Below, one piece after another: positions 1 through 64,000 of a DNA stretch of 64,000 nt. How positions within the stretch are numbered: the stretch's first letter is position 1; each line of letters begins with the position of its first letter. The stretch is from contig JAJYLC010000001.1 in assembly GCA_021787935.1 (NCBI GenBank), positions 4,598-68,597 of the forward strand, given 5' to 3'. This stretch comes from Chloroflexota bacterium (GTDB lineage Bacteria > Chloroflexota > Dehalococcoidia > SZUA-161). The translations under genes were made by a program, and so were the position numbers. The notes beneath the pieces were generated by a model, which was not told the DNA's origin, did not search any database, and worked only from the letters and a program-made list of their open reading frames with translations.

Positions 1-1206
1 ATATTCCTGCGATAGCCTGAGCCACCTCATCGCCCCGCCAATCGCCGGTGTGAATCAGGAGGATTGCATCGACCTCATCGCTACTGCTTAATATTTGTAC
101 TGGTCTCGTGTATAAGCTGAGATTGGTTGCTACAGCTATGCTGACATCCACGGGATTTCTGGTACTTGTCCCGGTCGGGGGTATAAATTCCTTCAATTTT
201 GCTCTGATGGGCGCTGAAAGTGCAGGTATCGTCAGCCCGAGCTTCTGGCACAGATCCGCCGAAATAGTTATGGGGCCACCCGTTCCAGATACAATTGCAA
301 CCCGCTTGCCCACTGTACGGTGTCCGAAATAGCTAAACAGCATGACATGGTCTATAAGCTCCTGGTAACTATCAACAGAAATTATACCTGACTGCTCAAA
401 CACACAGCTCCATATATTCTGGTTCCCGGCCATTGAGCCAGTATGGGAACTCACAAACTGAGAGCCGGCGGAGCTTTTCCCTCCTTTTATCATGATAATA
501 GGTTTTCGACGCGTAATCTCTCTGGCTAGCTGGATAAATCTCGCTCCATCCTTAGCACCCTCAATGTAGCCTGCTATTATCTCTGTGTCCGGGTCATGGC
601 CCAGATACGCAAGGAAATCAGCCCAGGTCAAGTCCCATTCATTACCACAGGCAATAACTTTACTAAATCCTACTCCTCGATTGCCTAGGTAGTTAGAGAA
701 GGCATAAGCCAAAGCTCCACTGTGAGAAATAAAACCCACCGGCCCGGGTTTCTTTGGCATATTAGCGAATATGGCCAAGCCAGCGGACGGTGAATATAAC
801 CCCATAGAATTAGGGCCTATTATCCTCACTCCTTTTTGTCGGGCAAAGCTCAGTATTTCTTTAATCTCTGGCCGTTCCAGATTTACTTCCTCAGAAAAGG
901 CACTAAAAACAACAATTCCCTTTACCTCTTTCTCGATGCACTCCTTCACTATTGCGATTGCAGCGTCCGGAGGCAAAGTTATCACAGCCAGGTCAATCTC
1001 GCCAGCTACATCCTTCACGCTGGCATAAACGTTTAGATCGAGTATGCGCCGACTTGTGTCAGGGTTTATCGGATAAAGAGAACCGCTGAAATCCAGGTCG
1101 ATGAACCCTTTCAGCAGGAGGTAGCCTAGCTTATCGGGGTTACTGGAAGCACCGATAATAGCAACGGAACGAGGGTTAAAGATTCGGGTGAGTTCTTCTA
1201 TCACAC
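1..1206 (-). CDS. NDP-forming acyl-CoA synthetase alpha-like CoA-binding protein (partial; C-terminus lies beyond window start)
   Basis: Absent from the ORF track because the frame runs off coordinate 1. Manual minus-strand translation is stop-free from ~1206 down to 1 and reads ...IFNPRSVAIIGAS...VRIIGPNSMGLYSP...GPVGFISHSGALAYAFSNYLGNRGVGFSKVIACGNE...IMIKGGKSSAG... It is clearly paralogous to CDS 22831-24318. Start codon uncertain (first aligned in-frame candidate is GTG at 1204-1206). Confidence 0.55.
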
Positions 1207-1538
1207 TACTTTTTCTAATAGGTCTTTTCTTGGCTGCTACTTTCAGGCTGAGTGCACGCGCACTTTGCGTGGGACACTTTAGCTAATACATTCTACATTG
1301 CTACTACCTTCTTTTCAAATGGCTCACGAATTGAGGTCGTTTAGCAATGAGTCTACCATACCGACGAAAGTCGGTATCCAGATACCTCCACCGTAATTTT
1401 GAAGTTGGGTTTTCCGGATTCCGTGTCAAGCACGGAATGGTAATTGGGTTTCTACTCACGAATTTAGGAGTTCACTGGCTGACTTCGGGCTTGGAGCAGG
1501 CTGCCGGTCGAGGCAATTAAACTCTATGAATCAGCAGC

Positions 1539-2771
1539 CTAGTTTATTATTCCTGCCTTTCTTAGTACACTGATACGCGTGGCATCATAGCCAATGCTGT
1601 GCAGCACCTCTTCAGTGTGTTGTCCAAGTTGTGAAGCCCAGTTAGCAACCCGAAATGGCGAGTCTGAAAGCTTTACCAAAGGACCTACCTGCCTGGTGTG
1701 CCCTAAGATAGGATGAGGCATTTCCCTGATAGTGCCACGGTGGATCAAATGAGGGTCAGACACCAACTCATCAAAAGAATATACCGGTGCAACACAGGTA
1801 TCTTTTTGCCGCAGCAATTTTACCCATTCATCGCGGGTCTTGGTCAGAAAAGTCTGTTTGAAGAATTCAAATATCTGCGCCTGCTTATTATTCCCTGCAT
1901 ATTGATGCTCAATGAAGTCTTCACGTCCCAGAAGCTGACACAAATTGGCATAAAACCATGGCTCAACAGCACCTATGCTGATATACTTTCCATCCTTTGT
2001 TTCATAAACGTTATACCACGGCCACTGGCCAGTGAACATCGTCTCTCCTCTTTTAGGCAGCGGCCCTCCGTACAAGTATTCATTTATCCATTCACCCATG
2101 AGTCCAACTACCGCATCGGTCATAGATACATCCACAAATTGTCCAAGCCCTGTCCTTTGGCGTGAGGCAAGCGCAGCCAGAATCCCGATCGCTGCGGACA
2201 TTCCGCCTGCGGCGAAGTCTGCAACCAACGTACCGGGAAGTGCCGGAGCACCGCCGGCATTCCCCGTCATATCTAAAAGACCACCAATCGAAATGTAATT
2301 AATATCGTGACCAGCCACATCGCGGTAAGGACCATCTTGCCCAAAGCCCGTTATTGAAGCATATACAATTGCTGGATTGATTTTTCTAACGGTCTCGTAG
2401 CCGATGCCTAAGCGATGGGTAACGCCGGGCCTAAAACTCTCTACTATGACGTCAGCAGTTTTGACTAGCTCATAAAATATCTCGAGCCCGGCTTCCGCTT
2501 TTAGATTAATTCCCGCGAATCTGCAATTCCGTAAGCCGGGGAATTTGGGTAGGTCCGGGAACTGCAATTTTATGGGGCCTCCGCGACTTTCCAGGTGAGG
2601 CTCATGGATTTTTATAATGTCAGTGCCAAGGTCGCCCAGAATCCGAGCGCAAAAGGGTCCAGGGCCAAACAGAGCCATATCCAGTACTCTTATACCTGCC
2701 AAGGCCGCAGATTTCTCTTCACGGCCGGGCTGGGATTCCGCGCCATTGGTCTCCATATAACCTCCCTCCAA
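1539..2771 (-). CDS. CoA-transferase family III (CaiB/BaiF-like)
   Basis: 410-aa ORF; N-terminal GIRVLDMALFGPGPFCARILGDLGTDIIKIEP motif typical of family III CoA-transferases. Confidence 0.8.
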   Translation of the reverse strand: MEGGYMETNGAESQPGREEKSAALAGIRVLDMALFGPGPFCARILGDLGTDIIKIHEPHLESRGGPIKLQFPDLPKFPGLRNCRFAGINLKAEAGLEIFYELVKTADVIVESFRPGVTHRLGIGYETVRKINPAIVYASITGFGQDGPYRDVAGHDINYISIGGLLDMTGNAGGAPALPGTLVADFAAGGMSAAIGILAALASRQRTGLGQFVDVSMTDAVVGLMGEWINEYLYGGPLPKRGETMFTGQWPWYNVYETKDGKYISIGAVEPWFYANLCQLLGREDFIEHQYAGNNKQAQIFEFFKQTFLTKTRDEWVKLLRQKDTCVAPVYSFDELVSDPHLIHRGTIREMPHPILGHTRQVGPLVKLSDSPFRVANWASQLGQHTEEVLHSIGYDATRISVLRKAGIIN

Positions 2772-2837
2772 TTAAGAGCCAAGGGTAATAAATTCAATAA
2801 AATTCGCGTTACGATGACAGTCAGTGGATATGAGAGC

Positions 2838-4184
2838 CTACGCGGGTTGGATTCTATAAAATGTTTCGTCGAACTCAGGCCGCCCCACGTACTTTTTGTA
2901 GTAGCTTTCTGCCATTTTCTCCATTAGCTCGAGGAAGTTGTCTGGCAATTCTATCCCCAGTTGTCTATAAGCTTCTATCAGGTCTCGCCTGCTCGGTGGG
3001 CAACCCTTGATGCTTACACAATGGCTAATCAGGGGGTTGTTCTTGTTTCTCTTCACCTGACATTGTCCAACAAGGAGGGTGTGTTTATGCTCTCCTGAGG
3101 GATTAAGAATTCTACCATGCAACACTTCGATATCATCAAAGGGCTGGTCTTTATTCTTTGCCATCAAGATACCCCAAATAACGTAATAAATGAAATCCGT
3201 GCAATATGTACACATAGTCTTATCTGCCTGAGGGTATGTCAGTCCCTTTATTCCGGCCCTTTCAAAGAACTGGGGCAGCTCACCTGAGTCACTTTGTTTG
3301 AATTCCCACTCATGGGGAGCTAAAGCCGTCCTGATATCAATATCTCCCATGATATTTATGTCACTCAAATCAATCGGCCTACCTTTACAATCAGCCGTGT
3401 ACACAATGTACGGAATAGTATGTGGTTCTATACCAAGTATTGTTGCCCCCACCTTGTCGGCCGAGAGGACATCCTTTGAAGCTATGATGATGTTAGAGCG
3501 ATGTGCCAGACCAGTATAAAGAGGCCCTCTCTCTAACGAATAAATGCCATCTATGATAGTAAGTGACGGCGAGAGTATATCTGGCAATCTGGACAAGTGA
3601 TAATCCAGATCGATGCTACCTTCCGGGGTGTGGCATTTTTTTCTGGAAGGTATGCTGAGCACACCTTTCAAGTTTTTGATACCCAGGGAAACCATAGTCT
3701 GGGCATGAGTCTTAAGTGCCGGCATATTGATTATAAAGTCGGCTTCAAGGATATCCTTGCTGACTGATAGCGTCACCCCATCTGCAGTGACATTGGTGAA
3801 TCTTCCTCTCAGTGCGTCGATAATCTTGATGCCGTAGCGCTTTGCTAAAATATCGAGCCCCATGCCTTTGGCTACGCGCTCAAGTGTTGATTCCGGTTTC
3901 TTCTCTATTTCAACTACGCCCTCTATTATTGTGATGTCTTTAGCCCCGTGCTCCTTCAGCAGGATTAGCATATCCTCAATAAGCCGTGCCGTAGTGAGAA
4001 CGCCATACTTGGGAAAGTTGACTCCTTCATGCCAGACACAGAAGTTAGGTTTGATAAAAACCCTGGATTGGGCGGAAATTCCTGCAAGCCCTCCAATGAG
4101 GTCCACTGTTTTCTTCAACGACTCAAGGGGCTTTTCATATCTCACGACTGCGACATCGTGCATTACACTTCCCATCCTTGTCAA
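2838..4184 (-). CDS. DUF362 domain protein (putative Fe-S associated)
   Basis: 448-aa ORF. N-terminal VAVVRYEKP...VFIKPNF resembles the DUF362 signature. Cys-rich C-terminus. Confidence 0.6.
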   Translation of the reverse strand: MTRMGSVMHDVAVVRYEKPLESLKKTVDLIGGLAGISAQSRVFIKPNFCVWHEGVNFPKYGVLTTARLIEDMLILLKEHGAKDITIIEGVVEIEKKPESTLERVAKGMGLDILAKRYGIKIIDALRGRFTNVTADGVTLSVSKDILEADFIINMPALKTHAQTMVSLGIKNLKGVLSIPSRKKCHTPEGSIDLDYHLSRLPDILSPSLTIIDGIYSLERGPLYTGLAHRSNIIIASKDVLSADKVGATILGIEPHTIPYIVYTADCKGRPIDLSDINIMGDIDIRTALAPHEWEFKQSDSGELPQFFERAGIKGLTYPQADKTMCTYCTDFIYYVIWGILMAKNKDQPFDDIEVLHGRILNPSGEHKHTLLVGQCQVKRNKNNPLISHCVSIKGCPPSRRDLIEAYRQLGIELPDNFLELMEKMAESYYKKYVGRPEFDETFYRIQPA

Positions 4185-4395
4185 TACGCAATTTCATATA
4201 CAATGAAGAGCTTAATTGAGGCTTTATAATGTAGCTGCTATAGAGTATGTTAAGAGCGCTGCAGCACGGTTGTCAAGAGCGTTGAGAAGTCGAAAGCGAC
4301 AGAGAGGCAGATTCATCCTTTCTTCATTGTCACCTTTTCATTCTTTGTGATAGAATTAGATTCACCATCACGAGCGATGCTGCGGAGGAGAGTTA

Positions 4396-4803
4396 ATGGA
4401 TAAACGTAAAATCCGTGTATTGCTTGGTAAGATAGGGCTTGATGGCCATGATAGAGGGATAAGGATGATCGCCACATGGCTCTCCAAAGGTGGCATGGAA
4501 GTAGTGTATATGGGAACCCATCAGACAGCAGAGCGCATGGCGCGAACGGCGATCGATGAGGATGTAGATGTTATTGGCCTGAGTTTCCAGGGGGCAGACC
4601 ATGTTCCCTTGATCAGAATGATGGCTGACCAGATAAAGCGCAACAACCTGGAAGACAGACTGCTTGTAGTCGGTGGCAATATTCCTCGCCGTGATATCGA
4701 AGTGCTAAAGCAGATGGGGGTTGATGAGGTGTTCCCCAGCGGCACAGCTATGAGCAAGTGCGTGGCCTACGTCCGGGAGAATGCTTTCAAGAGGAGGAAT
4801 TGA
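4396..4803 (+). CDS. acyl-CoA mutase B12-binding small subunit (methylmalonyl-CoA mutase C-terminal domain-like)
   Basis: 135 aa; canonical cobalamin-binding DxHxxG motif (GLDGHDRG) and MCM B12-domain-like sequence. Confidence 0.85.
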   Translation: MDKRKIRVLLGKIGLDGHDRGIRMIATWLSKGGMEVVYMGTHQTAERMARTAIDEDVDVIGLSFQGADHVPLIRMMADQIKRNNLEDRLLVVGGNIPRRDIEVLKQMGVDEVFPSGTAMSKCVAYVRENAFKRRN

Positions 4804-4804
4804 A

Positions 4805-6538
4805 ATGGTAGGGCAGATGAAGGAGCAGATAAAGGGCGGTTACTTCGAGAAAGCAGAGAGGCAGGAGACCTGGTCTGGTATCCCGGTGAAACCACTTTAT
4901 ACCCCTGATGATGTCAAGAGCATAAAATATCCCGAGCAAGTTGGCGACCCGGGTCAATATCCATTTACCAGAGGTATATATAAGGACATGTATAGGGGTC
5001 GATTGTGGAGCCGGCGGCAGATTACGGGTTGCTCAACTCCAAAGCTGACTAACGAGCGGCTCAGGTATCTTATCAGCCAGGGAGAGAGCGCCATCAATGT
5101 CATCTGCGACCAACCCACTCAAATCCAGATTGACTCTGACCATCCCTGGGCGGAGGGAAGCGTGGGTCGTGCAGGTACTCCAATCAACACCATGCAGGAT
5201 GTATGGACCATCATGGATGGAATACGCCTGGATAAAACCAGCACCATGCTCACTGCACATTCACCACTTACTCTTCCATCCTACATGTTACTGGCAGACA
5301 AACAGGGAGTACCTTACTCTGAACTGAGGGTGAGCGGTGTAATCACACCCCCAACAGTATCAGCGCCAGTCTGTCTATATGGTGGCCGTGAATCAGCGGA
5401 TCAGCAGGGAATCCCGTGGAGTACAGTGGTGACGCAAGGCAACAATGAACGACTATTTGATGTACAACAGAAGAGAATGAAGGAGTTCGCTGACAAGCTG
5501 GAGTTCATAATAAAGAACTGCGATAAGATGTACCCAGCAAATTTCAACGGATACATCATTAGAGAAGTCGGCGTTGGGGCGGCTGAGGAGGTGGCTTGGG
5601 AATTTGCCAGGGCGTTCGAATCGTTTGATATGCTCACTAAACGCGGTATGGATATCAACCTCGTTGCGCAGAAAGTCAGTTTCACTTTCAGTGCTATGAT
5701 CGATATATTTGAAGAGGCAGTTAAATTCAGGACAGCCAGGCGGGTCTGGGCACGCAATCTCAAGAAGAAATTTGGAGTCACTGATCCACGCGCCTTGTGG
5801 CTCAAGTTCCACGTAAATACGGCAGGAGTCATGATGGAGCGCCAGCAACCGATTATAAATATCATTCGCGCTGCCTATGGTGCTTTGGCAGCGGTCCTGG
5901 GTGGCACACAATCACTTCAGGTAGCTGGCTATGACGAGGCAATAGCAATCCCAACAGAGGAAGCAGCAACTATTGCACTACGCACCCAGCAGATTTTAGC
6001 CTATGAATCTGGAGTTGCGACAGTAGCCGATCCTTTGGGCGGCTCCTATTACGTGGAGAGCCTGACTGAAAAGATGGATGAGAAAATGCAAAAGATAATT
6101 GATACGATAGATGCAATGGGTGGAATGACAAAAGCAGTAATCAGCGGATACATTGACCGTGAGATGGAAAAGGCCTGGCTAAAGTACCAGCAGGAACTAG
6201 AGGAAAAGAAACGCATTGTCGTCGGCGTTAATGAGTTTGCTATTCCTGAAGAGGAAGATGCTGATGTGGAGGCATATCACCATCAGGTTGATTTCGACTT
6301 AGTTCATAGATATATTGAGGACCTCAAAGAATTCAAGCGTACCCGCTCCCGAACGAAGGTTAAAAAAGCTTTGGAAAACCTGCGTCGTGCTGTTGAGACC
6401 AGCGACCCGGAGATACTCCGTTTTGAGATGGAGTGTTGCAAGGCCGGCTGCACTACCGGTGAGGTCGGGGGAGCTAAGAGGATAGGTGTAGGTTTGCCCT
6501 ATGACCCGATGGGGATTCTGGAGTACCCTTTCGACTAG
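4805..6538 (+). CDS. acyl-CoA mutase large (catalytic) subunit, methylmalonyl-CoA mutase family
   Basis: Track ORF 4781-6538. AGAGGAGGAA Shine-Dalgarno at 4789-4798 followed by ATG at 4805 gives MVGQMKEQIKGG... Homologous to the MCM TIM-barrel domain (…RTHTQTSG-like, SLQVAGYDEAIAIPTEEAA…). Overlaps the small subunit stop, suggesting translational coupling. Confidence 0.85.
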   Translation: MVGQMKEQIKGGYFEKAERQETWSGIPVKPLYTPDDVKSIKYPEQVGDPGQYPFTRGIYKDMYRGRLWSRRQITGCSTPKLTNERLRYLISQGESAINVICDQPTQIQIDSDHPWAEGSVGRAGTPINTMQDVWTIMDGIRLDKTSTMLTAHSPLTLPSYMLLADKQGVPYSELRVSGVITPPTVSAPVCLYGGRESADQQGIPWSTVVTQGNNERLFDVQQKRMKEFADKLEFIIKNCDKMYPANFNGYIIREVGVGAAEEVAWEFARAFESFDMLTKRGMDINLVAQKVSFTFSAMIDIFEEAVKFRTARRVWARNLKKKFGVTDPRALWLKFHVNTAGVMMERQQPIINIIRAAYGALAAVLGGTQSLQVAGYDEAIAIPTEEAATIALRTQQILAYESGVATVADPLGGSYYVESLTEKMDEKMQKIIDTIDAMGGMTKAVISGYIDREMEKAWLKYQQELEEKKRIVVGVNEFAIPEEEDADVEAYHHQVDFDLVHRYIEDLKEFKRTRSRTKVKKALENLRRAVETSDPEILRFEMECCKAGCTTGEVGGAKRIGVGLPYDPMGILEYPFD

Positions 6539-6555
6539 CATAGAGTATGGGTAAT

Positions 6556-6954
6556 CTAATTACGGGCAACCGATTTTATTAACTCAATGAGATAATTTGT
6601 GTCTGTGCCAGCACCAAAGACCTCTTTAATGCCCTGTTTCTTTAGCCAGTCGATATCCTCATCAGGGATCAATCCTCCAACCAGAACCATTACATTCCCC
6701 AAACCCTTTTCTTTGAGCAAACGCATCACCACAGGGACATGGTCATCGTAAGCACCTGTTGAGAAACTCATGCCAATAACACTGGCATCCTCTTGCACGG
6801 CCGAAGTGGCTACTTCTTCAGGCCGCATGTATACTATATAAACTACTTCAAAGCCTGCGTCTCTCAAAATCGTGGCGACACTCTTCACTCCTCTATCATG
6901 GCACTCCATCCAATGCTTGACTAAAAGTACTTTAGTTCTGCCTTGGGATTTCAA
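6556..6954 (-). CDS. acyl-CoA mutase B12-binding small subunit (second copy)
   Basis: 132 aa; B12-binding domain with ExHxxG variant (ECHDRG); homologous to CDS 4396-4803. Confidence 0.8.
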   Translation of the reverse strand: MKSQGRTKVLLVKHWMECHDRGVKSVATILRDAGFEVVYIVYMRPEEVATSAVQEDASVIGMSFSTGAYDDHVPVVMRLLKEKGLGNVMVLVGGLIPDEDIDWLKKQGIKEVFGAGTDTNYLIELIKSVARN

Positions 6955-6992
6955 TTTATCTACCTCCCGGTTTAATTTGGGCTTGGCTCCGT

Positions 6993-8699
6993 CTACATTT
7001 GCACTGCCATAGTGTACTCAGGTCCCCACTTGAAAACTTTTCTCAATGTCTTCGATATCTCGCCACAGGTAGCCCTTGCTCTGGCAGCTTCGACACATGC
7101 AGGCATAATATGACCGTACTCGCCTTTGTCCAACCGCTTAGCTGCTGCTACCAGAGCGTTGAGCGCTGCATCAGTTTTTGCCTGATCACGCTTAGCTTTA
7201 AATTCCTTAATGCGTTCTATAGCGACCTTGGCCACCTTGGGATCAGCTCTAAATGGTTTAATAACTTGTTTCTCCGGGACTGTATATTTGTTCCAACCCA
7301 CGACTACGCGCTCGCCCTTATCGATAGAACGGCGCCACTGGGCAGAGTGCTTCCGTAGTTCGGCCATTAGCATCCCATTCTTGTGGGCCTTAACAAATCC
7401 GCCAGCGTCCTCTATTTCCTTTAAAATCTTTCTCGCTTCCTGCTCCATCCGGTGGGTGAGCCACTCCACATAGTAGGAGCCTGCAAGCGGGTCGCTCACC
7501 TTAGTTATGCCCGTCTCATGACGTATTACCTGTTGTATCCTGAGCGCCAGAACAGCAGATTCTTCGGTAGGAATGCCAATCGGTTCGTCATATGCAGCAA
7601 CTTCCATGGCTGTTGTTCCGGAAAGCGCTGCCCCCAGGGCATGGAAGGAGCTTCGAATCAGGTTGACTAACGGTTGTTGCTTTGTCAGCTCAAAACAGGA
7701 GGTGTGCGTATGTGTTCTCAACTGCATTGACGAAGCTCTCTTACAACCATATCTATCATGTGCAATATTAGCCCATAACTTTCTCCAAGCCCTGAACATG
7801 CAGATATATTCAAAGAAATCATTGCACTGCGCTATTTGAAATCCTATCCCAGGCATAAATGCATCCGGGTCCAGCCCCGCTGCCACGCAAGAGTCTGCGA
7901 TAGCGATGGCAGTAGCTATACCATATGTCATCTGGTGAACAGCGTCTGCACCACTTTCCGACATGCCGTGGCCCTGAATGTTCGTATGATTCCAGTTAGG
8001 CATTTCTTTACTGCAGAACCAGATTACATCTGTAGCTAATTTCAAACCGCCTTCGGGTTCCCACATGTGGTTGGGGGCATACCAGGCTCCGAATTGCCAG
8101 TTCATGGTGTTTCCACGAAGCTGGCTGGGTTTGAGTCCTTGTGTCTCTGCATAAACTATGAAGTGCGCAAGGTAAGCAAGAGTATCGCCGTTTATCAGTA
8201 CAATGTTAGTCTTTGTCAGGTCCATGCCATGTAGCATTCGGCCGAAATCTTCGAAGGTAGGGCAACTTACTCCATCCTTGCCAATATACCCCTGCGCATC
8301 AGGCTCGTCTGGATCAACCCCAAAGTGGGTCGGTACATCGCACACAATATTGTAAGCCCTGCCGCCAAAATAGCCCTCCATCCCGGCCGCAGCGAGTTTG
8401 TCCATTCGCTCTCGTGTATGTTCAGGCAACCCATAGCCATGCACAGGCTGGTTTATCCAAGATTGAAATTGATAATGTATGGGATAGTTGCTCCTCATAT
8501 AAGGATATGCGCCAGGGAAACCGATGTCTTTCTCAAAATCGAGGTCTTGTAAATCCAGAGGAGTATATAAAGACTTTATCGGTATGCCGGAGGAGTCCGT
8601 TGTCGAAGAAAAGTCTTTACCCTGATATCTCTGAGCAATGGCTTCATCATATTGTTTCATGAGTTTGCGACATTGTTCCACTGTCTTTTCATCAAACAT
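6993..8699 (-). CDS. acyl-CoA mutase large subunit (second, divergent copy)
   Basis: 568 aa. Homology to the MCM catalytic domain (…LRTHTHTS…AMEVAAYDEPIGIPTEESAVLALRIQQVI…DPLAGSYYVEWLT…). Gene order large-then-small, opposite to the first pair. Confidence 0.8.
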   Translation of the reverse strand: MFDEKTVEQCRKLMKQYDEAIAQRYQGKDFSSTTDSSGIPIKSLYTPLDLQDLDFEKDIGFPGAYPYMRSNYPIHYQFQSWINQPVHGYGLPEHTRERMDKLAAAGMEGYFGGRAYNIVCDVPTHFGVDPDEPDAQGYIGKDGVSCPTFEDFGRMLHGMDLTKTNIVLINGDTLAYLAHFIVYAETQGLKPSQLRGNTMNWQFGAWYAPNHMWEPEGGLKLATDVIWFCSKEMPNWNHTNIQGHGMSESGADAVHQMTYGIATAIAIADSCVAAGLDPDAFMPGIGFQIAQCNDFFEYICMFRAWRKLWANIAHDRYGCKRASSMQLRTHTHTSCFELTKQQPLVNLIRSSFHALGAALSGTTAMEVAAYDEPIGIPTEESAVLALRIQQVIRHETGITKVSDPLAGSYYVEWLTHRMEQEARKILKEIEDAGGFVKAHKNGMLMAELRKHSAQWRRSIDKGERVVVGWNKYTVPEKQVIKPFRADPKVAKVAIERIKEFKAKRDQAKTDAALNALVAAAKRLDKGEYGHIMPACVEAARARATCGEISKTLRKVFKWGPEYTMAVQM

Positions 8700-8763
8700 T
8701 ACTATCCTCCTCGTTTCGTAGTATGATATTCATTCGTTTATGATTTAAGCTGCATCGCAATTA

Positions 8764-9555
8764 CTATTTCTTGTCCCTGGTTTCTCCTTTTAGAAAGCGG
8801 TCAAAGGCATTACTCATGAACTCTGTAGCGAATATTGAGGGCATCATTCGCTCAGCCTGCTGGTAATCGCACATAGCATTACGGTTGAGTACGCTTTTAA
8901 TGTAGGCTTTGGCCATGTAGCTGTTGGCGGCGATCCGCCTGGCTATCTCTTCGCATTTTGGAATCAACTGGTCGTCCTCGAAAACGTCCAGCACGATTCC
9001 TAGGCGTTTCGCTTCCTCTGGACTGAGTTCCACGGCTGACATACACAGATAGGCTATGACTTGCTTGCCAAGCTTCTCCAGTCCACGGGTCACCGCCCAA
9101 GCAGGCAGTGCACCGTGATTGATCTCCTTTAGAGCAAACTTAGCGCTTCTGGCAGCAAACGTCATATCACAAGCACCTGAAATCTCAAAGCCGAATCCGA
9201 AGGCTGCGCCGTTTACCGCGGCGATGACCGGAGTTTCGCTCAGCTCAATGGCCTTGAAAGGTTCGAAACATGCCTTGACGAAGTCGAATCCCGCTTCGGT
9301 CTTTCCAACCGTAGCGAATTGTTCGACATCCGCACCGGCGGAAAATACAGGGAAAGGGGTACCTTTCTTGGGATGAGTGAAGGTTTGTCCAGTTAGAATC
9401 ATGCAGCCGACATCTTTATCTCCATCAAGCTCCTGTACCGCAGCGGCCAATTCGCTAAAAATCTGCCTATTGGCGGCATTGAATTTGTCAGGACGGTTGA
9501 AAGTCATAATGGCAATGTTGCCCTTCTTCTCCACTTTCATTACCTCGTATTTCAT
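8764..9555 (-). CDS. enoyl-CoA hydratase/isomerase (crotonase family)
   Basis: 263 aa; crotonase-fold motifs (…FSAGADV…; N-terminal IAIMTFNRPDKFNA). Confidence 0.8.
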   Translation of the reverse strand: MKYEVMKVEKKGNIAIMTFNRPDKFNAANRQIFSELAAAVQELDGDKDVGCMILTGQTFTHPKKGTPFPVFSAGADVEQFATVGKTEAGFDFVKACFEPFKAIELSETPVIAAVNGAAFGFGFEISGACDMTFAARSAKFALKEINHGALPAWAVTRGLEKLGKQVIAYLCMSAVELSPEEAKRLGIVLDVFEDDQLIPKCEEIARRIAANSYMAKAYIKSVLNRNAMCDYQQAERMMPSIFATEFMSNAFDRFLKGETRDKK

Positions 9556-9597
9556 AGGCCTCCTTAGTGAAATAAATTAATTCAATAGAAGAGATTT

Positions 9598-11388
9598 TCA
9601 GGCGCTCTCCCATTCAGCCTGAATGATGGACGGGAGTTTGACAGCCCGTTCTTTCCCGCTCATGAAGTCAAGGTATCTGATGCCCTGCGGATCGATCTTC
9701 CTGATAAGTTCGAGTTCCTGCACTGTGGGTAATTTGGTAACTGGGCAATCAGAAGGTACTTCGACTTTGAATCCTGTATTATTGGCAACATCTTCTGCCT
9801 TAATACCCTTGTGCAGAGAGAGGGCTTTCCATTTGCCTCGCTCGACCATCTGCATGACACAGAGATTAGTCACCACAATCAGAGGACCAGGGCGCAGCCC
9901 CTGTGCCTTGCGTTCCTCGTCGGTAAAATAGTATCTCGTGCCCGTAATATAGTTAACCTTGGGTACAAATGTGTTTTTTGAGTGTCCGGCAAAATAGGCA
10001 ACTCCCTTTCGATGCAATCCGTAGACCACAGGTGCTCCGGCCCCTCCGGGAAGACGGATGGCGCGTGGGTTGATCTGGCCTGTTGGTTTGCCCTCTGCAT
10101 CTTTGACTGGCAGGGCTAGCCAGGAAATGTTGATGTCTCCGTTAGCATCCAGTTGCGCGCTGGAAACAGCTTCCACATCGCCCATACCTCTGAGGTGTAG
10201 TGCCTCAATGCATTCAGTCATAGACCAGAGTCCGGCCGCATACTCAGTGCACGCAGCCTCCGAGGAGTGGAAACTCAACTGGAATGGAAGAGGGTCAACA
10301 CCGCTATAACCAACGATGAAGGCATTGGGTGCGTGCGTCAGCTTGGCCAGCATGTATGCAGTGTACGCCAGTGGCGTGAACGAACCTAATATAATAGAAT
10401 CGCCATCTTCGATGGTGCGTGCCAGGCTGACCACCATCTGGTCCGCGGCATCAAACTCAAGTGCCGGTTCTTTGCTCACAGTAGAGGGAAATTCAATGTA
10501 CTTAGCATGTTTGGCCAGGCTGGAGAGTTTTCTTTTTGTTACATCCCCACCTACATTTCTTAGATACTCCTCCTCATTTTCACCAATGAGTTGCCGGATA
10601 TATTCTGGAGCCATTTTGGGGTCGCCAAGACCCTGGACATCTTTCATCATTTGCAACAGATGAGCGGAATAGTAAGGTACACAACTACAAGGAGCAGCAC
10701 CAAAGGGGCAATGGATTACCAGGTCCACTTCAGGTCTGAACAGCACGGTTGCCGTTTTATTTGTGCGAATTTGTTCTGGCGAGACAATCTCCTCCACGGT
10801 GACGATAACTGACCTGGCAGCCATTGCCATATCGAGGTCAGATGCTGACGTGCCGAAGATCTGTACATTGCCTTGCTCATCAGCCCTTTGTGCATGGATG
10901 ATCGCCACATCTGGTGATATAGCCTGTACGGCTGTAAGTTCTTTCCCGGTAAAAGGGCAAGTCACTGTTTTATATAGTTCAGGTGCTTCTTTGATGATAT
11001 CAGATCCCTTGGGCCCAGCGAATGCGGCAAAGGGCAGGCCTCTACCAGCGGCCTGTAGCCCCTTGACCATGCTGCAGCCCTCGATTTCGGTTAGTTTAAT
11101 CAATTTTCTCTCTGCGACTCTGCGGAAGTTGGGAGGCAATCCGAACGACTCCAGGCTCAAGAAGCTGAACACTAGATGGTCAACCGCACCGGCTGCCAAC
11201 AGCCATTCCATTTCCCATCCCCCAACGATAGACATCACTTTCAAACCAGTGATTTTCTGCCGGATGATTTCTCTGATGATTGCCATAGGCTTATTGCAGC
11301 TCCATCCACCCCCAATGCCCACAAAACTTCCATTTTTCACATATCCTTTGATGTCGCTCAATTTCCCCAGCTTGCTACGCAAAGTCAT
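9598..11388 (-). CDS. family I CoA-transferase, fused A/B subunits (glutaconate/3-oxoacid CoA-transferase-like)
   Basis: 596 aa. N-terminal KLSDIKGYVKNGSFVGIGGG resembles CoA-transferase subunit A. Length consistent with an A+B fusion. Confidence 0.6.
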   Translation of the reverse strand: MTLRSKLGKLSDIKGYVKNGSFVGIGGGWSCNKPMAIIREIIRQKITGLKVMSIVGGWEMEWLLAAGAVDHLVFSFLSLESFGLPPNFRRVAERKLIKLTEIEGCSMVKGLQAAGRGLPFAAFAGPKGSDIIKEAPELYKTVTCPFTGKELTAVQAISPDVAIIHAQRADEQGNVQIFGTSASDLDMAMAARSVIVTVEEIVSPEQIRTNKTATVLFRPEVDLVIHCPFGAAPCSCVPYYSAHLLQMMKDVQGLGDPKMAPEYIRQLIGENEEEYLRNVGGDVTKRKLSSLAKHAKYIEFPSTVSKEPALEFDAADQMVVSLARTIEDGDSIILGSFTPLAYTAYMLAKLTHAPNAFIVGYSGVDPLPFQLSFHSSEAACTEYAAGLWSMTECIEALHLRGMGDVEAVSSAQLDANGDINISWLALPVKDAEGKPTGQINPRAIRLPGGAGAPVVYGLHRKGVAYFAGHSKNTFVPKVNYITGTRYYFTDEERKAQGLRPGPLIVVTNLCVMQMVERGKWKALSLHKGIKAEDVANNTGFKVEVPSDCPVTKLPTVQELELIRKIDPQGIRYLDFMSGKERAVKLPSIIQAEWESA

Positions 11389-11480
11389 GTTTTGCCCTCT
11401 CTTATTTTGGATTCAGGGTGAGGTTCAGGGATATCGAAAATCGATACAAAAAGGTGCTATCATTCTAGGATTTGCGAGAC

Positions 11481-11518
11481 TGAATGTCAATCTTGAATGT
11501 ACTGAATGCTCTGAATTG
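11481..11518. promoter_or_regulatory. array of four TGAAT(G/T) direct repeats in a divergent intergenic region
   Basis: TGAATGT at 11481, TGAATGT at 11494, TGAATGC at 11503, TGAATTG at 11512 (spacing 13/9/9 bp). Lies between divergently transcribed CDS 9598-11388(-) and 11616-12605(+). Confidence 0.3.
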
Positions 11519-11615
11519 ACGAGTAATTGAGTGAGCTATATACTAATAACTACTTCTTAAGAGCTACAACGGTTCGTTTGGAGTAATCTAGAATTTAGAT
11601 AGAAAGAGAGTGAAT

Positions 11616-12605
11616 ATGGCCGAAAAGAAAAAGCGGTTTAGAGTACTCATCAGTGACCCTTTGCTTAAGGAGATGGTGAATGAGGCAAAGAAACAGTACC
11701 CGGAATACATTTCTAAGATAGATTTTGAGATTATGGAAAAAGCTGATGAACAGGAGCTTAGAGATAAGCTCCCTGGAGTTGATATTCTCATGTGCGCCAG
11801 GAGCAGGATAAACAGGAATGTGCTGGAGAAAGCGGATAAACTGTTTTTTATTCAGCAATGCAGTGCAGGATACGACAATATAGACCTCAAGGCAACAAGG
11901 GAGAAAGGTATCGATGTTTCAAATGCAGGTGGTGCCGGGGTTATTCCGGTGGCAGAGCATACGATAATGCTTATGCTGGCTATATCTAAGAACCTGATAA
12001 AGTCTGATAGAACCATGAAAGCGGGTGAATGGATATTCGGGGAGTGCGTTGGGAGGGTTTACGAACTGAGGGACAAGGTAGTGGGAATAATAGGACTGGG
12101 GAAAATCGGGGCTCAAGTAGCCCGGCTCGCCTATGCATTCGGTATGCGGATACAATACTACGATCCGTACCGAAAAGATACCAGCGACTTGGGCTTTCCT
12201 GCTAAAGCGGTATCATTGGAAGAATTACTGAAGACGTCAGACTACGTTAATATACATACTTTGTTGACACCTGAAACAAGGAGTCTCATCGGGCGAAAAC
12301 AACTGGAAATGATGAAGCCTACAGCATATTTAATAAATACCTCCAGAGGTGCTGTGGTTGATGAAGAGGCGTTGGCGGATATATTGCAGGCCAAGAAGAT
12401 AAGGGGGGCTGGGATAGATGTTTACGGAGAGCATGGTGACCCACCCCCAAAGAACAGCAGGTTGCTGAAGCAAGACAATGTGGTGCTAACGCCCCATATT
12501 GGTGGAGTTACCGCCGAGGACCTTTATCGTAACTTCTACGTTTCATCTTTGGGCAATGTTATCGCCGTGATCAAAGGGGAGAAGCCCAAATGGGTTATAA
12601 ATTAA
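11616..12605 (+). CDS. D-isomer-specific 2-hydroxyacid dehydrogenase (NAD-binding)
   Basis: Track ORF from GTG 11610; the ATG at 11616 is preferred. GLGKIGAQVARLA Rossmann motif and D-2-hydroxyacid dehydrogenase catalytic-domain similarity. Confidence 0.8.
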   Translation: MAEKKKRFRVLISDPLLKEMVNEAKKQYPEYISKIDFEIMEKADEQELRDKLPGVDILMCARSRINRNVLEKADKLFFIQQCSAGYDNIDLKATREKGIDVSNAGGAGVIPVAEHTIMLMLAISKNLIKSDRTMKAGEWIFGECVGRVYELRDKVVGIIGLGKIGAQVARLAYAFGMRIQYYDPYRKDTSDLGFPAKAVSLEELLKTSDYVNIHTLLTPETRSLIGRKQLEMMKPTAYLINTSRGAVVDEEALADILQAKKIRGAGIDVYGEHGDPPPKNSRLLKQDNVVLTPHIGGVTAEDLYRNFYVSSLGNVIAVIKGEKPKWVIN

Positions 12606-12707
12606 AAAGACTCCTGTATTCCTGACCTGGAAATAAACTCGTATATGGTGATGCAATTTATATCAGCAATTAAATGTAATTAGATATATGCAATATAGGA
12701 GGAAAGA

Positions 12708-14360
12708 ATGCTACAGACGAAAAAAGGTGACACACTCGGAACAATACTGGACCGAGTGACCGCAAAGTATCCCAAGAACGAGGCTATGATCCATGGCAGC
12801 GCAAGGATAACCTATGACACGTACATGGATAAGGTGAACTCGATAGCCAACGCCTTGCTGAAGCTGAGCGTGAAGAAGGATGACAAAGTATCCATCTGGA
12901 TGAGCAATAAGCCTGAGTGGGTCTACGCTCATTTCGCGGCAGTGAAAATAGGTGCGCCTGTCATACCGCTAAGCACTCGATACAAGACGCATGAACTCGA
13001 ATATATTCTCAAGAAGTCTGATACTACTACCCTCTTCATGATGGAACGTTTTCTAAAACTGGACTATATTCCTATGATTTACGAGCTATGTCCAGAACTT
13101 AAGACATGCAAGCCCGGAGACCTGCGAAGCGAAAGATTCCCGCTACTTAAGCGGATTATCATATTGAGTGAAAAAAGCTATGACGGAATGCTGGATTATT
13201 ACAAGGTACTGGAGTCTGGAAAGGATTATTTGAACAGCGCTGCATTGAAAAAAGCCCAACAGGCCATCAAGCCCGAGGATGTCTACATAATCCCATTTAC
13301 CTCGGGTACGACTGGTTTCCCCAAAGGAGTGGTTACCACCCATTCCCAGTATATAGGAGTCATAGAAGGCTTCAGTGAAAGATTCCAGATGACTGATAAG
13401 GATCGCATTCTGGTTGTATCCCCATTCAATAATAACATGGGTAATATGACCGGTCTTACGCTGGGAGCACTACACGGGGCCTGCATTCTACCTATGGAAA
13501 GCTTCGATCCAGGAGAGGCTCTGAGGCTGATAGATGAGGAAAAGGCTACGAACTTCACAGGCGCTCCAACGATGTATATTATGATGCTCGATCACCCTGA
13601 CTTCCCCAAGCGAAATACTAAGTCTATAAAAAGTGCCATAATCGGCGGAGCCGATGTTTCTCCCGATTTGGTAAAGACTATTATCGAAAAGATGGGCATA
13701 AAAGACATGATAGCCGGCTATGGCATGACCGAAAACACCGGTATCAGCACCTGTACAAGGCGAGGAGACCCGCCCGAGTTGGTCGCAAATACTGCTGGCA
13801 AGCTCATGTTCAAAGGTTGTGATCTAAGGATTTTCGATCCTGATACTGATAAAGAAGTACCCCGGGGCACCCAGGGTGAGATTCGTACAAAGGGCTGGTT
13901 TGTAATGAAAGAGTATTACAAGATGCCCGAAGAAACTGCAAAAGCCTTTGATAAGAGCGGCTGGTTCCACACCGGCGACCTGGGCGTGATGGATGAAAAG
14001 GGATATATAAAGATCACCGGCCGTTTGAAAGATATGTATATTTCAGGCGGTGTAAACGCATATCCTGCGGAGATAGAGAGCTTCCTTTATACACACCCAA
14101 AGGTGGCAATGGTTGCCGTATTTGGTGTGCCAGATAGGAGGATGGGTGAGGTAGGCGCAGCCTTCATAAAATTGAAGGATGGCCAAACTGCAACAGAGGA
14201 AGAGATTATAGCGTTTTCTAAAGAAAGGTTGGCCAATTACAAAGTCCCCAAGTATATAAAATTTGTAAAAGATTTTCCCATGACCCTTACAGGAAAGGTT
14301 CAGAAGTTTGTGCTAAAAGAACAAATCGTGAAGGAATTGGCGCTGGATAAGCAGCAATAA
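12708..14360 (+). CDS. AMP-dependent acyl-CoA synthetase/ligase
   Basis: 550 aa; AMP-binding motifs (PFTSGTTGFPKGV; YGMTE; GWFHTGDLG…ITGRLKD). Confidence 0.85.
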   Translation: MLQTKKGDTLGTILDRVTAKYPKNEAMIHGSARITYDTYMDKVNSIANALLKLSVKKDDKVSIWMSNKPEWVYAHFAAVKIGAPVIPLSTRYKTHELEYILKKSDTTTLFMMERFLKLDYIPMIYELCPELKTCKPGDLRSERFPLLKRIIILSEKSYDGMLDYYKVLESGKDYLNSAALKKAQQAIKPEDVYIIPFTSGTTGFPKGVVTTHSQYIGVIEGFSERFQMTDKDRILVVSPFNNNMGNMTGLTLGALHGACILPMESFDPGEALRLIDEEKATNFTGAPTMYIMMLDHPDFPKRNTKSIKSAIIGGADVSPDLVKTIIEKMGIKDMIAGYGMTENTGISTCTRRGDPPELVANTAGKLMFKGCDLRIFDPDTDKEVPRGTQGEIRTKGWFVMKEYYKMPEETAKAFDKSGWFHTGDLGVMDEKGYIKITGRLKDMYISGGVNAYPAEIESFLYTHPKVAMVAVFGVPDRRMGEVGAAFIKLKDGQTATEEEIIAFSKERLANYKVPKYIKFVKDFPMTLTGKVQKFVLKEQIVKELALDKQQ

Positions 14361-14528
14361 CTTCCGATTCTTGCTGAAATATGCTCAGTTCTGCGGCCAT
14401 TCAATGGAGAGCTGGGACTTTTGGAAATTGGCACCGCGGTACATTGTGCGTAGTTTTCAACTGAGTCTTTGTCGCAGGCTTATATCTGGATTTCGCATGA
14501 CTGGATAACAAAAAAGGGAGGGACAAGA

Positions 14529-15653
14529 GTGAATTTCAATCTAACTGAGCAGCAGGAGATGTTCCAGAAGTCAGTCAGGAGATTTGCTGAAGCTGAGTTA
14601 ACGCCGCTGATAGATGTGATGGACAAAGAGAATAGATATCCCTTCGAAATACGGCCGAAATTGGTTGCGATGAACCTCCTGGGGATCCCGTTCGACCCGA
14701 AATATGGCGGAGCCGGTGCGGACTATGCAAGCCTGGCTCTAGCTATGGAAGAGGTAGCGAAGGTATTGGCTCCCATGGCTATATCCATGCAAGTAGGAAA
14801 CGTCACTGCTGACAGATTCAATAAACTTGGCACCGAAGAACAGAAAAGAGAATTCATGATTCCGATCTGTGAAGGGAAGAGAGTCGTCTGCTTTGCATTC
14901 ACGGAGCCGGATACAGGCTCGAATCCCAAAATGATTAAAACAACGGCAAAATCGGCGGGCGATGGCTATGTAGTGAACGGCATTAAAAGATTCATCACGC
15001 ATGGGACGTTTGCTGACGCAGCATTAATCTTTGCTAAAGACGACGACGGAGACATCAGCCTATTCATAGTTGAAACGGATCGGAAGGGATTCTCTACTGA
15101 CAAGAAGATGGACAAATTGGGTCTGAGGGGAACGGAACTCTGCGACCTGATAATGAATGATGTTCATATACCTAAAAAGAATATTTTGGGAGGCAAAGGC
15201 AAGAAATTCGATGCTTTGAAGGATGCAATGACGATAGGCAAATTGTGTTTAAGTGCCCAGTGTGTTGGGCTAATGCAGGCTTCCCTGACAGAAGCCATTA
15301 GATACTCGGTGCATCGAATGCATTTCGACCATCCCATATTCGACCTGCAGGCTATTCACTGGCTACTTGCCGAGATGGCATCCAGACTGGAGGCAGCGCG
15401 CTGGCTCACTTACCGGGCTGCTTTCTTGAAAGACCAGGGTATGGACACCATAAAAGACATGGCAATGACCAAGTTATTTGTCACCTCAACGGCGGTAGAC
15501 GTGGTTAGATGGGGAATGCAAGTTCACGGCGCTTACGGTATTAGCAAAGAATATAAGATCGAGCGACTCTTTAGAGACGCTAAGATGTATGAGCTGCTTG
15601 AGGGCACTTCTGAGATACAACGGGAATTGATAGTTAAGCGTTTACCCAGGTAA
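14529..15653 (+). CDS. acyl-CoA dehydrogenase
   Basis: Track ORF starts at 14469. GGGAGGG RBS at 14514-14520 then GTG at 14529 gives VNFNLTEQQEMF…, the typical ACAD N-terminus. C-terminal …YEGTSEIQR… motif. Confidence 0.8.
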   Translation: MNFNLTEQQEMFQKSVRRFAEAELTPLIDVMDKENRYPFEIRPKLVAMNLLGIPFDPKYGGAGADYASLALAMEEVAKVLAPMAISMQVGNVTADRFNKLGTEEQKREFMIPICEGKRVVCFAFTEPDTGSNPKMIKTTAKSAGDGYVVNGIKRFITHGTFADAALIFAKDDDGDISLFIVETDRKGFSTDKKMDKLGLRGTELCDLIMNDVHIPKKNILGGKGKKFDALKDAMTIGKLCLSAQCVGLMQASLTEAIRYSVHRMHFDHPIFDLQAIHWLLAEMASRLEAARWLTYRAAFLKDQGMDTIKDMAMTKLFVTSTAVDVVRWGMQVHGAYGISKEYKIERLFRDAKMYELLEGTSEIQRELIVKRLPR

Positions 15654-15728
15654 CAAGTCTGTACGAGCAGCTTTGGGTCTACCACGGTAATGACATAGCG
15701 CTAACTGAACCGATGGGCCAGACAAAAC

Positions 15729-16946
15729 CTAGTCCACTTTAATTATGGCAGCATTGGCCTGGCCTAATCCTCCGCATATAGCACCCAAGGCATAGCCACC
15801 GCCTCTCCTCTGGAGCTCGTACATCAGGTTCATTATAATCCTGGCACCACTGGCTGTGTTGGGATGTCCTATAGCGATGGCACTTCCGTTAATATTTGTC
15901 CTGTCTCTTATATTTTGTAATTTCTTTTTGTCATCCCCAGCTATTAGCTTTGTAGAGACCAGAGGGACACAGGCGAAAGCTTCATTTATCTCCATAACAG
16001 ATAAATCATCAATACTCAGTTGGGCTTTCTTAAGCACACGCTGTATGGCATGGCCCGGCGCCTCAGCGATTCGGCTGGCTGAAATAGCAATCGATACTTG
16101 AGCAACCAGAGTTGCCAAAGGTGTAAGCCCGAGGTCTTCAGCCCGTCTCCGTGTCATCAAAAGAATTGCAGCAGCTCCGTCGTTCATCCCGGGAGCATTA
16201 CCGGCAGTGATAGCTCGAGTATTGTATATAGTCTTCAGCTTCGAGAGTCTCTCCAGGCTAGTATCAGACCGATATTGTTCATCAATGTTTAATAATTTAG
16301 ACACTCCACCCGGTTGCTGTATATTGAGCGATATTAACTCATCCTTAAATTTGCCGGCATTCCAGGCATCGCCATAGTTAACATGGCTTCGTAGAGCCCA
16401 TTCGTCCTGCTCACGTCTCTCTATTCCATACTCGGCGGCTACATTATCAGCATCAACAGCTACCGGATTAAAATCATTATAACCCAGCGCCTGCAGGGGG
16501 TCTTCCATCTTTACATCCCCTAGCCGATAGCCGCCGAATCGTAATCCTCTGACAATAAGAGGTTCCTGACTAAAAGAGGTGGCACCACCGGCAATGGCCA
16601 CATCGATTTCTCCCGAGGCAATGGTCATAGCAGCAAGTTTGACGGCATGCATTGCGGAAACACATGCCATGTCAAACGATATAGACGAAGTCTCATGAGG
16701 AAGTCCTGCCTTGATGAGCGACTGTCTGGCAGCAACAGGTGTGAAAGGGTCTTTACACGGCGACGTATCCCCTACCCCCCAGAAAACCCAGTCTACGGCA
16801 TCCGGGTTGATTTTAACTCGATTGAGCACCTCTTTGATCGGGATTGCCCCCAAGTCATAATAATCGAAGTCCTTGAGCATGCCACCGTATCTTCCAAAAG
16901 GTGTCCTGGCAGCACTGACTATAACTACATTATTTTCACCAGGCAC
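15729..16946 (-). CDS. acetyl-CoA C-acyltransferase (thiolase)
   Basis: 405 aa; thiolase N-terminal VIVSAARTPFGRYGG and C-terminal GLGQANAAII-like motifs. Confidence 0.85.
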   Translation of the reverse strand: MPGENNVVIVSAARTPFGRYGGMLKDFDYYDLGAIPIKEVLNRVKINPDAVDWVFWGVGDTSPCKDPFTPVAARQSLIKAGLPHETSSISFDMACVSAMHAVKLAAMTIASGEIDVAIAGGATSFSQEPLIVRGLRFGGYRLGDVKMEDPLQALGYNDFNPVAVDADNVAAEYGIERREQDEWALRSHVNYGDAWNAGKFKDELISLNIQQPGGVSKLLNIDEQYRSDTSLERLSKLKTIYNTRAITAGNAPGMNDGAAAILLMTRRRAEDLGLTPLATLVAQVSIAISASRIAEAPGHAIQRVLKKAQLSIDDLSVMEINEAFACVPLVSTKLIAGDDKKKLQNIRDRTNINGSAIAIGHPNTASGARIIMNLMYELQRRGGGYALGAICGGLGQANAAIIKVD

Positions 16947-17001
16947 TGTCTTACTCCGGTTGTTTAACTTCTTTTGAGAACAACCCTCACTTCAGTGATG
17001 A

Positions 17002-17862
17002 CTACGCAGAATAGCTGTAAAACCCTTTGCCGCTCTTTCTCCCCAGATGACCGGCTCGAACCATTTGTCGCAGCAGCAACGGCGGACGATATTTGGGATC
17101 GCTATACTCTCTGTACAGGTTTTCCATAACGTAAAGAAGTGTGTCCAATCCCACGAAATCCGCTAACTCCAAGGGGCCCATGGGGTGATTCATCCCCAGC
17201 CTCATGCTTTTATCGATATCCTCGGCGCTGGCTATGCCTTCAGCAAATGCATGAATCGCCTCATTCATCAGGACGGCAATAAATCTGCTGGTAGCAAAAC
17301 CCGGCGTGTCAGAAACGACTATCGGCGTTTTCCCCATCTTAACTGATAACTCTTCTATGGATTTAATGGTTTCCTCGCTAGTGCTGTATCCTCGAACTAT
17401 CTCCACTAGCTGCATCATAGGTACTGGGTTCATGAAATGCATGCCTATAAACCGGTCTGCTCTCTTGGTGGCGGATGCCATCTCAGTGATGCTCAGGCCC
17501 GAGGTGTTAGAGGCGAAAATAACGTGAGATGGACTCTCGTTGTCTATGGCTTTGAAGGTTTCTTTTTTGAGGGACAATATCTCTGGGATTGCCTCTATTA
17601 CGACATCAACATCTCTAACAGCTTCAATCAGCTTGTTTGTACATTTGATCCTTGACAGGGCAGTATCTGTGTCGGCTTGGGTAATCTTTCCCTTTTTAAC
17701 CATGCGCCCCAGGCTCTGCTTAACAGCAGCCATGCCTTTCTCAAGAAACTTATCCTCGATATCTCTCAACTTCACCTCGAGACCGGCTTGGGCTGCAACC
17801 TGGGCGATACCTGCACCCATAAGCCCTGCGCCCAACACACATACCTTACGTATTGCTGCCAT
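17002..17862 (-). CDS. 3-hydroxyacyl-CoA (3-hydroxybutyryl-CoA) dehydrogenase
   Basis: 286 aa; N-terminal VCVLGAGLMGAGIAQV Rossmann motif; HBD family. Confidence 0.85.
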   Translation of the reverse strand: MAAIRKVCVLGAGLMGAGIAQVAAQAGLEVKLRDIEDKFLEKGMAAVKQSLGRMVKKGKITQADTDTALSRIKCTNKLIEAVRDVDVVIEAIPEILSLKKETFKAIDNESPSHVIFASNTSGLSITEMASATKRADRFIGMHFMNPVPMMQLVEIVRGYSTSEETIKSIEELSVKMGKTPIVVSDTPGFATSRFIAVLMNEAIHAFAEGIASAEDIDKSMRLGMNHPMGPLELADFVGLDTLLYVMENLYREYSDPKYRPPLLLRQMVRAGHLGRKSGKGFYSYSA

Positions 17863-17962
17863 TATGCCCCTTTTGCCGGAATTATAGCAGCTTGAACGTG
17901 CGCCTGCAATTTCACATTCTCGTTATTCTCAGTAGCAGGTGAACAACAATCAATAGGATGTT

Positions 17963-17990
17963 TTGACTTCAAAACATGCTGTGTTATAAT
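17963..17990 (+). promoter_or_regulatory. sigma70-like promoter for the tRNA operon
   Basis: TTGACT (17963-17968), 16-bp spacer, TGT-TATAAT extended -10 (17982-17990). Lies about 24 nt upstream of tRNA-Trp. Confidence 0.45.
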
Positions 17991-18013
17991 CTGAAAACTG
18001 GGGCTGTGCAAAC

Positions 18014-18090
18014 AGGGGTGTAGCTCAGTCAGGTAGAGCGGCGGTCTCCAAAACCGTTGGTCGTGGGTTCGAATCCTGCCACCCCTGCCA
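18014..18090 (+). tRNA. tRNA-Trp (anticodon CCA)
   Basis: Cloverleaf folded by hand. Acceptor AGGGGTG/CACCCCT, D-loop with GG, anticodon loop CTCCAAA, T-loop TTCGAAT, discriminator G plus encoded CCA. Nearly identical in layout to E. coli tRNA-Trp. Confidence 0.85.
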
Positions 18091-18093
18091 TTT

Positions 18094-18181
18094 GCCGAGG
18101 TGGTGGAACCTGGTAGACACGCCATCTTGAGGGGGTGGTGAGCGAAAGCTCGTAGGAGTTCAAATCTCCTCCTCGGCACCA
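18094..18181 (+). tRNA. tRNA-Leu (anticodon GAG), long variable arm
   Basis: Acceptor GCCGAGG/CCTCGGC; anticodon stem CCATC/GGTGG with loop TTGAGGG; long variable arm TGAGCGAAAGCTCGT; T-loop TTCAAAT; ACCA end. Confidence 0.8.
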
Positions 18182-18205
18182 TGCTATAATAGTAACGTGA
18201 AGCGA

Positions 18206-18280
18206 GCGGAAGTAGTTCAGCGGTAGAATGCCTCCTTGCCAAGGAGGAGGTCGCGAGTTCGAATCTCGTCTTCCGCTCCA
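18206..18280 (+). tRNA. tRNA-Gly (anticodon GCC)
   Basis: Acceptor GCGGAAG/CTTCCGC; anticodon stem CCTCC/GGAGG with loop TTGCCAA; T-loop TTCGAAT; encoded CCA. Confidence 0.85.
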
Positions 18281-18282
18281 AT

Positions 18283-18354
18283 GGCGACGTAGCCAAGTGG
18301 TAAGGCGGGGGTCTGCAAAACCCCTATTCAGCGGTTCGAATCCGCTCGTCGCCT
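18283..18354 (+). tRNA. tRNA-Cys (anticodon GCA)
   Basis: Acceptor GGCGACG/CGTCGCC; 3-bp D-stem typical of tRNA-Cys; anticodon stem GGGGT/ACCCC with loop CTGCAAA; T-arm AGCGG-TTCGAAT-CCGCT; no encoded CCA. Confidence 0.85.
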
Positions 18355-18356
18355 CT
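18313..18356 (+). repeat. 44-bp direct repeat copy 1 (3' half of tRNA-Cys from the anticodon loop to 2 nt past the gene; putative attL)
   Basis: ctgcaaaacccctattcagcggttcgaatccgctcgtcgcctct is identical to 22750-22793. Confidence 0.8.
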
Positions 18357-18730
18357 CACATAAGGCCCATCTTACCCAGTATCCCTTTGACATGTGTGAA
18401 GATAGACACATCTTCTTTCATATCCCACCAGATAAACTTGTCAAGCTCGTGTCCTATGAGGCGTGGTTGACCTCGTGCTTCGACCAAGCAGACTTTATGA
18501 AGGCTGGCATAACCTTTGAAGTCGCAATCTCGCAACCGCGTTATTTTGGTTGGACTCAATCCCAGTTCCTCAAACAACTCCCTGCCAGCGGCACTTGCAG
18601 CAGGTTCATTCTCTTTTATTCCCCCGCCGGGCAACGAGAAGCGACGCCTACCTCTGTCTCGAACAAGCAGAACCTTGCTATCTCTTATTACGACTGCAGT
18701 ACCCCGTTGGCGTAGGTGGCGATTATTCAT
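18356..18730 (-). CDS. NUDIX hydrolase
   Basis: 124 aa; Nudix box GGGIKENEPAASAAGRELFEELGL (GX5EX7REUXEEXGU pattern). Confidence 0.7.
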   Translation of the reverse strand: MNNRHLRQRGTAVVIRDSKVLLVRDRGRRRFSLPGGGIKENEPAASAAGRELFEELGLSPTKITRLRDCDFKGYASLHKVCLVEARGQPRLIGHELDKFIWWDMKEDVSIFTHVKGILGKMGLM

Positions 18731-18801
18731 ATGGGCACCTTGCGTTTGTTGCGGTATCCTACAGCAATATGTACCAACATTTGAGTTTATCCATAGAGGT
18801 T

Positions 18802-20073
18802 TTAGTTATTCCAGTTTCCGTCCCAAGTCGTATAAACATTGGTGACTGTTCCTAAGCTGTCCCATGTGCTGTCCCACCCCACTTCTGGGAATAAACTGTG
18901 GGGGATATACTGTTGCCCCACTTGGACATTGACTGTTTTTACACATCTTGTGGGGCCTGGTGAGTTAGTATCATCCACATAGACCAAACCCATATCGGTT
19001 GTTTGGAATGCGTCAAGGGCATGTCCACCAGTGTACCCAGACAAGTCGATTGAGACATAGGCACATCTGATTCCCGCCATCTCGGCGTCATTGTGAAGCC
19101 TTTCGGCAAAATCAGCACACACTTGAGGAGGGCTAGGCTGCTCTGTGCCATCAATAATACCTTGAATACGAGTCAGGTCAACATAGCTCTCAGCGGAACC
19201 GTAATATGACCCTGGTACCGACAGGCTGTAAGTGTATGGAAACTGGTCCGTTCTATCTTGTTGCAGGAAGCTCACCATCTGAGCATAGGTCGGATTGACA
19301 GCGTCCTTATTATTGATGAGCACGATGAAATGGCCGCTGTCATCGTAGCAACCATTACCAGAAAGCGTTCCTTCTGGTGTGTCTACCAGTCCTAGGTAGT
19401 AATTCTTGTATATGCCTGTTCGGCTGTTTATGCCTGCGCGTGTCTGACTTGGCGCTGGCGCAGTGGCTCTGGTTCCAGTCGAACTCGGGATGGGATTTGC
19501 CGACGACGATTGTTCTCCTTGGGAATTTCCGCCCTTATGGAACCATTCTACGACTGCATTCTTGGCTTCGTATAATGGACTCACCTTGGCGTAAGCTGCG
19601 ACTGAACATCCTATCAGGGCTACAAGGATCAGGGAGACGAATATGGTACCGTATCTTCTGACTTTATACTTTCGCACATCGCTAAACGTAATGATATCCC
19701 ATAGAGCAACAATCCCAGCTGCTGTCATAATTCCTATGACGACTGGTCGTGCAAGCTCAGGAATGTGATAGTACGTATATGCAATAATTCCTATAGCCGA
19801 AGCTGTTAGCAAGAGCAATATTAAAGATTGACTCCAACGGGACTGTCTCCGAGAGCGTAACTTACCCAGTGCAGAATTGATAGGCTTACTACGATGCTGA
19901 TGTACATGACCCGCTCCATAACTGGGTGTGGGAAAACTGTATTCACACCGGCCACACCGCCAAGAGCGATAGTGCCTATTATAGTAGACCTTAGTGCTTC
20001 CGCATCGTGGACATAATGGTGCGCCCCTTGATTCCTTCTGGGCTGCCCAATATTCGTCTTCTCTCTTAGGCAT
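18802..20073 (-). CDS. zinc-ribbon / 3-TM / transglutaminase-like cysteine-protease-domain membrane protein
   Basis: 423 aa. N-terminal CPRCG…CGRC ribbon and three hydrophobic helices. C-terminal VCADFA…AGIR…GHALDAF…VDDT matches the transglutaminase-like core (C…H…D with the GxCxxFA-like motif). Paralogous to CDS 20096-21643. Confidence 0.6.
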   Translation of the reverse strand: MPKREDEYWAAQKESRGAPLCPRCGSTKVYYNRHYRSWRCGRCEYSFPTPSYGAGHVHQHRSKPINSALGKLRSRRQSRWSQSLILLLLTASAIGIIAYTYYHIPELARPVVIGIMTAAGIVALWDIITFSDVRKYKVRRYGTIFVSLILVALIGCSVAAYAKVSPLYEAKNAVVEWFHKGGNSQGEQSSSANPIPSSTGTRATAPAPSQTRAGINSRTGIYKNYYLGLVDTPEGTLSGNGCYDDSGHFIVLINNKDAVNPTYAQMVSFLQQDRTDQFPYTYSLSVPGSYYGSAESYVDLTRIQGIIDGTEQPSPPQVCADFAERLHNDAEMAGIRCAYVSIDLSGYTGGHALDAFQTTDMGLVYVDDTNSPGPTRCVKTVNVQVGQQYIPHSLFPEVGWDSTWDSLGTVTNVYTTWDGNWNN

Positions 20074-20095
20074 AGGGTAACCACTTATTATTGTA

Positions 20096-21643
20096 TTACC
20101 AGTATATCTCCACAGTACTAACGATACCCAACGGCAAAACGGTCCAGTCTGTGGGCAAAATGAATTGAGGCGTATATTCTGTGCCTGGCTTCACTGACAC
20201 GGTTGTGTCGTTGTTTGAAGGTCCTGCCTGTCCTGGTGGTATTCCAGTGCAATCTATATATTTCAATCCTTCGTCTGTTGTAACGAAGGCATCCAGAGCA
20301 TGACCAATGGTCTGCCCTTGGAAAGTGACAAAGACGAATGCTGTCCTGATTCCCGCTGCCTCCGCATGGTCGTAGACATCCCTGGCGAAGTCAGCGCATG
20401 TGTACGTTGGCATGATGTATGGGTTGCTGTCTGTCTTATCCGCAAGTATGAAGCTTTCAAGTTGTGCCCAAGTTGGGTTCTGCGCCGCGGAATTCCTCGT
20501 CAGGGTTACAGATACGCCCGCCGCGTCAGTGACTGCGGGTTGTATCCCGGAGTATACCGTGATTCCCGTATCCTGATAGAGTTTGAGTTGTGTTTGAAGC
20601 TGATTGACTGTATTCTGCAAGGAAGTTATTTGGCTGTTTAGGCCGCTAATCTCTGATTTGGTGTTGTTCAAATCGGCTGTGGTTGTGCTCAGCTTGCCTT
20701 GTACTGTGACTAGCTCATTCTCCTTTGCCTGCACCTTGCTGTGGGAACTTTCAGAAACCCAAAACACGCTGACTAAGACCAGTAGAATTATAATGAAAGG
20801 GAATGCAATAGTTGCATAGCGAATTCTGAGATTACCGAATTTCAACAAGCCAATCATAGCAGCAGCGCTCCAGATTGCGGCGATTGAGGCGACTAAGATT
20901 AACCCAATAGCGGCATATCCAAGCCCGCTAAACTGAAAAGTTGCATAACCTATGAGTGCCAGGCACGCGAAGATTAGAATCAAGTAACGCGCATTTCTAC
21001 GAACAGCACTTACGTTCCTAAGTCTACCTGGGGCAACCATCATATTGCATAAAGAATTGAGGCATTCATAGCCAGATGTATTAGGGTTCCAATAGAGTGT
21101 ACCTTGCCCACAACCCGGACATATCTTCATTATTTGCCTTACAAAATGCCTCGGCTGTTCAAGTTGCACTTCAGGCGGCCGCTGTTGTTGTACTGCTATC
21201 TCACCCACTTCACTCTTTTGAAAATTACGTTTACACGCCGGATTGAAACACTCATGTAGTTTGACGAAGTGGTTCCAGTACAGCGACTTTTCACTGCAGG
21301 CAGGACACTGCCGCATCTCTGGCTCGTTGCGCTGGCTACCTAATTGCCTTTCGCGCAAAGCCATTTGTTCGCACCGGCAAGTGTCACACTCATATTTATA
21401 ATACTTGTGGTGCTTATAGCAGTATTTCACGCTATCACCAAAGGCACTGGCATATTCTTCTCGTGGTGCTCGCCCTTCCTCGGTTCTGTTCTCTTTCCAT
21501 ATGGGGCTCTGTTTGCACTTCGGATTTGTGCATTCTTTGGCCCTAGTGAATGGATTCCAGAAGAGGGACATTTCCCCACAGGCAGGGCACCGTTGAAACG
21601 CTGGGGTGTCCATCTGGCTATGCGAAGATTCGTCCTCTTTCAT
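20096..21643 (-). CDS. multi-zinc-ribbon / TM / coiled-coil / transglutaminase-like domain membrane protein
   Basis: 515 aa. Three CPxCG…C ribbons with the repeated module CPACSEKSLYWNHFVKLHECFNPACKRNF. Two hydrophobic stretches (~45 and ~21 aa) that could each hold one or two TM helices; the ~45-aa one is long enough for two. Q/N/L-rich coiled coil. C-terminal TCADFARD…AGIRTAFV…GHALDAFVTTDEGLKYIDCT (C-x31-H-x16-D). Confidence 0.6.
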   Translation of the reverse strand: MKEDESSHSQMDTPAFQRCPACGEMSLFWNPFTRAKECTNPKCKQSPIWKENRTEEGRAPREEYASAFGDSVKYCYKHHKYYKYECDTCRCEQMALRERQLGSQRNEPEMRQCPACSEKSLYWNHFVKLHECFNPACKRNFQKSEVGEIAVQQQRPPEVQLEQPRHFVRQIMKICPGCGQGTLYWNPNTSGYECLNSLCNMMVAPGRLRNVSAVRRNARYLILIFACLALIGYATFQFSGLGYAAIGLILVASIAAIWSAAAMIGLLKFGNLRIRYATIAFPFIIILLVLVSVFWVSESSHSKVQAKENELVTVQGKLSTTTADLNNTKSEISGLNSQITSLQNTVNQLQTQLKLYQDTGITVYSGIQPAVTDAAGVSVTLTRNSAAQNPTWAQLESFILADKTDSNPYIMPTYTCADFARDVYDHAEAAGIRTAFVFVTFQGQTIGHALDAFVTTDEGLKYIDCTGIPPGQAGPSNNDTTVSVKPGTEYTPQFILPTDWTVLPLGIVSTVEIYW

Positions 21644-21714
21644 CAGCGTTACCTCCTCTAGCGGCTGCTTTTCTAACGGAAATTACTCGGCTAGCCTGCT
21701 GATAATAAATTCAC

Positions 21715-22446
21715 CTACTTGGGTAAGTTGCCTACTTGCTTTGAGTCATTGTCAGGCGGAAGCTGTTGCCCTATTCTTGCAGCTAATTCGCTTCTCGTAA
21801 AATTGAGTCTGCACCTTGGGTTAAAGCATTCATATACTTTTGTAAAATGATTCCATTGTAGCGATGGTTTTTCACAAACGGGGCATTGTCGCAGATCCCT
21901 GGCTTTCTGCACCTTATCCGCAGACTCTTGACGCAGAGTCTGTTGTTCCAGGCGGCATTTATCACACTCAGTGTTGTAGTATGTCTTATGCTTGTAGCAG
22001 TACATGGGTGTCTCTACCTGGGCAGCCCTTGGTCGCTCCTCTGACCTTTGAGGTCGGCTAGTAGATAAGTTTGTGAAGTTGGTAGCTATGAAAGTTGGTG
22101 AAGTCGATTTCGCCATGAGCTTGCGGCTGAGGTATCGGTTGGGAGAAACATACCTTACACGGTACTTGCCAAGCGGAATAATGGGTATGAATATCAGGCA
22201 GAAGTACTTGGTCTGTACGATAGAGGAACATACGGGGCAGCGTAACCCTCCACCGTATAACCTTGTTCCGATTCCGTTGAGGGTTGTGGTTGAGCCTGCG
22301 CTCTCAGCAGTGGTAGCATCTGCACATTTTTGGCAGAATCCGGGAAAATGCCGGAAGTTTTGACATTCCTTGGAACAATAGACACCGAGTTCATCCCGGG
22401 GGCCCCAGACAACGCGAGATCCGCAATTGCTACATTTTTCAAACAT
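21715..22446 (-). CDS. multi-zinc-ribbon protein (paralog of the N-terminal regions of 20096-21643; no TM or TGase-like domain)
   Basis: 243 aa. Modules YCYKHKTYYNTECDKCRLEQQ and CPVCEKPSLQWNHFTKVYECFNPRCRLNF are near-identical in pattern to YCYKHHKYYKYECDTCRCEQ / CPACSEKSLYWNHFVKLHECFNPACKRNF in the neighbouring protein. Confidence 0.5.
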   Translation of the reverse strand: MFEKCSNCGSRVVWGPRDELGVYCSKECQNFRHFPGFCQKCADATTAESAGSTTTLNGIGTRLYGGGLRCPVCSSIVQTKYFCLIFIPIIPLGKYRVRYVSPNRYLSRKLMAKSTSPTFIATNFTNLSTSRPQRSEERPRAAQVETPMYCYKHKTYYNTECDKCRLEQQTLRQESADKVQKARDLRQCPVCEKPSLQWNHFTKVYECFNPRCRLNFTRSELAARIGQQLPPDNDSKQVGNLPK

Positions 22447-22749
22447 GCTCAGACCTCCCTCAAGGATGCATCACTTGAGACATTCTACAGCGACATGGCA
22501 TAGAGTGCAAGATGACTCGCTATGACTTACTGTATCTGCTTATCACCCATCTTCTTGCACCCTGACTTCGTCAAGCGCCTGGCTGCCCCATACAAGCTCA
22601 GGCCAACGGAGATGCTGGGTAGGAACCTCTGAGGCCTGGTTACAGCTAACGGACAGCTAACCGTTTCAGCGGTTGCAAGCGGTGTTTTGCGGTTGTCAGA
22701 GGTGTGTTTTAGCTTCGGGTATGCCTGCAGGCGAGTGTGAAACGCGTTA

Positions 22750-22793
22750 CTGCAAAACCCCTATTCAGCGGTTCGAATCCGCTCGTCGCCTCT
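22750..22793 (+). repeat. 44-bp direct repeat copy 2 (partial tRNA-Cys 3' half; putative attR)
   Basis: Identical to 18313-18356. Not preceded by the 5' half of a tRNA, so it is not a complete gene. Confidence 0.8.
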
Positions 22794-22830
22794 TCTTTTT
22801 ACAGCCAGATTAAAAGCCTTCGCAAGAACC

Positions 22831-24318
22831 TTATCTTGATATGCCCAGGTATCCGCTGTACCGGACTACGTGGGAGAGCGCCCTAGCCGCCCTCTCGGGA
22901 GTGGGGTACGGGATAAGATGGTTCTGTTCCATCAAGCTGTACACTTCTCCCTGCTTCACAATCCCGATGCCCATAGAACAGAAGATTACAGGCTTATCAT
23001 ACCTGCCCATCATTTCTTTCACTCTGTTCAATTCCACCAGGTCTTTACTCTCCATCAGCTTTCCCATTTCGTCCAGATTAGTGACCCAGGGAGCATGCAG
23101 TGAAAACCACCCGACGAAGCTGCGTGTTGCCGCAGGAGAACCTATTACCAGCACGACATCTACGTTCTCGTCCTCTATCAGCGGCCAGAGACAGTCATAG
23201 TTGAAACGGTCGCCGCCAATGTCGACAGGGTTCCCGTGTGACCAACGACGTGACAGGACTGAGTTCAGCTTATCAATTGTTGCAGGCGACAGCGGAGGCA
23301 GTTCCAGACCATGCCTTGCTACTGTATCCGCGGTCATAACAGCCATACCTCCACCTATCGAGAGCACCCCCACCCGCTTTCCTTTGGGCAGCGGCTGTCC
23401 CAATAGAAGCAGCGCAACGTCAATCAGCTCGCCAATTTCTTCCACCCTGATGACCCCGGCCTGCTTGAACGCCGCATCGCTGACTATGTCCGAACCTGCC
23501 AGAGCAGCAGTATGAGACCGCGCTGCTTTAGCGCCAGCCTGCGTTCCACCTGCCTTCACTACAACAATAGGTTTCTTTTTGGTAATCTCCCTTGCCAGCT
23601 CTAAAAAGCGGCGGCCTTCCCTGAGACCCTCGATGTAGCCGAGAATGACCTTGATTTCGTCATCCTGTGCCAGATACTCGAGGTAGTCCTCAAAATGCAG
23701 AGCAGCCTCGTTCCCGCTGCTGACGTATTTGCTGAATCCCAGGCCGCTTTCCAGGCCCGAGATAATAATCGATTGACCGGAGTTCCCGCTCTGAGATATG
23801 AGCCCCACCGGCCCTCTCCTCAACGGCGGCAGAAAAATGACGGTATTGAAGTTAGAGTAAGTATCGAAAAGCCCCATGCAGTTTGGCCCTACGAACGGTA
23901 TGCCCCCGCGCTTCGCGACCTCGACTATCTGCGCCTGGACCTTCGCACCTTCTTCGCCTGTCTCGGCAAGCCCTCCTGAGATAACCACCACCCCTTTTAC
24001 CTGCTTCCGGATGCAGTCCTCCATAGCTGACGGGACATCCTTAAATGGCACCGTAATGACCGCTAAATCTACAGGACCAGGCACGTCCAATATGCTCGGA
24101 TAAGCCTTCAACCCGAGCACTTCAGCCTCTCTATTATTCACAGCGTATATGTCTCTGCTTTTGTCGCCTAACAGCAGGGCAAGAATATTAAAGCCCCACT
24201 TGCCCAGCGTATTGGACGCACCGATCAAGGCTACTGAACGCGGATTGAACATGCTGTCCAACTGCTCTTTAAATGTCATTTCTCCGTATCCTGAATATAA
24301 TTTTTCCTGAACGTTCAT
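22831..24318 (-). CDS. NDP-forming acyl-CoA synthetase alpha subunit-like (CoA-binding + CoA-ligase domains)
   Basis: 495 aa; FNPRSVALIGAS…GPNCMGL…GPVGLISQSGN… succinyl-CoA-synthetase-alpha-like motifs. Confidence 0.75.
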   Translation of the reverse strand: MNVQEKLYSGYGEMTFKEQLDSMFNPRSVALIGASNTLGKWGFNILALLLGDKSRDIYAVNNREAEVLGLKAYPSILDVPGPVDLAVITVPFKDVPSAMEDCIRKQVKGVVVISGGLAETGEEGAKVQAQIVEVAKRGGIPFVGPNCMGLFDTYSNFNTVIFLPPLRRGPVGLISQSGNSGQSIIISGLESGLGFSKYVSSGNEAALHFEDYLEYLAQDDEIKVILGYIEGLREGRRFLELAREITKKKPIVVVKAGGTQAGAKAARSHTAALAGSDIVSDAAFKQAGVIRVEEIGELIDVALLLLGQPLPKGKRVGVLSIGGGMAVMTADTVARHGLELPPLSPATIDKLNSVLSRRWSHGNPVDIGGDRFNYDCLWPLIEDENVDVVLVIGSPAATRSFVGWFSLHAPWVTNLDEMGKLMESKDLVELNRVKEMMGRYDKPVIFCSMGIGIVKQGEVYSLMEQNHLIPYPTPERAARALSHVVRYSGYLGISR

Positions 24319-24366
24319 ACTTTTGCCCCTTCATCCGGGAGATTTCGTCTCTTAATACCTAATTAT

Positions 24367-25218
24367 CTACCTTGCAATGTTGGGATACAAGCGTGCTGAT
24401 ATTATAACCAAAATCACTGTCGCGAAAATCAAGACGCCGAAATCAAGTCCTAACCCGTACTCGCTCACCCCGTGAGACAACATCAACGTCCGTAGCGCAT
24501 CTACCTGATAGGTTAGCGGGTTTATATGTGCGATTACCTGCAGCCAGCGAGGCATCACAGAGATAGGATAGATTGCGCTGCTGGCGAAGAAGAGCGGCAT
24601 CGTCAGGACCTGGCCAATACCCATAAAACGTTCGCGCGTCTTAACCAGAAACGCTACAATCATGGAAAGCGAGGAGAAAGCAGTGGCTCCGATAAGAACG
24701 GCAGCCAGTACCCCTAATAGGGCCAGCGGGTTCCAGTTAATATCTACCCGGAGGATTACCGCCAGGATAAATATAAGTACAGCCTGAGGCAAGCCGCGCA
24801 CACCCCCTGAGAGCGCTTTGCCCAGTGCCAGTGCGCCGCGTGAGGTGGGGCTGACCAGAAACTTATGGACTATGCCTAAATCCCGCTCCCAGATAAGAGC
24901 TATGCCGCTGAAAATTGCGATGAACAGCGTGCTCTGGGCCAGAACGCCCGGGGTCAGAAAGTCTATATAGCGCAGGTTCCCCGTTGGTATGGCCCTGATG
25001 TGAGTAAAAACCTCGCCGAATACCAGAAGCCAGATAACCGGCTGCACGGCGCGCATGATAAGCTCGGTCGGGTCGTGGCGTATTTTGCGCACCTCAAATT
25101 CGGACATGGCCAAAGTCTTGTCAACGAACCCGCGAATAACTGATAAAGGATTCCTAGGCCTGGGCAGAGCGGCCTCAGCCGAGCCGCTTGGCCGTGCGCC
25201 TTGTCCTGGAGACGTCAC
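24367..25218 (-). CDS. ABC-2 family transporter permease
   Basis: 283 aa, six predicted TM segments. Overlaps the upstream ATPase gene. Confidence 0.7.
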   Translation of the reverse strand: MTSPGQGARPSGSAEAALPRPRNPLSVIRGFVDKTLAMSEFEVRKIRHDPTELIMRAVQPVIWLLVFGEVFTHIRAIPTGNLRYIDFLTPGVLAQSTLFIAIFSGIALIWERDLGIVHKFLVSPTSRGALALGKALSGGVRGLPQAVLIFILAVILRVDINWNPLALLGVLAAVLIGATAFSSLSMIVAFLVKTRERFMGIGQVLTMPLFFASSAIYPISVMPRWLQVIAHINPLTYQVDALRTLMLSHGVSEYGLGLDFGVLIFATVILVIISARLYPNIAR

Positions 25219-25978
25219 GATAGTTTCCTCCCGATTCTAGTTCGCTTCCTGTATAATGGATAAACACGTCCTCTAGGGTTGCACCATCTCGCCCTATAGA
25301 TGCCTTAAGATCATCCGGCTTACCTATTACAGCCACCTTGCCCCGGTGCATAATCGCCACCCGGCCGCACATGCTGTCGGCTTCCTCCATCAGGTGTGTA
25401 GTCATCAATATAGTTGTCCCGTACTCGTTACGTAATCGCTCGATATGTTCCCAGACTGCTTTCCGCGCCAATGGGTCAAGACCCACTGTTGGCTCATCCA
25501 GAAACAGCACCTGAGGGCGATGCAATATGGACTGAGCGATCTCTAGGCGCCGCACCATACCGCCGGAGTACGTGCGCACGAGTCTGTTTGCGTCTTCCTC
25601 CAAACCCATAAACTTAAGCGCATTGTGTATCCGCGTCTTCCTCTCGCTCCGCGGTATATCGTAGAGCCTGGCAAAGATAAGCAGATTTTCGTAGCCCGTA
25701 AGCGTGCCCTCAGTTGACAGCATCTGCGGTACGTAACCTATCAAACGACGAACATCTCCGGCACGACGGAGAATGCTGTATCCTGCCACGCTGGCATCTC
25801 CAGAAGTAGGCGGCAGCAGGGTGATTAGCATCTTAATTGCTGTGGTCTTGCCGGCGCCATTTGGGCCCAGCAACCCGAAAGTCTCTCCCGCCTCCACCGA
25901 AATGGTCATCGTGTTTACAGCGATGAGCTCTCCAAAAGAGCGAGTGAGCGCATTGGTTTCTATAATTGCAGCAGTCAT
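25175..25978 (-). CDS. ABC transporter ATP-binding protein
   Basis: Walker A GPNGAGKTT, signature LSGGMVRR, Walker B LFLDEPTVGLD. Confidence 0.85.
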   Translation of the reverse strand: MTAAIIETNALTRSFGELIAVNTMTISVEAGETFGLLGPNGAGKTTAIKMLITLLPPTSGDASVAGYSILRRAGDVRRLIGYVPQMLSTEGTLTGYENLLIFARLYDIPRSERKTRIHNALKFMGLEEDANRLVRTYSGGMVRRLEIAQSILHRPQVLFLDEPTVGLDPLARKAVWEHIERLRNEYGTTILMTTHLMEEADSMCGRVAIMHRGKVAVIGKPDDLKASIGRDGATLEDVFIHYTGSELESGGNYRDVSRTRRTAKRLG

Positions 25979-26475
25979 TGAACTGACATGCCTCCTTTGC
26001 TTGCAGGCAACCCCTCCGGCGCGAAGACCTGGCCTAACATTTTCAATGCTTCCGCAACTCTGCCTTGTTGCTCAGGCGGGAGCAGCCCCAATGACTCAGC
26101 CAGTCGTGTCTCGGTCATTTTGCGCGTTCGCTTGAGCTCGGCAAGACCATGCGCACTCAGCCTCAAGCTAACGTACCGTCGGTCATCGGCAACTGCCCTG
26201 CGTATGACCAGTTTCCTCGCAACCAAAGCATCAACAGTCTTGGACATAGACGGCAGCTTCAAGCCAATGTGTTCTGCCACCTCCGACAGCGAGGCCCCTT
26301 CATTTCGATAGATATACACTAGCGTTCGCAATTGTGGCACCGTAAGACCCGGTGCACGATGGCTCCGCATCTCCATGCGGATGCGGCGCATCACCCTGGG
26401 GACTACTTCCATCAAAAGGGAAGCGCCTTCGAGGTCAGGAGTTAAAGAAATAGTTTCCTCTTGCAACTGTTTCAT
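25975..26475 (-). CDS. MarR family transcriptional regulator
   Basis: 166 aa with a winged-helix MarR-like core (…LTVPQLRTLVYIYRNEGASLSEVAEHIGLKLPSMSKTVDALV…). First gene of the ABC operon; 4-bp overlap with the ATPase gene. Confidence 0.75.
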   Translation of the reverse strand: MKQLQEETISLTPDLEGASLLMEVVPRVMRRIRMEMRSHRAPGLTVPQLRTLVYIYRNEGASLSEVAEHIGLKLPSMSKTVDALVARKLVIRRAVADDRRYVSLRLSAHGLAELKRTRKMTETRLAESLGLLPPEQQGRVAEALKMLGQVFAPEGLPASKGGMSVQ

Positions 26476-26599
26476 AAATAAAGTATAGACCTCTCAGCAG
26501 GAAAAGTCAATAGATTTGAACAAAAAAGGCTTAAAAATTTGTAACATTCTAGAGGGTGACCAGCCTGTAGATAGTTCCTAAGGCAGTTCATTCAGACCG

Positions 26600-27139
26600 T
26601 CAGGTGCTGAGCCTGAAAGGTGGATAGCGGTCTGTAGCTAGCAGGAAAGCGTAAGCCATGACTCTCAAGTCCCATCTTAACACACCTTCCACGAAATTGA
26701 ACATACTTTTCGGATAGCGTCCTGTAAACAGGATAGAGAACCAGGCGATCACCACCATTGCCAGAGCAACGATGCCCAGGGAAAAGAGCGCAACATAATG
26801 TGGAATAGCCAGCAGCCATTTAATCAGAGGCAGCCAGCGATGCAGCTCCTCCTCAGCCTTTGGATAAGGGATTTCGATATGATACAACCGCTCGTCGTCT
26901 GTTGAGGGATATTCGTCCCTCAATAGCGCGAGGTAGGCCCAGACACGGGTACTGAACTTGGTTAGAGCCAGATACCAGTCGAACCACCACTTGGGGTACT
27001 TTTGCAGAAACAGCAACATCAACACCGTAGGGATGAAAACAAACCCGCCTGCGAGAACCATGCCGCCGCTTATAAAAATGAAGACTATGAAAATAGGAAT
27101 TGCTATTAGCAGCCTGAAAAAGGTAGTTATCCGGTTCAT
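26600..27139 (-). CDS. DUF4389-like integral membrane protein
   Basis: Track ORF extends to 27337, where it would abut the divergent gene. The internal Met (MNRITTFF…) at 27139 is preferred. Several TM helices and a C-terminal …GRYPKSMFNFV…DRYPPF motif. Confidence 0.45.
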   Translation of the reverse strand: MNRITTFFRLLIAIPIFIVFIFISGGMVLAGGFVFIPTVLMLLFLQKYPKWWFDWYLALTKFSTRVWAYLALLRDEYPSTDDERLYHIEIPYPKAEEELHRWLPLIKWLLAIPHYVALFSLGIVALAMVVIAWFSILFTGRYPKSMFNFVEGVLRWDLRVMAYAFLLATDRYPPFRLST

Positions 27140-27300
27140 GTTCTTATCAGGGTAATCAACAGACAAGTCAATCGGGTATGCCTTTACTGCCTCTGTCACA
27201 CTAAGACCTCCAGATAAGACTCTCGCTGTTCCTGCGCGGAGCGCAAATCTTCCGCAATTGTAACACAGAAAGCGCATTTCTAGTATGATCTGCCCCCCCA

Positions 27301-27329
27301 TTGACATCGGCTCTCTCTGATTGTATCTT
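27301..27329 (+). promoter_or_regulatory. sigma70-like promoter giving a near-leaderless transcript for CDS 27338-27718
   Basis: TTGACA (27301-27306), 17-bp spacer, TATCTT (27324-27329). The ATG at 27338 lies only ~8 nt downstream of the -10 element. Confidence 0.35.
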
Positions 27330-27337
27330 GATAGCAA

Positions 27338-27718
27338 ATGGCACAGAATATTAAATGCCCCCGCTGCGGCAGATATACAGCCGATGCAACTTACTGTCAG
27401 TATTGCGGCAAGGCTTTACATGCTTGTCCAGTCTGTGGCGCCAGGATATCCCGAAACGCCATATTCTGTCCTGAGTGCGGAGCACCTATCTCTAAGGACC
27501 AAAGAGATATAGTAGCCACAGAGCGCACCTCATGGGCCTGGTGGATACTTCCCCTGCTATTAGGCTGGATAGGCGGCGTCATTGCCTGGGCTATGAACCG
27601 ATACAGAGATCCCGCTAAAGCTAGCTATATGCTCTGGTTTGGGGTATCGTTGACCGTGATAGAGATCATCATCACCATAGTGGTAGACGTGACACAACAT
27701 GGTCACACCGCACCTTAA
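27338..27718 (+). CDS. double zinc-ribbon domain membrane protein
   Basis: 126 aa; CPRCG…CQYCG and CPVCG…CPECG ribbons followed by two TM helices. Confidence 0.6.
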   Translation: MAQNIKCPRCGRYTADATYCQYCGKALHACPVCGARISRNAIFCPECGAPISKDQRDIVATERTSWAWWILPLLLGWIGGVIAWAMNRYRDPAKASYMLWFGVSLTVIEIIITIVVDVTQHGHTAP

Positions 27719-27752
27719 CCCTTGTCCATGAACCAACGCCAGCATCTAAAAT

Positions 27753-27839
27753 GCCGAGGTGGCGGAACCGGCAGACGCGACGGACTTAAAATCCGTTGGG
27801 CTTCGGCCCTTGCGGGTTCAAATCCCGCCCTCGGCACCA
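27753..27839 (+). tRNA. tRNA-Leu (anticodon TAA), long variable arm
   Basis: Acceptor GCCGAGG/CCTCGGC; anticodon stem ACGGA/TCCGT with loop CTTAAAA; variable arm GGGCTTCGGCCCTTGC; T-loop TTCAAAT; ACCA end. Confidence 0.8.
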
Positions 27840-28154
27840 GGGTTTGATAATATCACCAGCTTGGCCCAACTACGTACCCCAGGCAAATAAAATTGCCCCG
27901 AAAGGGACTGTGGGCCGCTATTCTGGCACTTGTACTACTGGCATTTTGCCCAAAATGTGATAATTTCTTAACCTTTTCCCGCCCGCTTTTATGATTTCTT
28001 TATCCCTGGGGCTTATTATGATTTCTGCATAGCCGATTGCAAGATGTGATATTCTATTGTAGTGCAAAGTGCAAAATATTACAGGCCAGGTTGACACCAG
28101 GGATTAATCGGTCAGCATCTAAGAACGAGGCTAAGAAAGTGAGGAAATGCAGCC

Positions 28155-28763
28155 ATGTGGAAGTGTACCAATTGTCATCATGTAGAACTCGCCGAAGCTA
28201 GACCTTTACATTGTCCCGTATGTGGCGCTGATGCAGAGAAACTCATCCCGCATGAGGTCCCAGGTATAAAAGGAACGAAAACCCTGGGGGACCTGAAAGC
28301 TGGCTTCGTCGCTGAGTCTCAGGCTCACCAGAGGAACCTGGCCTTCGCCTTCAAAGCAGAGCAGGAAAACTTTACTCAGGTCGCCAAACTCTTTCGGGCT
28401 ATCGCCGAAGCTGAGGGAATACACGCCTTCAACCATCTACGCTTCCTTGGAGGAGTGTCAGACACACAGGAAAACTTGGAGGCCGCTTTCGAGAGAGAAA
28501 ACCTGGCAAGCAGGTCATACCCTCAGTTCATCAAAGACGCAAATGAGGAGGGAAATACAAGCGTAGCGAAAATCTTCAGCTATTCCAGAGATGTAGAGGC
28601 AGGCCATGCCAAGCTTTATAAGAAGGCTTTGGACCACATGGTACAGGAAACAGACACCAAGTACTATGTTTGCGGCGTCTGTGGCTATGTTTCGGATGGG
28701 GAACTGCCTGACCAGTGCCCGATTTGCGGCGCTCCTAGAGAGAAGTTCAGAAGTATAGACTAG
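28155..28763 (+). CDS. rubrerythrin family protein with Cx2C…Cx2C rubredoxin-like motifs at both termini
   Basis: 202 aa. N-terminal CTNCHH…CPVCG, central ferritin-like diiron region (E…EGIHAF…E…AGHAKLY), C-terminal CGVCGY…CPICG. Confidence 0.75.
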   Translation: MWKCTNCHHVELAEARPLHCPVCGADAEKLIPHEVPGIKGTKTLGDLKAGFVAESQAHQRNLAFAFKAEQENFTQVAKLFRAIAEAEGIHAFNHLRFLGGVSDTQENLEAAFERENLASRSYPQFIKDANEEGNTSVAKIFSYSRDVEAGHAKLYKKALDHMVQETDTKYYVCGVCGYVSDGELPDQCPICGAPREKFRSID

Positions 28764-28807
28764 CCTAAGCAGTAGAAGGCCGCTCTAAAATAACCGGAGG
28801 TCAACAA

Positions 28808-29155
28808 ATGGCATCCAGTGAGAAACAAACACGAGCCGAGAAGCTGATAGGGAAAGTAACAAGGCTAACTGATTTAGTGGATTACCAGGATGGCGCCGTG
28901 GTGAGCAGGGAGATTATAAACAAGAATACGGGAACTGTGACACTTTTTGCCTTCGATGAAGGACAGGGGTTGAGTGAACATACAGCCCCCTTCGATGCCC
29001 TAGTATACATCTTCGATGGCGAGGTTGATATCACTATATCGGGTAAAGTTCTTAGACTGAAAGAAGGAGAAATGGTCATAATGCCAGCCAATCAACCCCA
29101 CGCATTGAAGGCAGTGACTAGGTTCAAGATGATATTGACCATGATAAGGTCTTGA
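28808..29155 (+). CDS. cupin domain protein
   Basis: 115 aa; small beta-barrel cupin-like sequence (…HTAPFDALVYIFDGEVDITISGKV…MPANQPHAL). Confidence 0.55.
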   Translation: MASSEKQTRAEKLIGKVTRLTDLVDYQDGAVVSREIINKNTGTVTLFAFDEGQGLSEHTAPFDALVYIFDGEVDITISGKVLRLKEGEMVIMPANQPHALKAVTRFKMILTMIRS

Positions 29156-29316
29156 CATTAATAGTACTAGCAACTTACCTGTTTTTGTTATAAAACATGT
29201 GATGGATTGATTAATTTCTCTGAAGCTAATCGCTGGCCCAACGGGGTACAGTCGATTGACAATGGTCTAAACCAGTGTTTAAAATTATCTCCAGAAGGGA
29301 GATTTAAATAAAATAG

Positions 29317-30129
29317 ATGGCTGATGAGCATAACCTGAGTATCAATGAGGCTGTAACCATGTATCTTGCCACTCTGCCGCCAGAGCAGAGGCAAGAAAGC
29401 CAGCAGGAGCTGAATAGGTTCGTTCGGTGGTATGGTGGAGATCGCCGGATGAGCGAGCTCGGCCCCAGAGAGATCGGAGAATACGGCGAGAGCGTAAGTA
29501 AAAGCATCAGATCCTCAGTAACTGACCCTGCTAAGAAGATCGAGCCGGTCAGAAATTTCCTCACTTACGCCAAAAAGGCAAAACTGACTGAGGTAAACCT
29601 CGCCCCCAATCTCAGAATCAGCAAGACCAAAAAAGGCCCGGTGAAGAATTCTCACAAAGAGGCTGAACAAGTTCATCTAACCTCGGAAGGTCACGCTGCC
29701 CTGAAATCGGAACTGGAGGCCCTTAAAAATGAGCGCCCCCTCGTTGCTGAGCAAATACGCCACGCTGCGGCAGATAAAGATTTTCGGGAAAATGCCCCCC
29801 TTGAGGCTGCCAAAGAGCACCAGGGGCATATCGAGGGACGAATCAGGGAACTGGAAGCCACCATCCAGGGAGCTACTATTTTAGAGGAAAAAACGAGCAT
29901 CACGGTTAGAGTAGGCATTGGTTGCACGGTAGACCTGTCCGACCTTACTTCCGGTGAGCAGTTGCACTACACTCTTGTCAGCCCCAGTGAATCCAACCCA
30001 ACCAAAGGCAAACTCTCTATTGCGTCACCCACCGGCAAAGCTTTGTTGGATCAAGAAATAGGCGCTGTAGTAGAAGTCTACGCGCCCGTGGGGACATTTC
30101 GCTACCGGATCGAGAGCATAAAAGGATAA
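29317..30129 (+). CDS. GreA/GreB family transcript cleavage factor homolog with ~110-aa N-terminal extension
   Basis: The C-terminal ~160 aa show a Gre coiled-coil plus FKBP-like domain pattern (LTSEGHAALKSELEALK…RENAPLEAAKE…GCTVDL…VSPSESNP…SPTGKALL). Confidence 0.6.
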   Translation: MADEHNLSINEAVTMYLATLPPEQRQESQQELNRFVRWYGGDRRMSELGPREIGEYGESVSKSIRSSVTDPAKKIEPVRNFLTYAKKAKLTEVNLAPNLRISKTKKGPVKNSHKEAEQVHLTSEGHAALKSELEALKNERPLVAEQIRHAAADKDFRENAPLEAAKEHQGHIEGRIRELEATIQGATILEEKTSITVRVGIGCTVDLSDLTSGEQLHYTLVSPSESNPTKGKLSIASPTGKALLDQEIGAVVEVYAPVGTFRYRIESIKG

Positions 30130-30187
30130 ACTCGAGGAATTTCATCAGGGGCATCCTTCCGCGGAAGGACGCCCCTCGCAGTCAACT

Positions 30188-30643
30188 CTAAAGCTCTGCC
30201 TGCATATCTGTCAGATCGCCCCGTGAAAAACCTTGCGATTCAAAGAAAGACAGCATCCACCAATCACGCCAGTTAACCATAACGTGCACCTTTTTAATGC
30301 CCTTTTTGTGACAGCGCTCCTTCCAGGTTTCAACCATCTTCCTGCCAATGCCCTTGTGCTGATACTCAGGTAAGATACCGATCAATTCGATCCAGGCAAC
30401 ATTGCGTAATTCAGTCGGTGAACCTACAACCCTGCCCAGTACAAAGCCTACTATCTTGTCCCCCGCTTCCGCCACTACGCTGGCATCCATCTCGCCGCCA
30501 ATACAACTGTCGGGGACCGGCGCGTAGGTCACAGCTCTGCTATCCTCCTTGGTCTCCCTCTCAATAGCCAGGACACCTGCGAGATCCTCCACTCTCATCT
30601 CGCGTATCTTCACCTTGCTTTTCGGTTCAGCAGTTCTAACCAC
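30188..30643 (-). CDS. GNAT family N-acetyltransferase
   Basis: 151 aa; acetyl-CoA-binding-like motif …QHKGIGRKMVE…. Confidence 0.65.
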   Translation of the reverse strand: MVRTAEPKSKVKIREMRVEDLAGVLAIERETKEDSRAVTYAPVPDSCIGGEMDASVVAEAGDKIVGFVLGRVVGSPTELRNVAWIELIGILPEYQHKGIGRKMVETWKERCHKKGIKKVHVMVNWRDWWMLSFFESQGFSRGDLTDMQAEL

Positions 30644-30792
30644 TTACCAGCCTCCTTCGATAGAAAAATGCCTCGCGCCTGAGATGCGGTAGCTACGTTT
30701 ATAGCACGGACACCTGGGGTTGTCAATCGGGGCAATTGCTAAACGCTCTACGGTGGGGCTGCCTGGGGTCCAACACAAAATAATATGAAGGC

Positions 30793-31710
30793 TTAATCTT
30801 GTATTGTCTTTCCTGTGAGCCTGCGATATGCCTCCCGGTACCTCTCCGATGTCTCCTTAACAATCTTTGGAGGAAGCTCAGGGGCGGGGGGCTCCTTATT
30901 CCAACCAGACTCAGTGAGCCAGTCTCTAAGAGGCTGTTTATCGAAGCTGGGCTGTGATTTCCCCGGAGAGTATTTCTTGGCATCCCAGAATCGGCTGGAG
31001 TCCGGAGTGAGAAGCTCGTCAATCAAAGACAGCTTGCCATCTATCATGCCGAACTCCATTTTGGTGTCCGCTATGATTATGTCCCGGCTGCGAGCATATT
31101 GGACAGCATAATTGTAGATAGCAATGCTTTTCTCCATAATCTCCTGGGTCAGCGACTTGCCCACAAGCTTCTCCATCTGTTTGATAGTAAGCGGACGGTC
31201 ATGGCCTGCGGCCTCCTTAGTAGTGGGAGTAAACAGTGGTTGGGTAAATTGTTCCGATTCCTTGATGCCTTTGGGCAAAGACATGCCCGATACTGTGCCG
31301 CTCTGCTTGTATTCGGCCCACGCCGAACCTGAAAGGTAACCCCGGACCACGCACTCTATGTCGATGCGCTCTGCCTTCTTTACAATCATGGAACGTCGCT
31401 CCACATAGGTGGGATATGAATAATAGGAGACGCAGACCCGCTCCCCATAAACACGATTGAGCCAGTTGACATCGTTCACTATCTCGACCACGTGATTGGG
31501 CACTAGGTGAGAGGTCTTCTCGAACCAGAAGGCCGAGAGCTGGTTTAGAACAATTCCTTTATCCGGGATTCCGCCAGGCAATACTACATCGAAAGCGGAT
31601 ACCCGGTCGGTAACTATGATGAGCAACTGGTCATCGCCCATCTCGTAGGTATCGCGCACTTTCCCCCTGTGATATAAGTTTGGCAGATTGGACTCACGCA
31701 GTATGGACAT
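30793..31710 (-). CDS. purC: phosphoribosylaminoimidazole-succinocarboxamide synthase
   Basis: 305 aa; SAICAR synthetase N-terminus LYHRGKVRDTYEMGDDQLLIIVTDRVSAFD. Confidence 0.85.
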   Translation of the reverse strand: MSILRESNLPNLYHRGKVRDTYEMGDDQLLIIVTDRVSAFDVVLPGGIPDKGIVLNQLSAFWFEKTSHLVPNHVVEIVNDVNWLNRVYGERVCVSYYSYPTYVERRSMIVKKAERIDIECVVRGYLSGSAWAEYKQSGTVSGMSLPKGIKESEQFTQPLFTPTTKEAAGHDRPLTIKQMEKLVGKSLTQEIMEKSIAIYNYAVQYARSRDIIIADTKMEFGMIDGKLSLIDELLTPDSSRFWDAKKYSPGKSQPSFDKQPLRDWLTESGWNKEPPAPELPPKIVKETSERYREAYRRLTGKTIQD

Positions 31711-31751
31711 ATAGTTCTTTCTCCTTGACTTTCGCCTCTGTGGACTTCCCC

Positions 31752-33044
31752 CTATCCCAACCCCACCCTCTGGAAAATCTCGTCGATGTAGCGCAGGAAG
31801 TAGTTATAGTCGAAAATGCCCTTGAGTTCCGATTTGGAAAGATGCTTGGAGACATCCGGGTCGCTTTCGAGCAGGCCGAGGAAGCTCACCCTTTCCTTCC
31901 ACGCCCTCATAGAGTTGCGCTGCACCATCTTGTAAGCTGTTTCTCTGGAGAGCCCCTTATCAATCAAGGACAGCATCACCCTCTGCGAGAAGATAACTCC
32001 CTGCGTTATCTCCAGGTTCTGTTTCATCCGCTCAGGGTAGACCTGAAGCCCTTTCATGACATATGTGAAGATGCTCAAACCATAATCGAGAACAAGACAA
32101 GCATCAGGCAAGATAATACGCTCCGTGGAGGAATGGCTGATATCGCGTTCGTGCCACAGGGCAATGTTCTCCATAGCAGTCACTGCATACCCTCTCACGA
32201 GGCGGGCCAGCCCGCAGATACGCTCGCAAAGCTCCGGGTTCCGCTTATGCGGCATCGCTGATGAACCTGTCTGCCCCGGTTCGAAAGGCTCCTCAGCCTC
32301 CAAAACCTCGGTGCGCTGCAGACCACGTATCTCGGTGGCAAACTTCTCCAGCGAACTGGCAATGATAGCTAAGGTGGTGACGAACTGAGCATGTCGGTCG
32401 CGCTGAATGATCTGGCTTGATACCGGTGCCACTCCCAGGCCCAGCCTGGCGCAGGCTATCTCTTCCACCTTCGGCGGCACCGTGGCGTGAGTCCCCACAG
32501 CGCCCGATATCTTGCCCACTGCGACCATCTTCCTTGCCTCATCGAGCCTGTGGGAATTCCTCTTCATCTCCTCAACCCAGATAGCGAGCTTGAGTCCGAA
32601 GGTAATCGGCTCGGCATGGACGCCATGAGTACGTCCCATCATAATAGTATGTTTGTGCTCCAAAGCCCGCTTTCTGATAACATCGGCTAGCTCGTCAATA
32701 TCTTTAGCCAATATATCTGATGCCTCGACCAACTGGAGAGCAAGCGCCGTATCCATGACATCCGAAGAAGTAAGACCGAGATGGATGAAACGACTCTCAT
32801 CTCCCAGGCTTTCTGATACAGATTTCAGGAATGCTGTTACATCATGATGGGTCTCTTTAAGCACCTCATCCATACGTTTCAGGTCACAGCTTGCCTTCCT
32901 TATTTTGGGAATCGCCTCTTTGGGAATAACGCCCTGCTCCGCCCACGCCTCGCAGGCAGCGATCTCCACCTTCAGCCACTTGTCGAACTTGTTCTCGTCC
33001 GACCAGACTTTCTTCATCTGTGGCCTGGAATAGCGTTCAATCAT
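31752..33044 (-). CDS. purB: adenylosuccinate lyase
   Basis: 430 aa; MIERYSRPQMKKVWSDENKFDKWLKVEIAA… typical PurB; fumarate-lyase signature region GSSAMPHKRNP. Confidence 0.9.
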   Translation of the reverse strand: MIERYSRPQMKKVWSDENKFDKWLKVEIAACEAWAEQGVIPKEAIPKIRKASCDLKRMDEVLKETHHDVTAFLKSVSESLGDESRFIHLGLTSSDVMDTALALQLVEASDILAKDIDELADVIRKRALEHKHTIMMGRTHGVHAEPITFGLKLAIWVEEMKRNSHRLDEARKMVAVGKISGAVGTHATVPPKVEEIACARLGLGVAPVSSQIIQRDRHAQFVTTLAIIASSLEKFATEIRGLQRTEVLEAEEPFEPGQTGSSAMPHKRNPELCERICGLARLVRGYAVTAMENIALWHERDISHSSTERIILPDACLVLDYGLSIFTYVMKGLQVYPERMKQNLEITQGVIFSQRVMLSLIDKGLSRETAYKMVQRNSMRAWKERVSFLGLLESDPDVSKHLSKSELKGIFDYNYFLRYIDEIFQRVGLG

Positions 33045-33085
33045 GCCTTAACCCCTTTTCAGTGATATATCAGCTTCCTTTTCGC

Positions 33086-34573
33086 TCATTGCTTCACCAT
33101 CTGCCTGTACCGTGGCATCCGAATCACAGCAGCCGCAGCAGATATCGCCGCCATCCTCTTCCTCTCGTCAAATACCTCGGATAGCTTTTCCTCGAGCGGT
33201 TTCTCGCGCTTCATAATCCTCTTCATGTCCTCAATCAGAGTACCTTCAACATCCAGGAATTGTGTAGCCAGATTTCCTTTCACAAAACGTTCGTTCTCCA
33301 TGACTGCTTTATGAAATGGGATATTCGTCTTGACGCCTACAATGATATACTCATAGAGAGCGCGGCGCATCCTGATAATGGCTTCGTTTCTATCCCTGCC
33401 CCAGACCACTAGCTTCGATATCATCGAGTCATAAAGATGAGGTATCACATACCTGGTATGTACGCCGCTATCCACACGAACTCCGATTCCGCCCGGAGAG
33501 CGATAGCCTCTCAGCTTGCCAGGGGAGGGCATGAAGTTGTTCAAAGGGTCTTCGGCGTTAATGCGGCACTCTATCGCCCAACCATTCAGTTGAACATCTT
33601 TTTGTTTGATGCTCAGAGGCAACCCCAGGGCTATCCTCAATTGCTCTTTGACAATATCCACGCCTGTTACCATCTCAGTAACCGCATGTTCTACCTGGAT
33701 TCGAGTATTCATCTCCAGGAAATAGAAATTCCCCTCTGAGAAAAGAAATTCCACCGTCCCTGCACCTTCATAGCCTACCCTTTTAGCGACTTTCACTGCA
33801 ATGTTACCCATCTCCCTCCTGAGCGCCGGGGTGAGCGCCGGTGAAGGGCATTCCTCGATCAGCTTCTGATACCGGCGCTGTATGGAGCACTCGCGTTCAC
33901 CTAGATGGATAACATTTCCATGAGAGTCGGCCAATATCTGAAACTCAATATGGCGTGAATTCATCAGAAATTTCTCGATGTAGACATCCGGCAAACCAAA
34001 AGCGGAGCTGGCTATTCTCCGTGCGGATTCAAGTGCTTTCCTGAGTTCCTCCTCATTATTGGCACGTATTATGCCGATTCCACCCCCTCCCCCCGATGGC
34101 TTGATCATTACCGGATAACCTATCTCCTGGATAATACTTTTTGCCTGCTCGAGATCTGATACCGCCACTTCAACTCCAGGTACCAAGGAAAGCCCTGATT
34201 TCTTAACCTCACGGCGGGCTGCCTGCTTGTCGCCCATCAACTGCATCACGCCACTCGATGGGCCGACGAACTTTATTCCATTTACCTCACAGGCATAGGC
34301 TAATGCCGGGTTCTCGGCAAGAAAGCCATAGCCAGGATGGATGGCAAAAGCGCCGCTTTCTTTAGCTACCTCAATAATCTTATCTATGTTCAGATAGCTC
34401 TCGGTTGCGGGGGCAGGGCCAATGTAGTATGCGTCGTCAGCATATCGAGCAAACAATGCATCCTTGTCCGCCTCAGAATATACAGCAACCGAATTCAAGC
34501 CAAGCTCGCGGCAGGCGCGCATTATGCGAATGGCTATTTCGCCCCGGTTGGCTACCAGTACTTTTTTTCTCAT
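33086..34573 (-). CDS. pycA: pyruvate carboxylase subunit A (biotin carboxylase)
   Basis: 495 aa; biotin carboxylase / ATP-grasp motifs (MRKKVLVANRGEIAIRIMRAC…; EMNTRIQVEH). Adjacent to the carboxyltransferase/BCCP subunit. Confidence 0.8.
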   Translation of the reverse strand: MRKKVLVANRGEIAIRIMRACRELGLNSVAVYSEADKDALFARYADDAYYIGPAPATESYLNIDKIIEVAKESGAFAIHPGYGFLAENPALAYACEVNGIKFVGPSSGVMQLMGDKQAARREVKKSGLSLVPGVEVAVSDLEQAKSIIQEIGYPVMIKPSGGGGGIGIIRANNEEELRKALESARRIASSAFGLPDVYIEKFLMNSRHIEFQILADSHGNVIHLGERECSIQRRYQKLIEECPSPALTPALRREMGNIAVKVAKRVGYEGAGTVEFLFSEGNFYFLEMNTRIQVEHAVTEMVTGVDIVKEQLRIALGLPLSIKQKDVQLNGWAIECRINAEDPLNNFMPSPGKLRGYRSPGGIGVRVDSGVHTRYVIPHLYDSMISKLVVWGRDRNEAIIRMRRALYEYIIVGVKTNIPFHKAVMENERFVKGNLATQFLDVEGTLIEDMKRIMKREKPLEEKLSEVFDERKRMAAISAAAAVIRMPRYRQMVKQ

Positions 34574-34574
34574 T

Positions 34575-36293
34575 TTAATCCACTACTCCCAGGACATCAC
34601 CGGCTCCCACTCTCTGTCCCTCACGCATAAATATCTCCCTCACCACCCCTGTATGAGTCGCGGATACTTTATTCTCCATCTTCAATGCCTCAATCACTGC
34701 TATTACGCCGCCCTTTTTCACCTTCTCACCCACTTCCACCTCAATCCTGAGCACCATACCACGAAGAGGAGATACTATGGCGCCTCTGGATATCTTCTTA
34801 GCAACTCTGGTCTGCTCAACCTCTAATGCCTTACCCAGCGGCGGCGACACCTTCACATTGAACACCTCGCCATCTACATCCACACTCAGCTCTACGGGTG
34901 ACTCCAGTGGTGAAGCACTTGAATCCGCAGCTTCAAGAATGTCCGGCATCGCTTCTTCCTCAAGTTCGCCGCGCAGAAACCTGACTGCTAATTGAGGGAA
35001 CAGGGCATAAGTGACAAAATCTTCCTCATCGCGGAGTACCCCCAGCTTTTGACCGGCATAGCGCGTCAGTTCCCATTCCGAAGCAATTAGCTCGGCAGGC
35101 CGGGCCTCAATAGGCTTCCTGTCTCCGACCACAAATTTTTTCACTTCTTCATTTACATCAGATGGAGGTCTGCCATAGTAGCCGAGAAAGTAATTCTTCA
35201 ACTCCTCAGTTACTCGTTTGTATCTCTTGGCAGAGAGTACGTTTAGCACTGCCTGTGTTACCACAAGCTGACTTACCGGAGCTGCCAGTGGCGGATAACC
35301 AAGGTCAGCTCTCACGCGGGGGATTTCCTCCATTACTTCACCGAGTCTATCCAGTATGTTCTGCTCCCGGAGCTGATTCACCAAGTTAGAAAACATCCCT
35401 CCAGGGATTTGATGCGTAAGCACGTCTACGCTGGGATGAATCAATTCGGTAGTGAATAGTGGCCCATACTTCCTGCTCAAGGCAACGAAATATTCCCCTA
35501 TCTCATATAGCAGGTCCAGGTCCAGACCTGTATCGAAAGGGGTATCTCTAAACGCTGCCACTACTCCCTCCGTAGGTGGAAGGGATGCCCCTCCTCCAAA
35601 GGCAGAAAATGCAGTGTCGAGGATATCGACACCAGCCAGTACCCCTGCGTGATAACCCATGTGCGCCATTCCGCTGGAGCAGTGAGAATGAAGTGCAACA
35701 GGGATGCTCACCCTCTTTTTTATCGCTTTTACCAGTTCACTCGCAGTCCAGGGAGAAATCAATCCGGCCAAATCCTTTATGCAAATCGAGTCGCAGCCAA
35801 AAGACTGCAATGTCCTTGCCATTTCGGCAAACTTCTCCACGGTGTGCACTGGGCTGGTAGTGTAGCAAATCGCGCCCTGAGCAAATGCACCCTGGTCCTT
35901 TGCTACTTCTATCGCCAGCTTGACATTGCGCATATCATTAAGGGCATCGTATATGCTGAAGACATCCACCCCGTTCTTCACCGCGAGGCAGATGAACTCA
36001 CGCACTACATCATCCGAATAGTGGCGGTAGCCCACGAGGTTCTGCCCTCTTAGAACCATTTGAAGTCGAGTGTTTTTAACCTTCTCCTTCAGGTCTCTCA
36101 GCCGCAGCCAGGGGTCTTCGTTCAGAAACCTGAGACATACGTCGAAAGTAGCCCCTCCCCACACATCGAGAGCGAAGAAACCCACCTTATCCAGCATCTC
36201 GGCGATGGGCAGCATATCCCTGGTGCGCATCCTGGTGGCGATGAGCGATTGATGAGCATCTCGCAGTGTGCTGTCAGTTATGAGAAGACCCAT
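34575..36293 (-). CDS. pycB: pyruvate carboxylase subunit B (carboxyltransferase + biotinyl carrier domain)
   Basis: 572 aa; N-terminal ITDSTLRDAHQSL carboxyltransferase motif; C-terminal biotinylation motif EALKMEN. Confidence 0.8.
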   Translation of the reverse strand: MGLLITDSTLRDAHQSLIATRMRTRDMLPIAEMLDKVGFFALDVWGGATFDVCLRFLNEDPWLRLRDLKEKVKNTRLQMVLRGQNLVGYRHYSDDVVREFICLAVKNGVDVFSIYDALNDMRNVKLAIEVAKDQGAFAQGAICYTTSPVHTVEKFAEMARTLQSFGCDSICIKDLAGLISPWTASELVKAIKKRVSIPVALHSHCSSGMAHMGYHAGVLAGVDILDTAFSAFGGGASLPPTEGVVAAFRDTPFDTGLDLDLLYEIGEYFVALSRKYGPLFTTELIHPSVDVLTHQIPGGMFSNLVNQLREQNILDRLGEVMEEIPRVRADLGYPPLAAPVSQLVVTQAVLNVLSAKRYKRVTEELKNYFLGYYGRPPSDVNEEVKKFVVGDRKPIEARPAELIASEWELTRYAGQKLGVLRDEEDFVTYALFPQLAVRFLRGELEEEAMPDILEAADSSASPLESPVELSVDVDGEVFNVKVSPPLGKALEVEQTRVAKKISRGAIVSPLRGMVLRIEVEVGEKVKKGGVIAVIEALKMENKVSATHTGVVREIFMREGQRVGAGDVLGVVD

Positions 36294-36373
36294 TTAGGTT
36301 TCTCCAGTAAGTTCTCAGAACTCTAACATACAAGGGGGTTGGAGCATCCACTCCATGCTACCCTATTATGAAC

Positions 36374-36826
36374 CTAGCCGCTAGCCAAGTCCTGGCGATA
36401 CTTTTCGTAGCTTTTTTTAATTTTATCATGCTTGAGCGCCAGAATCCCAGCAGCGAAGTAGGCAGCGTTTTTCGCCCCGCCAATGCCAACGCTGGCTACC
36501 GGGACACCTACGGGCATCTGGACGATGGAGAGCAAAGCATCAATACCTTTAAGTTCGCTGCTTGGCAAGGGTACAGCAATGACAGGGATAGTTGTCCAGC
36601 TAGCGAGGACGCCGGGCAAGTGCGCTGACATACCTGCCCCGGCGATAATGACATCGATACCACGCTTTCCGGCACTCTGACCATATTCCCTGGCCTTCTC
36701 AGGGGTACGGTGGGCCGAGATTATGGATACCTCATATTCAATCCCTAGCTGGTCCAGGGCCTGCAGCGCTGGTTTCATCAAACTGGTGTCCGATTCACTG
36801 CCCATTACTATTCCGACAAGTGGCAT
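36374..36826 (-). CDS. purE: N5-carboxyaminoimidazole ribonucleotide mutase
   Basis: 150 aa; MPLVGIVMGSESD…SAHRTP…AGMSAHLPGV typical PurE. Confidence 0.9.
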   Translation of the reverse strand: MPLVGIVMGSESDTSLMKPALQALDQLGIEYEVSIISAHRTPEKAREYGQSAGKRGIDVIIAGAGMSAHLPGVLASWTTIPVIAVPLPSSELKGIDALLSIVQMPVGVPVASVGIGGAKNAAYFAAGILALKHDKIKKSYEKYRQDLASG

Positions 36827-36828
36827 AG

Positions 36829-38088
36829 CTATCCCTCCTCGGCGGCGATGTCTTTCCTGTAATGACAGTTCTCAAAATTGATGTGTGGCAGGTTAAGATA
36901 AACCTTTTCCCGTGCTTCTGCAACAGACTTTCCAGTGGCGACCACAGTGAGCACTCTTCCCCCGGCAGTACATACCTTTCTCCCATCTGATTTGGTTCCG
37001 GCATGAAAAATAAGAATATCAGGGTCAACCTTATCCAAGCCAGTAATAGGAAATCCTTGTTTATAGCTGCCGGGATAACCTCCCGAGGCCATCACCACCC
37101 CGACACATGCTCCTTCGCTCCATTCAACCCTGGTTTGGGCCAGATTGCCATCTATCACCGCCATCATTATGTCTAGTAAATCAGTTTTCAGCAGAGGAAG
37201 CTGAACTTGAGTCTCTGGGTCACCAAAACGAGCGTTGAACTCCAGGACCTTCGGGCCATCCTTGGTCAGCATCAGCCCTGCGTAGAGCACCCCTTTATAG
37301 GATTTTCCCTCTTGAGCCATAGCCTTCACCACAGGCTCTATGATAGTTTTAATAGCCCTGTCCCTAGATTTCTTATCAAGGAACGTCGAAGGGCTATAGC
37401 AGCCCATGCCGCCTGTATTGGGACCCACGTCTCGGTCGAATGCCCTTTTATAGTCACGGGCAGTCACCAGAGGGACAACAGTTATGCCATCGGTGAAAGC
37501 TAAAAGGCTTGTCTCTCGTCCCACAAGGCATTCCTCAACCAGCACCTGATTGCCGGCATCGCCGAAAACACGCTTTTCCATAATATCGGAAAGCGCCATC
37601 AAAGCCTCGTCCACAGACTGGGCGACGATTGCCCCCTTACCTGCTGCCAGCCCGTCGGCCTTGATTACCATCGGGACAGGCTGCTTTTTGACACAAGCCT
37701 CCGCCTCTTGAAAAGAGGTGAAGACAGCATCTTTAGCGCAGGGTATGCCGTACTTATGCATCAGCTGTTTGGCGAAGACCTTGCTCGATTCGATAAGCGT
37801 GGCTTCCTTGGTGGGTCCGAAAGCCAGTATGCCCAGGCTCTGGAGTTTATCAACGAGCCCAGCAGCCAGAGGAGCCTCAGGTCCCACCACTACCAGGTCT
37901 ATCTTATTCTCCTTAGCTGCCCTTACTACAGCATCCAGGTTGGTCGGAGACATATCGAGGTTAACGGCGGTCCGGGCCGTGCCGGCATTGCCCGGGGCGA
38001 CAAATATTTGTTTAACTTTTTTACTAAGGGAGAGCTTCCAAACCAACGTATGCTCCCTGGCTCCCCCGCCTACGACCATTACCTTCAT
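36829..38088 (-). CDS. purD: phosphoribosylamine--glycine ligase
   Basis: 419 aa; MKVMVVGGGAREH… ATP-grasp PurD pattern. Confidence 0.9.
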   Translation of the reverse strand: MKVMVVGGGAREHTLVWKLSLSKKVKQIFVAPGNAGTARTAVNLDMSPTNLDAVVRAAKENKIDLVVVGPEAPLAAGLVDKLQSLGILAFGPTKEATLIESSKVFAKQLMHKYGIPCAKDAVFTSFQEAEACVKKQPVPMVIKADGLAAGKGAIVAQSVDEALMALSDIMEKRVFGDAGNQVLVEECLVGRETSLLAFTDGITVVPLVTARDYKRAFDRDVGPNTGGMGCYSPSTFLDKKSRDRAIKTIIEPVVKAMAQEGKSYKGVLYAGLMLTKDGPKVLEFNARFGDPETQVQLPLLKTDLLDIMMAVIDGNLAQTRVEWSEGACVGVVMASGGYPGSYKQGFPITGLDKVDPDILIFHAGTKSDGRKVCTAGGRVLTVVATGKSVAEAREKVYLNLPHINFENCHYRKDIAAEEG

Positions 38089-38194
38089 TAATTAATTGCC
38101 CCCACAGCAACCTCTCCATATATTTCTGACTAACTTCACGACCCACACCTTTTCCGTAGAATCAAACTAGTTTTGCCTTTCGTTGCAAGAGGGT

Positions 38195-39871
38195 TCACTC
38201 CCACTCTATGGTAGAGGGAGGTTTCGAAGAGATATCGTAGACCACGCGGTTTACTTCAGTCACCTCGTTGACTATGCGGTTGGAAATTCGTGCCAGCACA
38301 TCGTAAGGCAGGCGCGCCCAATCGGCAGTCATAGCGTCTTCAGAAGTCACTGCGCGTATCGCCACCATATAGCCGTAGGTTCTGGCATCTCCCATCACAC
38401 CCACGCTCCGCACCGGTGTTAGCACGGCGAAGCTCTGCCATAACTGGCGATACAGCTTAGCCTTCTTGATCTCATTCATCACAATCCAGTCTGCGGCTCG
38501 GAGTATCTCCAGCCTCTCTTTAGTGACATCACCGATGATGCGAATAGCAAGGCCGGGTCCCGGAAAAGGCTGGCGGTATACCATGTCCTCTGAAAGTCCC
38601 AATGCCAACCCCACCTCCCGCACCTCGTCCTTAAACAAATAGCGCAGGGGCTCGACCAGAGAGAGCTTCATCCTGCTGGGCAGCCCGCCGACATTGTGAT
38701 GGGTCTTTATCGTGGCCACCGCTTTGCTTCCGGAGGATGCGCTTTCGATCACGTCGGGATACAGAGTGCCCTGAGCCAAAAAATCGACTTGACCTATCTT
38801 GGCCGCTTCTTCCTCGAAGATCTTAACAAACTCCTCGCCGATAATGTGGCGCTTCTCTTCTGGGTCAATTACCCCCTTTAGGCGCTTCAGGAATCTTTCG
38901 CTGGCATCCACATACACCAGATTCATCTTCATATTCTTCTGGAAAGTATTAAGCGTGCGTTCCACCTCTTCCCTGCGCAGCAGGCCGGTATTAACGAAAA
39001 TACAGGTCAACTGGTCGCCTATAGCACGATGGATCAGCGTCGCCACCACCGAAGAGTCAACACCCCCCGAAAGAGCGCAGATAACGCGTCCCTTACCTAC
39101 CTGCTCCTTAATCCGCTCTATACTCTCGGTAACAAAACTTCCCGGAGTCCAATTCCCATTGCATCCACAAATCTTGTAAAGAAAGTTCTGCAGGATTGCT
39201 TTGCCTTGAGGGGTATGAGCTACCTCAGGGTGGAACTGCAAGCCGATAATCCCGTACTCATTGCCCATGGCAGCAATAGGAGAATTCTCCGTATAAGCCA
39301 GAGAGACAAAACCCGGGGGCATCTCCTCGATCCGGTCGCAGTGGCTCATCCATACCGGTATCTCAGGAGGAAGACCTGCGAATAAAGGGGTGGTCGTCGT
39401 GTTCTGGTGAAGAATGGCAAGTCCGTACTCACGTTTAATTCCGCGAGCCACTTTACCACCAAGCTGGTAGGCGATAAGCTGCATCCCGTAGCAGATGCCC
39501 AGCACGGGCAGGCGGCTTTCGTAGACATAGGCTGGAGCCTGGGGTGCTCCAGGCTCATAAACACTGCTGGGCCCACCGGAGAGAATGAATCCTTTGGGAC
39601 GTAGAGCAGCCACAGTATCCCAGGGAGCATCATGAGGCACAACCTCACAGTAGACCCGGCATTCTCGTACCCTGCGTGCAATGAGCCAGCTATATTGAGA
39701 GCCGAAGTCGATGACCGCCACTGCCTCCCGCTCCGTCCCCAGTTTCCCTTGAGGCTCAGCTTGTGGCTGTGCTCCTTTTCGTTCCTTGGCAATCTCCAGG
39801 TAAGCAGAGACTTCTACGTCACCACTGATAGCAACACGGTGACTCTCTTGCTTGTCTTTTTCCGTCGTCAA
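38195..39871 (-). CDS. guaA: GMP synthase (glutamine-hydrolysing)
   Basis: GATase domain (VIDFGSQYS…CYGMQL…), ATP-PPase SGGVDSSV motif, C-terminal …PPSTIEWE. The track start (TTG at 39871) gives a ~45-aa N-terminal extension; the true start is probably downstream. Confidence 0.85.
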
Positions 39872-40173
39872 GACCCGCCTCCTGCCACCGACCTAAGCTT
39901 ACCAAATGGTATCCGTGTAGTTTTAGCTTCAAAAATTTGGTAAATAGGTCGAGACAATGAATTACACAATTTTACACAAACCCCAGACGGTAGTCAATTT
40001 GAGAGAAGTTCAATCCAAAAGATAGCAACTAGGAGTAAGTAGTAAAGGACAATATGAAGCACTACATGAGAGAAGAGCAGTTGAACTATTTTCCAGTTTT
40101 ACCGAAATTCCCCGCAGGATTAGTTAAATAAGTTAACTGCCCACTGTTCAAACGGCATTAAAACTTCTTATTT

Positions 40174-40698
40174 TCATTGATATGGCAAAGTTGTTTTGGT
40201 AATTCGCCGATTATGAACGTTTACTCCGGTATCATTTTTAGCGTGTTTGCTCTTTCTGTATATTCTACTAAGAAAGTCCGGCTTCGCACACTGGATTCCC
40301 ATTTTGCTTGCTGATTCTATTAAATCTGTTTTTGGTCTTTTCTCCAACTTTGACATGGTCTCTGCCATCAGGAATACAAATTCGCCTCCGTGCCAGCATC
40401 GTGATAATCCATAATACATAAATAAAATTGCATGTATTGACTCATGGCAACATATCCACAGATTATTCTGTCCTTTGTTGATCGATATCTTATTTGCTCC
40501 AAAATCGAACCCAGGATATAGGTATCCATTATTTGAGAAAGCTATTTCCGGTGTTAAATCTTCCGGCATTTTATAGAGTTCACATATTTTCTTTATTGTC
40601 CTTTCACATTCAGCTTCGGTAAGGACTTTAGATTTTAGGAAATTTTTTCTCTCCCATCTGTAAACTTTAGACCTTTGAAAATCCCTTAACTCTCTCAT
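40174..40698 (-). CDS. hypothetical protein with HExxH zinc-metallopeptidase-like motif (AT-rich islet)
   Basis: 174 aa; CCHESIHAILF contains HExxH. Local GC is clearly lower than the flanks. Confidence 0.4.
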   Translation of the reverse strand: MRELRDFQRSKVYRWERKNFLKSKVLTEAECERTIKKICELYKMPEDLTPEIAFSNNGYLYPGFDFGANKISINKGQNNLWICCHESIHAILFMYYGLSRCWHGGEFVFLMAETMSKLEKRPKTDLIESASKMGIQCAKPDFLSRIYRKSKHAKNDTGVNVHNRRITKTTLPYQ

Positions 40699-40987
40699 TA
40701 TGTTTTCACCCCGTTCAAATAAAAATCAATTAACTGACCGCACAACCGGTTTCTGCTCTTTCCGGAATCTCAGTAGTTCCGTTAACCCCCTTATTTTACC
40801 ACAGGCTGGTAGAGAGGCAAGTGAGATTTTATCTCGGATTAGGTTCGATTTTATGTAATTTTAATACGATATTCGTAGTTGATTAGCTGACAAGATATCA
40901 TAACTATTAAGCAATTGTTGACCTTCCTGATACACGATGATAGAATTCTCACAGCCAGGGTTGTAACCTACTATATGACGGAGTCCG

Positions 40988-41404
40988 ATGGATTATAGAC
41001 AAATGACCTCCCCCTGTGGACTAGATTGTTTCAACTGTCCGATGTATCTGGCAAGCAGGGACGAAAAACTTAAAAAAACAATTTCCCAGAAAAGAGATAT
41101 CCCTCTTGAAAAGGCGATGTGTCGCGGATGTCGCAATGAGAAAGGTACCATAACTGCCTTCGACATGTCTGAACCCTGTAAGGTCTATAAATGCATCGAG
41201 AGTAAAGGAATCGATTTCTGCTATGAGTGCTGTGACTTCCCGTGCGACTACCTTCATCCGTACGCCGACAAAGCTTCGGAGGTGGCGCACAATACAAAGG
41301 TCTTCAACTTGTGCCTCATAAAAAAGATGGGGCTGGCATCCTGGGCAAAAACCAAGGCCGAAAGCGTAGGTGATAAATATTTTAAAGGTAAACTCGAACT
41401 TTAA
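40988..41404 (+). CDS. DUF3795-like cysteine-rich protein
   Basis: 138 aa; N-terminal CGLDCFNCP plus further Cys clusters (CRGCRN, CYECCDFPCD) typical of DUF3795. Confidence 0.5.
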   Translation: MDYRQMTSPCGLDCFNCPMYLASRDEKLKKTISQKRDIPLEKAMCRGCRNEKGTITAFDMSEPCKVYKCIESKGIDFCYECCDFPCDYLHPYADKASEVAHNTKVFNLCLIKKMGLASWAKTKAESVGDKYFKGKLEL

Positions 41405-41508
41405 AGTGAACTGGCTTCAATCGTTAAGCAGAAATGAGCCAGCGCAGGCCGAGAGGACGTAAGGATACCAAAGTGGTATACTGAAGTCAAGTGGATAGCC
41501 GAGTATGC

Positions 41509-41539
41509 GGGTAGCCTGGAGCTGTGCTCCAGGCTACCC
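41509..41539. other. perfect 13-bp stem / 5-nt loop hairpin
   Basis: GGGTAGCCTGGAG-CTGTG-CTCCAGGCTACCC, 29 nt upstream of the tsaC ATG; no U-tract follows. Confidence 0.5.
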
Positions 41540-41567
41540 AGAATCCGTCTGCTCTGGGTTAATCCAA

Positions 41568-42200
41568 ATGCCAGAACAAGCTACCATCGAAAAACAAATC
41601 AAACTCGCTGTAGCTATCCTCAAAAAAGGCGGAATTGTGGCCTTCCCTACCGATACCGTTTACGGCCTCGGGGCAGATCCCCTTAATGCACGGGCAGTAG
41701 ATAGAATCTATGACGTGAAAAAACGCCCCCGCAACCTACCGCTCCCTCTCCTGCTAGCTGAGAAATCTGATCTCCCGAAAGTTGCCGACGTTGTGCCCGA
41801 GGTAGCATGGCGATTGGCTGAGCGATTCTTCCCGGGCGGTCTCACGTTGGTCTTGAGGAAAAGCTCCTGGGTGCCCGATACCGTGACTGCTGGCGGCGAT
41901 ACCGTTGCGGTGCGAATTCCCGATCACCCTATACCCATTGCGCTTATTCGAGGGCTGGGCACCCCCATAGTTGGGACCAGCGCCAATCTCTCGGGCAAGC
42001 CCAGCCAGGTCACCTCCGAGGAAGTTCGCCATCAGTTGGGCGATGCGGCAGACCTCATCATCAATGGCGGCAGGCGTCCCGGCGGTACCGAGTCCACCGT
42101 ATTGGACGTCAGCGGCAAAGTGCCCGTCCTAGTCAGGGAAGGTGCAATACCCAGGGCAGAGTTGAAGAAGGTTTGCAGCTCCATTCTGGTAAATATGTAA
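41568..42200 (+). CDS. tsaC: L-threonylcarbamoyladenylate synthase (TsaC/YrdC/Sua5 family)
   Basis: Track ORF 41505 includes the hairpin. ATG at 41568 gives MPEQATIEKQIKLAVAILKKGGIVAFPTDTVYGLGADP, the YrdC signature. Confidence 0.75.
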   Translation: MPEQATIEKQIKLAVAILKKGGIVAFPTDTVYGLGADPLNARAVDRIYDVKKRPRNLPLPLLLAEKSDLPKVADVVPEVAWRLAERFFPGGLTLVLRKSSWVPDTVTAGGDTVAVRIPDHPIPIALIRGLGTPIVGTSANLSGKPSQVTSEEVRHQLGDAADLIINGGRRPGGTESTVLDVSGKVPVLVREGAIPRAELKKVCSSILVNM

Positions 42201-42296
42201 TTCAAGGTCTTCACTAATCTTCATGGCGTCGTTTGCAGCAGATTGTGATATAATATCTATATTTCCTCCGGGTTACCGAAACTAGAGAACAAAAGA

Positions 42297-42734
42297 ATGC
42301 GCATTGCAATTGGCTCTGACCACGCTGGGTTCGCCATGAAACAGGCGATAGTTGGTTTGCTTTCCGAGTTGGGACACAGCTATGAGGACTTCGGCTGCTT
42401 TAACAGCAACTCCGTAGATTACCCAGACATCGCGCGGCCTCTGGCAGAGGCGGTATCACAGAATAAATTCGATCATGGCATTCTAATTTGCAGCACGGGC
42501 ATCGGCATGTCAATCGTCGCCAATAAAGTACCCGGGACCAGGGCTGCGGTATGTCATGACACATTCAGCGCCCGACGCGCTCGGGAGCATAACAATGCCA
42601 ATGTGCTGTGCCTCGGCGAATGGGTAATAGGTCAGGGGCTGATGCGCGACATCGTTAGTACCTACCTCAGCGCCGACTTTGCAGGCGGCAGACACGCTCG
42701 GCGTGTGGAAAAGATACAAGCTATGGAGCATTAA
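42297..42734 (+). CDS. rpiB: ribose-5-phosphate isomerase B
   Basis: 145 aa; MRIAIGSDHAGFAMKQAIV… LacAB_rpiB family. Confidence 0.85.
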   Translation: MRIAIGSDHAGFAMKQAIVGLLSELGHSYEDFGCFNSNSVDYPDIARPLAEAVSQNKFDHGILICSTGIGMSIVANKVPGTRAAVCHDTFSARRAREHNNANVLCLGEWVIGQGLMRDIVSTYLSADFAGGRHARRVEKIQAMEH

Positions 42735-42780
42735 TACATACATCGTCCTATCGGAAGGCTTATGACCTGGAGCAGATACT

Positions 42781-44667
42781 GTGGCGAAAATACTAGACAA
42801 TATAAAAAGCCCTGCTGATCTAAAGGGACTCACATACCCTGAACTCAGTGAGCTTGCCAATGAGATCAGAAGCGAACTGGTTAAAGTTGTGAGCAACAAC
42901 GGCGGGCATTTGGCCTCCAGCCTGGGAGCAGTCGAACTCTCCATCGCCCTGCACAGGGTATTCAACACTCCTGTTGACAAAATTATATGGGATGTGGGGC
43001 ATCAGAGCTATGCACACAAACTGCTGACCGGACGGAGGGAAAGATTCGATACGCTCCGCCAGTATCATGGCCTATCTGGATTCCCGGACCGTTCCGAGAG
43101 CCCACACGATGCTTTCAGCACAGGACATGCCTCTACCTCAATCTCTGCAGCTTTAGGCATGGCCGCGGGTCGGGACTTAGCGGGTGAAAATTTTCACGTC
43201 GTCGCTGTCATAGGCGATGGTTCTCTGACCGGAGGTATGGCTTTAGAGGCCCTGAACCACGCCGGACACCTGGGCAAAAGGATGATAGTCGTCCTCAATG
43301 ACAATGCCATGGCTATCTCGCCCAGTGTGGGCGCGCTATCACAGTCGCTGAATAAGATTACGCTCGACCCGAGATACTATCTGGCCAAAGAAGGGGCCGA
43401 GCGTGTGATACCGATGCTGCCCGGAGGTAAAACAGTCTGGTCCGGAATGAAAAAGTTCAAGACGGGTATCAAAGGCGTGGTTCTGCCTACTATGCTCTGG
43501 GACTCTCTCGGATTCAAATATATCGGTCCCATTGATGGACATAACATAGCCGAACTTGAGACAGCACTGACAAAGGCTCGCGATTATACTCCAGGGCCCG
43601 TTTTTGTTCACACCATCACCACAAAAGGAAAAGGCTATGAGCCTGCTGAGGAAGATAGCATAAAGTTCCACGGAATATCGGGAAAGAATAGCGGAAGCAA
43701 TGGTATTCCATCATACAGCGAGGTCTTCGGCAAGACCATGCTGCGCCTTTTCCAGGAAAATGAGAGGTTGATAGCGATCAGCGCAGCCATGACCGAAGGG
43801 ACAGGATTGAGCCTGGTAGCCCAAAAGTTCCCCAAACGAGTCTTCGATGTCGGTATCTGTGAGCAACATGCCGTAACCTTCGCCGCCGGTCTTGCCACTC
43901 AGGGCTATATACCTGTTGTCGCTATCTATTCCACCTTCTTGCAGCGCGCATTCGACCAGATTATCCACGATGTTTGTATCCAGAATTTGCCAGTTATTTT
44001 TGCTCTCGATAGGGCTGGCATCGTTGGTGAGGACGGCAAGACTCACCAGGGCACTCTCGATCTTTCATACCTGAGTTGCATTCCCAATCTGATAGTTAGT
44101 GCGCCCAGCGATGAAAACGAACTCGGGCACATGCTCTATACCGCAGTAAGACATGGAGGCCCTATAGCCATTCGTTATCCCCGGGGCACAGGCAGAGGGG
44201 TGTCTCTCGACGAAAAGCTCAAAGAGCTACCCATAGGTAAAGGGAACGTTATCAAGAAGGGAGGCGATTTAGCTGTCATAGCCATAGGTTCTGCTGTGGG
44301 TCCCTCCCTTGAGGCAGCCTGGATCCTCAATAAAAAGGGCATAGATTGCACCATAGTGAACGCCCGTTTTGTCAAGCCCCTCGATTCCGACCTTATCTTA
44401 GAAACTGTGAGCACGAATAAGAGACTGGTTACTATAGAAGAAAATGCTCTTGCCGGCGGCTTCGGCAGCGCAGTGTTGAGCCTTCTCTCCAGTATCGCTG
44501 GCGTTCGTGCCTTACGCATTGGGATTCCCGACGAGTTCGTAGAGCATGGCCCCCAAGAACTCCTCCGTGCCAATTACAGCCTTGATGCCGAGGGCATAGC
44601 GCAGCGTATCCTCTCCTTCTTCCCTGAGCTTGCCCACAATCATTTCCATTCTAGGGCTAAGGGGTAA
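42781..44667 (+). CDS. dxs: 1-deoxy-D-xylulose-5-phosphate synthase
   Basis: 628 aa; typical DXS N-terminus (ILDNIKSPADLKGLTYPELSELANEIR) and TPP-binding GDG…N motif. Confidence 0.9.
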   Translation: MAKILDNIKSPADLKGLTYPELSELANEIRSELVKVVSNNGGHLASSLGAVELSIALHRVFNTPVDKIIWDVGHQSYAHKLLTGRRERFDTLRQYHGLSGFPDRSESPHDAFSTGHASTSISAALGMAAGRDLAGENFHVVAVIGDGSLTGGMALEALNHAGHLGKRMIVVLNDNAMAISPSVGALSQSLNKITLDPRYYLAKEGAERVIPMLPGGKTVWSGMKKFKTGIKGVVLPTMLWDSLGFKYIGPIDGHNIAELETALTKARDYTPGPVFVHTITTKGKGYEPAEEDSIKFHGISGKNSGSNGIPSYSEVFGKTMLRLFQENERLIAISAAMTEGTGLSLVAQKFPKRVFDVGICEQHAVTFAAGLATQGYIPVVAIYSTFLQRAFDQIIHDVCIQNLPVIFALDRAGIVGEDGKTHQGTLDLSYLSCIPNLIVSAPSDENELGHMLYTAVRHGGPIAIRYPRGTGRGVSLDEKLKELPIGKGNVIKKGGDLAVIAIGSAVGPSLEAAWILNKKGIDCTIVNARFVKPLDSDLILETVSTNKRLVTIEENALAGGFGSAVLSLLSSIAGVRALRIGIPDEFVEHGPQELLRANYSLDAEGIAQRILSFFPELAHNHFHSRAKG

Positions 44668-44742
44668 GCGAAACGTCTCTGTTACCTACTCAGCGGCATA
44701 TCTGGCACCTGGCAAGCCTAATCTTTATGACCGAGATGAGAA

Positions 44743-45771
44743 ATGGCCGATCTTGACACTATTTGGCGGCGATACAGGTCAGAATTAGAGGCAGAGTTAA
44801 GATTCGCTGTGGGTGAAGCTTCATTACCCATGTATGATATGATGCGCTACCACCTGGGGTGGATAGACGAACGAGGTAATCCTCAATCGGCATCAATTGG
44901 CAAAAGGCTTCGTCCCATTCTCTGCCTGCTCGCCTGCCAGGCAGTGGGAGGTGAGTGGCGGGAGGCACTCCCTGCAGCAGCAGCCGTGGAACTGGTTCAT
45001 AATTTCTCCCTGATCCATGATGACATCCAGGACAAAAGCTCGTCGCGGCGAGGGCGGGCTACCGTGTGGCACATCTGGGGACAGCCTCAAGCGATAAATG
45101 TTGGCGATGGCATGCACGCCCTGGCGCTATCGTCATTACTGAGGCTCGAGGATGTTGGCGTACCGCACCAAAAGGTAGTGCGCGCCGCCCGAATTCTAGG
45201 TGAGGCTAGCCTCAAACTTTGCGAAGGACAATATCTTGACATCAGCTACGAAAACCGCCTCGACATCGGTATCAATGACTACTTGGAAGTTATCGGCTGC
45301 AAGACTGCAGCCCTGTTCCGTTGCTCCCTGGAGATTGGGGCACTTCTCGGCACAGACGACGAGTCTTTGCTCGCGCGTTTGAAACTGTTTGGCCATAATC
45401 TGGGAATGACTTTTCAGGTGCATGATGACGTCCTCAGCCTTTGGGGCGACGAAAAGACCACCGGCAAATCCAATACTTCCGATATCCTGATGAAGAAAAA
45501 AACATTGCCCATCGTCTATGCGCTTGAGAAAACGAAGGGTGAGGACAGGGAACTGTTACGGTCAATCTATCAAAAAAAGGTGATTGAACCAGCTGACATA
45601 GAAAATGTCCTGCACATACTTAACAGACTGGACGCACAGGGATATGTTCAAGGGATGAGCGACAAACACTATCGCCAGGCGATATCCGAATTGAACGCTG
45701 TAAATATACCAGAATCAGCCAAAGAAGAGCTCAGAGCAATTGCAGCCTTCCTCCTGAAACGCCAGTACTAG
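44743..45771 (+). CDS. polyprenyl diphosphate synthase (trans-isoprenyl diphosphate synthase family)
   Basis: First DDxxD-type motif LIHDDIQD and second FQVHDDVLS. Confidence 0.8.
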   Translation: MADLDTIWRRYRSELEAELRFAVGEASLPMYDMMRYHLGWIDERGNPQSASIGKRLRPILCLLACQAVGGEWREALPAAAAVELVHNFSLIHDDIQDKSSSRRGRATVWHIWGQPQAINVGDGMHALALSSLLRLEDVGVPHQKVVRAARILGEASLKLCEGQYLDISYENRLDIGINDYLEVIGCKTAALFRCSLEIGALLGTDDESLLARLKLFGHNLGMTFQVHDDVLSLWGDEKTTGKSNTSDILMKKKTLPIVYALEKTKGEDRELLRSIYQKKVIEPADIENVLHILNRLDAQGYVQGMSDKHYRQAISELNAVNIPESAKEELRAIAAFLLKRQY

Positions 45772-45874
45772 CAGCCGAAATACTTGAAACTCTCCCCCTA
45801 GACCGTAGCACTTTTGACTGAGCCATTGTATAATCAGAAAGTCACACAGGATTGTAAACCAGAAGGAGTCAGAA

Positions 45875-46654
45875 ATGTTGAAACTGGCGATCACAGGGAA
45901 AGGCGGGGTAGGCAAAACTACCCTGGCAAGCCTGCTGTCTCGCCTTTATGCTGCCGAAGGCAATACTGTGCTGGCTATAGACGCCAATCCAGATGCCAAC
46001 CTGGGGACAGCCCTAGGTATCTCCTCAGAGGAACTCAGTCGTATCACTCCCATTGCAGAAATGAAGGAATTGATAGAGGAGCGCACGGGAGGCAAGCCTG
46101 GCACCACGGGTGGTATCTTCAAACTCAACCCCAAAGTGGATGATATCCCTGACCGCTTCTCTATAAAGAAAGATGGATTGAGACTGCTCGTTATGGGTAC
46201 AGTGAAGAAGGGCGGAAGCGGCTGCATGTGCCCTGAGAGCGCTCTGCTCAGAAACTTGCTGAATCACCTCGTTCTCCGGAAGTCCGAGATCGTGATTATG
46301 GACATGGATGCTGGCATCGAGCACCTGGGGCGAGCCACAGCTACTGCCGTGAACGCCTTCATAGTGGTGGTGGAGCCAGGTCAGAGAAGTGTGGAAACGG
46401 CGAGGGCTGTAAAGAGGCTGGCCCAGGATATAGGCATAAAGAAATGCTATGTCGTGGGCAATAAGATTGCCAGCGATGCTGACCGCCAGTTCATTACGGA
46501 GAACCTACCCGATTTCGAGCTTCTTGGTTACATTAGCTTCAATCCCAAGATCGCCGAGGCTGACCGCAAGGGCATCAGCCCCTATGACAATGACAACAAA
46601 GTAATATCCGAGGTAAAATCGATTAAAGAACGGCTGGAAGCTATCTCGAGGTGA
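45875..46654 (+). CDS. CooC/AcsF-family P-loop ATPase (putative Ni-insertion accessory protein)
   Basis: 259 aa; deviant Walker A GKGGVGKTT and the CooC-characteristic CxC metal motif (GSGCMCPES). Confidence 0.55.
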   Translation: MLKLAITGKGGVGKTTLASLLSRLYAAEGNTVLAIDANPDANLGTALGISSEELSRITPIAEMKELIEERTGGKPGTTGGIFKLNPKVDDIPDRFSIKKDGLRLLVMGTVKKGGSGCMCPESALLRNLLNHLVLRKSEIVIMDMDAGIEHLGRATATAVNAFIVVVEPGQRSVETARAVKRLAQDIGIKKCYVVGNKIASDADRQFITENLPDFELLGYISFNPKIAEADRKGISPYDNDNKVISEVKSIKERLEAISR

Positions 46655-46658
46655 TAGT

Positions 46659-47852
46659 ATGGACAAGCAGACAGTCCGCGACATCGAGCTTAAAGGCAAG
46701 AGGGTGCTGGTCAGGGTCGATTTCAATGTACCCCTCGACCCCCAGACCAAGGCCATCAGCGATGACAGCCGCATCCGTGCCGCGCTGCCCACCATAAAAT
46801 ACCTGCTTGATAAAAAGAGCAAGGTCATCCTTTGCTCCCATCTGGGTCGTCCCAACGGCAAGATCGTCGAGGATATGCGCCTAGCCCCTGTAGCCAAGCG
46901 CCTCTCGGAACTCCTGAAGCGGCCCGTGCCCTGTACCAGGGATTGCATCGGGCCCGAGGTGGAGGAAGCGGTCTCCAAAATGAAAGAGGGCGACATCCTT
47001 ATGTTGGAGAACCTCCGTTTCCATGCTGAGGAAGAGAAGAACGACCCAGCTTTCGCCCAGGCCCTGGCTAAGCTGGCCGATGTTTATGTCAACGATGCCT
47101 TTGGCACCGCGCACCGCGCCCACGCCTCCACAGAGGGCGTAACTAAATATCTCCCTGCGGTGGCGGGCTTCCTGATGGAGAAAGAGATAGATTTTCTGAG
47201 TAAGGCTCTGACCGGAGCTGCCCATCCTTTCGCCGCCATCGTTGGCGGGGCTAAGGTAAGCGATAAGATGGCTCTCCTAGATAATATCCTGAGCAAAATA
47301 GATTATTTGCTTATCGGCGGCGGCATGTGCTGCACCTTTCTCAAGGCTCAAAACTACGGTGTGGGCAAGTCTCTGGTTGAAGATGGTAAACTAGGCGTCG
47401 CCAGGGATCTAATGAGTAAGGCCGCTGGTGCACACGTCGAAGTGGTGCTGCCCGAGGATGTTGTGGTCGCCGATAAATTTGCCACCGGCGCTCAATATAA
47501 GACGGTGCCTATCAGCGGTATACCATCGGACTGGTATGTTATGGACATCGGCCCTAACACTGTCAAGAGCTTCAGTGACAGGCTCAAAAAATGCAAAACA
47601 ACCTTCTGGAACGGCACCATGGGAGTTTTCGAGTATAAAGAGTTCAAAGCAGGCACCGAAGGCATAGCGAAGCAACTGGCAAGCCTCAAAGCTACCACCA
47701 TCACCGGCGGCGGCTCCACAGCCGAGGCTGTGATGGAACTCGGACTGGAAAAGAAGATGAGCCATGTCTCCACCGGCGGAGGAGCAGCCCTGGAATTCCT
47801 TGAGGGCAAGACCCTGCCCGGCGTAGCAGCCCTACTGGATAAGAAAAAATAA
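46659..47852 (+). CDS. pgk: phosphoglycerate kinase
   Basis: 397 aa; RVDFNVP…; GGGASLE-like C-terminal motif (TGGGAALEFLEGK). Confidence 0.9.
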   Translation: MDKQTVRDIELKGKRVLVRVDFNVPLDPQTKAISDDSRIRAALPTIKYLLDKKSKVILCSHLGRPNGKIVEDMRLAPVAKRLSELLKRPVPCTRDCIGPEVEEAVSKMKEGDILMLENLRFHAEEEKNDPAFAQALAKLADVYVNDAFGTAHRAHASTEGVTKYLPAVAGFLMEKEIDFLSKALTGAAHPFAAIVGGAKVSDKMALLDNILSKIDYLLIGGGMCCTFLKAQNYGVGKSLVEDGKLGVARDLMSKAAGAHVEVVLPEDVVVADKFATGAQYKTVPISGIPSDWYVMDIGPNTVKSFSDRLKKCKTTFWNGTMGVFEYKEFKAGTEGIAKQLASLKATTITGGGSTAEAVMELGLEKKMSHVSTGGGAALEFLEGKTLPGVAALLDKKK

Positions 47853-47863
47853 CGGAGACGACA

Positions 47864-49069
47864 ATGCTCAGCTTAGAGCAATTAAAGGAAATCACGAGGC
47901 AATCCGACTCAAAGATAGTGCTCCTGGTAATCGACGGTTTGGGGGGGTTGCCCAGGCCGGAGACCGGCAAGACCGAGCTTGAGACTGCCCATGCTCCCAA
48001 CCTGGCCGAGCTGGCGAGTAAAGGGAATTGCGGCTTGACCGAGCCGGTATCGCCGGGCATCACACCAGGCAGCGCGCCGGGACACCTCGCCCTGTTCGGG
48101 TATGACCCGGTAAGGTGCCTTGTAGGGCGTGGCATACTGGAAGCTCTGGGCATAGACTTCGACCTCAAGAAGGGCGATGTTGCCGCCAGGGGCAACTTCT
48201 GCACCGTAAATAAAAACGGGCTTATCACGGACCGCAGGGCAGGCCGAATCCCAACCGAAGAAAACGCCAGACTGTGCGAGAAGCTGAGTAAAATAAAGCT
48301 CGAAGGCACTCAACTTTTTGTAGCTCCGGTCAAGGAGCACCGATTTTTATTGGTGTTTCGCGGAGAAGGACTTACCGGCGACGCCAGCGACTCCGACCCC
48401 GAGCAGGTAGGAGTAACCCCGCTGAACGTAGTCGCGCATTCGCCGAAAGGTAAGAAGACCGCCAAGCTGGCCAATGATTTCGTAGCTCAGGCTAAAGTGG
48501 TCCTGGCCGATTCACATCCGGCCAATATGGTGCTGCTTCGCGGCTTCTCCCAGCATCCCAACCTGCCCACCATGAACGAAATCTTCAAGCTGAATCCTGC
48601 TGCCATAGCAGCTTATCCCATGTACCGCGGGCTGGCCAAGCTGGTGGGTATGAAGCTTTTAGACACAGGCAGCAGCATAGAGGAGGAGTTCGACACACTG
48701 GCTAAGCACTACGCTGAGCATGACTTCTTTTTCGTACATGTTAAGAAAACTGATTCATCAGGCGAGGACGGCAATTTCGACGCCAAGGTTCACGTGCTGG
48801 AGGAAATCGACAGATTCCTGCCCAAGATAACAAGCCTCAATCCAGATGTCCTGATAGTCACCGGAGACCATTCCACACCTGCCATGCTTAAAGGGCATAG
48901 CTGGCACCCCGTGCCTCTCGTTTTATACTCTAAATGGTGCCGCGCCGACAGTGCGAGAGAGTTTGGGGAGACGGCCTGCGCCTCCGGCGGTCTGGGAAGG
49001 TTCCCCGCTCTTGAGGTCATGCCTCTGGCAATGGCCAATGCCCTCAAGATGACTAAATTCGGCGCTTAG
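47864..49069 (+). CDS. apgM: 2,3-bisphosphoglycerate-independent phosphoglycerate mutase, archaeal type
   Basis: 401 aa; …VLLVIDGLGG…TGDHSTP… typical of the ApgM family. Confidence 0.8.
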   Translation: MLSLEQLKEITRQSDSKIVLLVIDGLGGLPRPETGKTELETAHAPNLAELASKGNCGLTEPVSPGITPGSAPGHLALFGYDPVRCLVGRGILEALGIDFDLKKGDVAARGNFCTVNKNGLITDRRAGRIPTEENARLCEKLSKIKLEGTQLFVAPVKEHRFLLVFRGEGLTGDASDSDPEQVGVTPLNVVAHSPKGKKTAKLANDFVAQAKVVLADSHPANMVLLRGFSQHPNLPTMNEIFKLNPAAIAAYPMYRGLAKLVGMKLLDTGSSIEEEFDTLAKHYAEHDFFFVHVKKTDSSGEDGNFDAKVHVLEEIDRFLPKITSLNPDVLIVTGDHSTPAMLKGHSWHPVPLVLYSKWCRADSAREFGETACASGGLGRFPALEVMPLAMANALKMTKFGA

Positions 49070-49081
49070 GAGGAATGCCAA

Positions 49082-49846
49082 ATGCGGACACCTATAATCG
49101 CTGGCAACTGGAAAATGAACACCACCATTGCCGAGGCCGCCGAGTTGGTCAAAGCCTTGAAGGAGAAACTGAACCCAATCGCAGGGGTGGAGAAGGTGCT
49201 TTGTCCTCCTTTCGTCTCACTAACCACGGTCAAAGAGTTCATCAAGGGCACCTCTATTAAACTGGGCGCGCAGAATATGTACTTCGAGCGCAGTGGCGCT
49301 TATACAGGCGAGGTGTCCCCAGCAATGCTCACCGGGCTTTGCGAGTTCGTTATCCTGGGGCACTCTGAGAGACGGGGATACTTCGGGGAAACCGACCAAC
49401 TGGTCAACAAAAAGGTTAAAGCTGCACTCGGAGTAGGGCTCACCCCCATCGTCTGCGTCGGCGAAAGCCTGGAGCAGAACAATGCCGGCGAGACCGTCGC
49501 TGTCATCACGAGGCAGGTCAAGGCAGCTTTCGATGGTATAGCTTTACCTAAAGGAACGGTTATAGCGTATGAACCCATCTGGGCTATCGGCACAGGCAAG
49601 TCAGCCAGTGGTGAACAGGCTAACGCAGTTATCAAAGTCATTCGCGACACAGTTGCCCGGATTTACGGCGACTCGGTAGCACAAACGATGCGCATCCAGT
49701 ACGGCGGCAGTGTCAGCAGTGCCAACATAGCTGAGTTCATAAAACAGCCTGAGATAGATGGTGCGCTGGTAGGAGGCGCGAGCCTCAAGGCAGCCGAATT
49801 CCTGGGCATCGTGGAGCAGACCGCCAAGATAAAGAAAACAGGATGA
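49082..49846 (+). CDS. tpiA: triose-phosphate isomerase
   Basis: 254 aa; IIAGNWKMN…GHSERR…YEPIWAIGTG. Confidence 0.9.
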   Translation: MRTPIIAGNWKMNTTIAEAAELVKALKEKLNPIAGVEKVLCPPFVSLTTVKEFIKGTSIKLGAQNMYFERSGAYTGEVSPAMLTGLCEFVILGHSERRGYFGETDQLVNKKVKAALGVGLTPIVCVGESLEQNNAGETVAVITRQVKAAFDGIALPKGTVIAYEPIWAIGTGKSASGEQANAVIKVIRDTVARIYGDSVAQTMRIQYGGSVSSANIAEFIKQPEIDGALVGGASLKAAEFLGIVEQTAKIKKTG

Positions 49847-50757
49847 GCCCTCTTGTTGCAATCGTAGGCCCAACTGCCGCAGGCAAGAGCAACCTGGCCC
49901 TCGAACTCTGCCAGACCTTCAATGGTGAGATAATCAGCGCCGACAGCCGCCAGGTCTACCGTTATATGGACATCGGCACCGCCAAGCCTACAAAAGAAGA
50001 GCAGGCTGCAGTCCTTCATTACCTCATCGATGTAGTTGACCCCGATGAGGATTTCAGCCTTGCCATGTTTCAAAGCAGGGCGCTAGAGGCAGTGCAAGAT
50101 ATTCAGCGAAGGGAGAAGACAGCGTTTCTGGTAGGCGGCAGCGGACTCTATGTATGGGCTCTTCTGGAGGGCTGGCGCATACCCTCGGTCCCGCCCGACC
50201 CTGACTTGAGAAGGGAACTCGAAGCCAAAGCCCAATCCGCAGGGGGTGGTGAAGCGCTATATGAGAAGCTTAAAGAAATCGACCCCGCCGCGGCAGAGCG
50301 CATCGACCCCAGAAATGTACGCAGGGTAATTCGGGCGCTTGAGGTCTGCCGGCAGGGTACCCAATTTTCAGAGCTTCAGGTGAAAAAGCCTTTTGTAGAT
50401 TCAGTAATTATAGGATTAACAACTGACAGGGACGACCTATATAAGAGAATAGACACTCGAGTGGATAGTATGATAGAGCAAGGCCTGGTTCAGGAAGTTG
50501 AAAACCTGGTGGCAAGAGGCTATGGACTCGGCCTGCCCTCAATGTCAGGGCTGGGCTACAGGGAAATCGGACTGTATTTGCAGGGCAAGACAGACCTGCC
50601 CACCGCTATACATCAGATAAAGTTCGATACCCATAGCTTCGCCCGTCATCAGTACAACTGGTTTCGTCTTAAAGACAAACGCATCAACTGGTTCGAAGCC
50701 GGAGGGAGCACATCCGAAGCCGTTTATCGTTTTGTGCACCAATTTGTGGTAAATTAG
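49843..50757 (+). CDS. miaA: tRNA dimethylallyltransferase
   Basis: 304 aa; P-loop IVGPTAAGKS and IPT-family pattern; 4-bp overlap with tpiA. Confidence 0.85.
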   Translation: MSPLVAIVGPTAAGKSNLALELCQTFNGEIISADSRQVYRYMDIGTAKPTKEEQAAVLHYLIDVVDPDEDFSLAMFQSRALEAVQDIQRREKTAFLVGGSGLYVWALLEGWRIPSVPPDPDLRRELEAKAQSAGGGEALYEKLKEIDPAAAERIDPRNVRRVIRALEVCRQGTQFSELQVKKPFVDSVIIGLTTDRDDLYKRIDTRVDSMIEQGLVQEVENLVARGYGLGLPSMSGLGYREIGLYLQGKTDLPTAIHQIKFDTHSFARHQYNWFRLKDKRINWFEAGGSTSEAVYRFVHQFVVN

Positions 50758-50775
50758 GTAATACATGTACACTAT

Positions 50776-50801
50776 GGGGAGTGCAGAGGGGCGAAGCCCC
50801 T
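50776..50801. repeat. GC-rich hairpin motif copy A (GGGGAGTGCAGAGGGGC-GAA-GCCCCT)
   Basis: 25-nt motif with AGGGGC/GCCCCT stem. Recurs at 52219-52244 with 3 substitutions and a different loop. Confidence 0.5.
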
Positions 50802-50874
50802 TTGCCAGGGGTTTGGGGTGTCCCCCAAGATTGGGGGATTTAGGGGGTTGATTGAGATAATCTGGAGGTAACTC

Positions 50875-51243
50875 ATGGCTAAGCTTTCCGAAGAACTCAA
50901 GACAATGATCGCGGAGATCCGTCCCGGCATAATAGCTACCGCGAGCAAGGATGGGAAACCCAACGTCTCAGCTAAGGGCTCGTTCCGGGTGCTCGACGAT
51001 GACCATGTTCTGTTCGCTGACATCAACTCGCCGCGCACCATCGCTAACTTGAAAGAAAACCCTTTCGTATCCGCACTGGTAGTGCATCCGCGCACTCTCA
51101 AGGGCTGCCGCATCTGGGGCAAGGGCGAAATAATTACCTCAGGCCCGCTGTTCGACCAACTGAGCAAAGAGTTCACCGAAAAAGGCCTAAAGGTAAACCA
51201 CGTGGTTAAAATAACGGTAGATAAAGTGCAGGAGAGTCCCTAG
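50875..51243 (+). CDS. pyridoxamine 5'-phosphate oxidase-like FMN/F420-binding split-barrel protein
   Basis: 122 aa; …IATASKDGKPNVSAKG…VLFADI… pattern of the PNPOx-like family. Confidence 0.55.
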   Translation: MAKLSEELKTMIAEIRPGIIATASKDGKPNVSAKGSFRVLDDDHVLFADINSPRTIANLKENPFVSALVVHPRTLKGCRIWGKGEIITSGPLFDQLSKEFTEKGLKVNHVVKITVDKVQESP

Positions 51244-51346
51244 TAGATTAGATGTCACCCTGAGCGTCCGCGAAGGATCTCAGACACCGTCCTGAGCAAC
51301 TCGAGGAATTCTTCGCCCCGCCCAGAATGACAAATGGAGTAGCTAG

Positions 51347-52186
51347 GTGGATTTTGTCAAATTTCAAGCCACAGGCAATGACTTCATATTGATAGACAGC
51401 CGCCGGATAAAGCGGCGAGAGTGGCCGGTGCTGGCTAAAGCCATGTGTCACCGTAATTTCGGCGTGGGCGCCGATGGAATTCTGCTGATTTCGCCTTCCA
51501 AGGTAGCTGACTTCTACATGCGCATGTTCAACCCTGACGGCTCCGAGGCGGAGGCCTGCGGCAATGGGCTGAGGTGTGCTGCCAGGTACGCTAAGGAAAA
51601 CGGATTATCGAGTGGCGCTGATATCAGGATAGAGACCGCAGCCGGTATGAAGATAGCGAGAATCAAGGGTGACAACAGCATTCAGGTAGCCATGGGCAAA
51701 CCCGAATTAAAGCCGTCCGCAATTCCTGTCATTGTGAATAGAAAAGGCGTCACCGAGGCTTCGCCTGTGATAGATTACCCGTTGACCATCGATAGAACGA
51801 AGCTAAAAATCACCTGCATCGCTATGGGCAATCCGCACGCTGTATGTTTCCTGGAGCAGCCGGTCGCTGGTTTTCCCCTGGCTGAAGTTGGCCCCAAAGT
51901 GGAGCGCCATTCCATGTTTCCCAACAGGGTGAATTTCGAGATAGTGAACGTTATCAGCCGAAAAAAGCTCGGAGCACGGGTATGGGAGCGTGGGGCAGGA
52001 GAGACGCTCTCCTGTGGCACCGGCGCATGCGCTATAGCAGTGGCGGCCCGACTCAAAAAGCTTACCGATAACCCGGTCGATATAATATTGCCAGGCGGTA
52101 CACTGGCTGTAGACTGGGGTGGCAAGGGAGAGGTGCTGCTCAGCGGGCCTGCCGAGGTGGTGTTCGAGGGAAAATGGAAAGACTAG
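51347..52186 (+). CDS. dapF: diaminopimelate epimerase
   Basis: 279 aa; MDFVKFQATGNDFILID…; catalytic Cys motifs (GNGLRC; SCGTGACA). Confidence 0.9.
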   Translation: MDFVKFQATGNDFILIDSRRIKRREWPVLAKAMCHRNFGVGADGILLISPSKVADFYMRMFNPDGSEAEACGNGLRCAARYAKENGLSSGADIRIETAAGMKIARIKGDNSIQVAMGKPELKPSAIPVIVNRKGVTEASPVIDYPLTIDRTKLKITCIAMGNPHAVCFLEQPVAGFPLAEVGPKVERHSMFPNRVNFEIVNVISRKKLGARVWERGAGETLSCGTGACAIAVAARLKKLTDNPVDIILPGGTLAVDWGGKGEVLLSGPAEVVFEGKWKD

Positions 52187-52218
52187 CCAATCTGAAACAG
52201 ATGGGCAAACCTTAACCG

Positions 52219-52244
52219 AGGGGTGTGCAGAGGGGCATAGCCCC
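52219..52244. repeat. GC-rich hairpin motif copy B (GGGGTGTGCAGAGGGGC-ATA-GCCCCT)
   Basis: See copy A at 50776-50801. Both lie in the short spacer just upstream of a plus-strand gene start. Confidence 0.5.
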
Positions 52245-52314
52245 TAGCATATTGAAGCCCCCCTTTTCTAAAGGGGGCAAGGGGGATTAGGTAGCCCCTA
52301 ATAGGAGGGAAACA

Positions 52315-53055
52315 ATGAGTTTCGTCATAGCTGTCTACGTTCCTGAAGGCATCGTCATGGCTTCGGACAGCCGCCAGTCGGTGACCATCGAGGGTAAGAA
52401 CCCCGAAGGCAATCCCTTCAAAGTTGAAACCGTCAACTCCGACGCTGTAATAAAAACATATCTCCTGGAGAAACAGCAAATTGGCGTCTCTAGCTTCGGC
52501 CAGGATTTACTCGGCGGCATACCTACAGCCAGTCACATCAAGAGATTTATCGAGGAGGAGTTGAAAGCTAGCGACGATGTGACGACCGTCCCTAAGAAGC
52601 TGGTCGAATATCTACGTAAGTCATTTCCCAATGCTGACGCCGGTTTCCATATTGCCGGCTACAGGAAAGAGGGCAAAAGCAGCATACCATATGTCTATTC
52701 CTGCCATATTGCCAAGAACGAGGTTGGGCGGAGAAACACCAAGCCCGACGGTTCGCTGGCTTATGGTGCCACCTGGTCAGGCCAGGGCGACATCCTCAGT
52801 TCTATCCTCATCCCTGTAACAATCAAGGACGAAAAAGGCAACGATAAGGTCATTCGTTCCCCTGCGCCCATTATCTGGGACGCTATGTCGCTTCAGGATG
52901 CCATAGATTTCGCCATCTACGCCATCCGAACCACTATCGACACTATGCGTTTTCAGGCGCGTCCCAAAAACGTCGGCGGCCCCATAGACGTCCTTGTTCT
53001 CACACCCGATGAGACCAAGTGGATTCAAAGAAAGGAACTTCGCGGCAGCACCTGA
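52315..53055 (+). CDS. proteasome beta-subunit-like Ntn-hydrolase (Anbu/BPH-like) with Ser at position 2
   Basis: 246 aa; N-terminal MSFVIAVYVPEGIVMASDSRQS parallels proteasome/HslV (T)TIVAV…GVVLAADSR. Stand-alone, with no PAN/ARC-type ATPase neighbour. Confidence 0.5.
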   Translation: MSFVIAVYVPEGIVMASDSRQSVTIEGKNPEGNPFKVETVNSDAVIKTYLLEKQQIGVSSFGQDLLGGIPTASHIKRFIEEELKASDDVTTVPKKLVEYLRKSFPNADAGFHIAGYRKEGKSSIPYVYSCHIAKNEVGRRNTKPDGSLAYGATWSGQGDILSSILIPVTIKDEKGNDKVIRSPAPIIWDAMSLQDAIDFAIYAIRTTIDTMRFQARPKNVGGPIDVLVLTPDETKWIQRKELRGST

Positions 53056-53266
53056 TATTGAAAATAACTGAAACGCGTTCATGCTTCGACAAGCTCAGCA
53101 CGAACGCGCCAGAAAGTAGGCTCAAGTCTCAATTCATAGATTGACTGGATAAGGCAGTAGATATTATGACAAAACAACTCCTGATTATATCTAGGGACAC
53201 TTCTGAGGGAACTTAATGACTTTTTAGGCAAAGCCCAAAAGATGAGAAGGGGGTGAATACTGAGTT

Positions 53267-53959
53267 ATGTACGGAGGAGAACAGAATGATCTTAAATATT
53301 GGCGCAAAATATTCTTTGTCGAGATTGGTGTTGGTTTACCATATCCATCGCAAGAAGAGCGCTGGAAGAAATATGGGGAACCATTGGGAAGAATCTTCTC
53401 AATGTTTTTTGAGCCTACTACTCTATTCACTTGGTTCAAGGATAAGAAATCTCAATCTATACTAGAGGGAGTGAATGCTACTTGCCTACAATCTAGATTT
53501 AGATGGAGAGAATCTCAAAATGACCTGGTGGATTTGGGATTACTTGCAATTCTAACTAGTAAAGTCAATGAATTATTTACTGGATTAGGAGCACCTTGGG
53601 CATTTGTAACGGGGGTGTTTACTCATCCAGACCCTACAAATGAGGTGTTTGCAACTCTTTCACAGACTAGTATTCCAGTAACACTTGACTCACTCATCAG
53701 TGATTATCCCCTATATCTTGTTCTACAATCTGAACCACGACAAATCTTTGCCTTCTACATCGGTGGTACAACATTATGCAGAAGACTATACCCGTTCCCA
53801 GAGCAGCAAGTGCCAGAACTAATAGCAAAGGCCAAAGAAATTCATATTTTAGATGGATTTCCCTCTCTAGAGTTCGGGCAAAAAGAAAACCCAATCGTGA
53901 CTGTTCTTTCCCAAGAGATAGGTTATGAACAGGCTAAAAAGATTCTAGAAAAGAAGTAG
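53267..53959 (+). CDS. hypothetical protein (ORFan in AT-rich segment)
   Basis: 230-aa ORF in a region of visibly lower GC (53.06-54.2 kb); no recognisable motifs. Confidence 0.4.
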   Translation: MYGGEQNDLKYWRKIFFVEIGVGLPYPSQEERWKKYGEPLGRIFSMFFEPTTLFTWFKDKKSQSILEGVNATCLQSRFRWRESQNDLVDLGLLAILTSKVNELFTGLGAPWAFVTGVFTHPDPTNEVFATLSQTSIPVTLDSLISDYPLYLVLQSEPRQIFAFYIGGTTLCRRLYPFPEQQVPELIAKAKEIHILDGFPSLEFGQKENPIVTVLSQEIGYEQAKKILEKK

Positions 53960-54215
53960 AATTATTTTGAGGCGGGAAATAGATAGTCTTTCGACTTTTG
54001 GAGCAGAAAGATCAGTTGCTCCAAAAATAGGTCAAAATTAGGACCTTTGGAACAAAGCTCTAAAGGGGGAGTTGCTTGACCAAGGTGTACGATAATTGCT
54101 CAAAGGTCAAGTTGGCAATTAGAAGCGGCGTCGCCACTCCTGTGGCAACGAATTTCTCGTCGTGACAGGAGTCACGACGCTACAAAACTAGAGATAAGAG
54201 AGGATTTAACAGCAC

Positions 54216-55388
54216 ATGCAACTAGCCAACCGCATCGACAAATTGCCACCGTATCTCTTTGTTCAGATCAGCAAAAAGATCGCCGAAAAGAAGGCCCAGG
54301 GAATAGACGTGGTCAGCTTCGGCATCGGCGACCCCGACATCCCCACCCCTCCCCATATCATCAAGCGCCTGTGCCAGGCTGCTAAAGACCCGGCAAACCA
54401 CCGTTACCCCGAGACCGAGGGGCTACCCCAGTTGAGGCAAGCCATCGTCGAATGGTACGAACGCCGCTTCAACCTGTCCTTCGACCCCAATAAAGAGGTG
54501 CTGCCTCTCATCGGCTCCAAGGAAGGTATCGGACATATCGCACTGTGCTTCATCGACCCCGGAGATATTGCCCTTGTCCCCGACCCCGGATACCCCGTCT
54601 ATTCTATAGGAACTATGTTCGCCGGCGGTGAGAGCTACTTTATGTCTCTCACTGAGAACAACAATTTCCTGCCTGACCTGGGCAGCATCCCTCCCAGGAT
54701 AGCCAAAAAGGCCAGGCTGATGTGGATAAACTACCCCAACAACCCCACCGGGGCTGTAGCCGACCTCCGTTTCTTCGAGAAGGTGGTGGCCTTCGCTAAA
54801 AAGTACGATATAGCAGTCTGCCACGATGGCCCTTACTCGGAGGTCGCCTTCGATGGCTACCGTCCGGTGAGCTTCCTCCAGGCACGCGGAGCAAGAGATA
54901 TAGGAGTGGAGTTTCATTCGCTCTCCAAGAGCTATAATATGACTGGGTGGCGGATAGGCATGGTAGTAGGCAATGAAAAGATAGTCAACGCCCTCATGCG
55001 GGTAAAGTCGAATCTCGATTCGGGGATTCCCCAGGCTATCCAGTATGCCGCCATCGAGGCCCTGCTGGGGAAGCAGGACTGTATCGCCGAGCATAACGCT
55101 ATTTATCAGCGCAGGCGCGACCTTGTAGTGAAGACGCTCAACAAGATAGGTCTCAAGGTAAAGCCGCCCAAAGCTAGCCTCTACATCTGGGCTAAAGTCC
55201 CTGATGGATATACCTCACTTGATTTCTGCGCCAGGCTGCTGGAAGAGGCCTCGGTGGTAGTCACCCCAGGCACCGGCTATGGCAAATGCGGGGAGGGCTA
55301 TGTCCGCCTGTCTTTAACCACTCCAGATTATAGAGTCAAGGAAGGGCTCGCCAGGCTAGAGAAATGGGCTGGCAAACACACTCTATAA
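54216..55388 (+). CDS. dapL: LL-diaminopimelate aminotransferase (class I aminotransferase)
   Basis: 390 aa; N-terminal [36 protein letters not shown] typical of DapL; PLP-lysine region [14 protein letters not shown]. Confidence 0.75.
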
Positions 55389-55394
55389 AGACCC

Positions 55395-56570
55395 ATGTGT
55401 CTGCCCTTAACTGAGGGAGGAAATACGAAGAGGCAACCGATCTCCACCCTGCCCCCTGTAGAGAAGGCTTTCCTGGTGGGCGTCCAGGTGAGAGGAGAAA
55501 GAAATACCTGGTCACTGGAGGGCTCAGTTAAGGAATTGGGGCAACTGGCGCGCACAGCAGGTGCTGAAGTAGTTGGTACCATAACCCAGCGTCTGTCAGA
55601 GCCTAATCACTCCTATTATATGGGCAAAGGCAAGCTTGAGGAGCTGATTTCCCTCAAAGACAAGGTCGGATATAGTCTGGTCGTTTTCGATGACGAGCTA
55701 TCACCAGCGCAGCAGCGCAACCTGGAGGAAGAGCTGGGAGTCAAGGTAATAGACCGCTCCGCTTTAATCCTCGATATCTTCGCCCAGCGGGCCAAGACCC
55801 ACGAAGGCAGACTTCAGGTCGAGCTCGCCCAACAGGAGTATCTCCTGCCCCGCCTGGCGGGGCGCTGGCCTCACCTGGAACGCCTTGGCGGCGGTATCGG
55901 CACCAGAGGCCCGGGCGAGACGCAGCTTGAGAGTGACCGCCGTATCATTCAGCACAAGATTCAAAGACTCAAAGCAGAGCTAGAGTCGGTTAGAAAACAT
56001 CGAGCACTCTACCGCCATCGCCGCGACGTTCAAGGTATCCCCGTTGTGGCTATCCTAGGGTATACCAACGCCGGTAAAAGCACCCTGCTCAACGCTCTAA
56101 GCGATGCTAATGTATTAGTTGAGGATAAGCTGTTCGCCACCCTCGACCCCACCACGCGCCGCCTCACCCTGCCCGATAAAAAGCAGGTGCTCATCACGGA
56201 CACCGTGGGATTCATCCAGAAGCTCCCTCCTACTGTTGTCGCGGCTTTCAGAGCCACTCTCGAAGAGCTATCCGAAGCAGACCTGCTGCTCCATATAGTG
56301 GACATCTCCAGCGAGACCGCAGCCCAGCAATGCCATACCGTTGAGGACATCCTCAAAGACCTGGGTCTAGCTGACAAGCCAACCTTACTAGCCCTCAATA
56401 AAATCGATTTGCTCGGGGGAGAAATCGAACCCGGCGATGCCGAGGCGGTGCGAAAATATATCGACCAGCTTTGCGTCAGGGTCCAGACAGCAGCTTTCAT
56501 ATCTGCCGCCAAAGGCTGGGGGCTGAACAGAATGCTGGAACTTATTGCAAACATGCTGGACAATAGATGA
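55395..56570 (+). CDS. hflX: GTPase HflX
   Basis: HflX N-terminal domain (AFLVGVQV…) and G-domain motifs (GYTNAGKSTLLNALS; DTVGF; NKID). Confidence 0.85.
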   Translation: MCLPLTEGGNTKRQPISTLPPVEKAFLVGVQVRGERNTWSLEGSVKELGQLARTAGAEVVGTITQRLSEPNHSYYMGKGKLEELISLKDKVGYSLVVFDDELSPAQQRNLEEELGVKVIDRSALILDIFAQRAKTHEGRLQVELAQQEYLLPRLAGRWPHLERLGGGIGTRGPGETQLESDRRIIQHKIQRLKAELESVRKHRALYRHRRDVQGIPVVAILGYTNAGKSTLLNALSDANVLVEDKLFATLDPTTRRLTLPDKKQVLITDTVGFIQKLPPTVVAAFRATLEELSEADLLLHIVDISSETAAQQCHTVEDILKDLGLADKPTLLALNKIDLLGGEIEPGDAEAVRKYIDQLCVRVQTAAFISAAKGWGLNRMLELIANMLDNR

Positions 56571-56632
56571 GATAGACAGAGCGCCTATCCCTTGCTACCT
56601 TACAAGACCTCATGTAGAATAGCGTGGGAGGT

Positions 56633-57505
56633 ATGATGAAGATCCGTAAGGCAGTGGTAACTGCTGCAGGCTGGGGCACCAGGTTCCTCCCTGCCACCAA
56701 GGCACAGCCCAAAGAGATGCTTCCTCTGGTGGACAAGCCCATGATCCAGTATGTGATAGAGGAAGCTGTTGCATCCGGCATAAAGGATGTCATCATCGTC
56801 ACTGCCATAGGAAAACGCGCTATCGAAGACCATTTCGATCGTTCATTTGAGTTGGAACATATCATTGAGAAGAAAGGCGATGGGCAACTTTTGCGCAAAC
56901 TGCAAAATATCTCCGAACTCGCCAATATTTGCTACATTCGTCAAAAAGAGCAGCTTGGCCTGGGACACGCTATTTTAGTCACCAAAGAACTCATCGGCGA
57001 CGAACCTTTCGCAGTCTTTCTCCCCGACGACCTCATCCAGGCAAAAGTGCCGGCAATGAAGCAGATGATTGAGGTATACAACCGTTATCAACACAGCGTA
57101 ATCGCGGTTGAGCCAGTTGCAAAAGAGGAAACCAAAGCCTACGGTATCATCAAGCCAAAGCAAGTAGAGGACAGGGTGTATCAAGTGCTGAGCCTGGTGG
57201 AAAAGCCGGAGCCCAAAGACGCCCCATCCAATCTGGCGATAGTTGGCAGATACATCCTTACACCGGAGATATTCCGTATGCTGGAGAAGACAGCCCCTGG
57301 AAAGGGCGGAGAAATTCAACTGACAGATGGCTTGAGGCTACTGCTGGAGAAACAGCCAATATACGCCTACCAGTTTGAAGGGGTACGTTACGATACGGGC
57401 ATGCCACTGGGTTTTCTGAAGGCATCCGTAGAGTTTGCCCTCAACCGACCCGATATCGGGGCTAAGTTCAGGGAATACCTGCGCCAGCTAAACCTGTGCG
57501 ACTGA
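56633..57505 (+). CDS. galU: UTP--glucose-1-phosphate uridylyltransferase
   Basis: Track ORF from GTG 56624; ATG 56633/56636 preferred. KAVVTAAGWGTRFLPATKAQPKEMLPLVDKP is the GalU signature. Confidence 0.85.
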   Translation: MMKIRKAVVTAAGWGTRFLPATKAQPKEMLPLVDKPMIQYVIEEAVASGIKDVIIVTAIGKRAIEDHFDRSFELEHIIEKKGDGQLLRKLQNISELANICYIRQKEQLGLGHAILVTKELIGDEPFAVFLPDDLIQAKVPAMKQMIEVYNRYQHSVIAVEPVAKEETKAYGIIKPKQVEDRVYQVLSLVEKPEPKDAPSNLAIVGRYILTPEIFRMLEKTAPGKGGEIQLTDGLRLLLEKQPIYAYQFEGVRYDTGMPLGFLKASVEFALNRPDIGAKFREYLRQLNLCD

Positions 57506-57732
57506 GAAATAACCTCGGGAATCCGATTGCAATCTGCAGCATTACCCACAACTAATTTCCTCATACCGTTATATGAACATTGGAGGTAGAGTGAAGGTAT
57601 ATTATTAAACGTTATGTTGACTTTCGTGAGTACGTTCCCTACGATTATTACTAGCAGTAATACCAGTACCATTGCTTGACAATCAAGCACCTTAGTTACC
57701 AGCGGTTCATTTAATTAAGGTGACTTCAAAGC

Positions 57733-58071
57733 ATGCTTACAAAAGATGTGGGACGTAAACAACTGAATCTGGTGAGCCTAACCAAGGCTCTTGCGGTCGT
57801 CTGGGTTATCCTGTCCCTGGCCGAAGCTGGTGTCACCTACATAGCCTTAAATGATGTTGCCAACATCGAAGGCAACCCATTCGCCAGATTGTTGCTATCT
57901 CACAACGCAGCACTGTTCTACGGGGCAAAACTTTTGGTTACCGCCGCTGTGGGGCTAGGGTTCTGGCGGCTCGCCGACAGGACTAAACACCTCAAGCTGA
58001 TGCTCGCTTGTCAGATACTGTTGGTCGTAATCTTTGCAGGTATCCTCGGCAACAATATTCTGCATATCTAG
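57733..58071 (+). CDS. small integral membrane protein (hypothetical)
   Basis: 112 aa, three to four predicted TM helices, conserved-looking EGNPF motif. Abuts the archaellum-like cluster. Confidence 0.4.
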   Translation: MLTKDVGRKQLNLVSLTKALAVVWVILSLAEAGVTYIALNDVANIEGNPFARLLLSHNAALFYGAKLLVTAAVGLGFWRLADRTKHLKLMLACQILLVVIFAGILGNNILHI

Positions 58072-58113
58072 GCTGAAAGCTGTCTGATAACACGGCTAAA
58101 GCATCCCCAAGGG

Positions 58114-58770
58114 CTATTCAGGGCGTTCCTTTTTTATCTTCTTGGCAATCTGAGCGATCTGTTTACTTTCCTCCAGCAGCGAATACACGCTCGTGTCACT
58201 CAGCTCTTTAGATAGAGTACTGGTTGTTTCCAAGGTAAGCTCCTCGCTTCTGAATATGTCCAGCACACTTTCAATTTTCTCATCCCCTGGAGGGCTATCT
58301 GCGGATGGCTTATCAGCCGCTTCAATCTTCTGGCTGCCCGACTCAAGTACCGGGGGCACCACTTCAGTTCCCGATGGAACTCCACTTGCCTCACCTTCAA
58401 CCTGACTGACTTCCTCCTTTTCACTATCGTGAAGCATGGTTACAGGAGTCTCTACCTTTGAATCAGGGTGAATCGGGTTTTCCAACTGGCCCCCCGCTGT
58501 CTGAACTGCTGCTTCAACTTTTTCTGCGCCGACCACACGCTCGTTGTTAGCCTCGATAGGCGGGGCGACACCTTGCGATGGCACACTGGCTGCATTGGGT
58601 GCATCGCTCACTTCATCCTCAGACTGATTGGTTGCCAGCTTCTTGCTCTCAAGGAATTCCCCTACCGGATCATGTTCCAGAGGAAGCTCCCCTTCATCCC
58701 CTTTGACCGACCCCGTAAGGGGACTTAATGGTCGTTTCACTACTGACTGAATCCATTGGATGATGTTCAT
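58114..58770 (-). CDS. acidic low-complexity protein (hypothetical, last gene of fla-like operon)
   Basis: 218 aa, rich in E/D/S/P/V with a predicted disordered middle. Immediately downstream of the flaJ-like gene on the same strand. Confidence 0.4.
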   Translation of the reverse strand: MNIIQWIQSVVKRPLSPLTGSVKGDEGELPLEHDPVGEFLESKKLATNQSEDEVSDAPNAASVPSQGVAPPIEANNERVVGAEKVEAAVQTAGGQLENPIHPDSKVETPVTMLHDSEKEEVSQVEGEASGVPSGTEVVPPVLESGSQKIEAADKPSADSPPGDEKIESVLDIFRSEELTLETTSTLSKELSDTSVYSLLEESKQIAQIAKKIKKERPE

Positions 58771-58790
58771 AAATGTCCTCCCCAGATCGA

Positions 58791-60305
58791 CTAAGACATC
58801 TTGGGTATCGAAGAGAATATCTTCTCTGCCATTATGGGCACAAAAACCAGCATTGCGCCTGATACGCCCAGAGTCACCGCAAGGTAGTTGTAAAGTTTAT
58901 ACTTGTTGCCGCCATCAGCCGCCTTGATAGCGAAGGCGTTGGCACCGGCCAGAGCTAAAATGACTGGTACCACCAGAGTGCCCAGCATGTGAACGTTCTT
59001 GAAGCTGAAACTGAATATTTGAACTGTGCTCATGGGAGCACTTGCCACCGCTTGGTTATAAACCCCCTCCACTGTTTTGGAAAAGATATTAATCACCTGT
59101 GTCACGAACAACAGCAGAGCCACAAGGGCAACGTGCATGCCCAGCACCAGTATCACGAATGAAGACGATACCTGCGCCCTCTTGGCACGAAGGAAGTCCA
59201 GGCTCATCGCTATTATAGAAGAACGATTCCCCACCTCCTCAGGATCGCCTCCCAGCCTGGTGGCATCGTTAAACATCTTCACGCTTCGGTATATCGTTTC
59301 ACTGCCTGTCTCCAGAGAAAAACGCTGCCAGCAGAGCTCCGGCTTAAGTCTGGAAATCAACCTGGAGCGAAGGCGTTTCACATCGTTAGCCAAGTTTGCT
59401 GTCGATCTCAGGTCTAACCTATCCAGAGCGTTGGACACGGTAACCCCAATCGCCGATGCCACGTTCCCCAGCGACCTGAGAAAAGTGCTGATGTCAGAAT
59501 CTTTCTTGGTCACCTGCCGGTCGAAAATTGTGCCTGCTATACCTATAGGAAGCAGCAGCGCACCTGCTACCATTAGCGCCCACCCCAGACCAACGCCTGC
59601 CATCATAAATACAGCAAAAGCTGCTATGGAAACCGGAATCAATATCCTGGCTAAATGTTGAGCGCGACTGTGGGCGGCGCAATTCAAGACTTGAGGGTGT
59701 ACCCTGATCTCTTTAGGCGATACCCTATATATTGCCCAAGCCCCCAGTATTGAAATAACGATGGTAACTCCTACTAGCGACACTGCGATCCAGGTTGCCA
59801 CGGGGTATATAAGCATGGAGATAGCAGCTACCATAACAATCAGGGCAGCAGACACGATGAGAGCCCCATATGCTTCCGTCCACTTTTTCAGCGATTCCAC
59901 CCCGCGCTCGTATTCATTCTTAAAGGCTTCTGCCTGAATCTGCGCTTCCTGAGCCAGGAATTCTGACTCAGGCTCTCCCGAACCCAGCGAACTGGAAAGG
60001 CGCAATAGCAGGCCTTTAACCGACTCCTCCTTGGCCGATTCTCCGACGATGCGGCAAGCCACGGCATAGTCATATCGCATCTTCTTTGCCAGAAGATGAA
60101 TCTCAGCAAAATAATGCGATGAGGCGCAGGGGAGTTGAGAGGCGAACTCGAATATCTGACTGCGCGGTATCCCTGCTGCAGCAATAGATGACATATACGC
60201 CAGTTGGTAAAACAGGTCGTAACTCAGGTAATCGCTGTTACCACTGCTTTTATTGTTAGAAAAGTCTTTCTTGCTGCGCTCTGGCAAGAACTTTGAGAAG
60301 TTCAT
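58791..60305 (-). CDS. flaJ: archaellum/type IV pilus assembly membrane protein (FlaJ/TadC, GspF-like)
   Basis: 504 aa polytopic membrane protein with a cytoplasmic N-domain. Size and position after the FlaI-like ATPase match FlaJ; 50-nt overlap with the upstream gene. Confidence 0.6.
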   Translation of the reverse strand: MNFSKFLPERSKKDFSNNKSSGNSDYLSYDLFYQLAYMSSIAAAGIPRSQIFEFASQLPCASSHYFAEIHLLAKKMRYDYAVACRIVGESAKEESVKGLLLRLSSSLGSGEPESEFLAQEAQIQAEAFKNEYERGVESLKKWTEAYGALIVSAALIVMVAAISMLIYPVATWIAVSLVGVTIVISILGAWAIYRVSPKEIRVHPQVLNCAAHSRAQHLARILIPVSIAAFAVFMMAGVGLGWALMVAGALLLPIGIAGTIFDRQVTKKDSDISTFLRSLGNVASAIGVTVSNALDRLDLRSTANLANDVKRLRSRLISRLKPELCWQRFSLETGSETIYRSVKMFNDATRLGGDPEEVGNRSSIIAMSLDFLRAKRAQVSSSFVILVLGMHVALVALLLFVTQVINIFSKTVEGVYNQAVASAPMSTVQIFSFSFKNVHMLGTLVVPVILALAGANAFAIKAADGGNKYKLYNYLAVTLGVSGAMLVFVPIMAEKIFSSIPKMS

Positions 60306-62013
60306 AGAAGTCGCGCACTCCCTTTTCTTTATGTAGTTTTTCCAGAATCCTCGCCCTCCGCTCCACTAAGGAGTATATCTGCATCTTCTTGTCGGGGGGG
60401 ATGCCACGCTTTAGGGCAATCTTGTCCTCGAGGAGGTAGCTATTTCTTTTGCCCACAAAATCAAAGGTATCGGTCACCGGGCTCCAACGAAATACCTCTA
60501 CATAGGAGAAGGTATTTGTAACCGGGTCATAGCCGACTATCTCGCTGATGCTTGTGGCGCGGCGCCCTATTTTCCCGCTGGGCAGTTTTACCGCATTCTG
60601 ACAGACTACAACGTTCAAGTTATCTATATAGGTCTTGGGTACGTTGATCGGATTCCCCGTGAGACGTTGAATTAACTTCTCCACATTAGCTGCGTGGAAA
60701 GTGCTCATCACTTCATGGCCTGTCTGCATCGCTCCAAAGGCAATGTTCCCTTCCTCTCCTCTGATTTCACCCACGATTATTACATTAGGACGCTGTCTCA
60801 AGGCAGCCTTCAACAGGTCAAACATACTTACGCTGGCCCCTTTGTCTCCCTGTCCCGGTGCTCGAGATACCTCTCGAAGCCAGTTGGCATGGGGCACCTG
60901 AAGCTCGGGGGTATCTTCGATGCTCACTATTTTGTGGCTCATCGGGATGAAGGTAGTTACAGCGTTGAGCAATGTAGTCTTGCCTGATGCTGTTTCGCCG
61001 ACGACAAACAGATTCATGCCATCTTCTATCACCACAGAAAGGTAGGCTGCCATTTCGTAGCTCACGCTTCCAAACTCGATAAGCTCAATGATACTGAGCG
61101 GAGTCTCACTGAACTTTCTGATGGTGAAATTGCTGCCGCGTCGCGAGACCTCCCTGCCAAAGACTATGTTTATGCGTGACCCATCCGGCAAGGTGGCATC
61201 TACTATCGGATTGCGCAATGTTACAGGCCTCTTTATCTGCTCGGAAAGGCGCAGCACGAAATCGTCCAGGTCCTCATGAGTTTCGAAGGTTATGGCCGAT
61301 TTAACGCCCTTGAAAATCTTGTGCTCCAGAAATATGGCCCCCAGCCCGCTGCAACTGATGTCCTCTATATATGTATCCTTAATCATCACGTCAATGATGC
61401 CCATTCCCACCTTGTCTCGGACGATAAGGTACTTCAGGGCTTCGAGTTGTTCTGGAGTGACCTGCACCTTAGCTTTAGTAGCAACCTTGCTCCCGTTGCC
61501 ACCATTGCCCTTGCCATCTTTAGTATTAGAAGAAGGTGCAGCAGAGCTGCTTCGGTGCACTATACACACGACATCAATCAGTTTCAGGATGGCTTCTTTT
61601 CTCTCCGCCTCGGACTCCGCCTGGCTCATTCCACCGGCTACATCGACCAGTTTGCCCTCCACCGCTGGCAATACCTGGCTTATCTCCTGAGTTAGACTTG
61701 GCTCTATCGGGATATAAACAGGCCTGCTGCTGCCGGGCTCGGAATAAACATGAACATAGATATTGTCCGATACCCGATAAATGAGGTTTTTTTGCGGCAG
61801 GTCGCCCTGTGCCCGCGTGATCTTGGTATAGTATTCCGGCACGCCGATCTCACTGACAGGAATCATGCGCAGGTAGTCCAGAAGATGCTTATCCTGCTTA
61901 CAAGCCTCCTGCAGCTCCTCGGGCAGCAACTGCAAGAGGTCTCCCTCAGACATGCTGTTCTGGGGAGACCCTGCCTCGCCCTGTCCGCTAAAGGGCAAAA
62001 TTATCTTGGGCAT
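60256..62013 (-). CDS. flaI: archaellum/type IV pilus assembly ATPase (FlaI / VirB11-TadA superfamily)
   Basis: 585 aa; Walker A GETASGKTT, T2SS-E family motifs (…SIEDTPEL…), long N-terminal domain typical of FlaI. Confidence 0.7.
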   Translation of the reverse strand: MPKIILPFSGQGEAGSPQNSMSEGDLLQLLPEELQEACKQDKHLLDYLRMIPVSEIGVPEYYTKITRAQGDLPQKNLIYRVSDNIYVHVYSEPGSSRPVYIPIEPSLTQEISQVLPAVEGKLVDVAGGMSQAESEAERKEAILKLIDVVCIVHRSSSAAPSSNTKDGKGNGGNGSKVATKAKVQVTPEQLEALKYLIVRDKVGMGIIDVMIKDTYIEDISCSGLGAIFLEHKIFKGVKSAITFETHEDLDDFVLRLSEQIKRPVTLRNPIVDATLPDGSRINIVFGREVSRRGSNFTIRKFSETPLSIIELIEFGSVSYEMAAYLSVVIEDGMNLFVVGETASGKTTLLNAVTTFIPMSHKIVSIEDTPELQVPHANWLREVSRAPGQGDKGASVSMFDLLKAALRQRPNVIIVGEIRGEEGNIAFGAMQTGHEVMSTFHAANVEKLIQRLTGNPINVPKTYIDNLNVVVCQNAVKLPSGKIGRRATSISEIVGYDPVTNTFSYVEVFRWSPVTDTFDFVGKRNSYLLEDKIALKRGIPPDKKMQIYSLVERRARILEKLHKEKGVRDFYELLKVLARAQQERLF

Positions 62014-62021
62014 AGCAACCC

Positions 62022-62750
62022 CTAAGCCTTGGCCTTAGAATATGGTATCACTCTGATACCCCAGTTAGGTTCGACATCAAAAGAGATGATATTGCCTGTG
62101 TTGAGGTCGGCGCCCCGCACCTTGGCCACTTCCAGAATTTTTATCATCTTGCTTCCCATGGTTTCTATACGCAATCTCAAGTGAGCGTCACACATCGACC
62201 CCAGCCTGACCATGGCGGTTTCATCGAAGGCATACGAGTGCGCTACGCAGACAATACCCATCCCCTTGGCGGAAAGCCTCTTACAGTCTTCGAAGAAGGA
62301 TAGCACTTCCTCCATGGAAGCATGGGTCACGTAGTAGGTAATGGAATCGATTATCGCCATATCGACGCCCTTATTGGCATAACTTTCGAGCATGGGCAAT
62401 AGACCTGTGCCCAGGCTGCGCCTCGTTTTCTTGGTGTCTATAGGGTAGACCCACAATCGGGAAAGCAGGAGATAGTCCATGATATCCAAATTCAAGCTCT
62501 GCATCTGACTCACCAGACTCTTCACCGTGTTCTCGGTGGTAAAGACCACAGCACTGCACCCCTTTTTCAGAGAGCCCCAGACCATTTGCTGGGTGAGCAC
62601 CGATTTGCCTGAATCGGGCTGGCCCTCAACAAGGCTGAGCGACCTTAGCGGTATCCCGCCGCCTATCTTCTTGTCCAACTCATCATTCCCTGTGGAGATT
62701 ATTCTAGGATCATTCTCCGAACCTGTCCTCATTGGAATCCTCCTAACCAC
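62022..62750 (-). CDS. flaH: KaiC/RecA-like ATPase, FlaH-like
   Basis: 242 aa; ISTGNDELDKKIGGGIPLRSLSLVEGQPDSGKSVL is a close match to the FlaH N-terminus; KaiC-like fold. Confidence 0.7.
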   Translation of the reverse strand: MVRRIPMRTGSENDPRIISTGNDELDKKIGGGIPLRSLSLVEGQPDSGKSVLTQQMVWGSLKKGCSAVVFTTENTVKSLVSQMQSLNLDIMDYLLLSRLWVYPIDTKKTRRSLGTGLLPMLESYANKGVDMAIIDSITYYVTHASMEEVLSFFEDCKRLSAKGMGIVCVAHSYAFDETAMVRLGSMCDAHLRLRIETMGSKMIKILEVAKVRGADLNTGNIISFDVEPNWGIRVIPYSKAKA

Positions 62751-63276
62751 TAAATTGTGCTGAAGTCGCCACTCCGTTGTCGGTGGATACAGTCACGAAG
62801 TTAGTAGTACCCATACCTGGCAGCGGAGCAAGGCTCAACCTCATTAACATCACCTCACCCGGGTCCAGTATGCCGGGCTCGAAAATCTCTTTTTGTGTCA
62901 GACTCGCGTCTGTATATATGCCAACGATAGTCCACTGGCCACTAGCTGGGCTTGGGTTTTCAGTATACGTTAGATCGCTGATATGATAGCCATTGCTCGC
63001 ATCATAGTACTGCACCAGCACATCCCACTTATCAAATTGGGCCAGGTGCACCTCACCGCTATTAAGAACAGATATTTGAACAAAGCCCCCTTGCATTTGG
63101 GCACCGACAATCTTGATATCAGTCCTCGACACATCCTGTGTTACCTGTGTCGTCTGCTTCAAAGCTTGAGAGACAGAGTCAAATGAAGTGTAAGCGGTCT
63201 GTGACCAGGTCAAAACCGCCGTCAGCATTAACGCTATAACAACCAGTGCCACAATTGCATTGCTCATAGTAATCAC
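62743..63276 (-). CDS. FlaF-like protein (N-terminal TM helix + beta-rich domain)
   Basis: 177 aa; single N-terminal hydrophobic helix then a beta-rich domain. Position (G-F-H-I-J order) as in archaeal fla operons. Confidence 0.4.
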   Translation of the reverse strand: MITMSNAIVALVVIALMLTAVLTWSQTAYTSFDSVSQALKQTTQVTQDVSRTDIKIVGAQMQGGFVQISVLNSGEVHLAQFDKWDVLVQYYDASNGYHISDLTYTENPSPASGQWTIVGIYTDASLTQKEIFEPGILDPGEVMLMRLSLAPLPGMGTTNFVTVSTDNGVATSAQFSG

Positions 63277-63788
63277 ATACTGAAATCGTATTCATCAGAC
63301 ACACCATTAGGGATCATGACCTTGACATTGTATAGTCCTGACGGAAGAGGACTGTTATAGCTTATCTCAATCATCAAGGTATTTGCTATGCCCCATTCAG
63401 TGCTATTACCCAACACATAGCTCCAGCGTGGAAATGTGCTCCCTGCGTAATCAACGTAGGGTATCCACGTCCAGATAGTGTTGTTGCCAGCCAGAAAGAC
63501 ATCACAATGTTTAATGTCATCCACAGGTACCGTGCCTATATTCTTTACCCACACAAACACATCGAAGTAGCCATTGGAATTCGTATCCTGCCAGTTTCCA
63601 TTCTTATCCAGCTCACCGGTAGCATTGATAATCTTGATCTGGCTTTTTATACGTTCGTTCATACTGGCAGAAACGCTGCTCAGTGCCCCGCTGGAACTAG
63701 TAATAGCCGGATATACAGCGTTGATTACCAGAACAACACATACCACTGCTGCAACCACCAATAATATGGTGCTTAGCACTTTATCCAT
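63273..63788 (-). CDS. FlaG-like protein (N-terminal TM helix + beta-rich domain)
   Basis: 171 aa; MDKVLSTILLVVAAVVCVVLV helix then beta-rich domain. GAAGGAG RBS upstream of the ATG at 63788. Confidence 0.4.
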   Translation of the reverse strand: MDKVLSTILLVVAAVVCVVLVINAVYPAITSSSGALSSVSASMNERIKSQIKIINATGELDKNGNWQDTNSNGYFDVFVWVKNIGTVPVDDIKHCDVFLAGNNTIWTWIPYVDYAGSTFPRWSYVLGNSTEWGIANTLMIEISYNSPLPSGLYNVKVMIPNGVSDEYDFSM

Positions 63789-63790
63789 GG

Positions 63791-64000
63791 CTAGCCGCTC
63801 CTTCTATTTTTCTGCCCCTTATCGAGAAGCATTGACAGGACAACTGACTCAAGCGCCCCCGTGTGGTAGCGCAGAAGGCTATCGAGTTCTATCAGCAGTT
63901 GCATACTTGCCGTCGCCGGTAAATTTTCACCTTCTTCAGTATGACTGCCATTGTCATAGAGGTCTGCCAGCAATAGGATAACCTGCTTCAGCCGGGGCGG
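63791..64000 (-). CDS. 3' end of an upstream minus-strand gene running off the window (unknown product)
   Basis: Reading frame of ORF 63791-63973 stays open to the window end (…PPRLKQVILLLADLYDNGSHTEEGENL…KGQKNRRSG*). Would lie upstream of the FlaG-like gene. Confidence 0.3.
   Translation of the reverse strand, partial: PPRLKQVILLLADLYDNGSHTEEGENLPATASMQLLIELDSLLRYHTGALESVVLSMLLDKGQKNRRSG

Follow-up and report, generated by a model that had tools for sequence, protein, structure and literature searches.

Two convergent pairs of split B12-dependent acyl-CoA mutases in a Chloroflexota bacterium, probably acting on substrates other than methylmalonyl-CoA

Introduction

Methylmalonyl-CoA mutase (MCM) binds the carboxylate of its substrate through Tyr89 and Arg207, contacts the adenosyl group through Glu370, and carries a His244 that is thought to aid the rearrangement via a hydrogen bond to the thioester carbonyl. 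Among its relatives, RcmAB of Kyrpidia tusciae and Bacillus massiliosenegalensis is the scaffold of an engineered lactyl-CoA mutase. The hcm and rcm gene clusters have been described with an hcl-type ligase and meaH (PMC7176365).

Here we analyzed two mutase pairs, S1-L1 and L2-S2, in a 64-kb window (the whole stretch of DNA studied) from a Chloroflexota bacterium. Our preferred reading, to which we give a probability of roughly 0.6, is that they are two functional adenosylcobalamin-dependent non-MCM acyl-CoA mutases acting on uncharged acyl-CoAs of the C4–C5 type, with individual substrates named as candidates.

Results

Gene organization

An earlier note, made from the sequence alone, had described four ORFs forming two convergent, differently ordered pairs. 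All four were found at the positions, in the order and on the strands it gave, and the expected Pfam domains were detected (Table 1); the mutase fold and domains are present in both pairs. The pairs converge, with the L1 stop at 6538 on the plus strand and the S2 stop at 6556 on the minus strand, and the large subunits are as divergent as the note had suggested (30% identity; 39% between S1 and S2). The overlap it had reported between the S1 stop and the L1 start was not supported. Because ATG 4805 is preceded, at a distance of 7 nt, by a GAGGAGG ribosome-binding site and homologues in the databases are called at 577 aa, we placed the start of L1 at this codon and not at ATG 4781, which sets it one base past the S1 TGA (4801-4803). 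Ribosome-binding sites also precede S1 (GGAGGAG, ATG 4396) and S2 (GGAGG, 8 nt 5' of TTG 6954).

Both small subunits carry the His-on B12 motif, and S2 indeed has ExHxxG in place of DxHxxG (ECHDRG, against DGHDRG in S1). The closest orthologues of S2 keep the Glu, whereas those further away have Asp; the small subunit partnering a 69%-identical L2 relative reads DIHDRG. Judged from these orthologues, the ExHxxG motif is a conservative change specific to this lineage.

Table 1. Features of the two mutase pairs and their surroundings (positions in the 64-kb window; bit-score cut-offs in brackets)
Feature	Coordinates	Strand	Description
Alpha-methylacyl-CoA racemase (AMACR)-like protein	1539..2771	-	PF02515 (Pfam CoA_transf_3) 1e-99
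DUF362 protein	2838..4163	-	PF04015 2.5e-35; 441 aa by homologue length; divergent from S1-L1
S1	4396..4803	+	Small B12-binding subunit, pair 1, 135 aa; PF02310 2.6e-20; TIGR00640 124 bits (57)
L1	4805..6538	+	Large substrate-barrel subunit, pair 1, 577 aa; PF01642 7e-149; TIGR00641 449 bits (304)
S2	6556..6954	-	Small B12-binding subunit, pair 2, 132 aa; TTG start; PF02310 1.8e-18; TIGR00640 113 bits
L2	6993..8699	-	Large subunit, pair 2, 568 aa, followed by S2; PF01642 4.5e-144; TIGR00641 448 bits
Crotonase-type enoyl-CoA hydratase (ECH)	8764..9555	-	PF00378 2.4e-41; directly upstream of L2, same operon
Fused family-I (glutaconate-type) CoA-transferase-like protein	9598..11388	-	PF01144 2.2e-36; first gene of L2 operon
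D-isomer-specific 2-hydroxyacid dehydrogenase	11610..12605	+	PF02826 7e-59, PF00389; divergent from L2 operon
Acyl-CoA ligase (AMP-forming)	12708..14360	+	PF00501 6e-81; under every NCBIfam equivalog cut-off
Short-chain acyl-CoA dehydrogenase (ACAD) / enoyl-CoA reductase	14469..15653	+	ACAD domains; best NCBIfam acryloyl-CoA reductase AcrC 346 bits (640)
Acetoacetyl-CoA-type thiolase	15729..16946	-	Thiolase_N, Thiolase_C; TIGR01930 366 bits (240)
3-Hydroxybutyryl-CoA dehydrogenase (HBD)	17002..17862	-	3HCDH_N, 3HCDH; PRK05808 399 bits (408)

Substrate-pocket and catalytic residues

Residues were numbered after P. shermanii MutB, anchored on the PDB chains of the Y89F and H244A mutants. The Y89F chain (5REQ) has the sequence WTIRQFAGF, which places Tyr89 in WTIRQYAGF; GYAMQEAG is found in the H244A chain (1E1C). 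The earlier note had taken the Tyr of THRGYDSD as the substrate-specifying residue, but this Tyr is Tyr125. The strings it had quoted, PTQIQIDSD in L1 and PTHFGVDPD in L2, are present. In L2, however, the column of that Tyr holds Val and the quoted Phe aligns with Arg123; since the true position 89 of L2 is also Val, the argument that Phe makes L2 an isobutyryl-CoA mutase (ICM) type falls. For L1 the Ile was reached from the wrong column, yet by coincidence the true position is Ile as well, as in HcmA (Ile90) and RcmA (Ile95).

The pocket of L1 consists of I89, I117, H168, Y243, I244, T287, N330, A366 and E370, with Ile at the position matching HcmA Asp117, and in place of the Gln197/Gln208 segment L1 has 'VITPPxxxAPVCxYGGR' and an insertion. 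L2 has V89, V117, M197, P207, H243, G244, Q287, H330, A366 and E370. In the same alignment the canonical matches, together with split MCMs from Ilyobacter and Brevibacillus, have Y89, R207, Y243, H244, F287, Q330 and N366; Tyr89 and Arg207 are absent from both L1 and L2. All 53 cluster representatives of the L1 clade share Ile89, Ile117, Thr287, Asn330 and Glu370, and all 38 of the L2 clade share Met197, Gln287 and Glu370, with Val117 in 37 of them. The pockets are thus clade-fixed, remodelled and largely hydrophobic, without the Tyr89/Arg207 of MCM, the Asp117 of HCM or the Phe of ICM. Glu370 and His328 are invariant. His152 of L1 varies outside the closest clade. The most unusual feature, overlooked by the earlier note, is that both families lack the catalytic His244 (0/53 and 0/38); as a result, the reaction could be a slow one or follow a different chemistry.

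Family placement of L1 and L2

Neither large subunit reaches the cut-off of the NCBIfam equivalog for MCM (351 bits for L1 and 373 bits for L2, cut-off 876) or for IcmF (cut-off 1500). In PDB sequence searches IcmF was likewise remote from both (153 and 137 bits). The best PDB sequence match of L1 was HcmA (4R3U, 1e-99, about 36% identity; MCM 7e-82), while L2 matched human MCM (5e-90) and HcmA (1e-89) about equally. An AF2 model of L1 was of medium quality (pTM 0.77, mean pLDDT 71) and left the insertion (residues 187-212) unmodelled; Foldseek with this model ranked HcmA first, with TM scores of 0.74-0.76 to HcmA and MCM. In a neighbour-joining tree, from which RcmA, IcmA, Ecm and PCM sequences were left out, L1 and L2 both branched outside the clade containing MCM and HCM. 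By these sequence comparisons, they appear to represent two uncharacterised, deeply branching clades within the acyl-CoA mutase superfamily.

Public annotations ('methylmalonyl-CoA mutase N-terminal domain/subunit' or 'family protein') and the Pfam name MM_CoA_mutase would make both proteins ordinary methylmalonyl-CoA mutases. This is hardly credible, as Tyr89, Arg207 and His244 are replaced in both and the equivalog scores lie far under the cut-off; true split MCMs, moreover, keep the pocket residues and adjoin mce, carboxyltransferase and meaB genes, none of which is found here. The earlier note's broad conclusion that neither is an MCM, with pockets differing from each other and from the canonical enzymes, was borne out.

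The loss of His244 also raises the idea that L1, L2 or both are inactive paralogues with a structural or regulatory role. MutA-type subunits, which are inactive, set a precedent in the family, and MutA chains were indeed among the PDB matches. We consider such a role very improbable. With L1 and L2 as queries, MutB chains scored about 209-267 bits, far above MutA chains at 85-107 bits; each large subunit has an adjoining B12-binding partner of its own, which is translationally coupled to it and carries the His ligand motif, and Glu370 and His328 are retained. The strict conservation of pocket positions within each clade points to selection on a defined pocket, and because either module can be found by itself in other genomes, the two are independent.

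Surroundings of the L1 pair

The product of 1539..2771 matched best M. tuberculosis MCR/AMACR in the PDB (1.4e-70, 241 bits), while CoA-transferases scored lower (SUGCT 198 bits, YfdW/Frc about 160 bits). The catalytic His126-Asp127 ('AGHDINYIS') and Asp156 ('VADF') of MCR are kept. In the clade of at least 80% identity, this gene lies upstream of S1-L1 in 7/7 loci with enough upstream DNA, and in all seven informative close-clade loci it adjoins S1-L1 together with the DUF362 gene. The association is limited to this Chloroflexota clade; L1 relatives of about 65% identity have a bare MerR-S-L operon.

These surroundings bear on whether L1 is a 2-hydroxyisobutyryl-CoA or 3-hydroxybutyryl-CoA mutase of the HCM/RCM type, feeding 3-hydroxybutyryl-CoA to HBD, crotonase and thiolase, whose genes are nearby. 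HcmA is the closest solved relative in both sequence and fold, Ile89 agrees with HcmA and B. massiliosenegalensis RcmA, position 117 is hydrophobic as is RcmA Val122, and spacing analysis puts a His at the position of RcmA His174. We nevertheless judge this unlikely: Asp117 of HcmA, the His244 equivalent and Phe287 (RcmA F296) are missing, the Gln197/Gln208 segment is replaced with an insertion, L1 lies outside the MCM and HCM clade at only 36% identity to HcmA, and His152 is conserved in the closest clade only. Neither an hcl-type ligase gene nor meaH adjoins L1. In addition, 2-hydroxyisobutyryl-CoA, having no alpha-hydrogen, cannot be a substrate of the conserved AMACR-like partner.

The DUF362 protein had no match in a PDB sequence search, and its homologues (438-442 aa) are named only 'DUF362'. 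Its gene also co-occurs with a mutase of the L2 superclade in one locus (L140). DUF362 shares a Pfam clan with the N-terminal domain of the lactate racemase LarA (PMC11770544).

Surroundings of the L2 pair

The crotonase, ACAD, thiolase, HBD and 2-hydroxyacid dehydrogenase named in the earlier note are all present; three of them, ACAD, HBD and thiolase, are of the short-chain type. The crotonase has both catalytic Glu residues (GFGFE, KEINHG) and matched best short-chain enoyl-CoA hydratase and 3-hydroxypropionyl-CoA dehydratase in the PDB. The CoA-transferase-like protein matched IpdA, GctA and AibA, all at about 1e-24, and B subunits with its C-terminal half; a promoter-like site (11/12) lies upstream of its gene at 11490-11462 on the minus strand. 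The best PDB matches of the ACAD were short-chain and butyryl-CoA dehydrogenases and CarC.

The order ECH-L-S is kept in loci L002-L007, L097/98 and Streptomyces L092. A CoA-transferase gene, fused or as A+B, is conserved upstream, and the full order CoA-transferase, ECH, L2, S2 is kept in at least eight loci. The 2-hydroxyacid dehydrogenase gene occupies the equivalent position in L002, L003, L006 and L103. A 46%-identical Streptomyces cluster combines ECH-L-S with acyl-CoA ligase, HBD, thiolase and MeaB; no MeaB-type chaperone was found within the 64-kb window.

One or both enzymes could be alkyl acyl-CoA mutases resembling ICM or pivalyl-CoA mutase (PCM) from non-orthologous clades, interconverting isobutyryl/butyryl-, 2-methylbutyryl/valeryl- or isovaleryl/pivalyl-CoA. 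This is a more specific form of the earlier note's idea, with a role in the anaerobic breakdown of branched-chain amino acids or fatty acids. We regard it as possible, though doubtful. The wholly hydrophobic pockets (Ile/Ile in L1, Val/Val/Met in L2) are in its favor; the short-chain ACAD, crotonase, HBD and thiolase could process butyryl- or valeryl-CoA, 2-oxoacid:ferredoxin oxidoreductase and acyl-CoA ligase genes adjoin the L2 module in related loci, and the racemase partner of L1 suits the chiral 2-methylbutyryl-CoA. However, both proteins lack the Phe/Gln pair of ICM, and IcmF is remote. The recurrent D-2-hydroxyacid dehydrogenase, 2-hydroxyacyl-CoA dehydratase and FAD D-lactate-dehydrogenase-like neighbors point to hydroxy acids instead, and a crotonase in the L2 operon without an ACAD there better suits a hydroxyacyl or enoyl intermediate.

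Discussion

L1 and L2 probably rearrange uncharged short acyl-CoAs other than methylmalonyl-CoA. Under this preferred reading, each enzyme would move the CoA-thioester group by a radical 1,2-shift within an uncharged short-chain acyl-CoA. In the L2 operon, the CoA-transferase may convert an acid to its CoA ester, followed by the mutase and then the crotonase, and the product might pass on to ACAD, HBD and thiolase, the short-chain beta-oxidation or butyrate-type enzymes encoded alongside. L1 may work with the AMACR-like enzyme as MCM does with methylmalonyl-CoA epimerase; such a partner would imply a branched substrate or product that is chiral at C2 and has an alpha-hydrogen, with 2-methylbutyryl-CoA, 3-hydroxyisobutyryl-CoA and a 2-hydroxyacyl-CoA as candidates.

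Comparison with known mutases

HcmAB of Aquincola tertiaricarbonis is split into a large and a small subunit like both pairs, and HcmA shares with L1 the Ile at the Tyr89 position and the lack of Arg207. It differs from L1 at Asp117 and the His244 equivalent (both Ile in L1), at Phe287 (Thr) and in the Gln197/Gln208 segment, and from L2 at position 89 (Val); L2 lies at the same distance from HcmA and MCM. RcmAB is split as well. Compared by published residues only, the RcmA pocket of I95, V122, H174 and Y252 corresponds to Ile, Ile, His and Tyr in L1, while L2 shares only its hydrophobic character (Val/Val); in place of F296, L1 has Thr and L2 has Gln. The hcl and meaH genes of the published rcm clusters are absent beside both L1 and L2.

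MCM (MutB, human MMUT; split in Ilyobacter and archaea) has in common with L1 and L2 the superfamily, the fold, a B12-binding partner, Glu370 and His328, while Tyr89, Gln197, Arg207, His244, Phe287, Gln330 and Asn366 are all replaced. Finally, ICM has Phe at the Tyr89 position, and no fused or adjoining G-protein accompanies L1 or L2; in their hydrophobic pockets and uncharged alkyl acyl-CoA substrates, however, ICM, IcmF and pivalyl-CoA mutase are possible functional analogues of the two enzymes.

Two convergent split mutase pairs

The window carries two gene pairs for split B12-dependent acyl-CoA mutases, each made of a small B12-binding subunit (S1, S2) and a large substrate-barrel subunit (L1, L2). 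ORF listing, translation and profile matches bore out the genes, their order and the divergence between the pairs as an earlier note on this DNA had described them, and also their convergence, with stop codons 17 nt apart. Pairwise identity was 30% between L1 and L2 and 39% between S1 and S2, and both large subunits lay above the curated superfamily cut-off for the substrate domain. The overlap proposed for the S1 stop and the L1 start proved wrong, as the ATG lies one base past the S1 stop; this ATG was taken as the L1 start because GAGGAGG stands 7 nt upstream and independent public gene calls give 577 aa. The S2 gene starts with TTG at 6954, preceded by a GGAGG site.

Both small subunits qualified as His-on partners. 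The B12 motif of S1 is the canonical DxHxxG (DGHDRG); S2 reads ECHDRG, with His and Gly kept and Asp changed to Glu. This ExHxxG variant, pointed out previously, is real, and the Glu is kept in the closest S2 orthologues. The small subunit that accompanies a 69%-identical L2 relative reads DIHDRG and that of a Streptomyces relative DAHDRG, which makes the Glu a conservative change specific to this lineage. No cobalamin riboswitch or other regulatory RNA turned up near the mutases in an Rfam scan.

Coordinates of the features in the window and in comparison loci (L095, L132-L135, L138-L140)
Feature	Position	Strand	Details
S1, B12-binding subunit	4396-4803	+	135 aa; PF02310 2.6e-20; TIGR00640 124 bits (cut-off 57)
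L1, mutase substrate domain	start 4805	+	577 aa; PF01642 7e-149, 497 bits; TIGR00641 449 bits (cut-off 304)
S2, B12-binding subunit	6556-6954	-	132 aa; PF02310 1.8e-18; TIGR00640 113 bits (cut-off 57)
L2, mutase substrate domain	6993-8699	-	568 aa; PF01642 4.5e-144, 481 bits; TIGR00641 448 bits (cut-off 304)
Alpha-methylacyl-CoA-racemase-like gene	1539-2771	-	Pfam label CoA_transf_3
DUF362 gene	2838-4163	-	
Crotonase	8764-9555		both catalytic Glu present
Fused glutaconate-type CoA-transferase-like gene	9598-11388		first gene of L2 operon
Promoter-like site	11490-11462		before L2 operon
Four-tRNA cluster	18014-18354	+	directly past HBD gene
Three consecutive ORFs	18802-22446	-	423, 515 and 243 aa
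ADP-forming acetyl-CoA synthetase alpha-type gene	22831-24318	-	TIGR02717 441 bits (cut-off 567)
Fifth tRNA gene	27753-27836	+	about 9.4 kb beyond four-tRNA cluster
GC dip	40001-42000		0.44, flanks about 0.51-0.52; few long ORFs
L095, between L1 and L2 modules	12211-19672		two HGD-D, BcrAD_BadFG activator, FAD-linked oxidase; restriction-modification pair (RE_Bpu10I, methylase)
L132-L135, large subunit P0063	9001-10668		Tyr-Asp at 243-244
L138, Sphingobium sp. WTD-1 plasmid	6962-10047		mutase (Ile89, Ile117, His243-Asn244) and MeaB
L139, Sinorhizobium meliloti pB	5533-11081		HCM-like mutase (Val89, Asp117, Gln207, Tyr-His)
L140, DUF362 recurrence	10001-11329; 13764-14837		

Pocket residues and loss of His244

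Two PDB mutant chains, 5REQ and 1E1C, and the supplement of PMC11599936 served to fix residue positions; numbers refer to P. shermanii MutB unless tied to HcmA or RcmA. Chain 1E1C_A (H244A) has GYAMQEAG at chain index 243, and the MutB residue number is therefore the chain index plus one. With this offset Tyr89 is the Y in WTIRQYAGF, where 5REQ_A (Y89F) has WTIRQFAGF. The specificity column had previously been placed at the Tyr of THRGYDSD, which is Tyr125, by aligning with it the strings PTQIQIDSD (L1) and PTHFGVDPD (L2), both of which do occur in the proteins. The Ile claimed for L1 does occur at the real Tyr89 position, but was found by accident from the wrong column, and the Phe claimed for L2 aligns with Arg123, outside the pocket column; the residue actually present is Val.

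Residues of L1 and L2 at the substrate pocket
Position	L1	L2
Tyr89	Ile (RRQ-I-TGC)	Val (NQP-V-HGY)
Asp117 of HcmA (IST-D-FD)	Ile (INV-I-CD)	Val (YNI-V-CD)
Asn168	His	kept
Gln197	segment replaced	Met
Arg207	segment replaced	Pro
Tyr243-His244	Tyr-Ile	His-Gly
Arg283		Gly
Phe287	Thr	Gln
His328	kept	kept
Gln330	Asn	His
Asn366	Ala	Ala
Glu370	kept	kept

In L1, VITPPTVSAPVCLYGGR and an insertion about 20 residues long stand in place of the Gln197-Arg207 segment. The L1 pocket region is lined by the invariant Cys76 and Cys190 and by Asn330, with His152 in the close clade. The catalytic His244 is missing from both large subunits, which the earlier note had overlooked. Its loss leaves superfamily membership intact but marks a variant catalytic apparatus. 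In L2, His243 and His330 are candidates for replacing it.

Conservation and phylogeny of the two clades

To follow these residues beyond the window, 240 homologues from two database searches were aligned and residues counted per position. The L1 clade comprised 53 cluster representatives at at least 47% identity, the L2 clade 38 and the L2 superclade, which includes Streptomyces and Saccharopolyspora, 79. Ile89, Ile117, Thr287, Asn330 and Glu370 were each present in 53/53 members of the L1 clade, none of which had His at position 244 (Ile in 29, Asn in 20, others in 4). In the L2 clade, Met197 and Gln287 occurred in 38/38 sequences, Val117 in 37 and His243 in 35, and His244 was absent from all 38, as it was from all 79 of the superclade. 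As a control, 29 canonical archaeal-type sequences in the same alignment had Y89, A116, Q197, Y243, H244, F287, Q330 and N366, and the bona fide split methylmalonyl-CoA mutases (MCMs) of Ilyobacter polytropus and Brevibacillus laterosporus had the full canonical set. The non-canonical pocket residues are family traits, not sequencing noise; most surprising is that several large clades have no His244.

In a neighbour-joining tree L1 and L2 fell into two separate superclades, both outside the clade that groups human MCM and HcmA with archaeal MCM-like proteins; L1 and L2 are 33-36% identical to human MCM and HcmA. Cluster members were named from Dehalococcoidia and Anaerolineae metagenome-assembled genomes. 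In literature searches on Chloroflexi acyl-CoA mutases and on the acetone pathway of sulfate reducers, no characterised clade member came up. When the full L1 alignment was used for a profile search of contigs, the generic motif [AV]DPL[GA]GSYY dominated and all loci obtained were canonical MCM-like ones at no more than 42% identity, and tblastn of L2 against plasmids gave nothing above 39% identity; the plasmid search supplied the bona fide split-MCM controls and other uncharacterised mutase clusters. The AlphaFold2 model of L1 (pTM 0.77, mean pLDDT 71; insertion, residues 187-212, unmodelled) could not support pocket modelling, its confidence being too low in the N-terminal CoA-clamp region and the insertion. 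It superposed best on HcmA (4R3U) and then on MCM, with TM 0.74-0.76 for these two, followed by IcmF (TM 0.65-0.68).

Other mutases were seen in the comparison loci. The non-canonical L138 mutase sits in an Atu-like acyclic-terpene utilisation cluster (carboxyltransferase, biotin carboxylase, AtuA), which suggests a further mutase specificity. In L139 the order is small subunit, MeaB, large subunit, ECH and AMP-ligase, with an adjoining aminotransferase gene; the mutase carries no annotation beyond ‘methylmalonyl-CoA mutase family protein’. P0063, a His244-less large subunit of a more distant clade, is an orphan with no B12-binding subunit called alongside, and adjoins a branched-chain-type ABC transporter and an acyl-CoA ligase.

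Genomic neighborhood of L1

The racemase-like and DUF362 genes lie upstream of S1-L1 and are divergent from it. The racemase-like product matched M. tuberculosis MCR with 1.4e-70 and 241 bits, family III transferases reaching at most 198 bits, and keeps the MCR residues His126-Asp127 (AGHDINYIS) and Asp156 (VADF). By sequence it has the features of an alpha-methylacyl-CoA racemase. As the racemase is closest and the catalytic His and Asp are kept, the label ‘family III CoA-transferase’ (Pfam, NCBIfam) is probably wrong in public records.

Scanning metagenomes with an N-terminal alignment specific to L1 yielded 33 loci. By tblastn, both genes were present in all seven loci of the clade at 80% identity or more that had enough upstream DNA; L1 relatives at about 65% identity had a bare MerR-S-L operon instead (9 loci). 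In two of the seven loci (L095 and L096) L1 is followed by a 2-hydroxyacyl-CoA dehydratase (two HGD-D genes), to which the longer locus, L095, adds a dehydratase activator and a FAD D-lactate-dehydrogenase-like gene.

Next to non-canonical mutases and HGD-D-like genes, the DUF362 protein (440 aa, without a solved homologue) turns up again in Chloroflexota and Thermodesulfobacteriota, and also in L140. DUF362 shares a Pfam clan with the N-terminal domain of LarA (PMC11770544). A role as chaperone or reactivase in place of MeaB was considered and set aside, its basis being co-occurrence and this clan-level kinship and nothing further. The ADP-forming acetyl-CoA synthetase-like product may belong to the same acyl-CoA metabolism; a similar gene adjoins the racemase-like gene in another locus, L001. 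Between it and the tRNA cluster, the three consecutive ORFs matched no significant Pfam family, with a sub-threshold IS1595 zinc-ribbon match only, and might represent a mobile segment or an insertion.

Genomic neighborhood of L2

An apparent operon runs in the order CoA-transferase-like gene, crotonase, L2 and S2, which puts L2 third. This order is kept in related loci (L002-L007, L097/98, L099, L103 and L107). L2-type operons often include, in addition, a second crotonase or AbfD/HpaB-like, SDR, MaoC and ACAD genes, and the loci often carry a divergent D-2-hydroxyacid dehydrogenase, a 2-oxoacid:ferredoxin oxidoreductase and an acyl-CoA ligase. A 46%-identical Streptomyces relative keeps the ECH-L-S core, flanked by thiolase, TetR, acyl-CoA ligase, HBD, a metallo-beta-lactamase-fold protein and MeaB. 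In the window, the ACAD, HBD and thiolase are all short-chain types: the ACAD is nearest to the acryloyl-CoA reductase AcrC and butyryl-CoA dehydrogenases, the HBD reached 399 bits where the 3-hydroxybutyryl-CoA dehydrogenase cut-off is 408, and the thiolase is of the acetoacetyl-CoA type.

We also considered L1 and L2 as one hetero-oligomer like MutA/MutB. A shared complex was rejected, as L1 and L2 each come with a B12 subunit of their own and the modules are separate in other genomes. Since the L1 and L2 modules are also found apart, they are independent systems.

Proposed function

Both pairs have complete mutase architecture and cofactor motifs, with a strictly conserved, non-canonical and largely hydrophobic pocket. 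S1-L1 and S2-L2 would be active AdoCbl mutases for uncharged short acyl-CoAs; L1 and L2 are not MCMs and probably act on different non-carboxylate substrates. By analogy, the racemase-like partner of L1 may mirror the pairing of MCM with its epimerase. Such a partner would imply for L1 a C2-chiral branched substrate or product with an alpha-hydrogen. Candidates would be 2-methylbutyryl-CoA, 3-hydroxyisobutyryl-CoA or a 2-hydroxyacyl-CoA; lacking an alpha-hydrogen, 2-hydroxyisobutyryl-CoA was dropped. The L2 operon may convert an acid to its CoA ester, then to a rearranged CoA ester, followed by a hydratase step and by HBD and thiolase.

Read jointly, the L1 clade with its racemase-like and DUF362 partners could be a natural pairing of mutase and racemase acting on a C2-chiral acyl-CoA beyond the range of known mutases, and the L1 and L2 clades would perform the radical 1,2-acyl shift without His244, for which His243 and His330 would substitute in L2. 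We propose this joint reading tentatively, at a probability of about one in four. Within it, L1 is a candidate for a native mutase of 2-hydroxyacyl-CoA (lactyl-CoA-type) to 3-hydroxyacyl-CoA, a valeryl-CoA/2-methylbutyryl-CoA mutase being the other candidate. Lactyl-CoA-type mutase activity has so far been obtained by engineering only and was termed new-to-nature (PMC11599936).

The two clades are sizeable and environmental, spanning Chloroflexota and Thermodesulfobacteriota with relatives in Actinomycetota, and public annotation systematically misnames them as ‘methylmalonyl-CoA mutase’ and the racemase-like neighbour as ‘CoA transferase’. To our knowledge, only about half a dozen specificities of B12-dependent acyl-CoA mutases are known (MCM, ICM, ECM, HCM/RCM, PCM). 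New specificities have each opened pathways, such as the ethylmalonyl-CoA pathway, MTBE and acetone degradation, and synthetic CO2-fixing modules. If identified, the substrates would reveal new carbon-skeleton rearrangements in anaerobic organic-acid and amino-acid metabolism, and could give natural scaffolds for engineered lactyl-CoA/3-hydroxypropionyl-CoA isomerisation. His244 is thought to assist mutase catalysis, and these substrates would also allow a test of how essential it is.

Comparison with known mutases

In MCM (EC 5.4.99.2) the substrate carboxylate is bound by Tyr89 and Arg207. Here the carboxylate residues are replaced, by Ile89 and a changed Arg207 region in L1 and by Val89 and Pro207 in L2; the MCM equivalog NF006944 scored 351 (L1) and 373 (L2) against a cut-off of 876. 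The alignment puts no Tyr89 or Arg207 in either protein, and neither clusters with bona fide MCMs. Pfam scans of the 64-kb window found no methylmalonyl-CoA epimerase, carboxyltransferase or MeaB-type G-protein, and tblastn with two MeaB sequences also found no MeaB (E>0.5). Epimerase (mce) and carboxyltransferase genes were present in both bona fide split-MCM clusters (L136 and L137), with meaB in that of Ilyobacter, and MeaB was also seen in mutase clusters of Streptomyces, Sphingobium and Sinorhizobium.

ICM and IcmF have Phe at the Tyr89 position and Gln at the Arg207 position. This Phe is absent from L1 and L2, and the IcmF equivalog scored only 188 and 167, respectively, against a cut-off of 1500. 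Ile90 of HcmA (RQ-I-AGF) is matched by L1 only. In HcmA, Asp117 hydrogen-bonds the substrate hydroxyl; it is replaced in both proteins. The conserved pocket excludes MCM and mismatches both ICM (no Phe) and HCM (no Asp117). The earlier view that the two enzymes are not MCMs thus holds, but ‘Phe = ICM’ and ‘Ile = HCM’ are unsupported as argued.

The pocket of BmRcmA consists of I95, V122, V172, H174, Y252 and F296 (supplement of PMC11599936). When mapped by spacing, L2 has V, V, I, N, H and Q at these sites, and L1, mapped by spacing from its Ile, has I, I, T, H, Y and T, three of the six being identical and one similar. The resemblance of the L1 pocket to RcmA at 4/6 positions, as mapped by spacing, serves as a lead rather than a test.

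Follow-up and report, generated by a model that had tools for sequence, protein, structure and literature searches.

Within the 64-kb stretch of Dehalococcoidia DNA analyzed here (the window), a Trp-Leu-Gly-Cys tRNA cluster ends in a tRNA-Cys(GCA) gene, and the 3' part of this gene is repeated 4.4 kb further on. Four ORFs, all on the minus strand, lie between the two repeats. The features of this islet and its borders are as follows.

18283–18355, plus strand: intact tRNA-Cys(GCA), the attB-derived integration target, whose 3' part is the attL core (ARAGORN; Rfam tRNA, 69 bits; orthologous tRNA clusters in L005, L006 and L121)
18313–18356, plus strand: attL core, a 44-bp identity block from the first anticodon-loop base to 1 nt beyond the tRNA (exact repeat; Islander crossover class 'A')
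18356–18730, minus strand: NUDIX hydrolase of 124 aa, last gene of the operon (PF00293, E 4.9e-13; complete Nudix box GGIKENEPAASAAGRELFEELG)
18802–20073, minus strand: membrane protein of 423 aa with an N-terminal zinc ribbon, three hydrophobic segments and a C-terminal papain/transglutaminase-like domain (Cys319, His351, Asp367); no Pfam family
20096–21643, minus strand: membrane protein of 515 aa with three CPxC...WN...EC..xC zinc ribbons and one CxxC pair, three hydrophobic segments, a coiled coil and a C-terminal papain/transglutaminase-like domain (Cys416, His448, Asp464)
21715–22446, minus strand: zinc-ribbon protein of 243 aa without the protease-like domain, first gene of the operon (in L151 and L144, orthologs with 63–70% identity stand first in the same operon)
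22482–22510, minus strand: candidate promoter TTGCAC-N17-TAGAAT (TAGAAT(/C) and the bases next to it are conserved before homologous operons in L151, L144 and L057)
22631–22740, no strand assigned: conserved non-coding element of ~110 nt between the promoter and the attR core (~73% identical to L144 1129–1240)
22642–22661, plus strand: tandem ACAGCTAAC repeats (period 11 nt) at a distance of 88 nt from the attR core, by motif position candidates for arm-type integrase-binding sites (P arm)
22669–22708, plus strand: second tandem repeat, 2 x 20 nt (GCGGTTGCAAGCGGTGTTTT / GCGGTTGTCAGAGGTGTGTT)
22750–22793, plus strand: attR core, a displaced tRNA-Cys 3' fragment with no 5' half ahead of it (44-mer identity; right flank TCTTTTTACAGCCAG)
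22831–24318, minus strand: ADP-forming acyl-CoA synthetase-like gene (ACD; Pfam CoA_binding and Succ_CoA_lig), native neighbor of tRNA-Cys outside the islet (adjoins tRNA-Cys in L005 and L006)

According to the repeat finder, the two copies (18313–18356 and 22750–22793) are identical at 44 of 44 positions on the same strand. This identity cannot be chance. Since the bases flanking the copies differ (T/A on the left, C/T on the right), the repeat is exactly 44 bp long. The first-pass annotation of this DNA had proposed such an exact duplication, running from the anticodon loop to 2 nt past the tRNA; the length and the start hold, but the end lies 1 nt past the tRNA. In the Islander database (PMC4383910), class 'A' denotes a crossover centered on the anticodon. 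As also claimed in that annotation, the second copy stands without a tRNA 5' half. Neither ARAGORN nor Rfam calls a tRNA at 22750, and no similarity to the 5' half was found to the left of the fragment. The sequence to its right, TCTTTTTACAGCCAG, is the one that follows tRNA-Cys at the empty site of L005. The islet measures 4,393 bp between the repeats and 4,437 bp when one repeat is counted (18357–22793). An independent assembly made with k=141 (L001) reproduces this structure, and over 21.5 kb the two sequences show 1 mismatch. The contig from an independent read set, SRR13170411 (L002), ends 30 nt into the repeat, where a k=31 assembler would break anyway.

The site is empty in two related Dehalococcoidia genomes. 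In L005 and L006, tRNA-Cys is followed directly by ACD (83% and 77% amino acid identity, respectively) at a distance of ~40–170 bp, which is the arrangement predicted beforehand for an unoccupied site. With these two empty attB sites, the islet is absent from related genomes, as is expected of an island. Other DNA occupies the same spot in four relatives. The closest relative available, L003, is ~91–93% identical at the nucleotide level and syntenic with both flanks of the islet; its 1.47-kb insert with DUF169 lies between a 23-nt block of tRNA-Cys 3' sequence and a 17-nt remnant. In L121 the spot is taken by 0.95 kb of unrelated DNA, and in L004 and L007 by two CoA-transferase genes. A frameshifted tyrosine-integrase stump of 58 aa, which is 64–76% identical to the integrase of L110, is also present in L007. 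The tRNA-Cys locus is hypervariable and has several different inserts. A second tRNA-Cys is absent from all six related loci, and so are all four islet genes; relatives with these genes and a complete second tRNA had been named as the observation that would speak for a tandem tRNA pseudogene. Outside the core, the L003 insert and the islet have only chance-level 9–12-mers in common (E >= 0.36). One shared sequence, ACAGCTAACGG, gained meaning once the same motif was found beside integrases. The empty attB junction is predicted to read ...AAGGCGGGGGT, the 44-mer and TCTTTTTACAGCCAG, and the circular attP junction ...GAGTGTGAAACGCGTTA, the 44-mer and CACATAAGGCCCATC.

The islet also differs from its surroundings in composition. 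Its four genes are all within the lowest 3–7 of 55 for codon-usage fit, and its tetranucleotide distance is the most extreme among 120 equal-sized segments. GC content, the other measure by which the islet might have been set apart, does not differ between the islet and its flanks.

No recombinase is encoded in the islet. Searches of the four proteins with Pfam, PHROGs and PADLOC found no integrase, excisionase or transposase, and none of the proteins matches PF00589, so that the integrase expected inside an island is missing. Using five tRNA-Cys-linked integrases as tblastn queries, no integrase or integrase remnant was found in the islet or elsewhere in the window. Reading all ORF translations of the window by eye likewise revealed no integrase, excisionase or transposase, and the absence reported from the sequence at the outset is confirmed. 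The islet has attL and attR and lacks recombination and transfer genes, which is the make-up of a CIME. Furthermore, cognate elements that do carry an integrase use the same att site. Intact integrases lie beside the identical tRNA-Cys 3' half in L110 and L139, and related ones are present in L075, L134, L116 and L132. The L110 integrase matches PF00589 (E 2.8e-26) and Arm-DNA-bind_4, and its 3' end is 60 bp from the identical tRNA-Cys 3' half (ORF stop to tRNA end). Integrases of the L110 type combine PF14657, PF14659 and PF00589. Many taxa have the identical tRNA-Cys 3' half, which was seen in 82 metagenomic loci. Judging from these sequences, the recombinase of the islet probably belonged to the L110/L139/L075 family, of which the stump in L007 is a member.

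In L110, L087, L139 and L007, the gap that separates the integrase 3' end from tRNA-Cys contains a tandem (A/T)GCTAAC motif, 49–80 nt from the core. In the islet and L140, the repeats are found ~90–130 nt upstream of orphan tRNA-Cys cores. The exact tandem was found at only three independent sites in 1.26 Mb of loci. Given where they lie, the AGCTAAC repeats probably represent arm-type sites for the integrase. A role as operator of the operon is an alternative, because the repeats and the ~110-nt element also precede the homologous operon of L144, which has no tRNA core in its vicinity. The ~110-nt element was also considered as an RNA and rejected, with a folding z of about 0 on both strands and no Rfam match. 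In viral contigs, GTTAGCT-N4-GTTAGCT has >120 matches, which is about the chance level for that collection and uninformative.

The exact repeat, the intact tRNA and the empty sites in relatives support the initial reading of the repeats as an attL/attR footprint of integration. In our view, a tyrosine integrase very likely placed the islet at the 3' end of tRNA-Cys(GCA) through site-specific recombination, and the islet is now an integrase-less, CIME-like element. It is regarded as such a derivative because it has no integrase and no tRNA-proximal arm, and because the NUDIX stop codon abuts the core. Crossover would have occurred inside the 44-bp sequence common to the attP of the element and the tRNA gene. 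This would have rebuilt the intact tRNA at attL and placed the displaced 3' fragment beside the native flank at attR. The recombinase would come from a family with an N-terminal arm-DNA-binding domain, with (A/T)GCTAAC tandems flanking its att cores. The islet keeps such repeats on the attR arm, having neither the integrase nor the tRNA-proximal arm. It may have lost its integrase end by deletion, or an integrase supplied from elsewhere may have inserted it. A deletion stopping exactly at the edge of the core would be a coincidence, which speaks against the loss of an integrase as the route. Movement would now be possible only with an integrase supplied in trans. The earlier suggestion of an islet that is immobilised or mobilised in trans is therefore upheld in the form of an integrase-less derivative that kept attL and attR.

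Elements with similar features are known. As in Islander-type tRNA islands (PMC4383910; sublocation classes of Williams 2002), an intact tRNA is at one end and a displaced direct 3' fragment at the other, the block is of class A, the islet is absent from relatives, and the locus is used by several inserts. In contrast to these islands, it has no integrase gene and would fail the Islander filter, and it is very small at 4.4 kb. In Dehalococcoides, 15 integrase-less ssrA islands bounded by direct repeats of the RNA gene have been read as cis-mobilizable elements (McMurdie et al. 2011, PMC3146451). The islet shares with CIMEs and these islands the presence of attL and attR, the absence of integration and transfer genes, and integrase-bearing elements on the same target, and it is found in the same bacterial class as the ssrA islands. 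However, the Dehalococcoides islands use ssrA and the serine recombinase DsiB and form a tandem array, whereas the islet uses tRNA-Cys and a presumed tyrosine recombinase and is single. Resemblance to the lambda-type attP is seen in the related elements, where short tandem repeats lie 50–130 bp from the core on both arms and the cognate integrases have an arm-DNA-binding domain. The islet keeps only one arm, and its arm sites are putative. Integrase-less elements of this kind have already been described, including those of Dehalococcoides. The mechanism is ordinary, and the cargo is modestly interesting.

It is possible, although we consider it the less likely history, that the islet never had an integrase. 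It would then be a cassette-like cis-mobilizable element, still moving in trans or by tandem accretion with a resident or transient integrase-bearing tRNA-Cys element. Such a cassette would account for two perfectly intact cores, an arm that retains candidate integrase sites, a left edge formed by the natural end of a complete NUDIX gene instead of a truncated gene, and an operon with its own candidate promoter. The contig break in L002 would fit repeat or alternative junctions, although the k=31 assembler breaks there regardless. However, neither a circular junction nor an empty site in the same species was seen, and the att 43-mer has 0 matches in viral contigs. All four proteins are singletons at 90% identity, with the islet present in one genome only, and the missing tRNA-proximal arm bears repeats in every integrase-bearing relative. 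Loss of the integrase, or insertion by one from elsewhere, remains the preferred account. A false fusion of two unrelated metagenome contigs through the common 44-mer is very improbable. The sequence does come from a metagenome-assembled genome and the tRNA-Cys 3' half is the same in many taxa, but both junctions would need to be false at once, the k=141 assembly agrees even though the repeat is only 44 bp, and both flanks are syntenic with L003. Finally, the tRNA genes form a cluster at this place and partial ones are described as common in prokaryote genomes (PMC9897764), but the idea that the second 44-mer is a decayed tandem tRNA-Cys, arisen as a pseudogene or by segmental duplication beside four ancestral genes, is effectively refuted by the two clean empty sites, the lack of a second tRNA-Cys or islet genes in all six related loci, the missing 5'-half similarity, the native tRNA flank to the right of the fragment, and its 100% identity where a decaying pseudogene should diverge.

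The cargo of the inserted islet is one operon with a candidate promoter of its own at 22482–22510, which scores under the threshold of a consensus scan. The operon recurs in other contexts (L151/L150, L144 and L057). The assignment of its last gene as a NUDIX hydrolase was correct. The Nudix box begins at residue 36 and conforms to GX5EX7REUXEEXGU, and the stop codon overlaps the attL core by one base. This protein has >304 homologs, many of them 75–82% identical. The other three proteins had been described as multi-zinc-ribbon paralogs, which is true in part. The 423-aa and 515-aa proteins are full-length paralogs (E 4e-30), but what the 243-aa protein has in common with the 515-aa protein is limited to a zinc-ribbon module (48% over 90 aa), and it has no significant similarity to the 423-aa protein.

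The C-terminal domain of the two membrane proteins has a papain/transglutaminase-like (clan CA-like) fold, as seen from its similarity to solved members. The Cys, His and Asp residues are invariant in 20 close and 142 distant members of the family. The Cys is at the start of a helix, with His and Asp on adjacent strands, in the order and at the structural positions that are canonical for the fold. The domain is protease-like, and may act as a protease. The zinc ribbons are probably cytoplasmic, with the Cys-His-Asp domain outside the membrane. PF01841, the transglutaminase-like family suggested for these proteins, is matched by neither of them at E<=0.1; in this they differ from LapG, protein-glutaminase and TglA of the PF01841 clan. 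Every other Pfam model was tried for this domain and rejected for lack of a match, and PF15644 (Gln_amidase) is weakly matched by two relatives only. The closest fold is that of the protease domain of the MOA lectin. No sequence similarity is detectable between the islet domain and the papain-like C-terminal domain of the fungal lectins MOA and PSL1a (PDB 2iho, 3phz; PMC4764322, PMC8244254), and it differs from them in that the invariant third residue is Asp and that it is membrane-tethered behind zinc ribbons and a stalk. The domain profile gave only noise against PDB sequences, where the match of P0147 was limited to its lectin half, and only marginal transglutaminase and 'agglutinin C-terminal' matches in a viral fold library. 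The family has 2,963 representatives at 50% identity. The domain is nearly always C-terminal, behind membrane anchors, and it is combined with a wide range of unrelated partners, among them DnaJ, CAP, ricin-B lectin and coiled coils.

No known anti-phage system in PADLOC-DB 2.0 matches the cargo. The NUDIX protein matches the candidate PDC-S07 (E 1.1e-5), beside coiled-coil noise, and a PHROGs scan found nothing past the NUDIX and coiled-coil noise. A tentative proposal is that the cargo is part of a conflict (anti-phage) system acting on NAD/ADP-ribose nucleotides, in which the NUDIX hydrolase would process a nucleotide signal and the membrane protease-like proteins would sense or effect. In L057/L056 and L147–L149, TIR and 2H-phosphoesterase genes come after NUDIX orthologs with 77% identity, and in L057 all of these genes, NUDIX included, come after a zinc-ribbon/protease-domain gene. 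A 2H phosphoesterase is fused to the protease-like domain in P0165 and P0206, and a homolog adjoins Macro and deacetylase genes in L052. The weak PDC-S07 match and the position at a hypervariable integration hot spot point in the same direction. However, these 2H fusions are rare (2 of 128 representatives), the islet itself has no TIR or 2H genes, the domain family combines with many unrelated partners, no known defense system is matched, and envelope or surface-protein processing of the LapG kind suits the fold equally well. The neighboring TIR genes at the other loci match TIR domains only. No direct repeats of neighboring tRNAs surround the homologs in L052, L053 and L054. A still bolder combination, which we regard as improbable, is that the islet is a still-functional integrase-less cassette moved in trans via the AGCTAAC arm sites, with its operon as the core of an undescribed membrane-associated conflict/signaling system that is completed elsewhere by TIR and 2H-phosphoesterase genes working on NAD/ADP-ribose-derived nucleotides.

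As a mobile element, the locus is a textbook case of an integrase-less islet in a tRNA integration hot spot. For uncultured Dehalococcoidia, in which work on mobile elements has centered mostly on ssrA, it contributes a tRNA-Cys hot spot and a candidate family of integrases and arm sites. More useful as a lead is the cargo, since it points to a domain family of ~3,000 representatives that has no Pfam model. Repeatedly, this protease-like domain is associated with a small, highly conserved NUDIX hydrolase, and in some cases with TIR and 2H genes as well. If the link between the NUDIX hydrolase and the domain is functional, it would represent a new accessory system in Chloroflexota.

The islet (window 18357-22793) lies at the 3' end of tRNA-Cys(GCA), the last gene of a Trp-Leu-Gly-Cys tRNA cluster. 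The tRNA is called intact by ARAGORN and Rfam. A repeat search showed that its 3' half is duplicated, with identity over exactly 44 bp, as the first-pass annotation had described; the bases directly outside the two copies differ on either side. The second copy had been described as lacking the tRNA 5' half, and neither ARAGORN nor Rfam calls a tRNA there. The repeat begins with the anticodon loop's first base and ends one base beyond tRNA-Cys. This span fits the "anticodon-centred" attachment-site class, to which 2,083 islands of the Islander database belong (PMC4383910). The islet structure is the same in an independent k141 assembly (L001; ENA ERZ27233565), which differs by a single mismatch in 21.5 kb. 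L002, a Logan contig of a different run, breaks off 30 nt inside the attR copy, as contigs are expected to do at repeats.

Features of the islet and its borders (window coordinates)
18283-18355, tRNA-Cys(GCA), intact
18313-18356, attL core (44-bp repeat)
18356-18730, minus strand, NUDIX hydrolase gene
18802-20073, minus strand, gene for the 423-aa protein
20096-21643, minus strand, gene for the 515-aa protein
21715-22446, minus strand, gene for the 243-aa protein
22482-22510, candidate promoter TTGCAC-N17-TAGAAT; its -10 region is conserved upstream of homologous operons
22642-22663, tandem repeat ACAGCTAACGGACAGCTAACCG, 88 nt left of the attR core
22669-22708, second tandem repeat, 2 x 20 nt, GCGGTTGCAAGCGGTGTTTT / GCGGTTGTCAGAGGTGTGTT, between the AGCTAAC repeats and the attR core
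22750-22793, attR core

Relatives of the flanking acyl-CoA synthetase-like gene ACD (22831-24318) were scanned with one genome per species, which returned Dehalococcoidia MAGs. In L005 and L006 (ACD 83% and 77% identical in amino acids), the same tRNA cluster is followed directly by ACD, the empty site that had been predicted. CTTTTTTGCAGCCAG after the L005 tRNA corresponds to TCTTTTTACAGCCAG after the window attR. These empty sites support the proposed attL/attR footprint of integration into a tRNA gene, and on such sequence comparison the islet is an insertion at tRNA-Cys. A tandem tRNA pseudogene is rejected because neither a second tRNA-Cys nor any of the four islet genes is present at the locus in the relatives examined.

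The locus is occupied by other DNA in further genomes. The closest relative, L003, whose two flanks are 91-93% identical in nucleotides, has a different insert, 1.47 kb long and encoding a DUF169 protein, bordered by a 23-nt block from the tRNA-Cys T-arm to its 3' end and a 17-nt remnant. At the islet position, 0.95 kb of unrelated DNA is found in L121 (ACD 84.5% identical in amino acids), and a pair of CoA-transferase genes in each of L004 and L007. Immediately beside tRNA-Cys, L007 has in addition a frameshifted tyrosine integrase stump. The tRNA ends in ...GCCTCT in the window and the empty sites, and in ...GCCTCCA in L003, L007, and L121, as if element-borne sequence had been substituted for the tRNA 3' end. 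Comparison of these loci is a demonstration that the tRNA-Cys locus is a multi-allelic hot spot.

Two further observations concern this locus. L003 (MAG W92_261) has at 7075-7145 a chimeric tRNA, in which the 5' part of tRNA-Gly(GCC) is joined at the T-arm to the tRNA-Cys 3' end; the tRNA-Cys 5' half and the tRNA-Gly 3' end are absent, and the chimera adjoins the DUF169 insert. This could be a true 77-nt deletion between two T-loops, destroying two tRNA genes, or a MAG artefact. The islet is surrounded by a dense block of acyl-CoA metabolism genes (window 1-17900 and 22831-24318), encoding CoA-transferases, methylmalonyl-CoA mutase-like protein, enoyl-CoA hydratase, acyl-CoA synthetase and dehydrogenase, thiolase, 3-hydroxyacyl-CoA dehydrogenase, and ACD. 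The two extra CoA-transferase genes of L004/L007 sit exactly at the integration site.

The islet had been noted to lack an integrase, and Pfam, tblastn, and reading of ORF translations detected none there or in the rest of the 64-kb window. An exact search with the 43-nt tRNA-Cys 3' half gave 82 hits in JGI metagenomes and no hit among viral contigs. Of these hits, about a dozen lack the 5' half and are orphan fragments; several more adjoin tyrosine integrases. The integrase of L110 matches Phage_integrase (E 2.8e-26), SAM_3, and an arm-DNA-binding domain, and its stop codon is 60 bp from the tRNA end. Related integrases are found in L139 (86% identity over 125 aligned C-terminal residues) and L075 (65% over 71 residues). 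L087 holds the last 26 residues, and the L007 stump covers the last 58 residues, with 64-76% identity to the L110 integrase.

One set of orphan copies of this 43-nt 3' half in metagenome loci (L062, L084, L093, L099, L104, L108, L124, L133, and L137) shares a high-GC arm, GACGAACCTCTACGGACGTCTCTGGGCGAA, preceding the core. The L084 and L104 integrases are ~36% identical to that of L110. This set looks like a second, unrelated element family with an identical core in other phyla.

In L110, L087, L139, and L007, the stretch separating the integrase 3' end from the tRNA contains a tandem repeat of (A/T)GCTAAC at an 11-nt period, 49-80 nt away from the core; the same tandem repeat lies near the attR core of the window. 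Another orphan fragment, L140, has TTGCTAACGGATTTGCTAACC ~110-130 nt left of its core; in L003, ACAGCTAACGG is present once, 6 nt from the attL core. In 1.26 Mb of fetched non-viral loci, exact tandem AGCTAAC-N4-AGCTAAC occurs in only three independent places. We read the repeats as putative arm-type integrase sites on both arms of the element family; on that reading, the islet would retain the P arm, without the P' arm and integrase. The repeats may instead act as an operator of the operon, because L144 conserves them and ~110 nt around them (~73% identity) ahead of its homologous operon, with no tRNA core nearby. This ~110-nt element has no RNA folding signal and no Rfam match. The 10-mer TTCAGCGGTT at 22665 recurs without mismatch inside the core, at 22764; together with the 2 x 20 nt repeat, it could represent extra recombinase or accessory-factor sites.

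The GC content of the islet is 48.3% versus 49.9% for the window. All four islet genes are among the poorest fits to the codon usage of the window (3rd to 7th lowest of 55), and the tetranucleotide distance of the islet is the largest among 120 equal-sized windows. The low fit and large distance suggest a foreign origin, from a donor of similar composition.

The islet genes are co-oriented with gaps of 22-71 bp. The NUDIX assignment was confirmed (Pfam E 4.9e-13, complete Nudix box). More than 304 homologs were found, many 75-82% identical. Those numbered P0024-P0142 keep this unusual conservation across dozens of 90%-identity clusters and mostly lie on contigs <2 kb, as if these regions assemble poorly, being repeated or hypervariable. 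Each of the four islet proteins forms a singleton cluster at 90% identity. The three besides NUDIX had been taken as paralogous multi-zinc-ribbon proteins. The 423-aa and 515-aa proteins are indeed paralogs (E 4e-30), but the 243-aa protein shares only a zinc-ribbon module with the latter (48% over 90 aa). Both paralogs have N-terminal zinc ribbons, three hydrophobic segments, and a conserved C-terminal domain; the 515-aa protein additionally has a coiled coil. Given the three hydrophobic segments, the C-terminus would be outside the cell if the zinc ribbons are cytoplasmic.

Only 20 relatives of the 515-aa protein came from a word-indexed search; an exhaustive profile search with the C-terminal domain found 2,963 cluster representatives, 881 at E <= 1e-30. 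A Cys, a His, and an Asp are conserved without exception in 20 close and 142 distant members (Cys416/His448/Asp464 in the 515-aa and Cys319/His351/Asp367 in the 423-aa protein). The domain has no match to PDB sequences, and neither protein matches Pfam PF01841. In a fold comparison of the domain, the fungal lectins MOA and PSL scored highest with their papain-like protease domains (9.6-9.7), ahead of protein-glutaminase (6.4), LapG (6.0), and TglA (5.7), followed by transglutaminases and PNGase. MOA has been described as an unusual Ca2+-dependent papain-superfamily protease (PMC4764322, PMC8244254). Other domains found in family members are ricin-B lectin (the MOA architecture), 2H phosphoesterase, DnaJ, CAP, and zf-AN1; the majority lack any Pfam domain. 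As a unit, the operon is seen again at other loci (L151/L150, L144, L057/L056).

Gene order at loci with family members or NUDIX homologs
L151 (overlapped by L150), 227-aa protein (63% identical to the 243-aa protein), 549-aa member, NUDIX (77% identical)
L144, 511-aa protein (first 228 residues 70% identical to the 243-aa protein), 498-aa member
L057/L056, 615-aa member, NUDIX, TIR protein, 2H phosphoesterase
L147-L149, NUDIX-TIR-2H, without the membrane protein
L052, member adjoining Macro and deacetylase genes, beside tRNA-Lys
L054, member beside tRNA-SeC

Recurrent NUDIX, TIR, 2H, and Macro neighbours are a hint of NAD- or ADP-ribose-nucleotide chemistry and of a conflict (defence) role for the cargo, a reading that appears rather unlikely. 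In a PADLOC comparison of islet proteins and neighbour genes, no component matched a described defence system. Processing of surface proteins, as with LapG, would suit the fold just as well.

A 371-aa protein with no Pfam match recurs beside zinc-ribbon/protease-domain arrays on two unrelated contigs (L143 2449-3564, L144 4808-5923) and may be a further component of the system. A double-zinc-ribbon (DZR) membrane protein (window 27338-27718, plus strand) is encoded 4.5 kb from the islet. Its homolog in L052 (11684-12382) is fused to a bacterial PH domain and adjoins a protease-domain gene; the link may be a coincidence, as zinc-ribbon membrane proteins are abundant in these genomes.

Elsewhere, the window of this bacterial (Dehalococcoidia) genome holds an archaellum-like cluster. 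Archaella in Chloroflexota have recently been reported (PMC12488501), and the cluster is therefore a further example, not new.

Archaellum-like cluster (window 58791-63788, minus strand)
FlaJ-like, 504 aa
FlaI-like, 585 aa (T2SSE, E 3e-40)
FlaH-like, 242 aa (KaiC, E 3e-20)
FlaF-like, 177 aa
Archaeal-flagellin-like, 171 aa

Tyrosine-integrase islands are typically recognised by a regenerated tRNA target plus a displaced fragment (PMC4383910); of the Islander membership criteria, the islet lacks only the integrase. Repeat-bounded islands without integration genes are regarded as cis-mobilizable elements, as were 15 ssrA islands of Dehalococcoides lacking integration modules (PMC3146451). The islet resembles these in its att-repeat borders and lack of integration genes, but its target is tRNA-Cys and the presumed recombinase is a tyrosine, not a serine, enzyme. 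The mechanism is ordinary, and the first reading is supported. What is added is evidence for a cognate integrase family with candidate arm sites, and a hot spot shown to be multi-allelic. For the cargo, the large unannotated papain/transglutaminase-like domain family, tied to a conserved NUDIX gene, provides a pointer.

Follow-up and report, generated by a model that had tools for sequence, protein, structure and literature searches.

Paralogous membrane proteins with a predicted extracytoplasmic papain/transglutaminase-like domain on a small tRNA-Cys islet of a Dehalococcoidia genome

The window analysed here, a 64,000-nt stretch of a Dehalococcoidia contig, carries a Trp-Leu-Gly-Cys tRNA cluster at 18014-18355, and the Rfam scan returned these tRNAs and nothing else. 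The final gene of the cluster, tRNA-Cys(GCA) (18283..18355, plus strand; called by ARAGORN and Rfam), is the target site of a small islet. A repeat search showed that the 3' half of this gene is present twice as a 44-nt direct repeat with 100% identity, which was re-read in the sequence. The left, att-like copy is the 3' half of tRNA-Cys itself (18313..18356, plus strand), and the right copy is a partial tRNA-Cys that marks the islet end (22750..22793, plus strand). The islet therefore extends from 18357 to 22793, a distance of 4.4 kb, and holds four genes in a single order on the minus strand: C243 (243 aa, 21715..22446) comes first, followed by B515 (515 aa, 20096..21643), A423 (423 aa, 18802..20073) and finally a gene for a 124-residue NUDIX hydrolase (18356..18730) with a complete Nudix box (Pfam PF00293, E=4.9e-13). 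An earlier note on this DNA had placed A423 and B515 on a tRNA-anchored islet, and the perfect repeat on both sides, as at the borders of tRNA islands, bears this out.

In a related contig, L155, the islet is absent from the same site, where only a single copy of the repeat is found. The flanking regions of L155 align with the window at nucleotide identities of 95% over the tRNA cluster and 84% over the right flank, and about 945 unrelated nucleotides lie where the islet sits in the window; the site is thus differently occupied in a related genome. Since a relative lacks the islet, the 'accessory' flavour that had been ascribed to it is supported. The islet therefore resembles tRNA-integrated genomic islands in its direct repeats of the tRNA 3' half and in its absence from the same site of a related genome, but it differs from them in being just 4.4 kb long and in having no integrase, excisionase or compositional deviation. 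Specifically, Pfam searches with the four islet proteins gave a NUDIX match only, with no integrase or recombinase, no integrase was found among the ten other window ORFs scanned, and the GC content and composition of the islet did not deviate. Because scans for promoters and terminators within the islet gave no excess over shuffled controls, it is the spacing of the four genes that suggests they are co-transcribed. We consider it probable, as one component of the overall explanation developed below and judged jointly with it, that the four genes are an accessory cassette inserted at tRNA-Cys, and the integrase-less islet offers a clean case of a strain-variable cassette in Dehalococcoidia.

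A423 and B515 are both minus-strand ORFs that align over nearly their full length (BLASTP E=4e-30), in agreement with their earlier description as two paralogs, and A423 additionally matches the family HMM with E=1.2e-59. Both have the architecture that had been proposed for them, with N-terminal zinc-ribbon modules followed by transmembrane (TM) helices and a C-terminal domain, the last being about 160-195 aa in length. A423 begins with the residues MPKREDEYW, which are followed by one C4 ribbon, a block of three TM helices identified by hydropathy and K/R counts (aa 83-164, 19582..19827, minus strand), a linker region and, at the C-terminus, a papain/transglutaminase-like domain (aa 229-423, 18805..19389, minus strand). 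B515, for which full-length and domain models and fold searches are available in addition to the ORF, has three C4 ribbons and a CHCC knuckle ahead of its three TM helices (aa 218-298, 20750..20992, minus strand; hydropathy, K/R counts and model), then a helical stalk some 60 residues long and a C-terminal domain of the same type (aa 360-515, 20099..20566, minus strand). The TM helices are modelled at residues 212-241, 243-266 and from 274 onward. Residues 274-359 form a single continuous helix in the model, so that TM3 runs on into the Q/N/S/T/L-rich stalk (aa 299-359, 20567..20749, minus strand). Weak matches of aa 283-354 to coiled-coil Pfam models and to a PHROG 'Rz-like spanin' were attributed to the composition of the TM-plus-stalk region and not to homology. 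The C-terminal domains of the two proteins are approximately 43% identical. That of A423 belongs to a subtype with an insertion of about 32 aa and a TWDGxW tail, which is shared with the relatives P0020, P0097, P0187 and P0234.

The distribution of positive charges was used to assess topology. For A423 the K/R counts are +5 before TM1, 0 in loop 1 and +5 in loop 2, and for B515 the corresponding values are +4, 0 and +3. Among 127 relatives the domain is always C-terminal and always follows one or three TM helices. Taken together, the loop charges and this order predict that the N-terminus is inside and the domain outside, and A423 and B515 are accordingly assigned as N-in/C-out proteins by charge bias, as the earlier note had supposed. 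The minimal forms of the family consist of a signal-anchor and the domain, an example being a 185-aa Methanosarcina protein. In P0225 and P0246, fn3, PKD and Ig-like domains lie between the TM segment and the domain, and such domains recur in the family.

The predicted cytoplasmic zinc region of B515 (21047..21589, minus strand) was defined by motif scan, translations, model and an alignment of the zinc modules (A5). It contains the C4 ribbons CPACGEMSLFWNPFTRAKECTNPKC (aa 19-43, 21515-21589), CPACSEKSLYWNHFVKLHECFNPAC (aa 113-137, 21233-21307) and CPGCGQGTLYWNPNTSGYECLNSLC (aa 175-199, 21047-21121), together with an extra C-x2-H-x7-C-x2-C knuckle at aa 75-89 (21377-21421) that was missing from the earlier note. 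Beta-hairpins are modelled at aa 27-38, 73-82, 121-132 (pLDDT 92-95) and 182-194, and the C/H columns of alignment A5 are invariant; motifs, hairpins and alignment thus all describe the two CxxC-type knuckles around a beta-hairpin that characterise a C4 zinc ribbon. The ribbon of A423, CPRCGSTKVYYNRHYRSWRCGRC (aa 21-43, 19945..20013, minus strand), is likewise predicted to be cytoplasmic and has cysteines at C21, C24, C40 and C43. It was recognised from the translation and from sub-threshold matches to Zn_ribbon_IS1595 (22.5 bits against a cut-off of 25.4) and to the S27ae ribbon, and all Pfam zinc-ribbon matches for A423 and B515 were below threshold. As A423 has one ribbon, the description of both proteins as multi-zinc-ribbon fits only the 515-aa protein.

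The module CPxCxEKSLxWNHFxKxxECFNPxCxxNF, which had been reported to recur, does so almost exactly, but the partner of the B515 copy is found in C243, outside the two-gene stretch (18802-21643) that had been described. C243 and B515 are 48% identical over 90 aa (BLASTP E=2e-27), and the C-terminal half of C243 (aa 132-238, 21733-22053) is a free-standing knuckle-plus-ribbon module of the B515 type, as is also evident in alignment A5. Its N-terminal half has more CxxC pairs and one weak hydrophobic segment. Small stand-alone homologs of this 90-aa zinc module, which is new, also exist. The module is absent from most family relatives, and most have no cytoplasmic domain of any kind, only a short N-terminus and TM segments, which argues that the core function does not depend on the ribbons.

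Counted as clusters at 50% identity, the family comprises 3020 clusters at E<=1e-3, 2168 at E<=1e-10 and 906 at E<=1e-30. By record titles, 63 of the best 80 genome loci are from Dehalococcoidia and 7 from Methanosarcina or Methanolobus. The C-terminal domain had no match above threshold in Pfam, NCBIfam, PADLOC or PHROGs, the PDB, searched by sequence with individual proteins and with a profile, gave chance matches only, and collections of phages and plasmids contained no family homologs. A look-up of the exact B515 sequence retrieved no contig. Pfam searches with 33 members returned sub-threshold matches only, the best being to Gln_amidase (E 0.049), DUF553 (0.14) and Transglut_core (0.16). 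The last of these (PF01841), a match of 1 of the 33 members, did not reach its gathering score for any of them and had no match to A423 or B515 at E<=1. We conclude that, as the earlier note had suspected, this is not a described family, and that the family is new while its superfamily is known. In this way a fold can be assigned with confidence, and an active site proposed, for a family of approximately 3000 clusters outside Pfam, NCBIfam and PADLOC.

The candidate active site is formed by a cysteine, a histidine and an aspartate that lie 32 and 16 positions apart in both proteins, in which the motifs read earlier are present. They are C416 (20396-20398), H448 (20300-20302) and D464 (20252-20254) in B515, and C319 (19117-19119), H351 (19021-19023) and D367 (18973-18975) in A423, where the HMM alignment was checked at the level of the codons. 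In the domain model, helix 60-73 has the Cys at its N-terminus, strand 92-99 starts with the His and strand 103-108 ends with the Asp. An alpha+beta core with Cys at a helix N-terminus and with His and an acidic residue on the beta-sheet is the arrangement of Peptidase_CA-type enzymes, and all three residues are conserved across the family: among 205 unique homologous domains, 201 retain the Cys, 200 the His and 204 the Asp. The previous assignment to a transglutaminase-like core is therefore upheld by the fold, by the placement of the triad in the model and by its conservation. The family has invariant motifs of its own, D-x-T-D...Y upstream of the Cys, in which D-x-T-D is a candidate metal site, and HNNAExAGI after it. 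These motifs and the sub-threshold match to PF01841 set it apart from the described members of the transglutaminase-like superfamily (protein-glutaminase, factor XIII/TG2/TG3, PNGase, TglA and PeiW/PeiP).

Some fold-search matches were to proteins that are not enzymes (protein 4.2, XPC/Rad4 and axonemal proteins), and some relatives with tandem domains have degenerate copies, as might be expected if the domain were a structural or adhesive pseudo-enzyme whose conserved Cys had a structural or redox role. We regard this as barely credible, because conservation of the triad residues reaches 98-99% and extends to the surrounding motifs. Moreover, it is only in the extra, N-terminal copy of the tandem-domain relatives that the His is missing, as is the Cys in P0021, whereas the C-terminal copy with which it is paired is intact. 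Loss confined to extra copies is the pattern expected of catalytic residues, and we therefore infer that the domain is catalytically active.

The nearest structures in the fold searches are the protease domains of the Marasmius oreades agglutinin (MOA) and PSL1a. The similarity is structural, with a sequence identity of just 14-18%, and PF18021 ('Agglutinin C-terminal'), which we take to be the Pfam family of the MOA/PSL1a protease/dimerisation domain, was absent from the Pfam matches of the 33 members at E<=10. That MOA is a cysteine protease has been proven; it depends on Ca/Mn and has a Cys215/His257 dyad (PMC4764322, PMC8244254). MOA is a soluble eukaryotic lectin-protease dimer whose N-terminal ricin-B lectin domain and protease share one side, whereas the A423/B515 family consists of prokaryotic membrane proteins and neither A423 nor B515 has a lectin domain. 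The agglutinin protease needs a binuclear Ca/Mn site to be active, and its active site is completed across the dimer. Both MOA and PSL1a are toxic fungal chimerolectins (PMC4764322, PMC5256987), and MOA kills nematodes through its protease domain. The ectodomain might accordingly be shown on the surface or released to act as a toxin or antagonism effector, the anchor doing no more than present it, and the presence of several divergent paralogs per genome, the variable locus and a ricin-B lectin domain in one relative (P0130) would agree with this. However, the lectin domain of P0130 precedes the TM helices, so that the membrane separates it from the protease domain, no small immunity-like gene consistently adjoins the family genes, and Pfam scans gave no features of secretion systems or polymorphic toxins. 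A role as a toxin thus appears highly unlikely.

Bacterial systems with a related domain also differ from A423 and B515. LapG, a transglutaminase-like cysteine protease, is soluble and is ruled by a separate inner-membrane c-di-GMP receptor, LapD, whereas A423 and B515 carry anchor and cytoplasmic module on the same polypeptide and no GGDEF/EAL partner was seen for them. TgpA of Pseudomonas aeruginosa is an inner-membrane protein with a periplasmic transglutaminase domain, but its TM architecture and flanking domains differ, it shares no Pfam match with A423 and B515 and, unlike them, it has no cytoplasmic zinc ribbons.

The explanation that we favour, and hold to be probable as a whole, combines surface thiol enzymes, zinc adaptors, a NUDIX partner and the tRNA-Cys cassette. 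A423 and B515 would each expose a papain/transglutaminase-superfamily thiol enzyme on the outward side of the cytoplasmic membrane, the B515 domain being raised on a helical stalk predicted to be about 9 nm long. In the putative Cys-His-Asp triad the nucleophile would be the Cys at the start of the helix, and the neighbouring beta-hairpin would supply His and Asp. The sequence does not discriminate between peptidase, transglutaminase and deamidase chemistry, and the substrate is likely to be protein; the domain would most likely cleave or transamidate peptide or isopeptide bonds of cell-surface proteins. Methanosarcina is generally held to lack murein. In Dehalococcoidia and Methanosarcinales the natural targets may be S-layer or other envelope proteins, an idea derived solely from which organisms carry the family. 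Two Dehalococcoidia draft genomes are devoid of a peptidoglycan pathway (PMC3971608). Dehalococcoidia are relevant to bioremediation, their cell envelopes are poorly understood and very few of their surface enzymes are annotated.

On the cytoplasmic side, the zinc modules may act as lineage-specific adaptors through which soluble partners are tied to the anchor. The NUDIX hydrolase is the best-supported of these partners, and its linkage to the family recurs both as gene fusion and as neighbour: the islet enzyme is 77% identical to the product of the NUDIX gene that follows the relative P0014 in L088, a NUDIX gene adjoins the family gene in L023, and NUDIX is fused to two family proteins of the A423 subtype, P0187 and P0234. 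Nucleotide enzymes, NUDIX among them, are repeatedly fused to family members or encoded beside them; with the new zinc module, this points to an undescribed coupling of cytoplasm to surface.

The same associations could be read as a transmembrane signalling or conflict device; the earlier note had offered a sensor-protease and a defence role as impressions. The papain-like domain would then work outside the cell as a trigger or sensor, for instance through binding or cleavage of a surface protein of a phage or competitor, or through self-cleavage, and the signal would be relayed through the membrane to nucleotide-processing partners such as NUDIX, 2H phosphoesterase, metallophosphatase or a TIR neighbour, the cassette being a defence or anti-defence module. 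Cytoplasmic N-terminal domains of relatives include NUDIX (2), 2H/LigT (2, one with Metallophos_2), ATP-cone (2), DnaJ (3) and zf-AN1 (5). The genes after P0014 in L088 encode NUDIX, TIR and 2H proteins, and the TIR protein matches Thoeris and Avs-type TIR models. A neighbour of P0002 appears nuclease-NTPase-like, and the cassette lies on a strain-variable tRNA islet. Several results run counter to such a role. A423, B515 and C243 had no significant match in PADLOC-DB 2.0, where the NUDIX protein gave only a weak match to PDC-S07 (E=1.1e-5). To this are added the lack of homologs in phage and plasmid collections, the islet without integrase or GC deviation, and the fact that most family members have a short N-terminus and TM segments but no cytoplasmic effector. 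We therefore rate a signalling or conflict device as rather unlikely. It is quite unlikely that the MOA-like domain family as a whole is the extracellular arm of a conflict/signalling system of Dehalococcoidia and Methanosarcinales, in which a surface event, for instance the capture or cleavage of an envelope protein, foreign or self, would be relayed to nucleotide enzymes via zinc adaptors; if it were, the 4.4-kb islet would be a mobile cassette of that system.

Gene neighbourhoods also speak against the signalling device. Profiling of 80 genome loci revealed no family-wide neighbour, the surrounding genes being mostly housekeeping genes. At P0005, which adjoins a tRNA-Lys gene, a repeat indicative of a tRNA-linked island was sought and none was found. 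Synteny was confined to subgroups, with NurA-like/HerA-like genes at 10-11 loci and an ortholog of ADP-forming acyl-CoA synthetase at 5 loci, and was read as shared ancestry of related genomes instead of functional linkage.

ORF calling in the window identified four closely spaced reading frames on the minus strand within 18356–22446, encoding in order C243 (243 aa; 21715–22446), B515 (515 aa; 20096–21643), A423 (423 aa; 18802–20073) and a 124 aa NUDIX protein (18356–18730; PF00293, E = 4.9e-13), with intergenic gaps of 71, 22 and 71 nt. The earlier note had placed two paralogous genes at 18802–21643, which leaves C243 outside, and BLASTP bore out the paralogy, aligning the membrane proteins A423 and B515 over nearly their full length (25% identity, E = 4e-30), with C-terminal domains approximately 43% identical. 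They are different subtypes and not products of a recent duplication. Since none of the 80 other loci examined carries two genes of the family (that is, encoding this C-terminal domain) at most 6 kb apart, the tandem pair is unusual.

The C-terminal domain has no sequence match in Pfam, NCBIfam or the PDB, in agreement with the earlier note, which recognised no described family. An AlphaFold model built from a 33-sequence alignment (pLDDT 94.3, pTM 0.89) gave as its ten best Foldseek matches the fungal chimerolectins MOA and PSL1a (E ~4e-3, probability 1.0), followed by LapG and TG3. Searched against a viral fold library, the model matched a transglutaminase from a Caulobacter phage and, from a Pyrobaculum virus, a protein labelled 'Agglutinin C-terminal domain'. 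Experiments have shown the MOA domain to be a cysteine protease that depends on Ca/Mn and uses Cys215 and His257 as its dyad (PMC4764322, PMC8244254), and its Pfam family, PF18021, is now reclassified as papain-like (PMC10318531). In our model the candidate Cys begins helix 60–73, the His begins strand 92–99 and the Asp terminates strand 103–108, which as modelled is the canonical arrangement; these residues are retained in 201, 200 and 204 of 205 unique domains, respectively. A Pfam scan of 33 members returned sub-threshold matches only, the suggestive ones all from families of papain or transglutaminase type (DUF4796_C, 0.006; Gln_amidase, 0.049; DUF553, 0.14; Transglut_core, 0.16). Taken together, the model, the structural matches, the placement and conservation of the residues and these Pfam matches mean that a papain/transglutaminase-type fold, as the earlier note had suggested, is well supported, the triad geometry itself being predicted. 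That the domain is a pseudo-enzyme seems very improbable. In tandem-domain relatives (P0021–P0025) the first copy is degenerate and the second intact in the two examples read, the first having lost its His in both and also its Cys in P0021.

Hydropathy analysis indicated three hydrophobic helices in each protein. The 15 residues preceding TM1 carry +4 (B515) and +5 (A423) K/R, loop 1 carries none and loop 2 +3 and +5, so that under the positive-inside rule the N-terminus is expected to be cytoplasmic and the C-terminal domain outside. This is the orientation proposed earlier, and it is further supported by the relatives, in which the domain is C-terminal in 127 of 127 and, with few exceptions, preceded by one or three TM helices; the Methanosarcina form (185 aa) consists of a signal-anchor and the domain and nothing else. 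A full-length model of B515 (mean pLDDT 75) shows the ribbons as β-hairpins (pLDDT 92–95 for ribbon 2), helices at 212–241 and 243–266, and an unbroken third helix (274–359) that forms a stalk reaching ~60 residues past the membrane to a globular domain at 362–515.

Multiple zinc ribbons had been ascribed to both proteins. This holds for B515, which has three C4 ribbons of the pattern CPxC-x3-(S/T)L-x-WN-x7-EC-x-N-x2-C and an additional C-x2-H-x7-C-x2-C knuckle, but not for A423, which has a single ribbon. Many relatives share a conserved N-terminal module of ~90 aa, running from MPKREDEYW through C-x2-H-x7-9-C-x2-C to a C4 ribbon, with all eight metal ligands invariant in the module alignment. 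A423 retains the start and one ribbon, and B515 and C243 the full knuckle-plus-ribbon unit. The C-terminal half of C243 (48% identity to B515 aa 74–163, E = 2e-27) is a free-standing duplicate of that unit; its N-terminal half contains more CxxC pairs and, in addition, a weakly hydrophobic segment (FCLIFIPIIPLGKYRV). The module, covered by no curated model, is found on its own in small proteins too, two of them bearing Dehalococcoidia names.

A full-length query recovered only 20 relatives, whereas a domain profile recovered 1828 proteins in a 90%-identity database and 3020, 2168 and 906 (E ≤ 1e-3, 1e-10 and 1e-30) when representatives at 50% identity were searched exhaustively. The sole named match to the profile was 'hypothetical protein Dform_01350' of Dehalogenimonas formicexedens. 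Among one-genome-per-species contigs 319 stretches encode the domain, and the best 80 of these, assigned to hosts from record titles, comprise 63 from Dehalococcoidia, nine with other Chloroflexota labels, seven from Methanosarcina or Methanolobus and one from Bathyarchaeia. Scanning ten long members and 128 representatives with Pfam revealed partner domains of two kinds. Those of the first kind are of Ig type (fn3, PKD, Ig-like) and lie between membrane anchor and C-terminal domain in the two cases located (P0225, P0246). The second kind, deemed cytoplasmic because it precedes the predicted TM helices in the sequence, comprises zf-AN1 (5), Zn_Ribbon_1 (4), DnaJ (3), 2H phosphoesterase, NUDIX and ATP-cone (2 each) and ricin-B (1). 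The ricin-B case, P0130 (483 aa), joins a β-trefoil and the protease-like domain in one protein, a lectin–protease combination shared with MOA; in P0130 the lectin precedes the TM helices and would thus be on the cytoplasmic side. We conclude that the family is new and sizeable and belongs to a superfamily already known; its architecture and its zinc module are likewise new.

The best-supported reading, which we consider probable, is that these proteins are outward-facing, membrane-tethered thiol peptidases or transglutaminases predicted to act on envelope proteins, the latter being our proposed substrate. Dehalococcoides and Methanosarcina are generally regarded as having S-layers and lacking murein. 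A link to wall-less hosts is drawn from this background together with two Dehalococcoidia draft genomes from which the peptidoglycan pathway is missing (PMC3971608). A surface toxin seems improbable to us. The cytoplasmic zinc modules may be optional adaptors, possibly recruiting NUDIX.

Fusion and neighbourhood both provide evidence for a functional link with NUDIX in a small part of the family. The NUDIX gene follows A423 in the window; at L088 (contig ERZ27247924 k141_5624837, 3326–5143) a distant multi-ribbon relative, P0014 (29% identity to B515), has downstream of it a NUDIX gene sharing 77% identity with that of the window, then a TIR gene and a 2H/LigT phosphoesterase gene; and a further locus, L023, has a NUDIX neighbour too. 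At the NUDIX position of L087, the sister contig of L088, a 63 aa ORF was called. In P0187 and P0234 NUDIX is fused to the N-terminus of proteins sharing the A423-subtype features, a ~32 aa insertion ahead of the Cys and a TWDGxW tail. A transmembrane sensor or conflict system is an unlikely alternative to the envelope enzyme. Two observations speak for defence: the context at L088, where the TIR gene matches models of Thoeris and Avs type, and the nucleotide enzymes fused to some members. PADLOC gave no significant match for A423, B515 or C243, phage and plasmid collections contained no homologs, and no family-wide neighbour emerged across 80 genomes. Synteny was confined to two subgroups, one with NurA-like and HerA-like genes and one with the ortholog of an acyl-CoA synthetase found beside the islet of the window. 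The former covers 10–11 Dehalococcoidales loci within L005–L084 (e.g. L043, L058, L022), ordered, with labels from sequence reading, as NurA-like gene, family gene, ~200 aa gene and HerA-like ATPase; in the latter, the ADP-forming synthetase adjoins a family member in five other Dehalococcoidia genomes.

The earlier note had placed the two membrane-protein genes on a tRNA-anchored islet beside a NUDIX enzyme and read this as hinting at a defence or accessory role. A plus-strand tRNA cluster (Trp, Leu, Gly, Cys; 18014–18355) precedes the four genes, and the 3' half of tRNA-Cys recurs as a perfect 44-nt direct repeat (18313–18356 and 22750–22793) enclosing exactly the four genes and ~300 nt of non-coding DNA (4.4 kb). 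Scanning metagenomes for the repeat yielded contig L155, which matches the tRNA cluster at its left end (95% identity) and window 22827–27285 in its right part (84%), and has a single repeat copy and ~945 unrelated nt in place of the islet. The 4.4 kb thus represent an insertion at tRNA-Cys that varies between strains, which confirms the islet and supports its accessory character. Pfam scans of the islet proteins and ten other window ORFs found no integrase, and the islet shows no GC deviation. Its flanks (12708–17862 and 22831–24318) hold fatty-acid/acyl-CoA metabolism genes, read from sequence as acyl-CoA synthetase, dehydrogenase, thiolase, 3-hydroxyacyl-CoA dehydrogenase and ADP-forming acyl-CoA synthetase, the last alone having Pfam support. 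A second zinc-ribbon/membrane-protein pairing near a tRNA consists of a DUF4389 membrane protein (26600–27337, minus) and a double-zinc-ribbon protein (27338–27718, plus) adjoining tRNA-Leu(TAA) at 27753–27839. GC is low, against ~0.50, at 53001–54000 (0.40), where a 230 aa ORF (53267–53959) lacks a Pfam match, and at 40001–41000 (0.37), which holds a SprT-like ORF of 174 aa (40174–40698).
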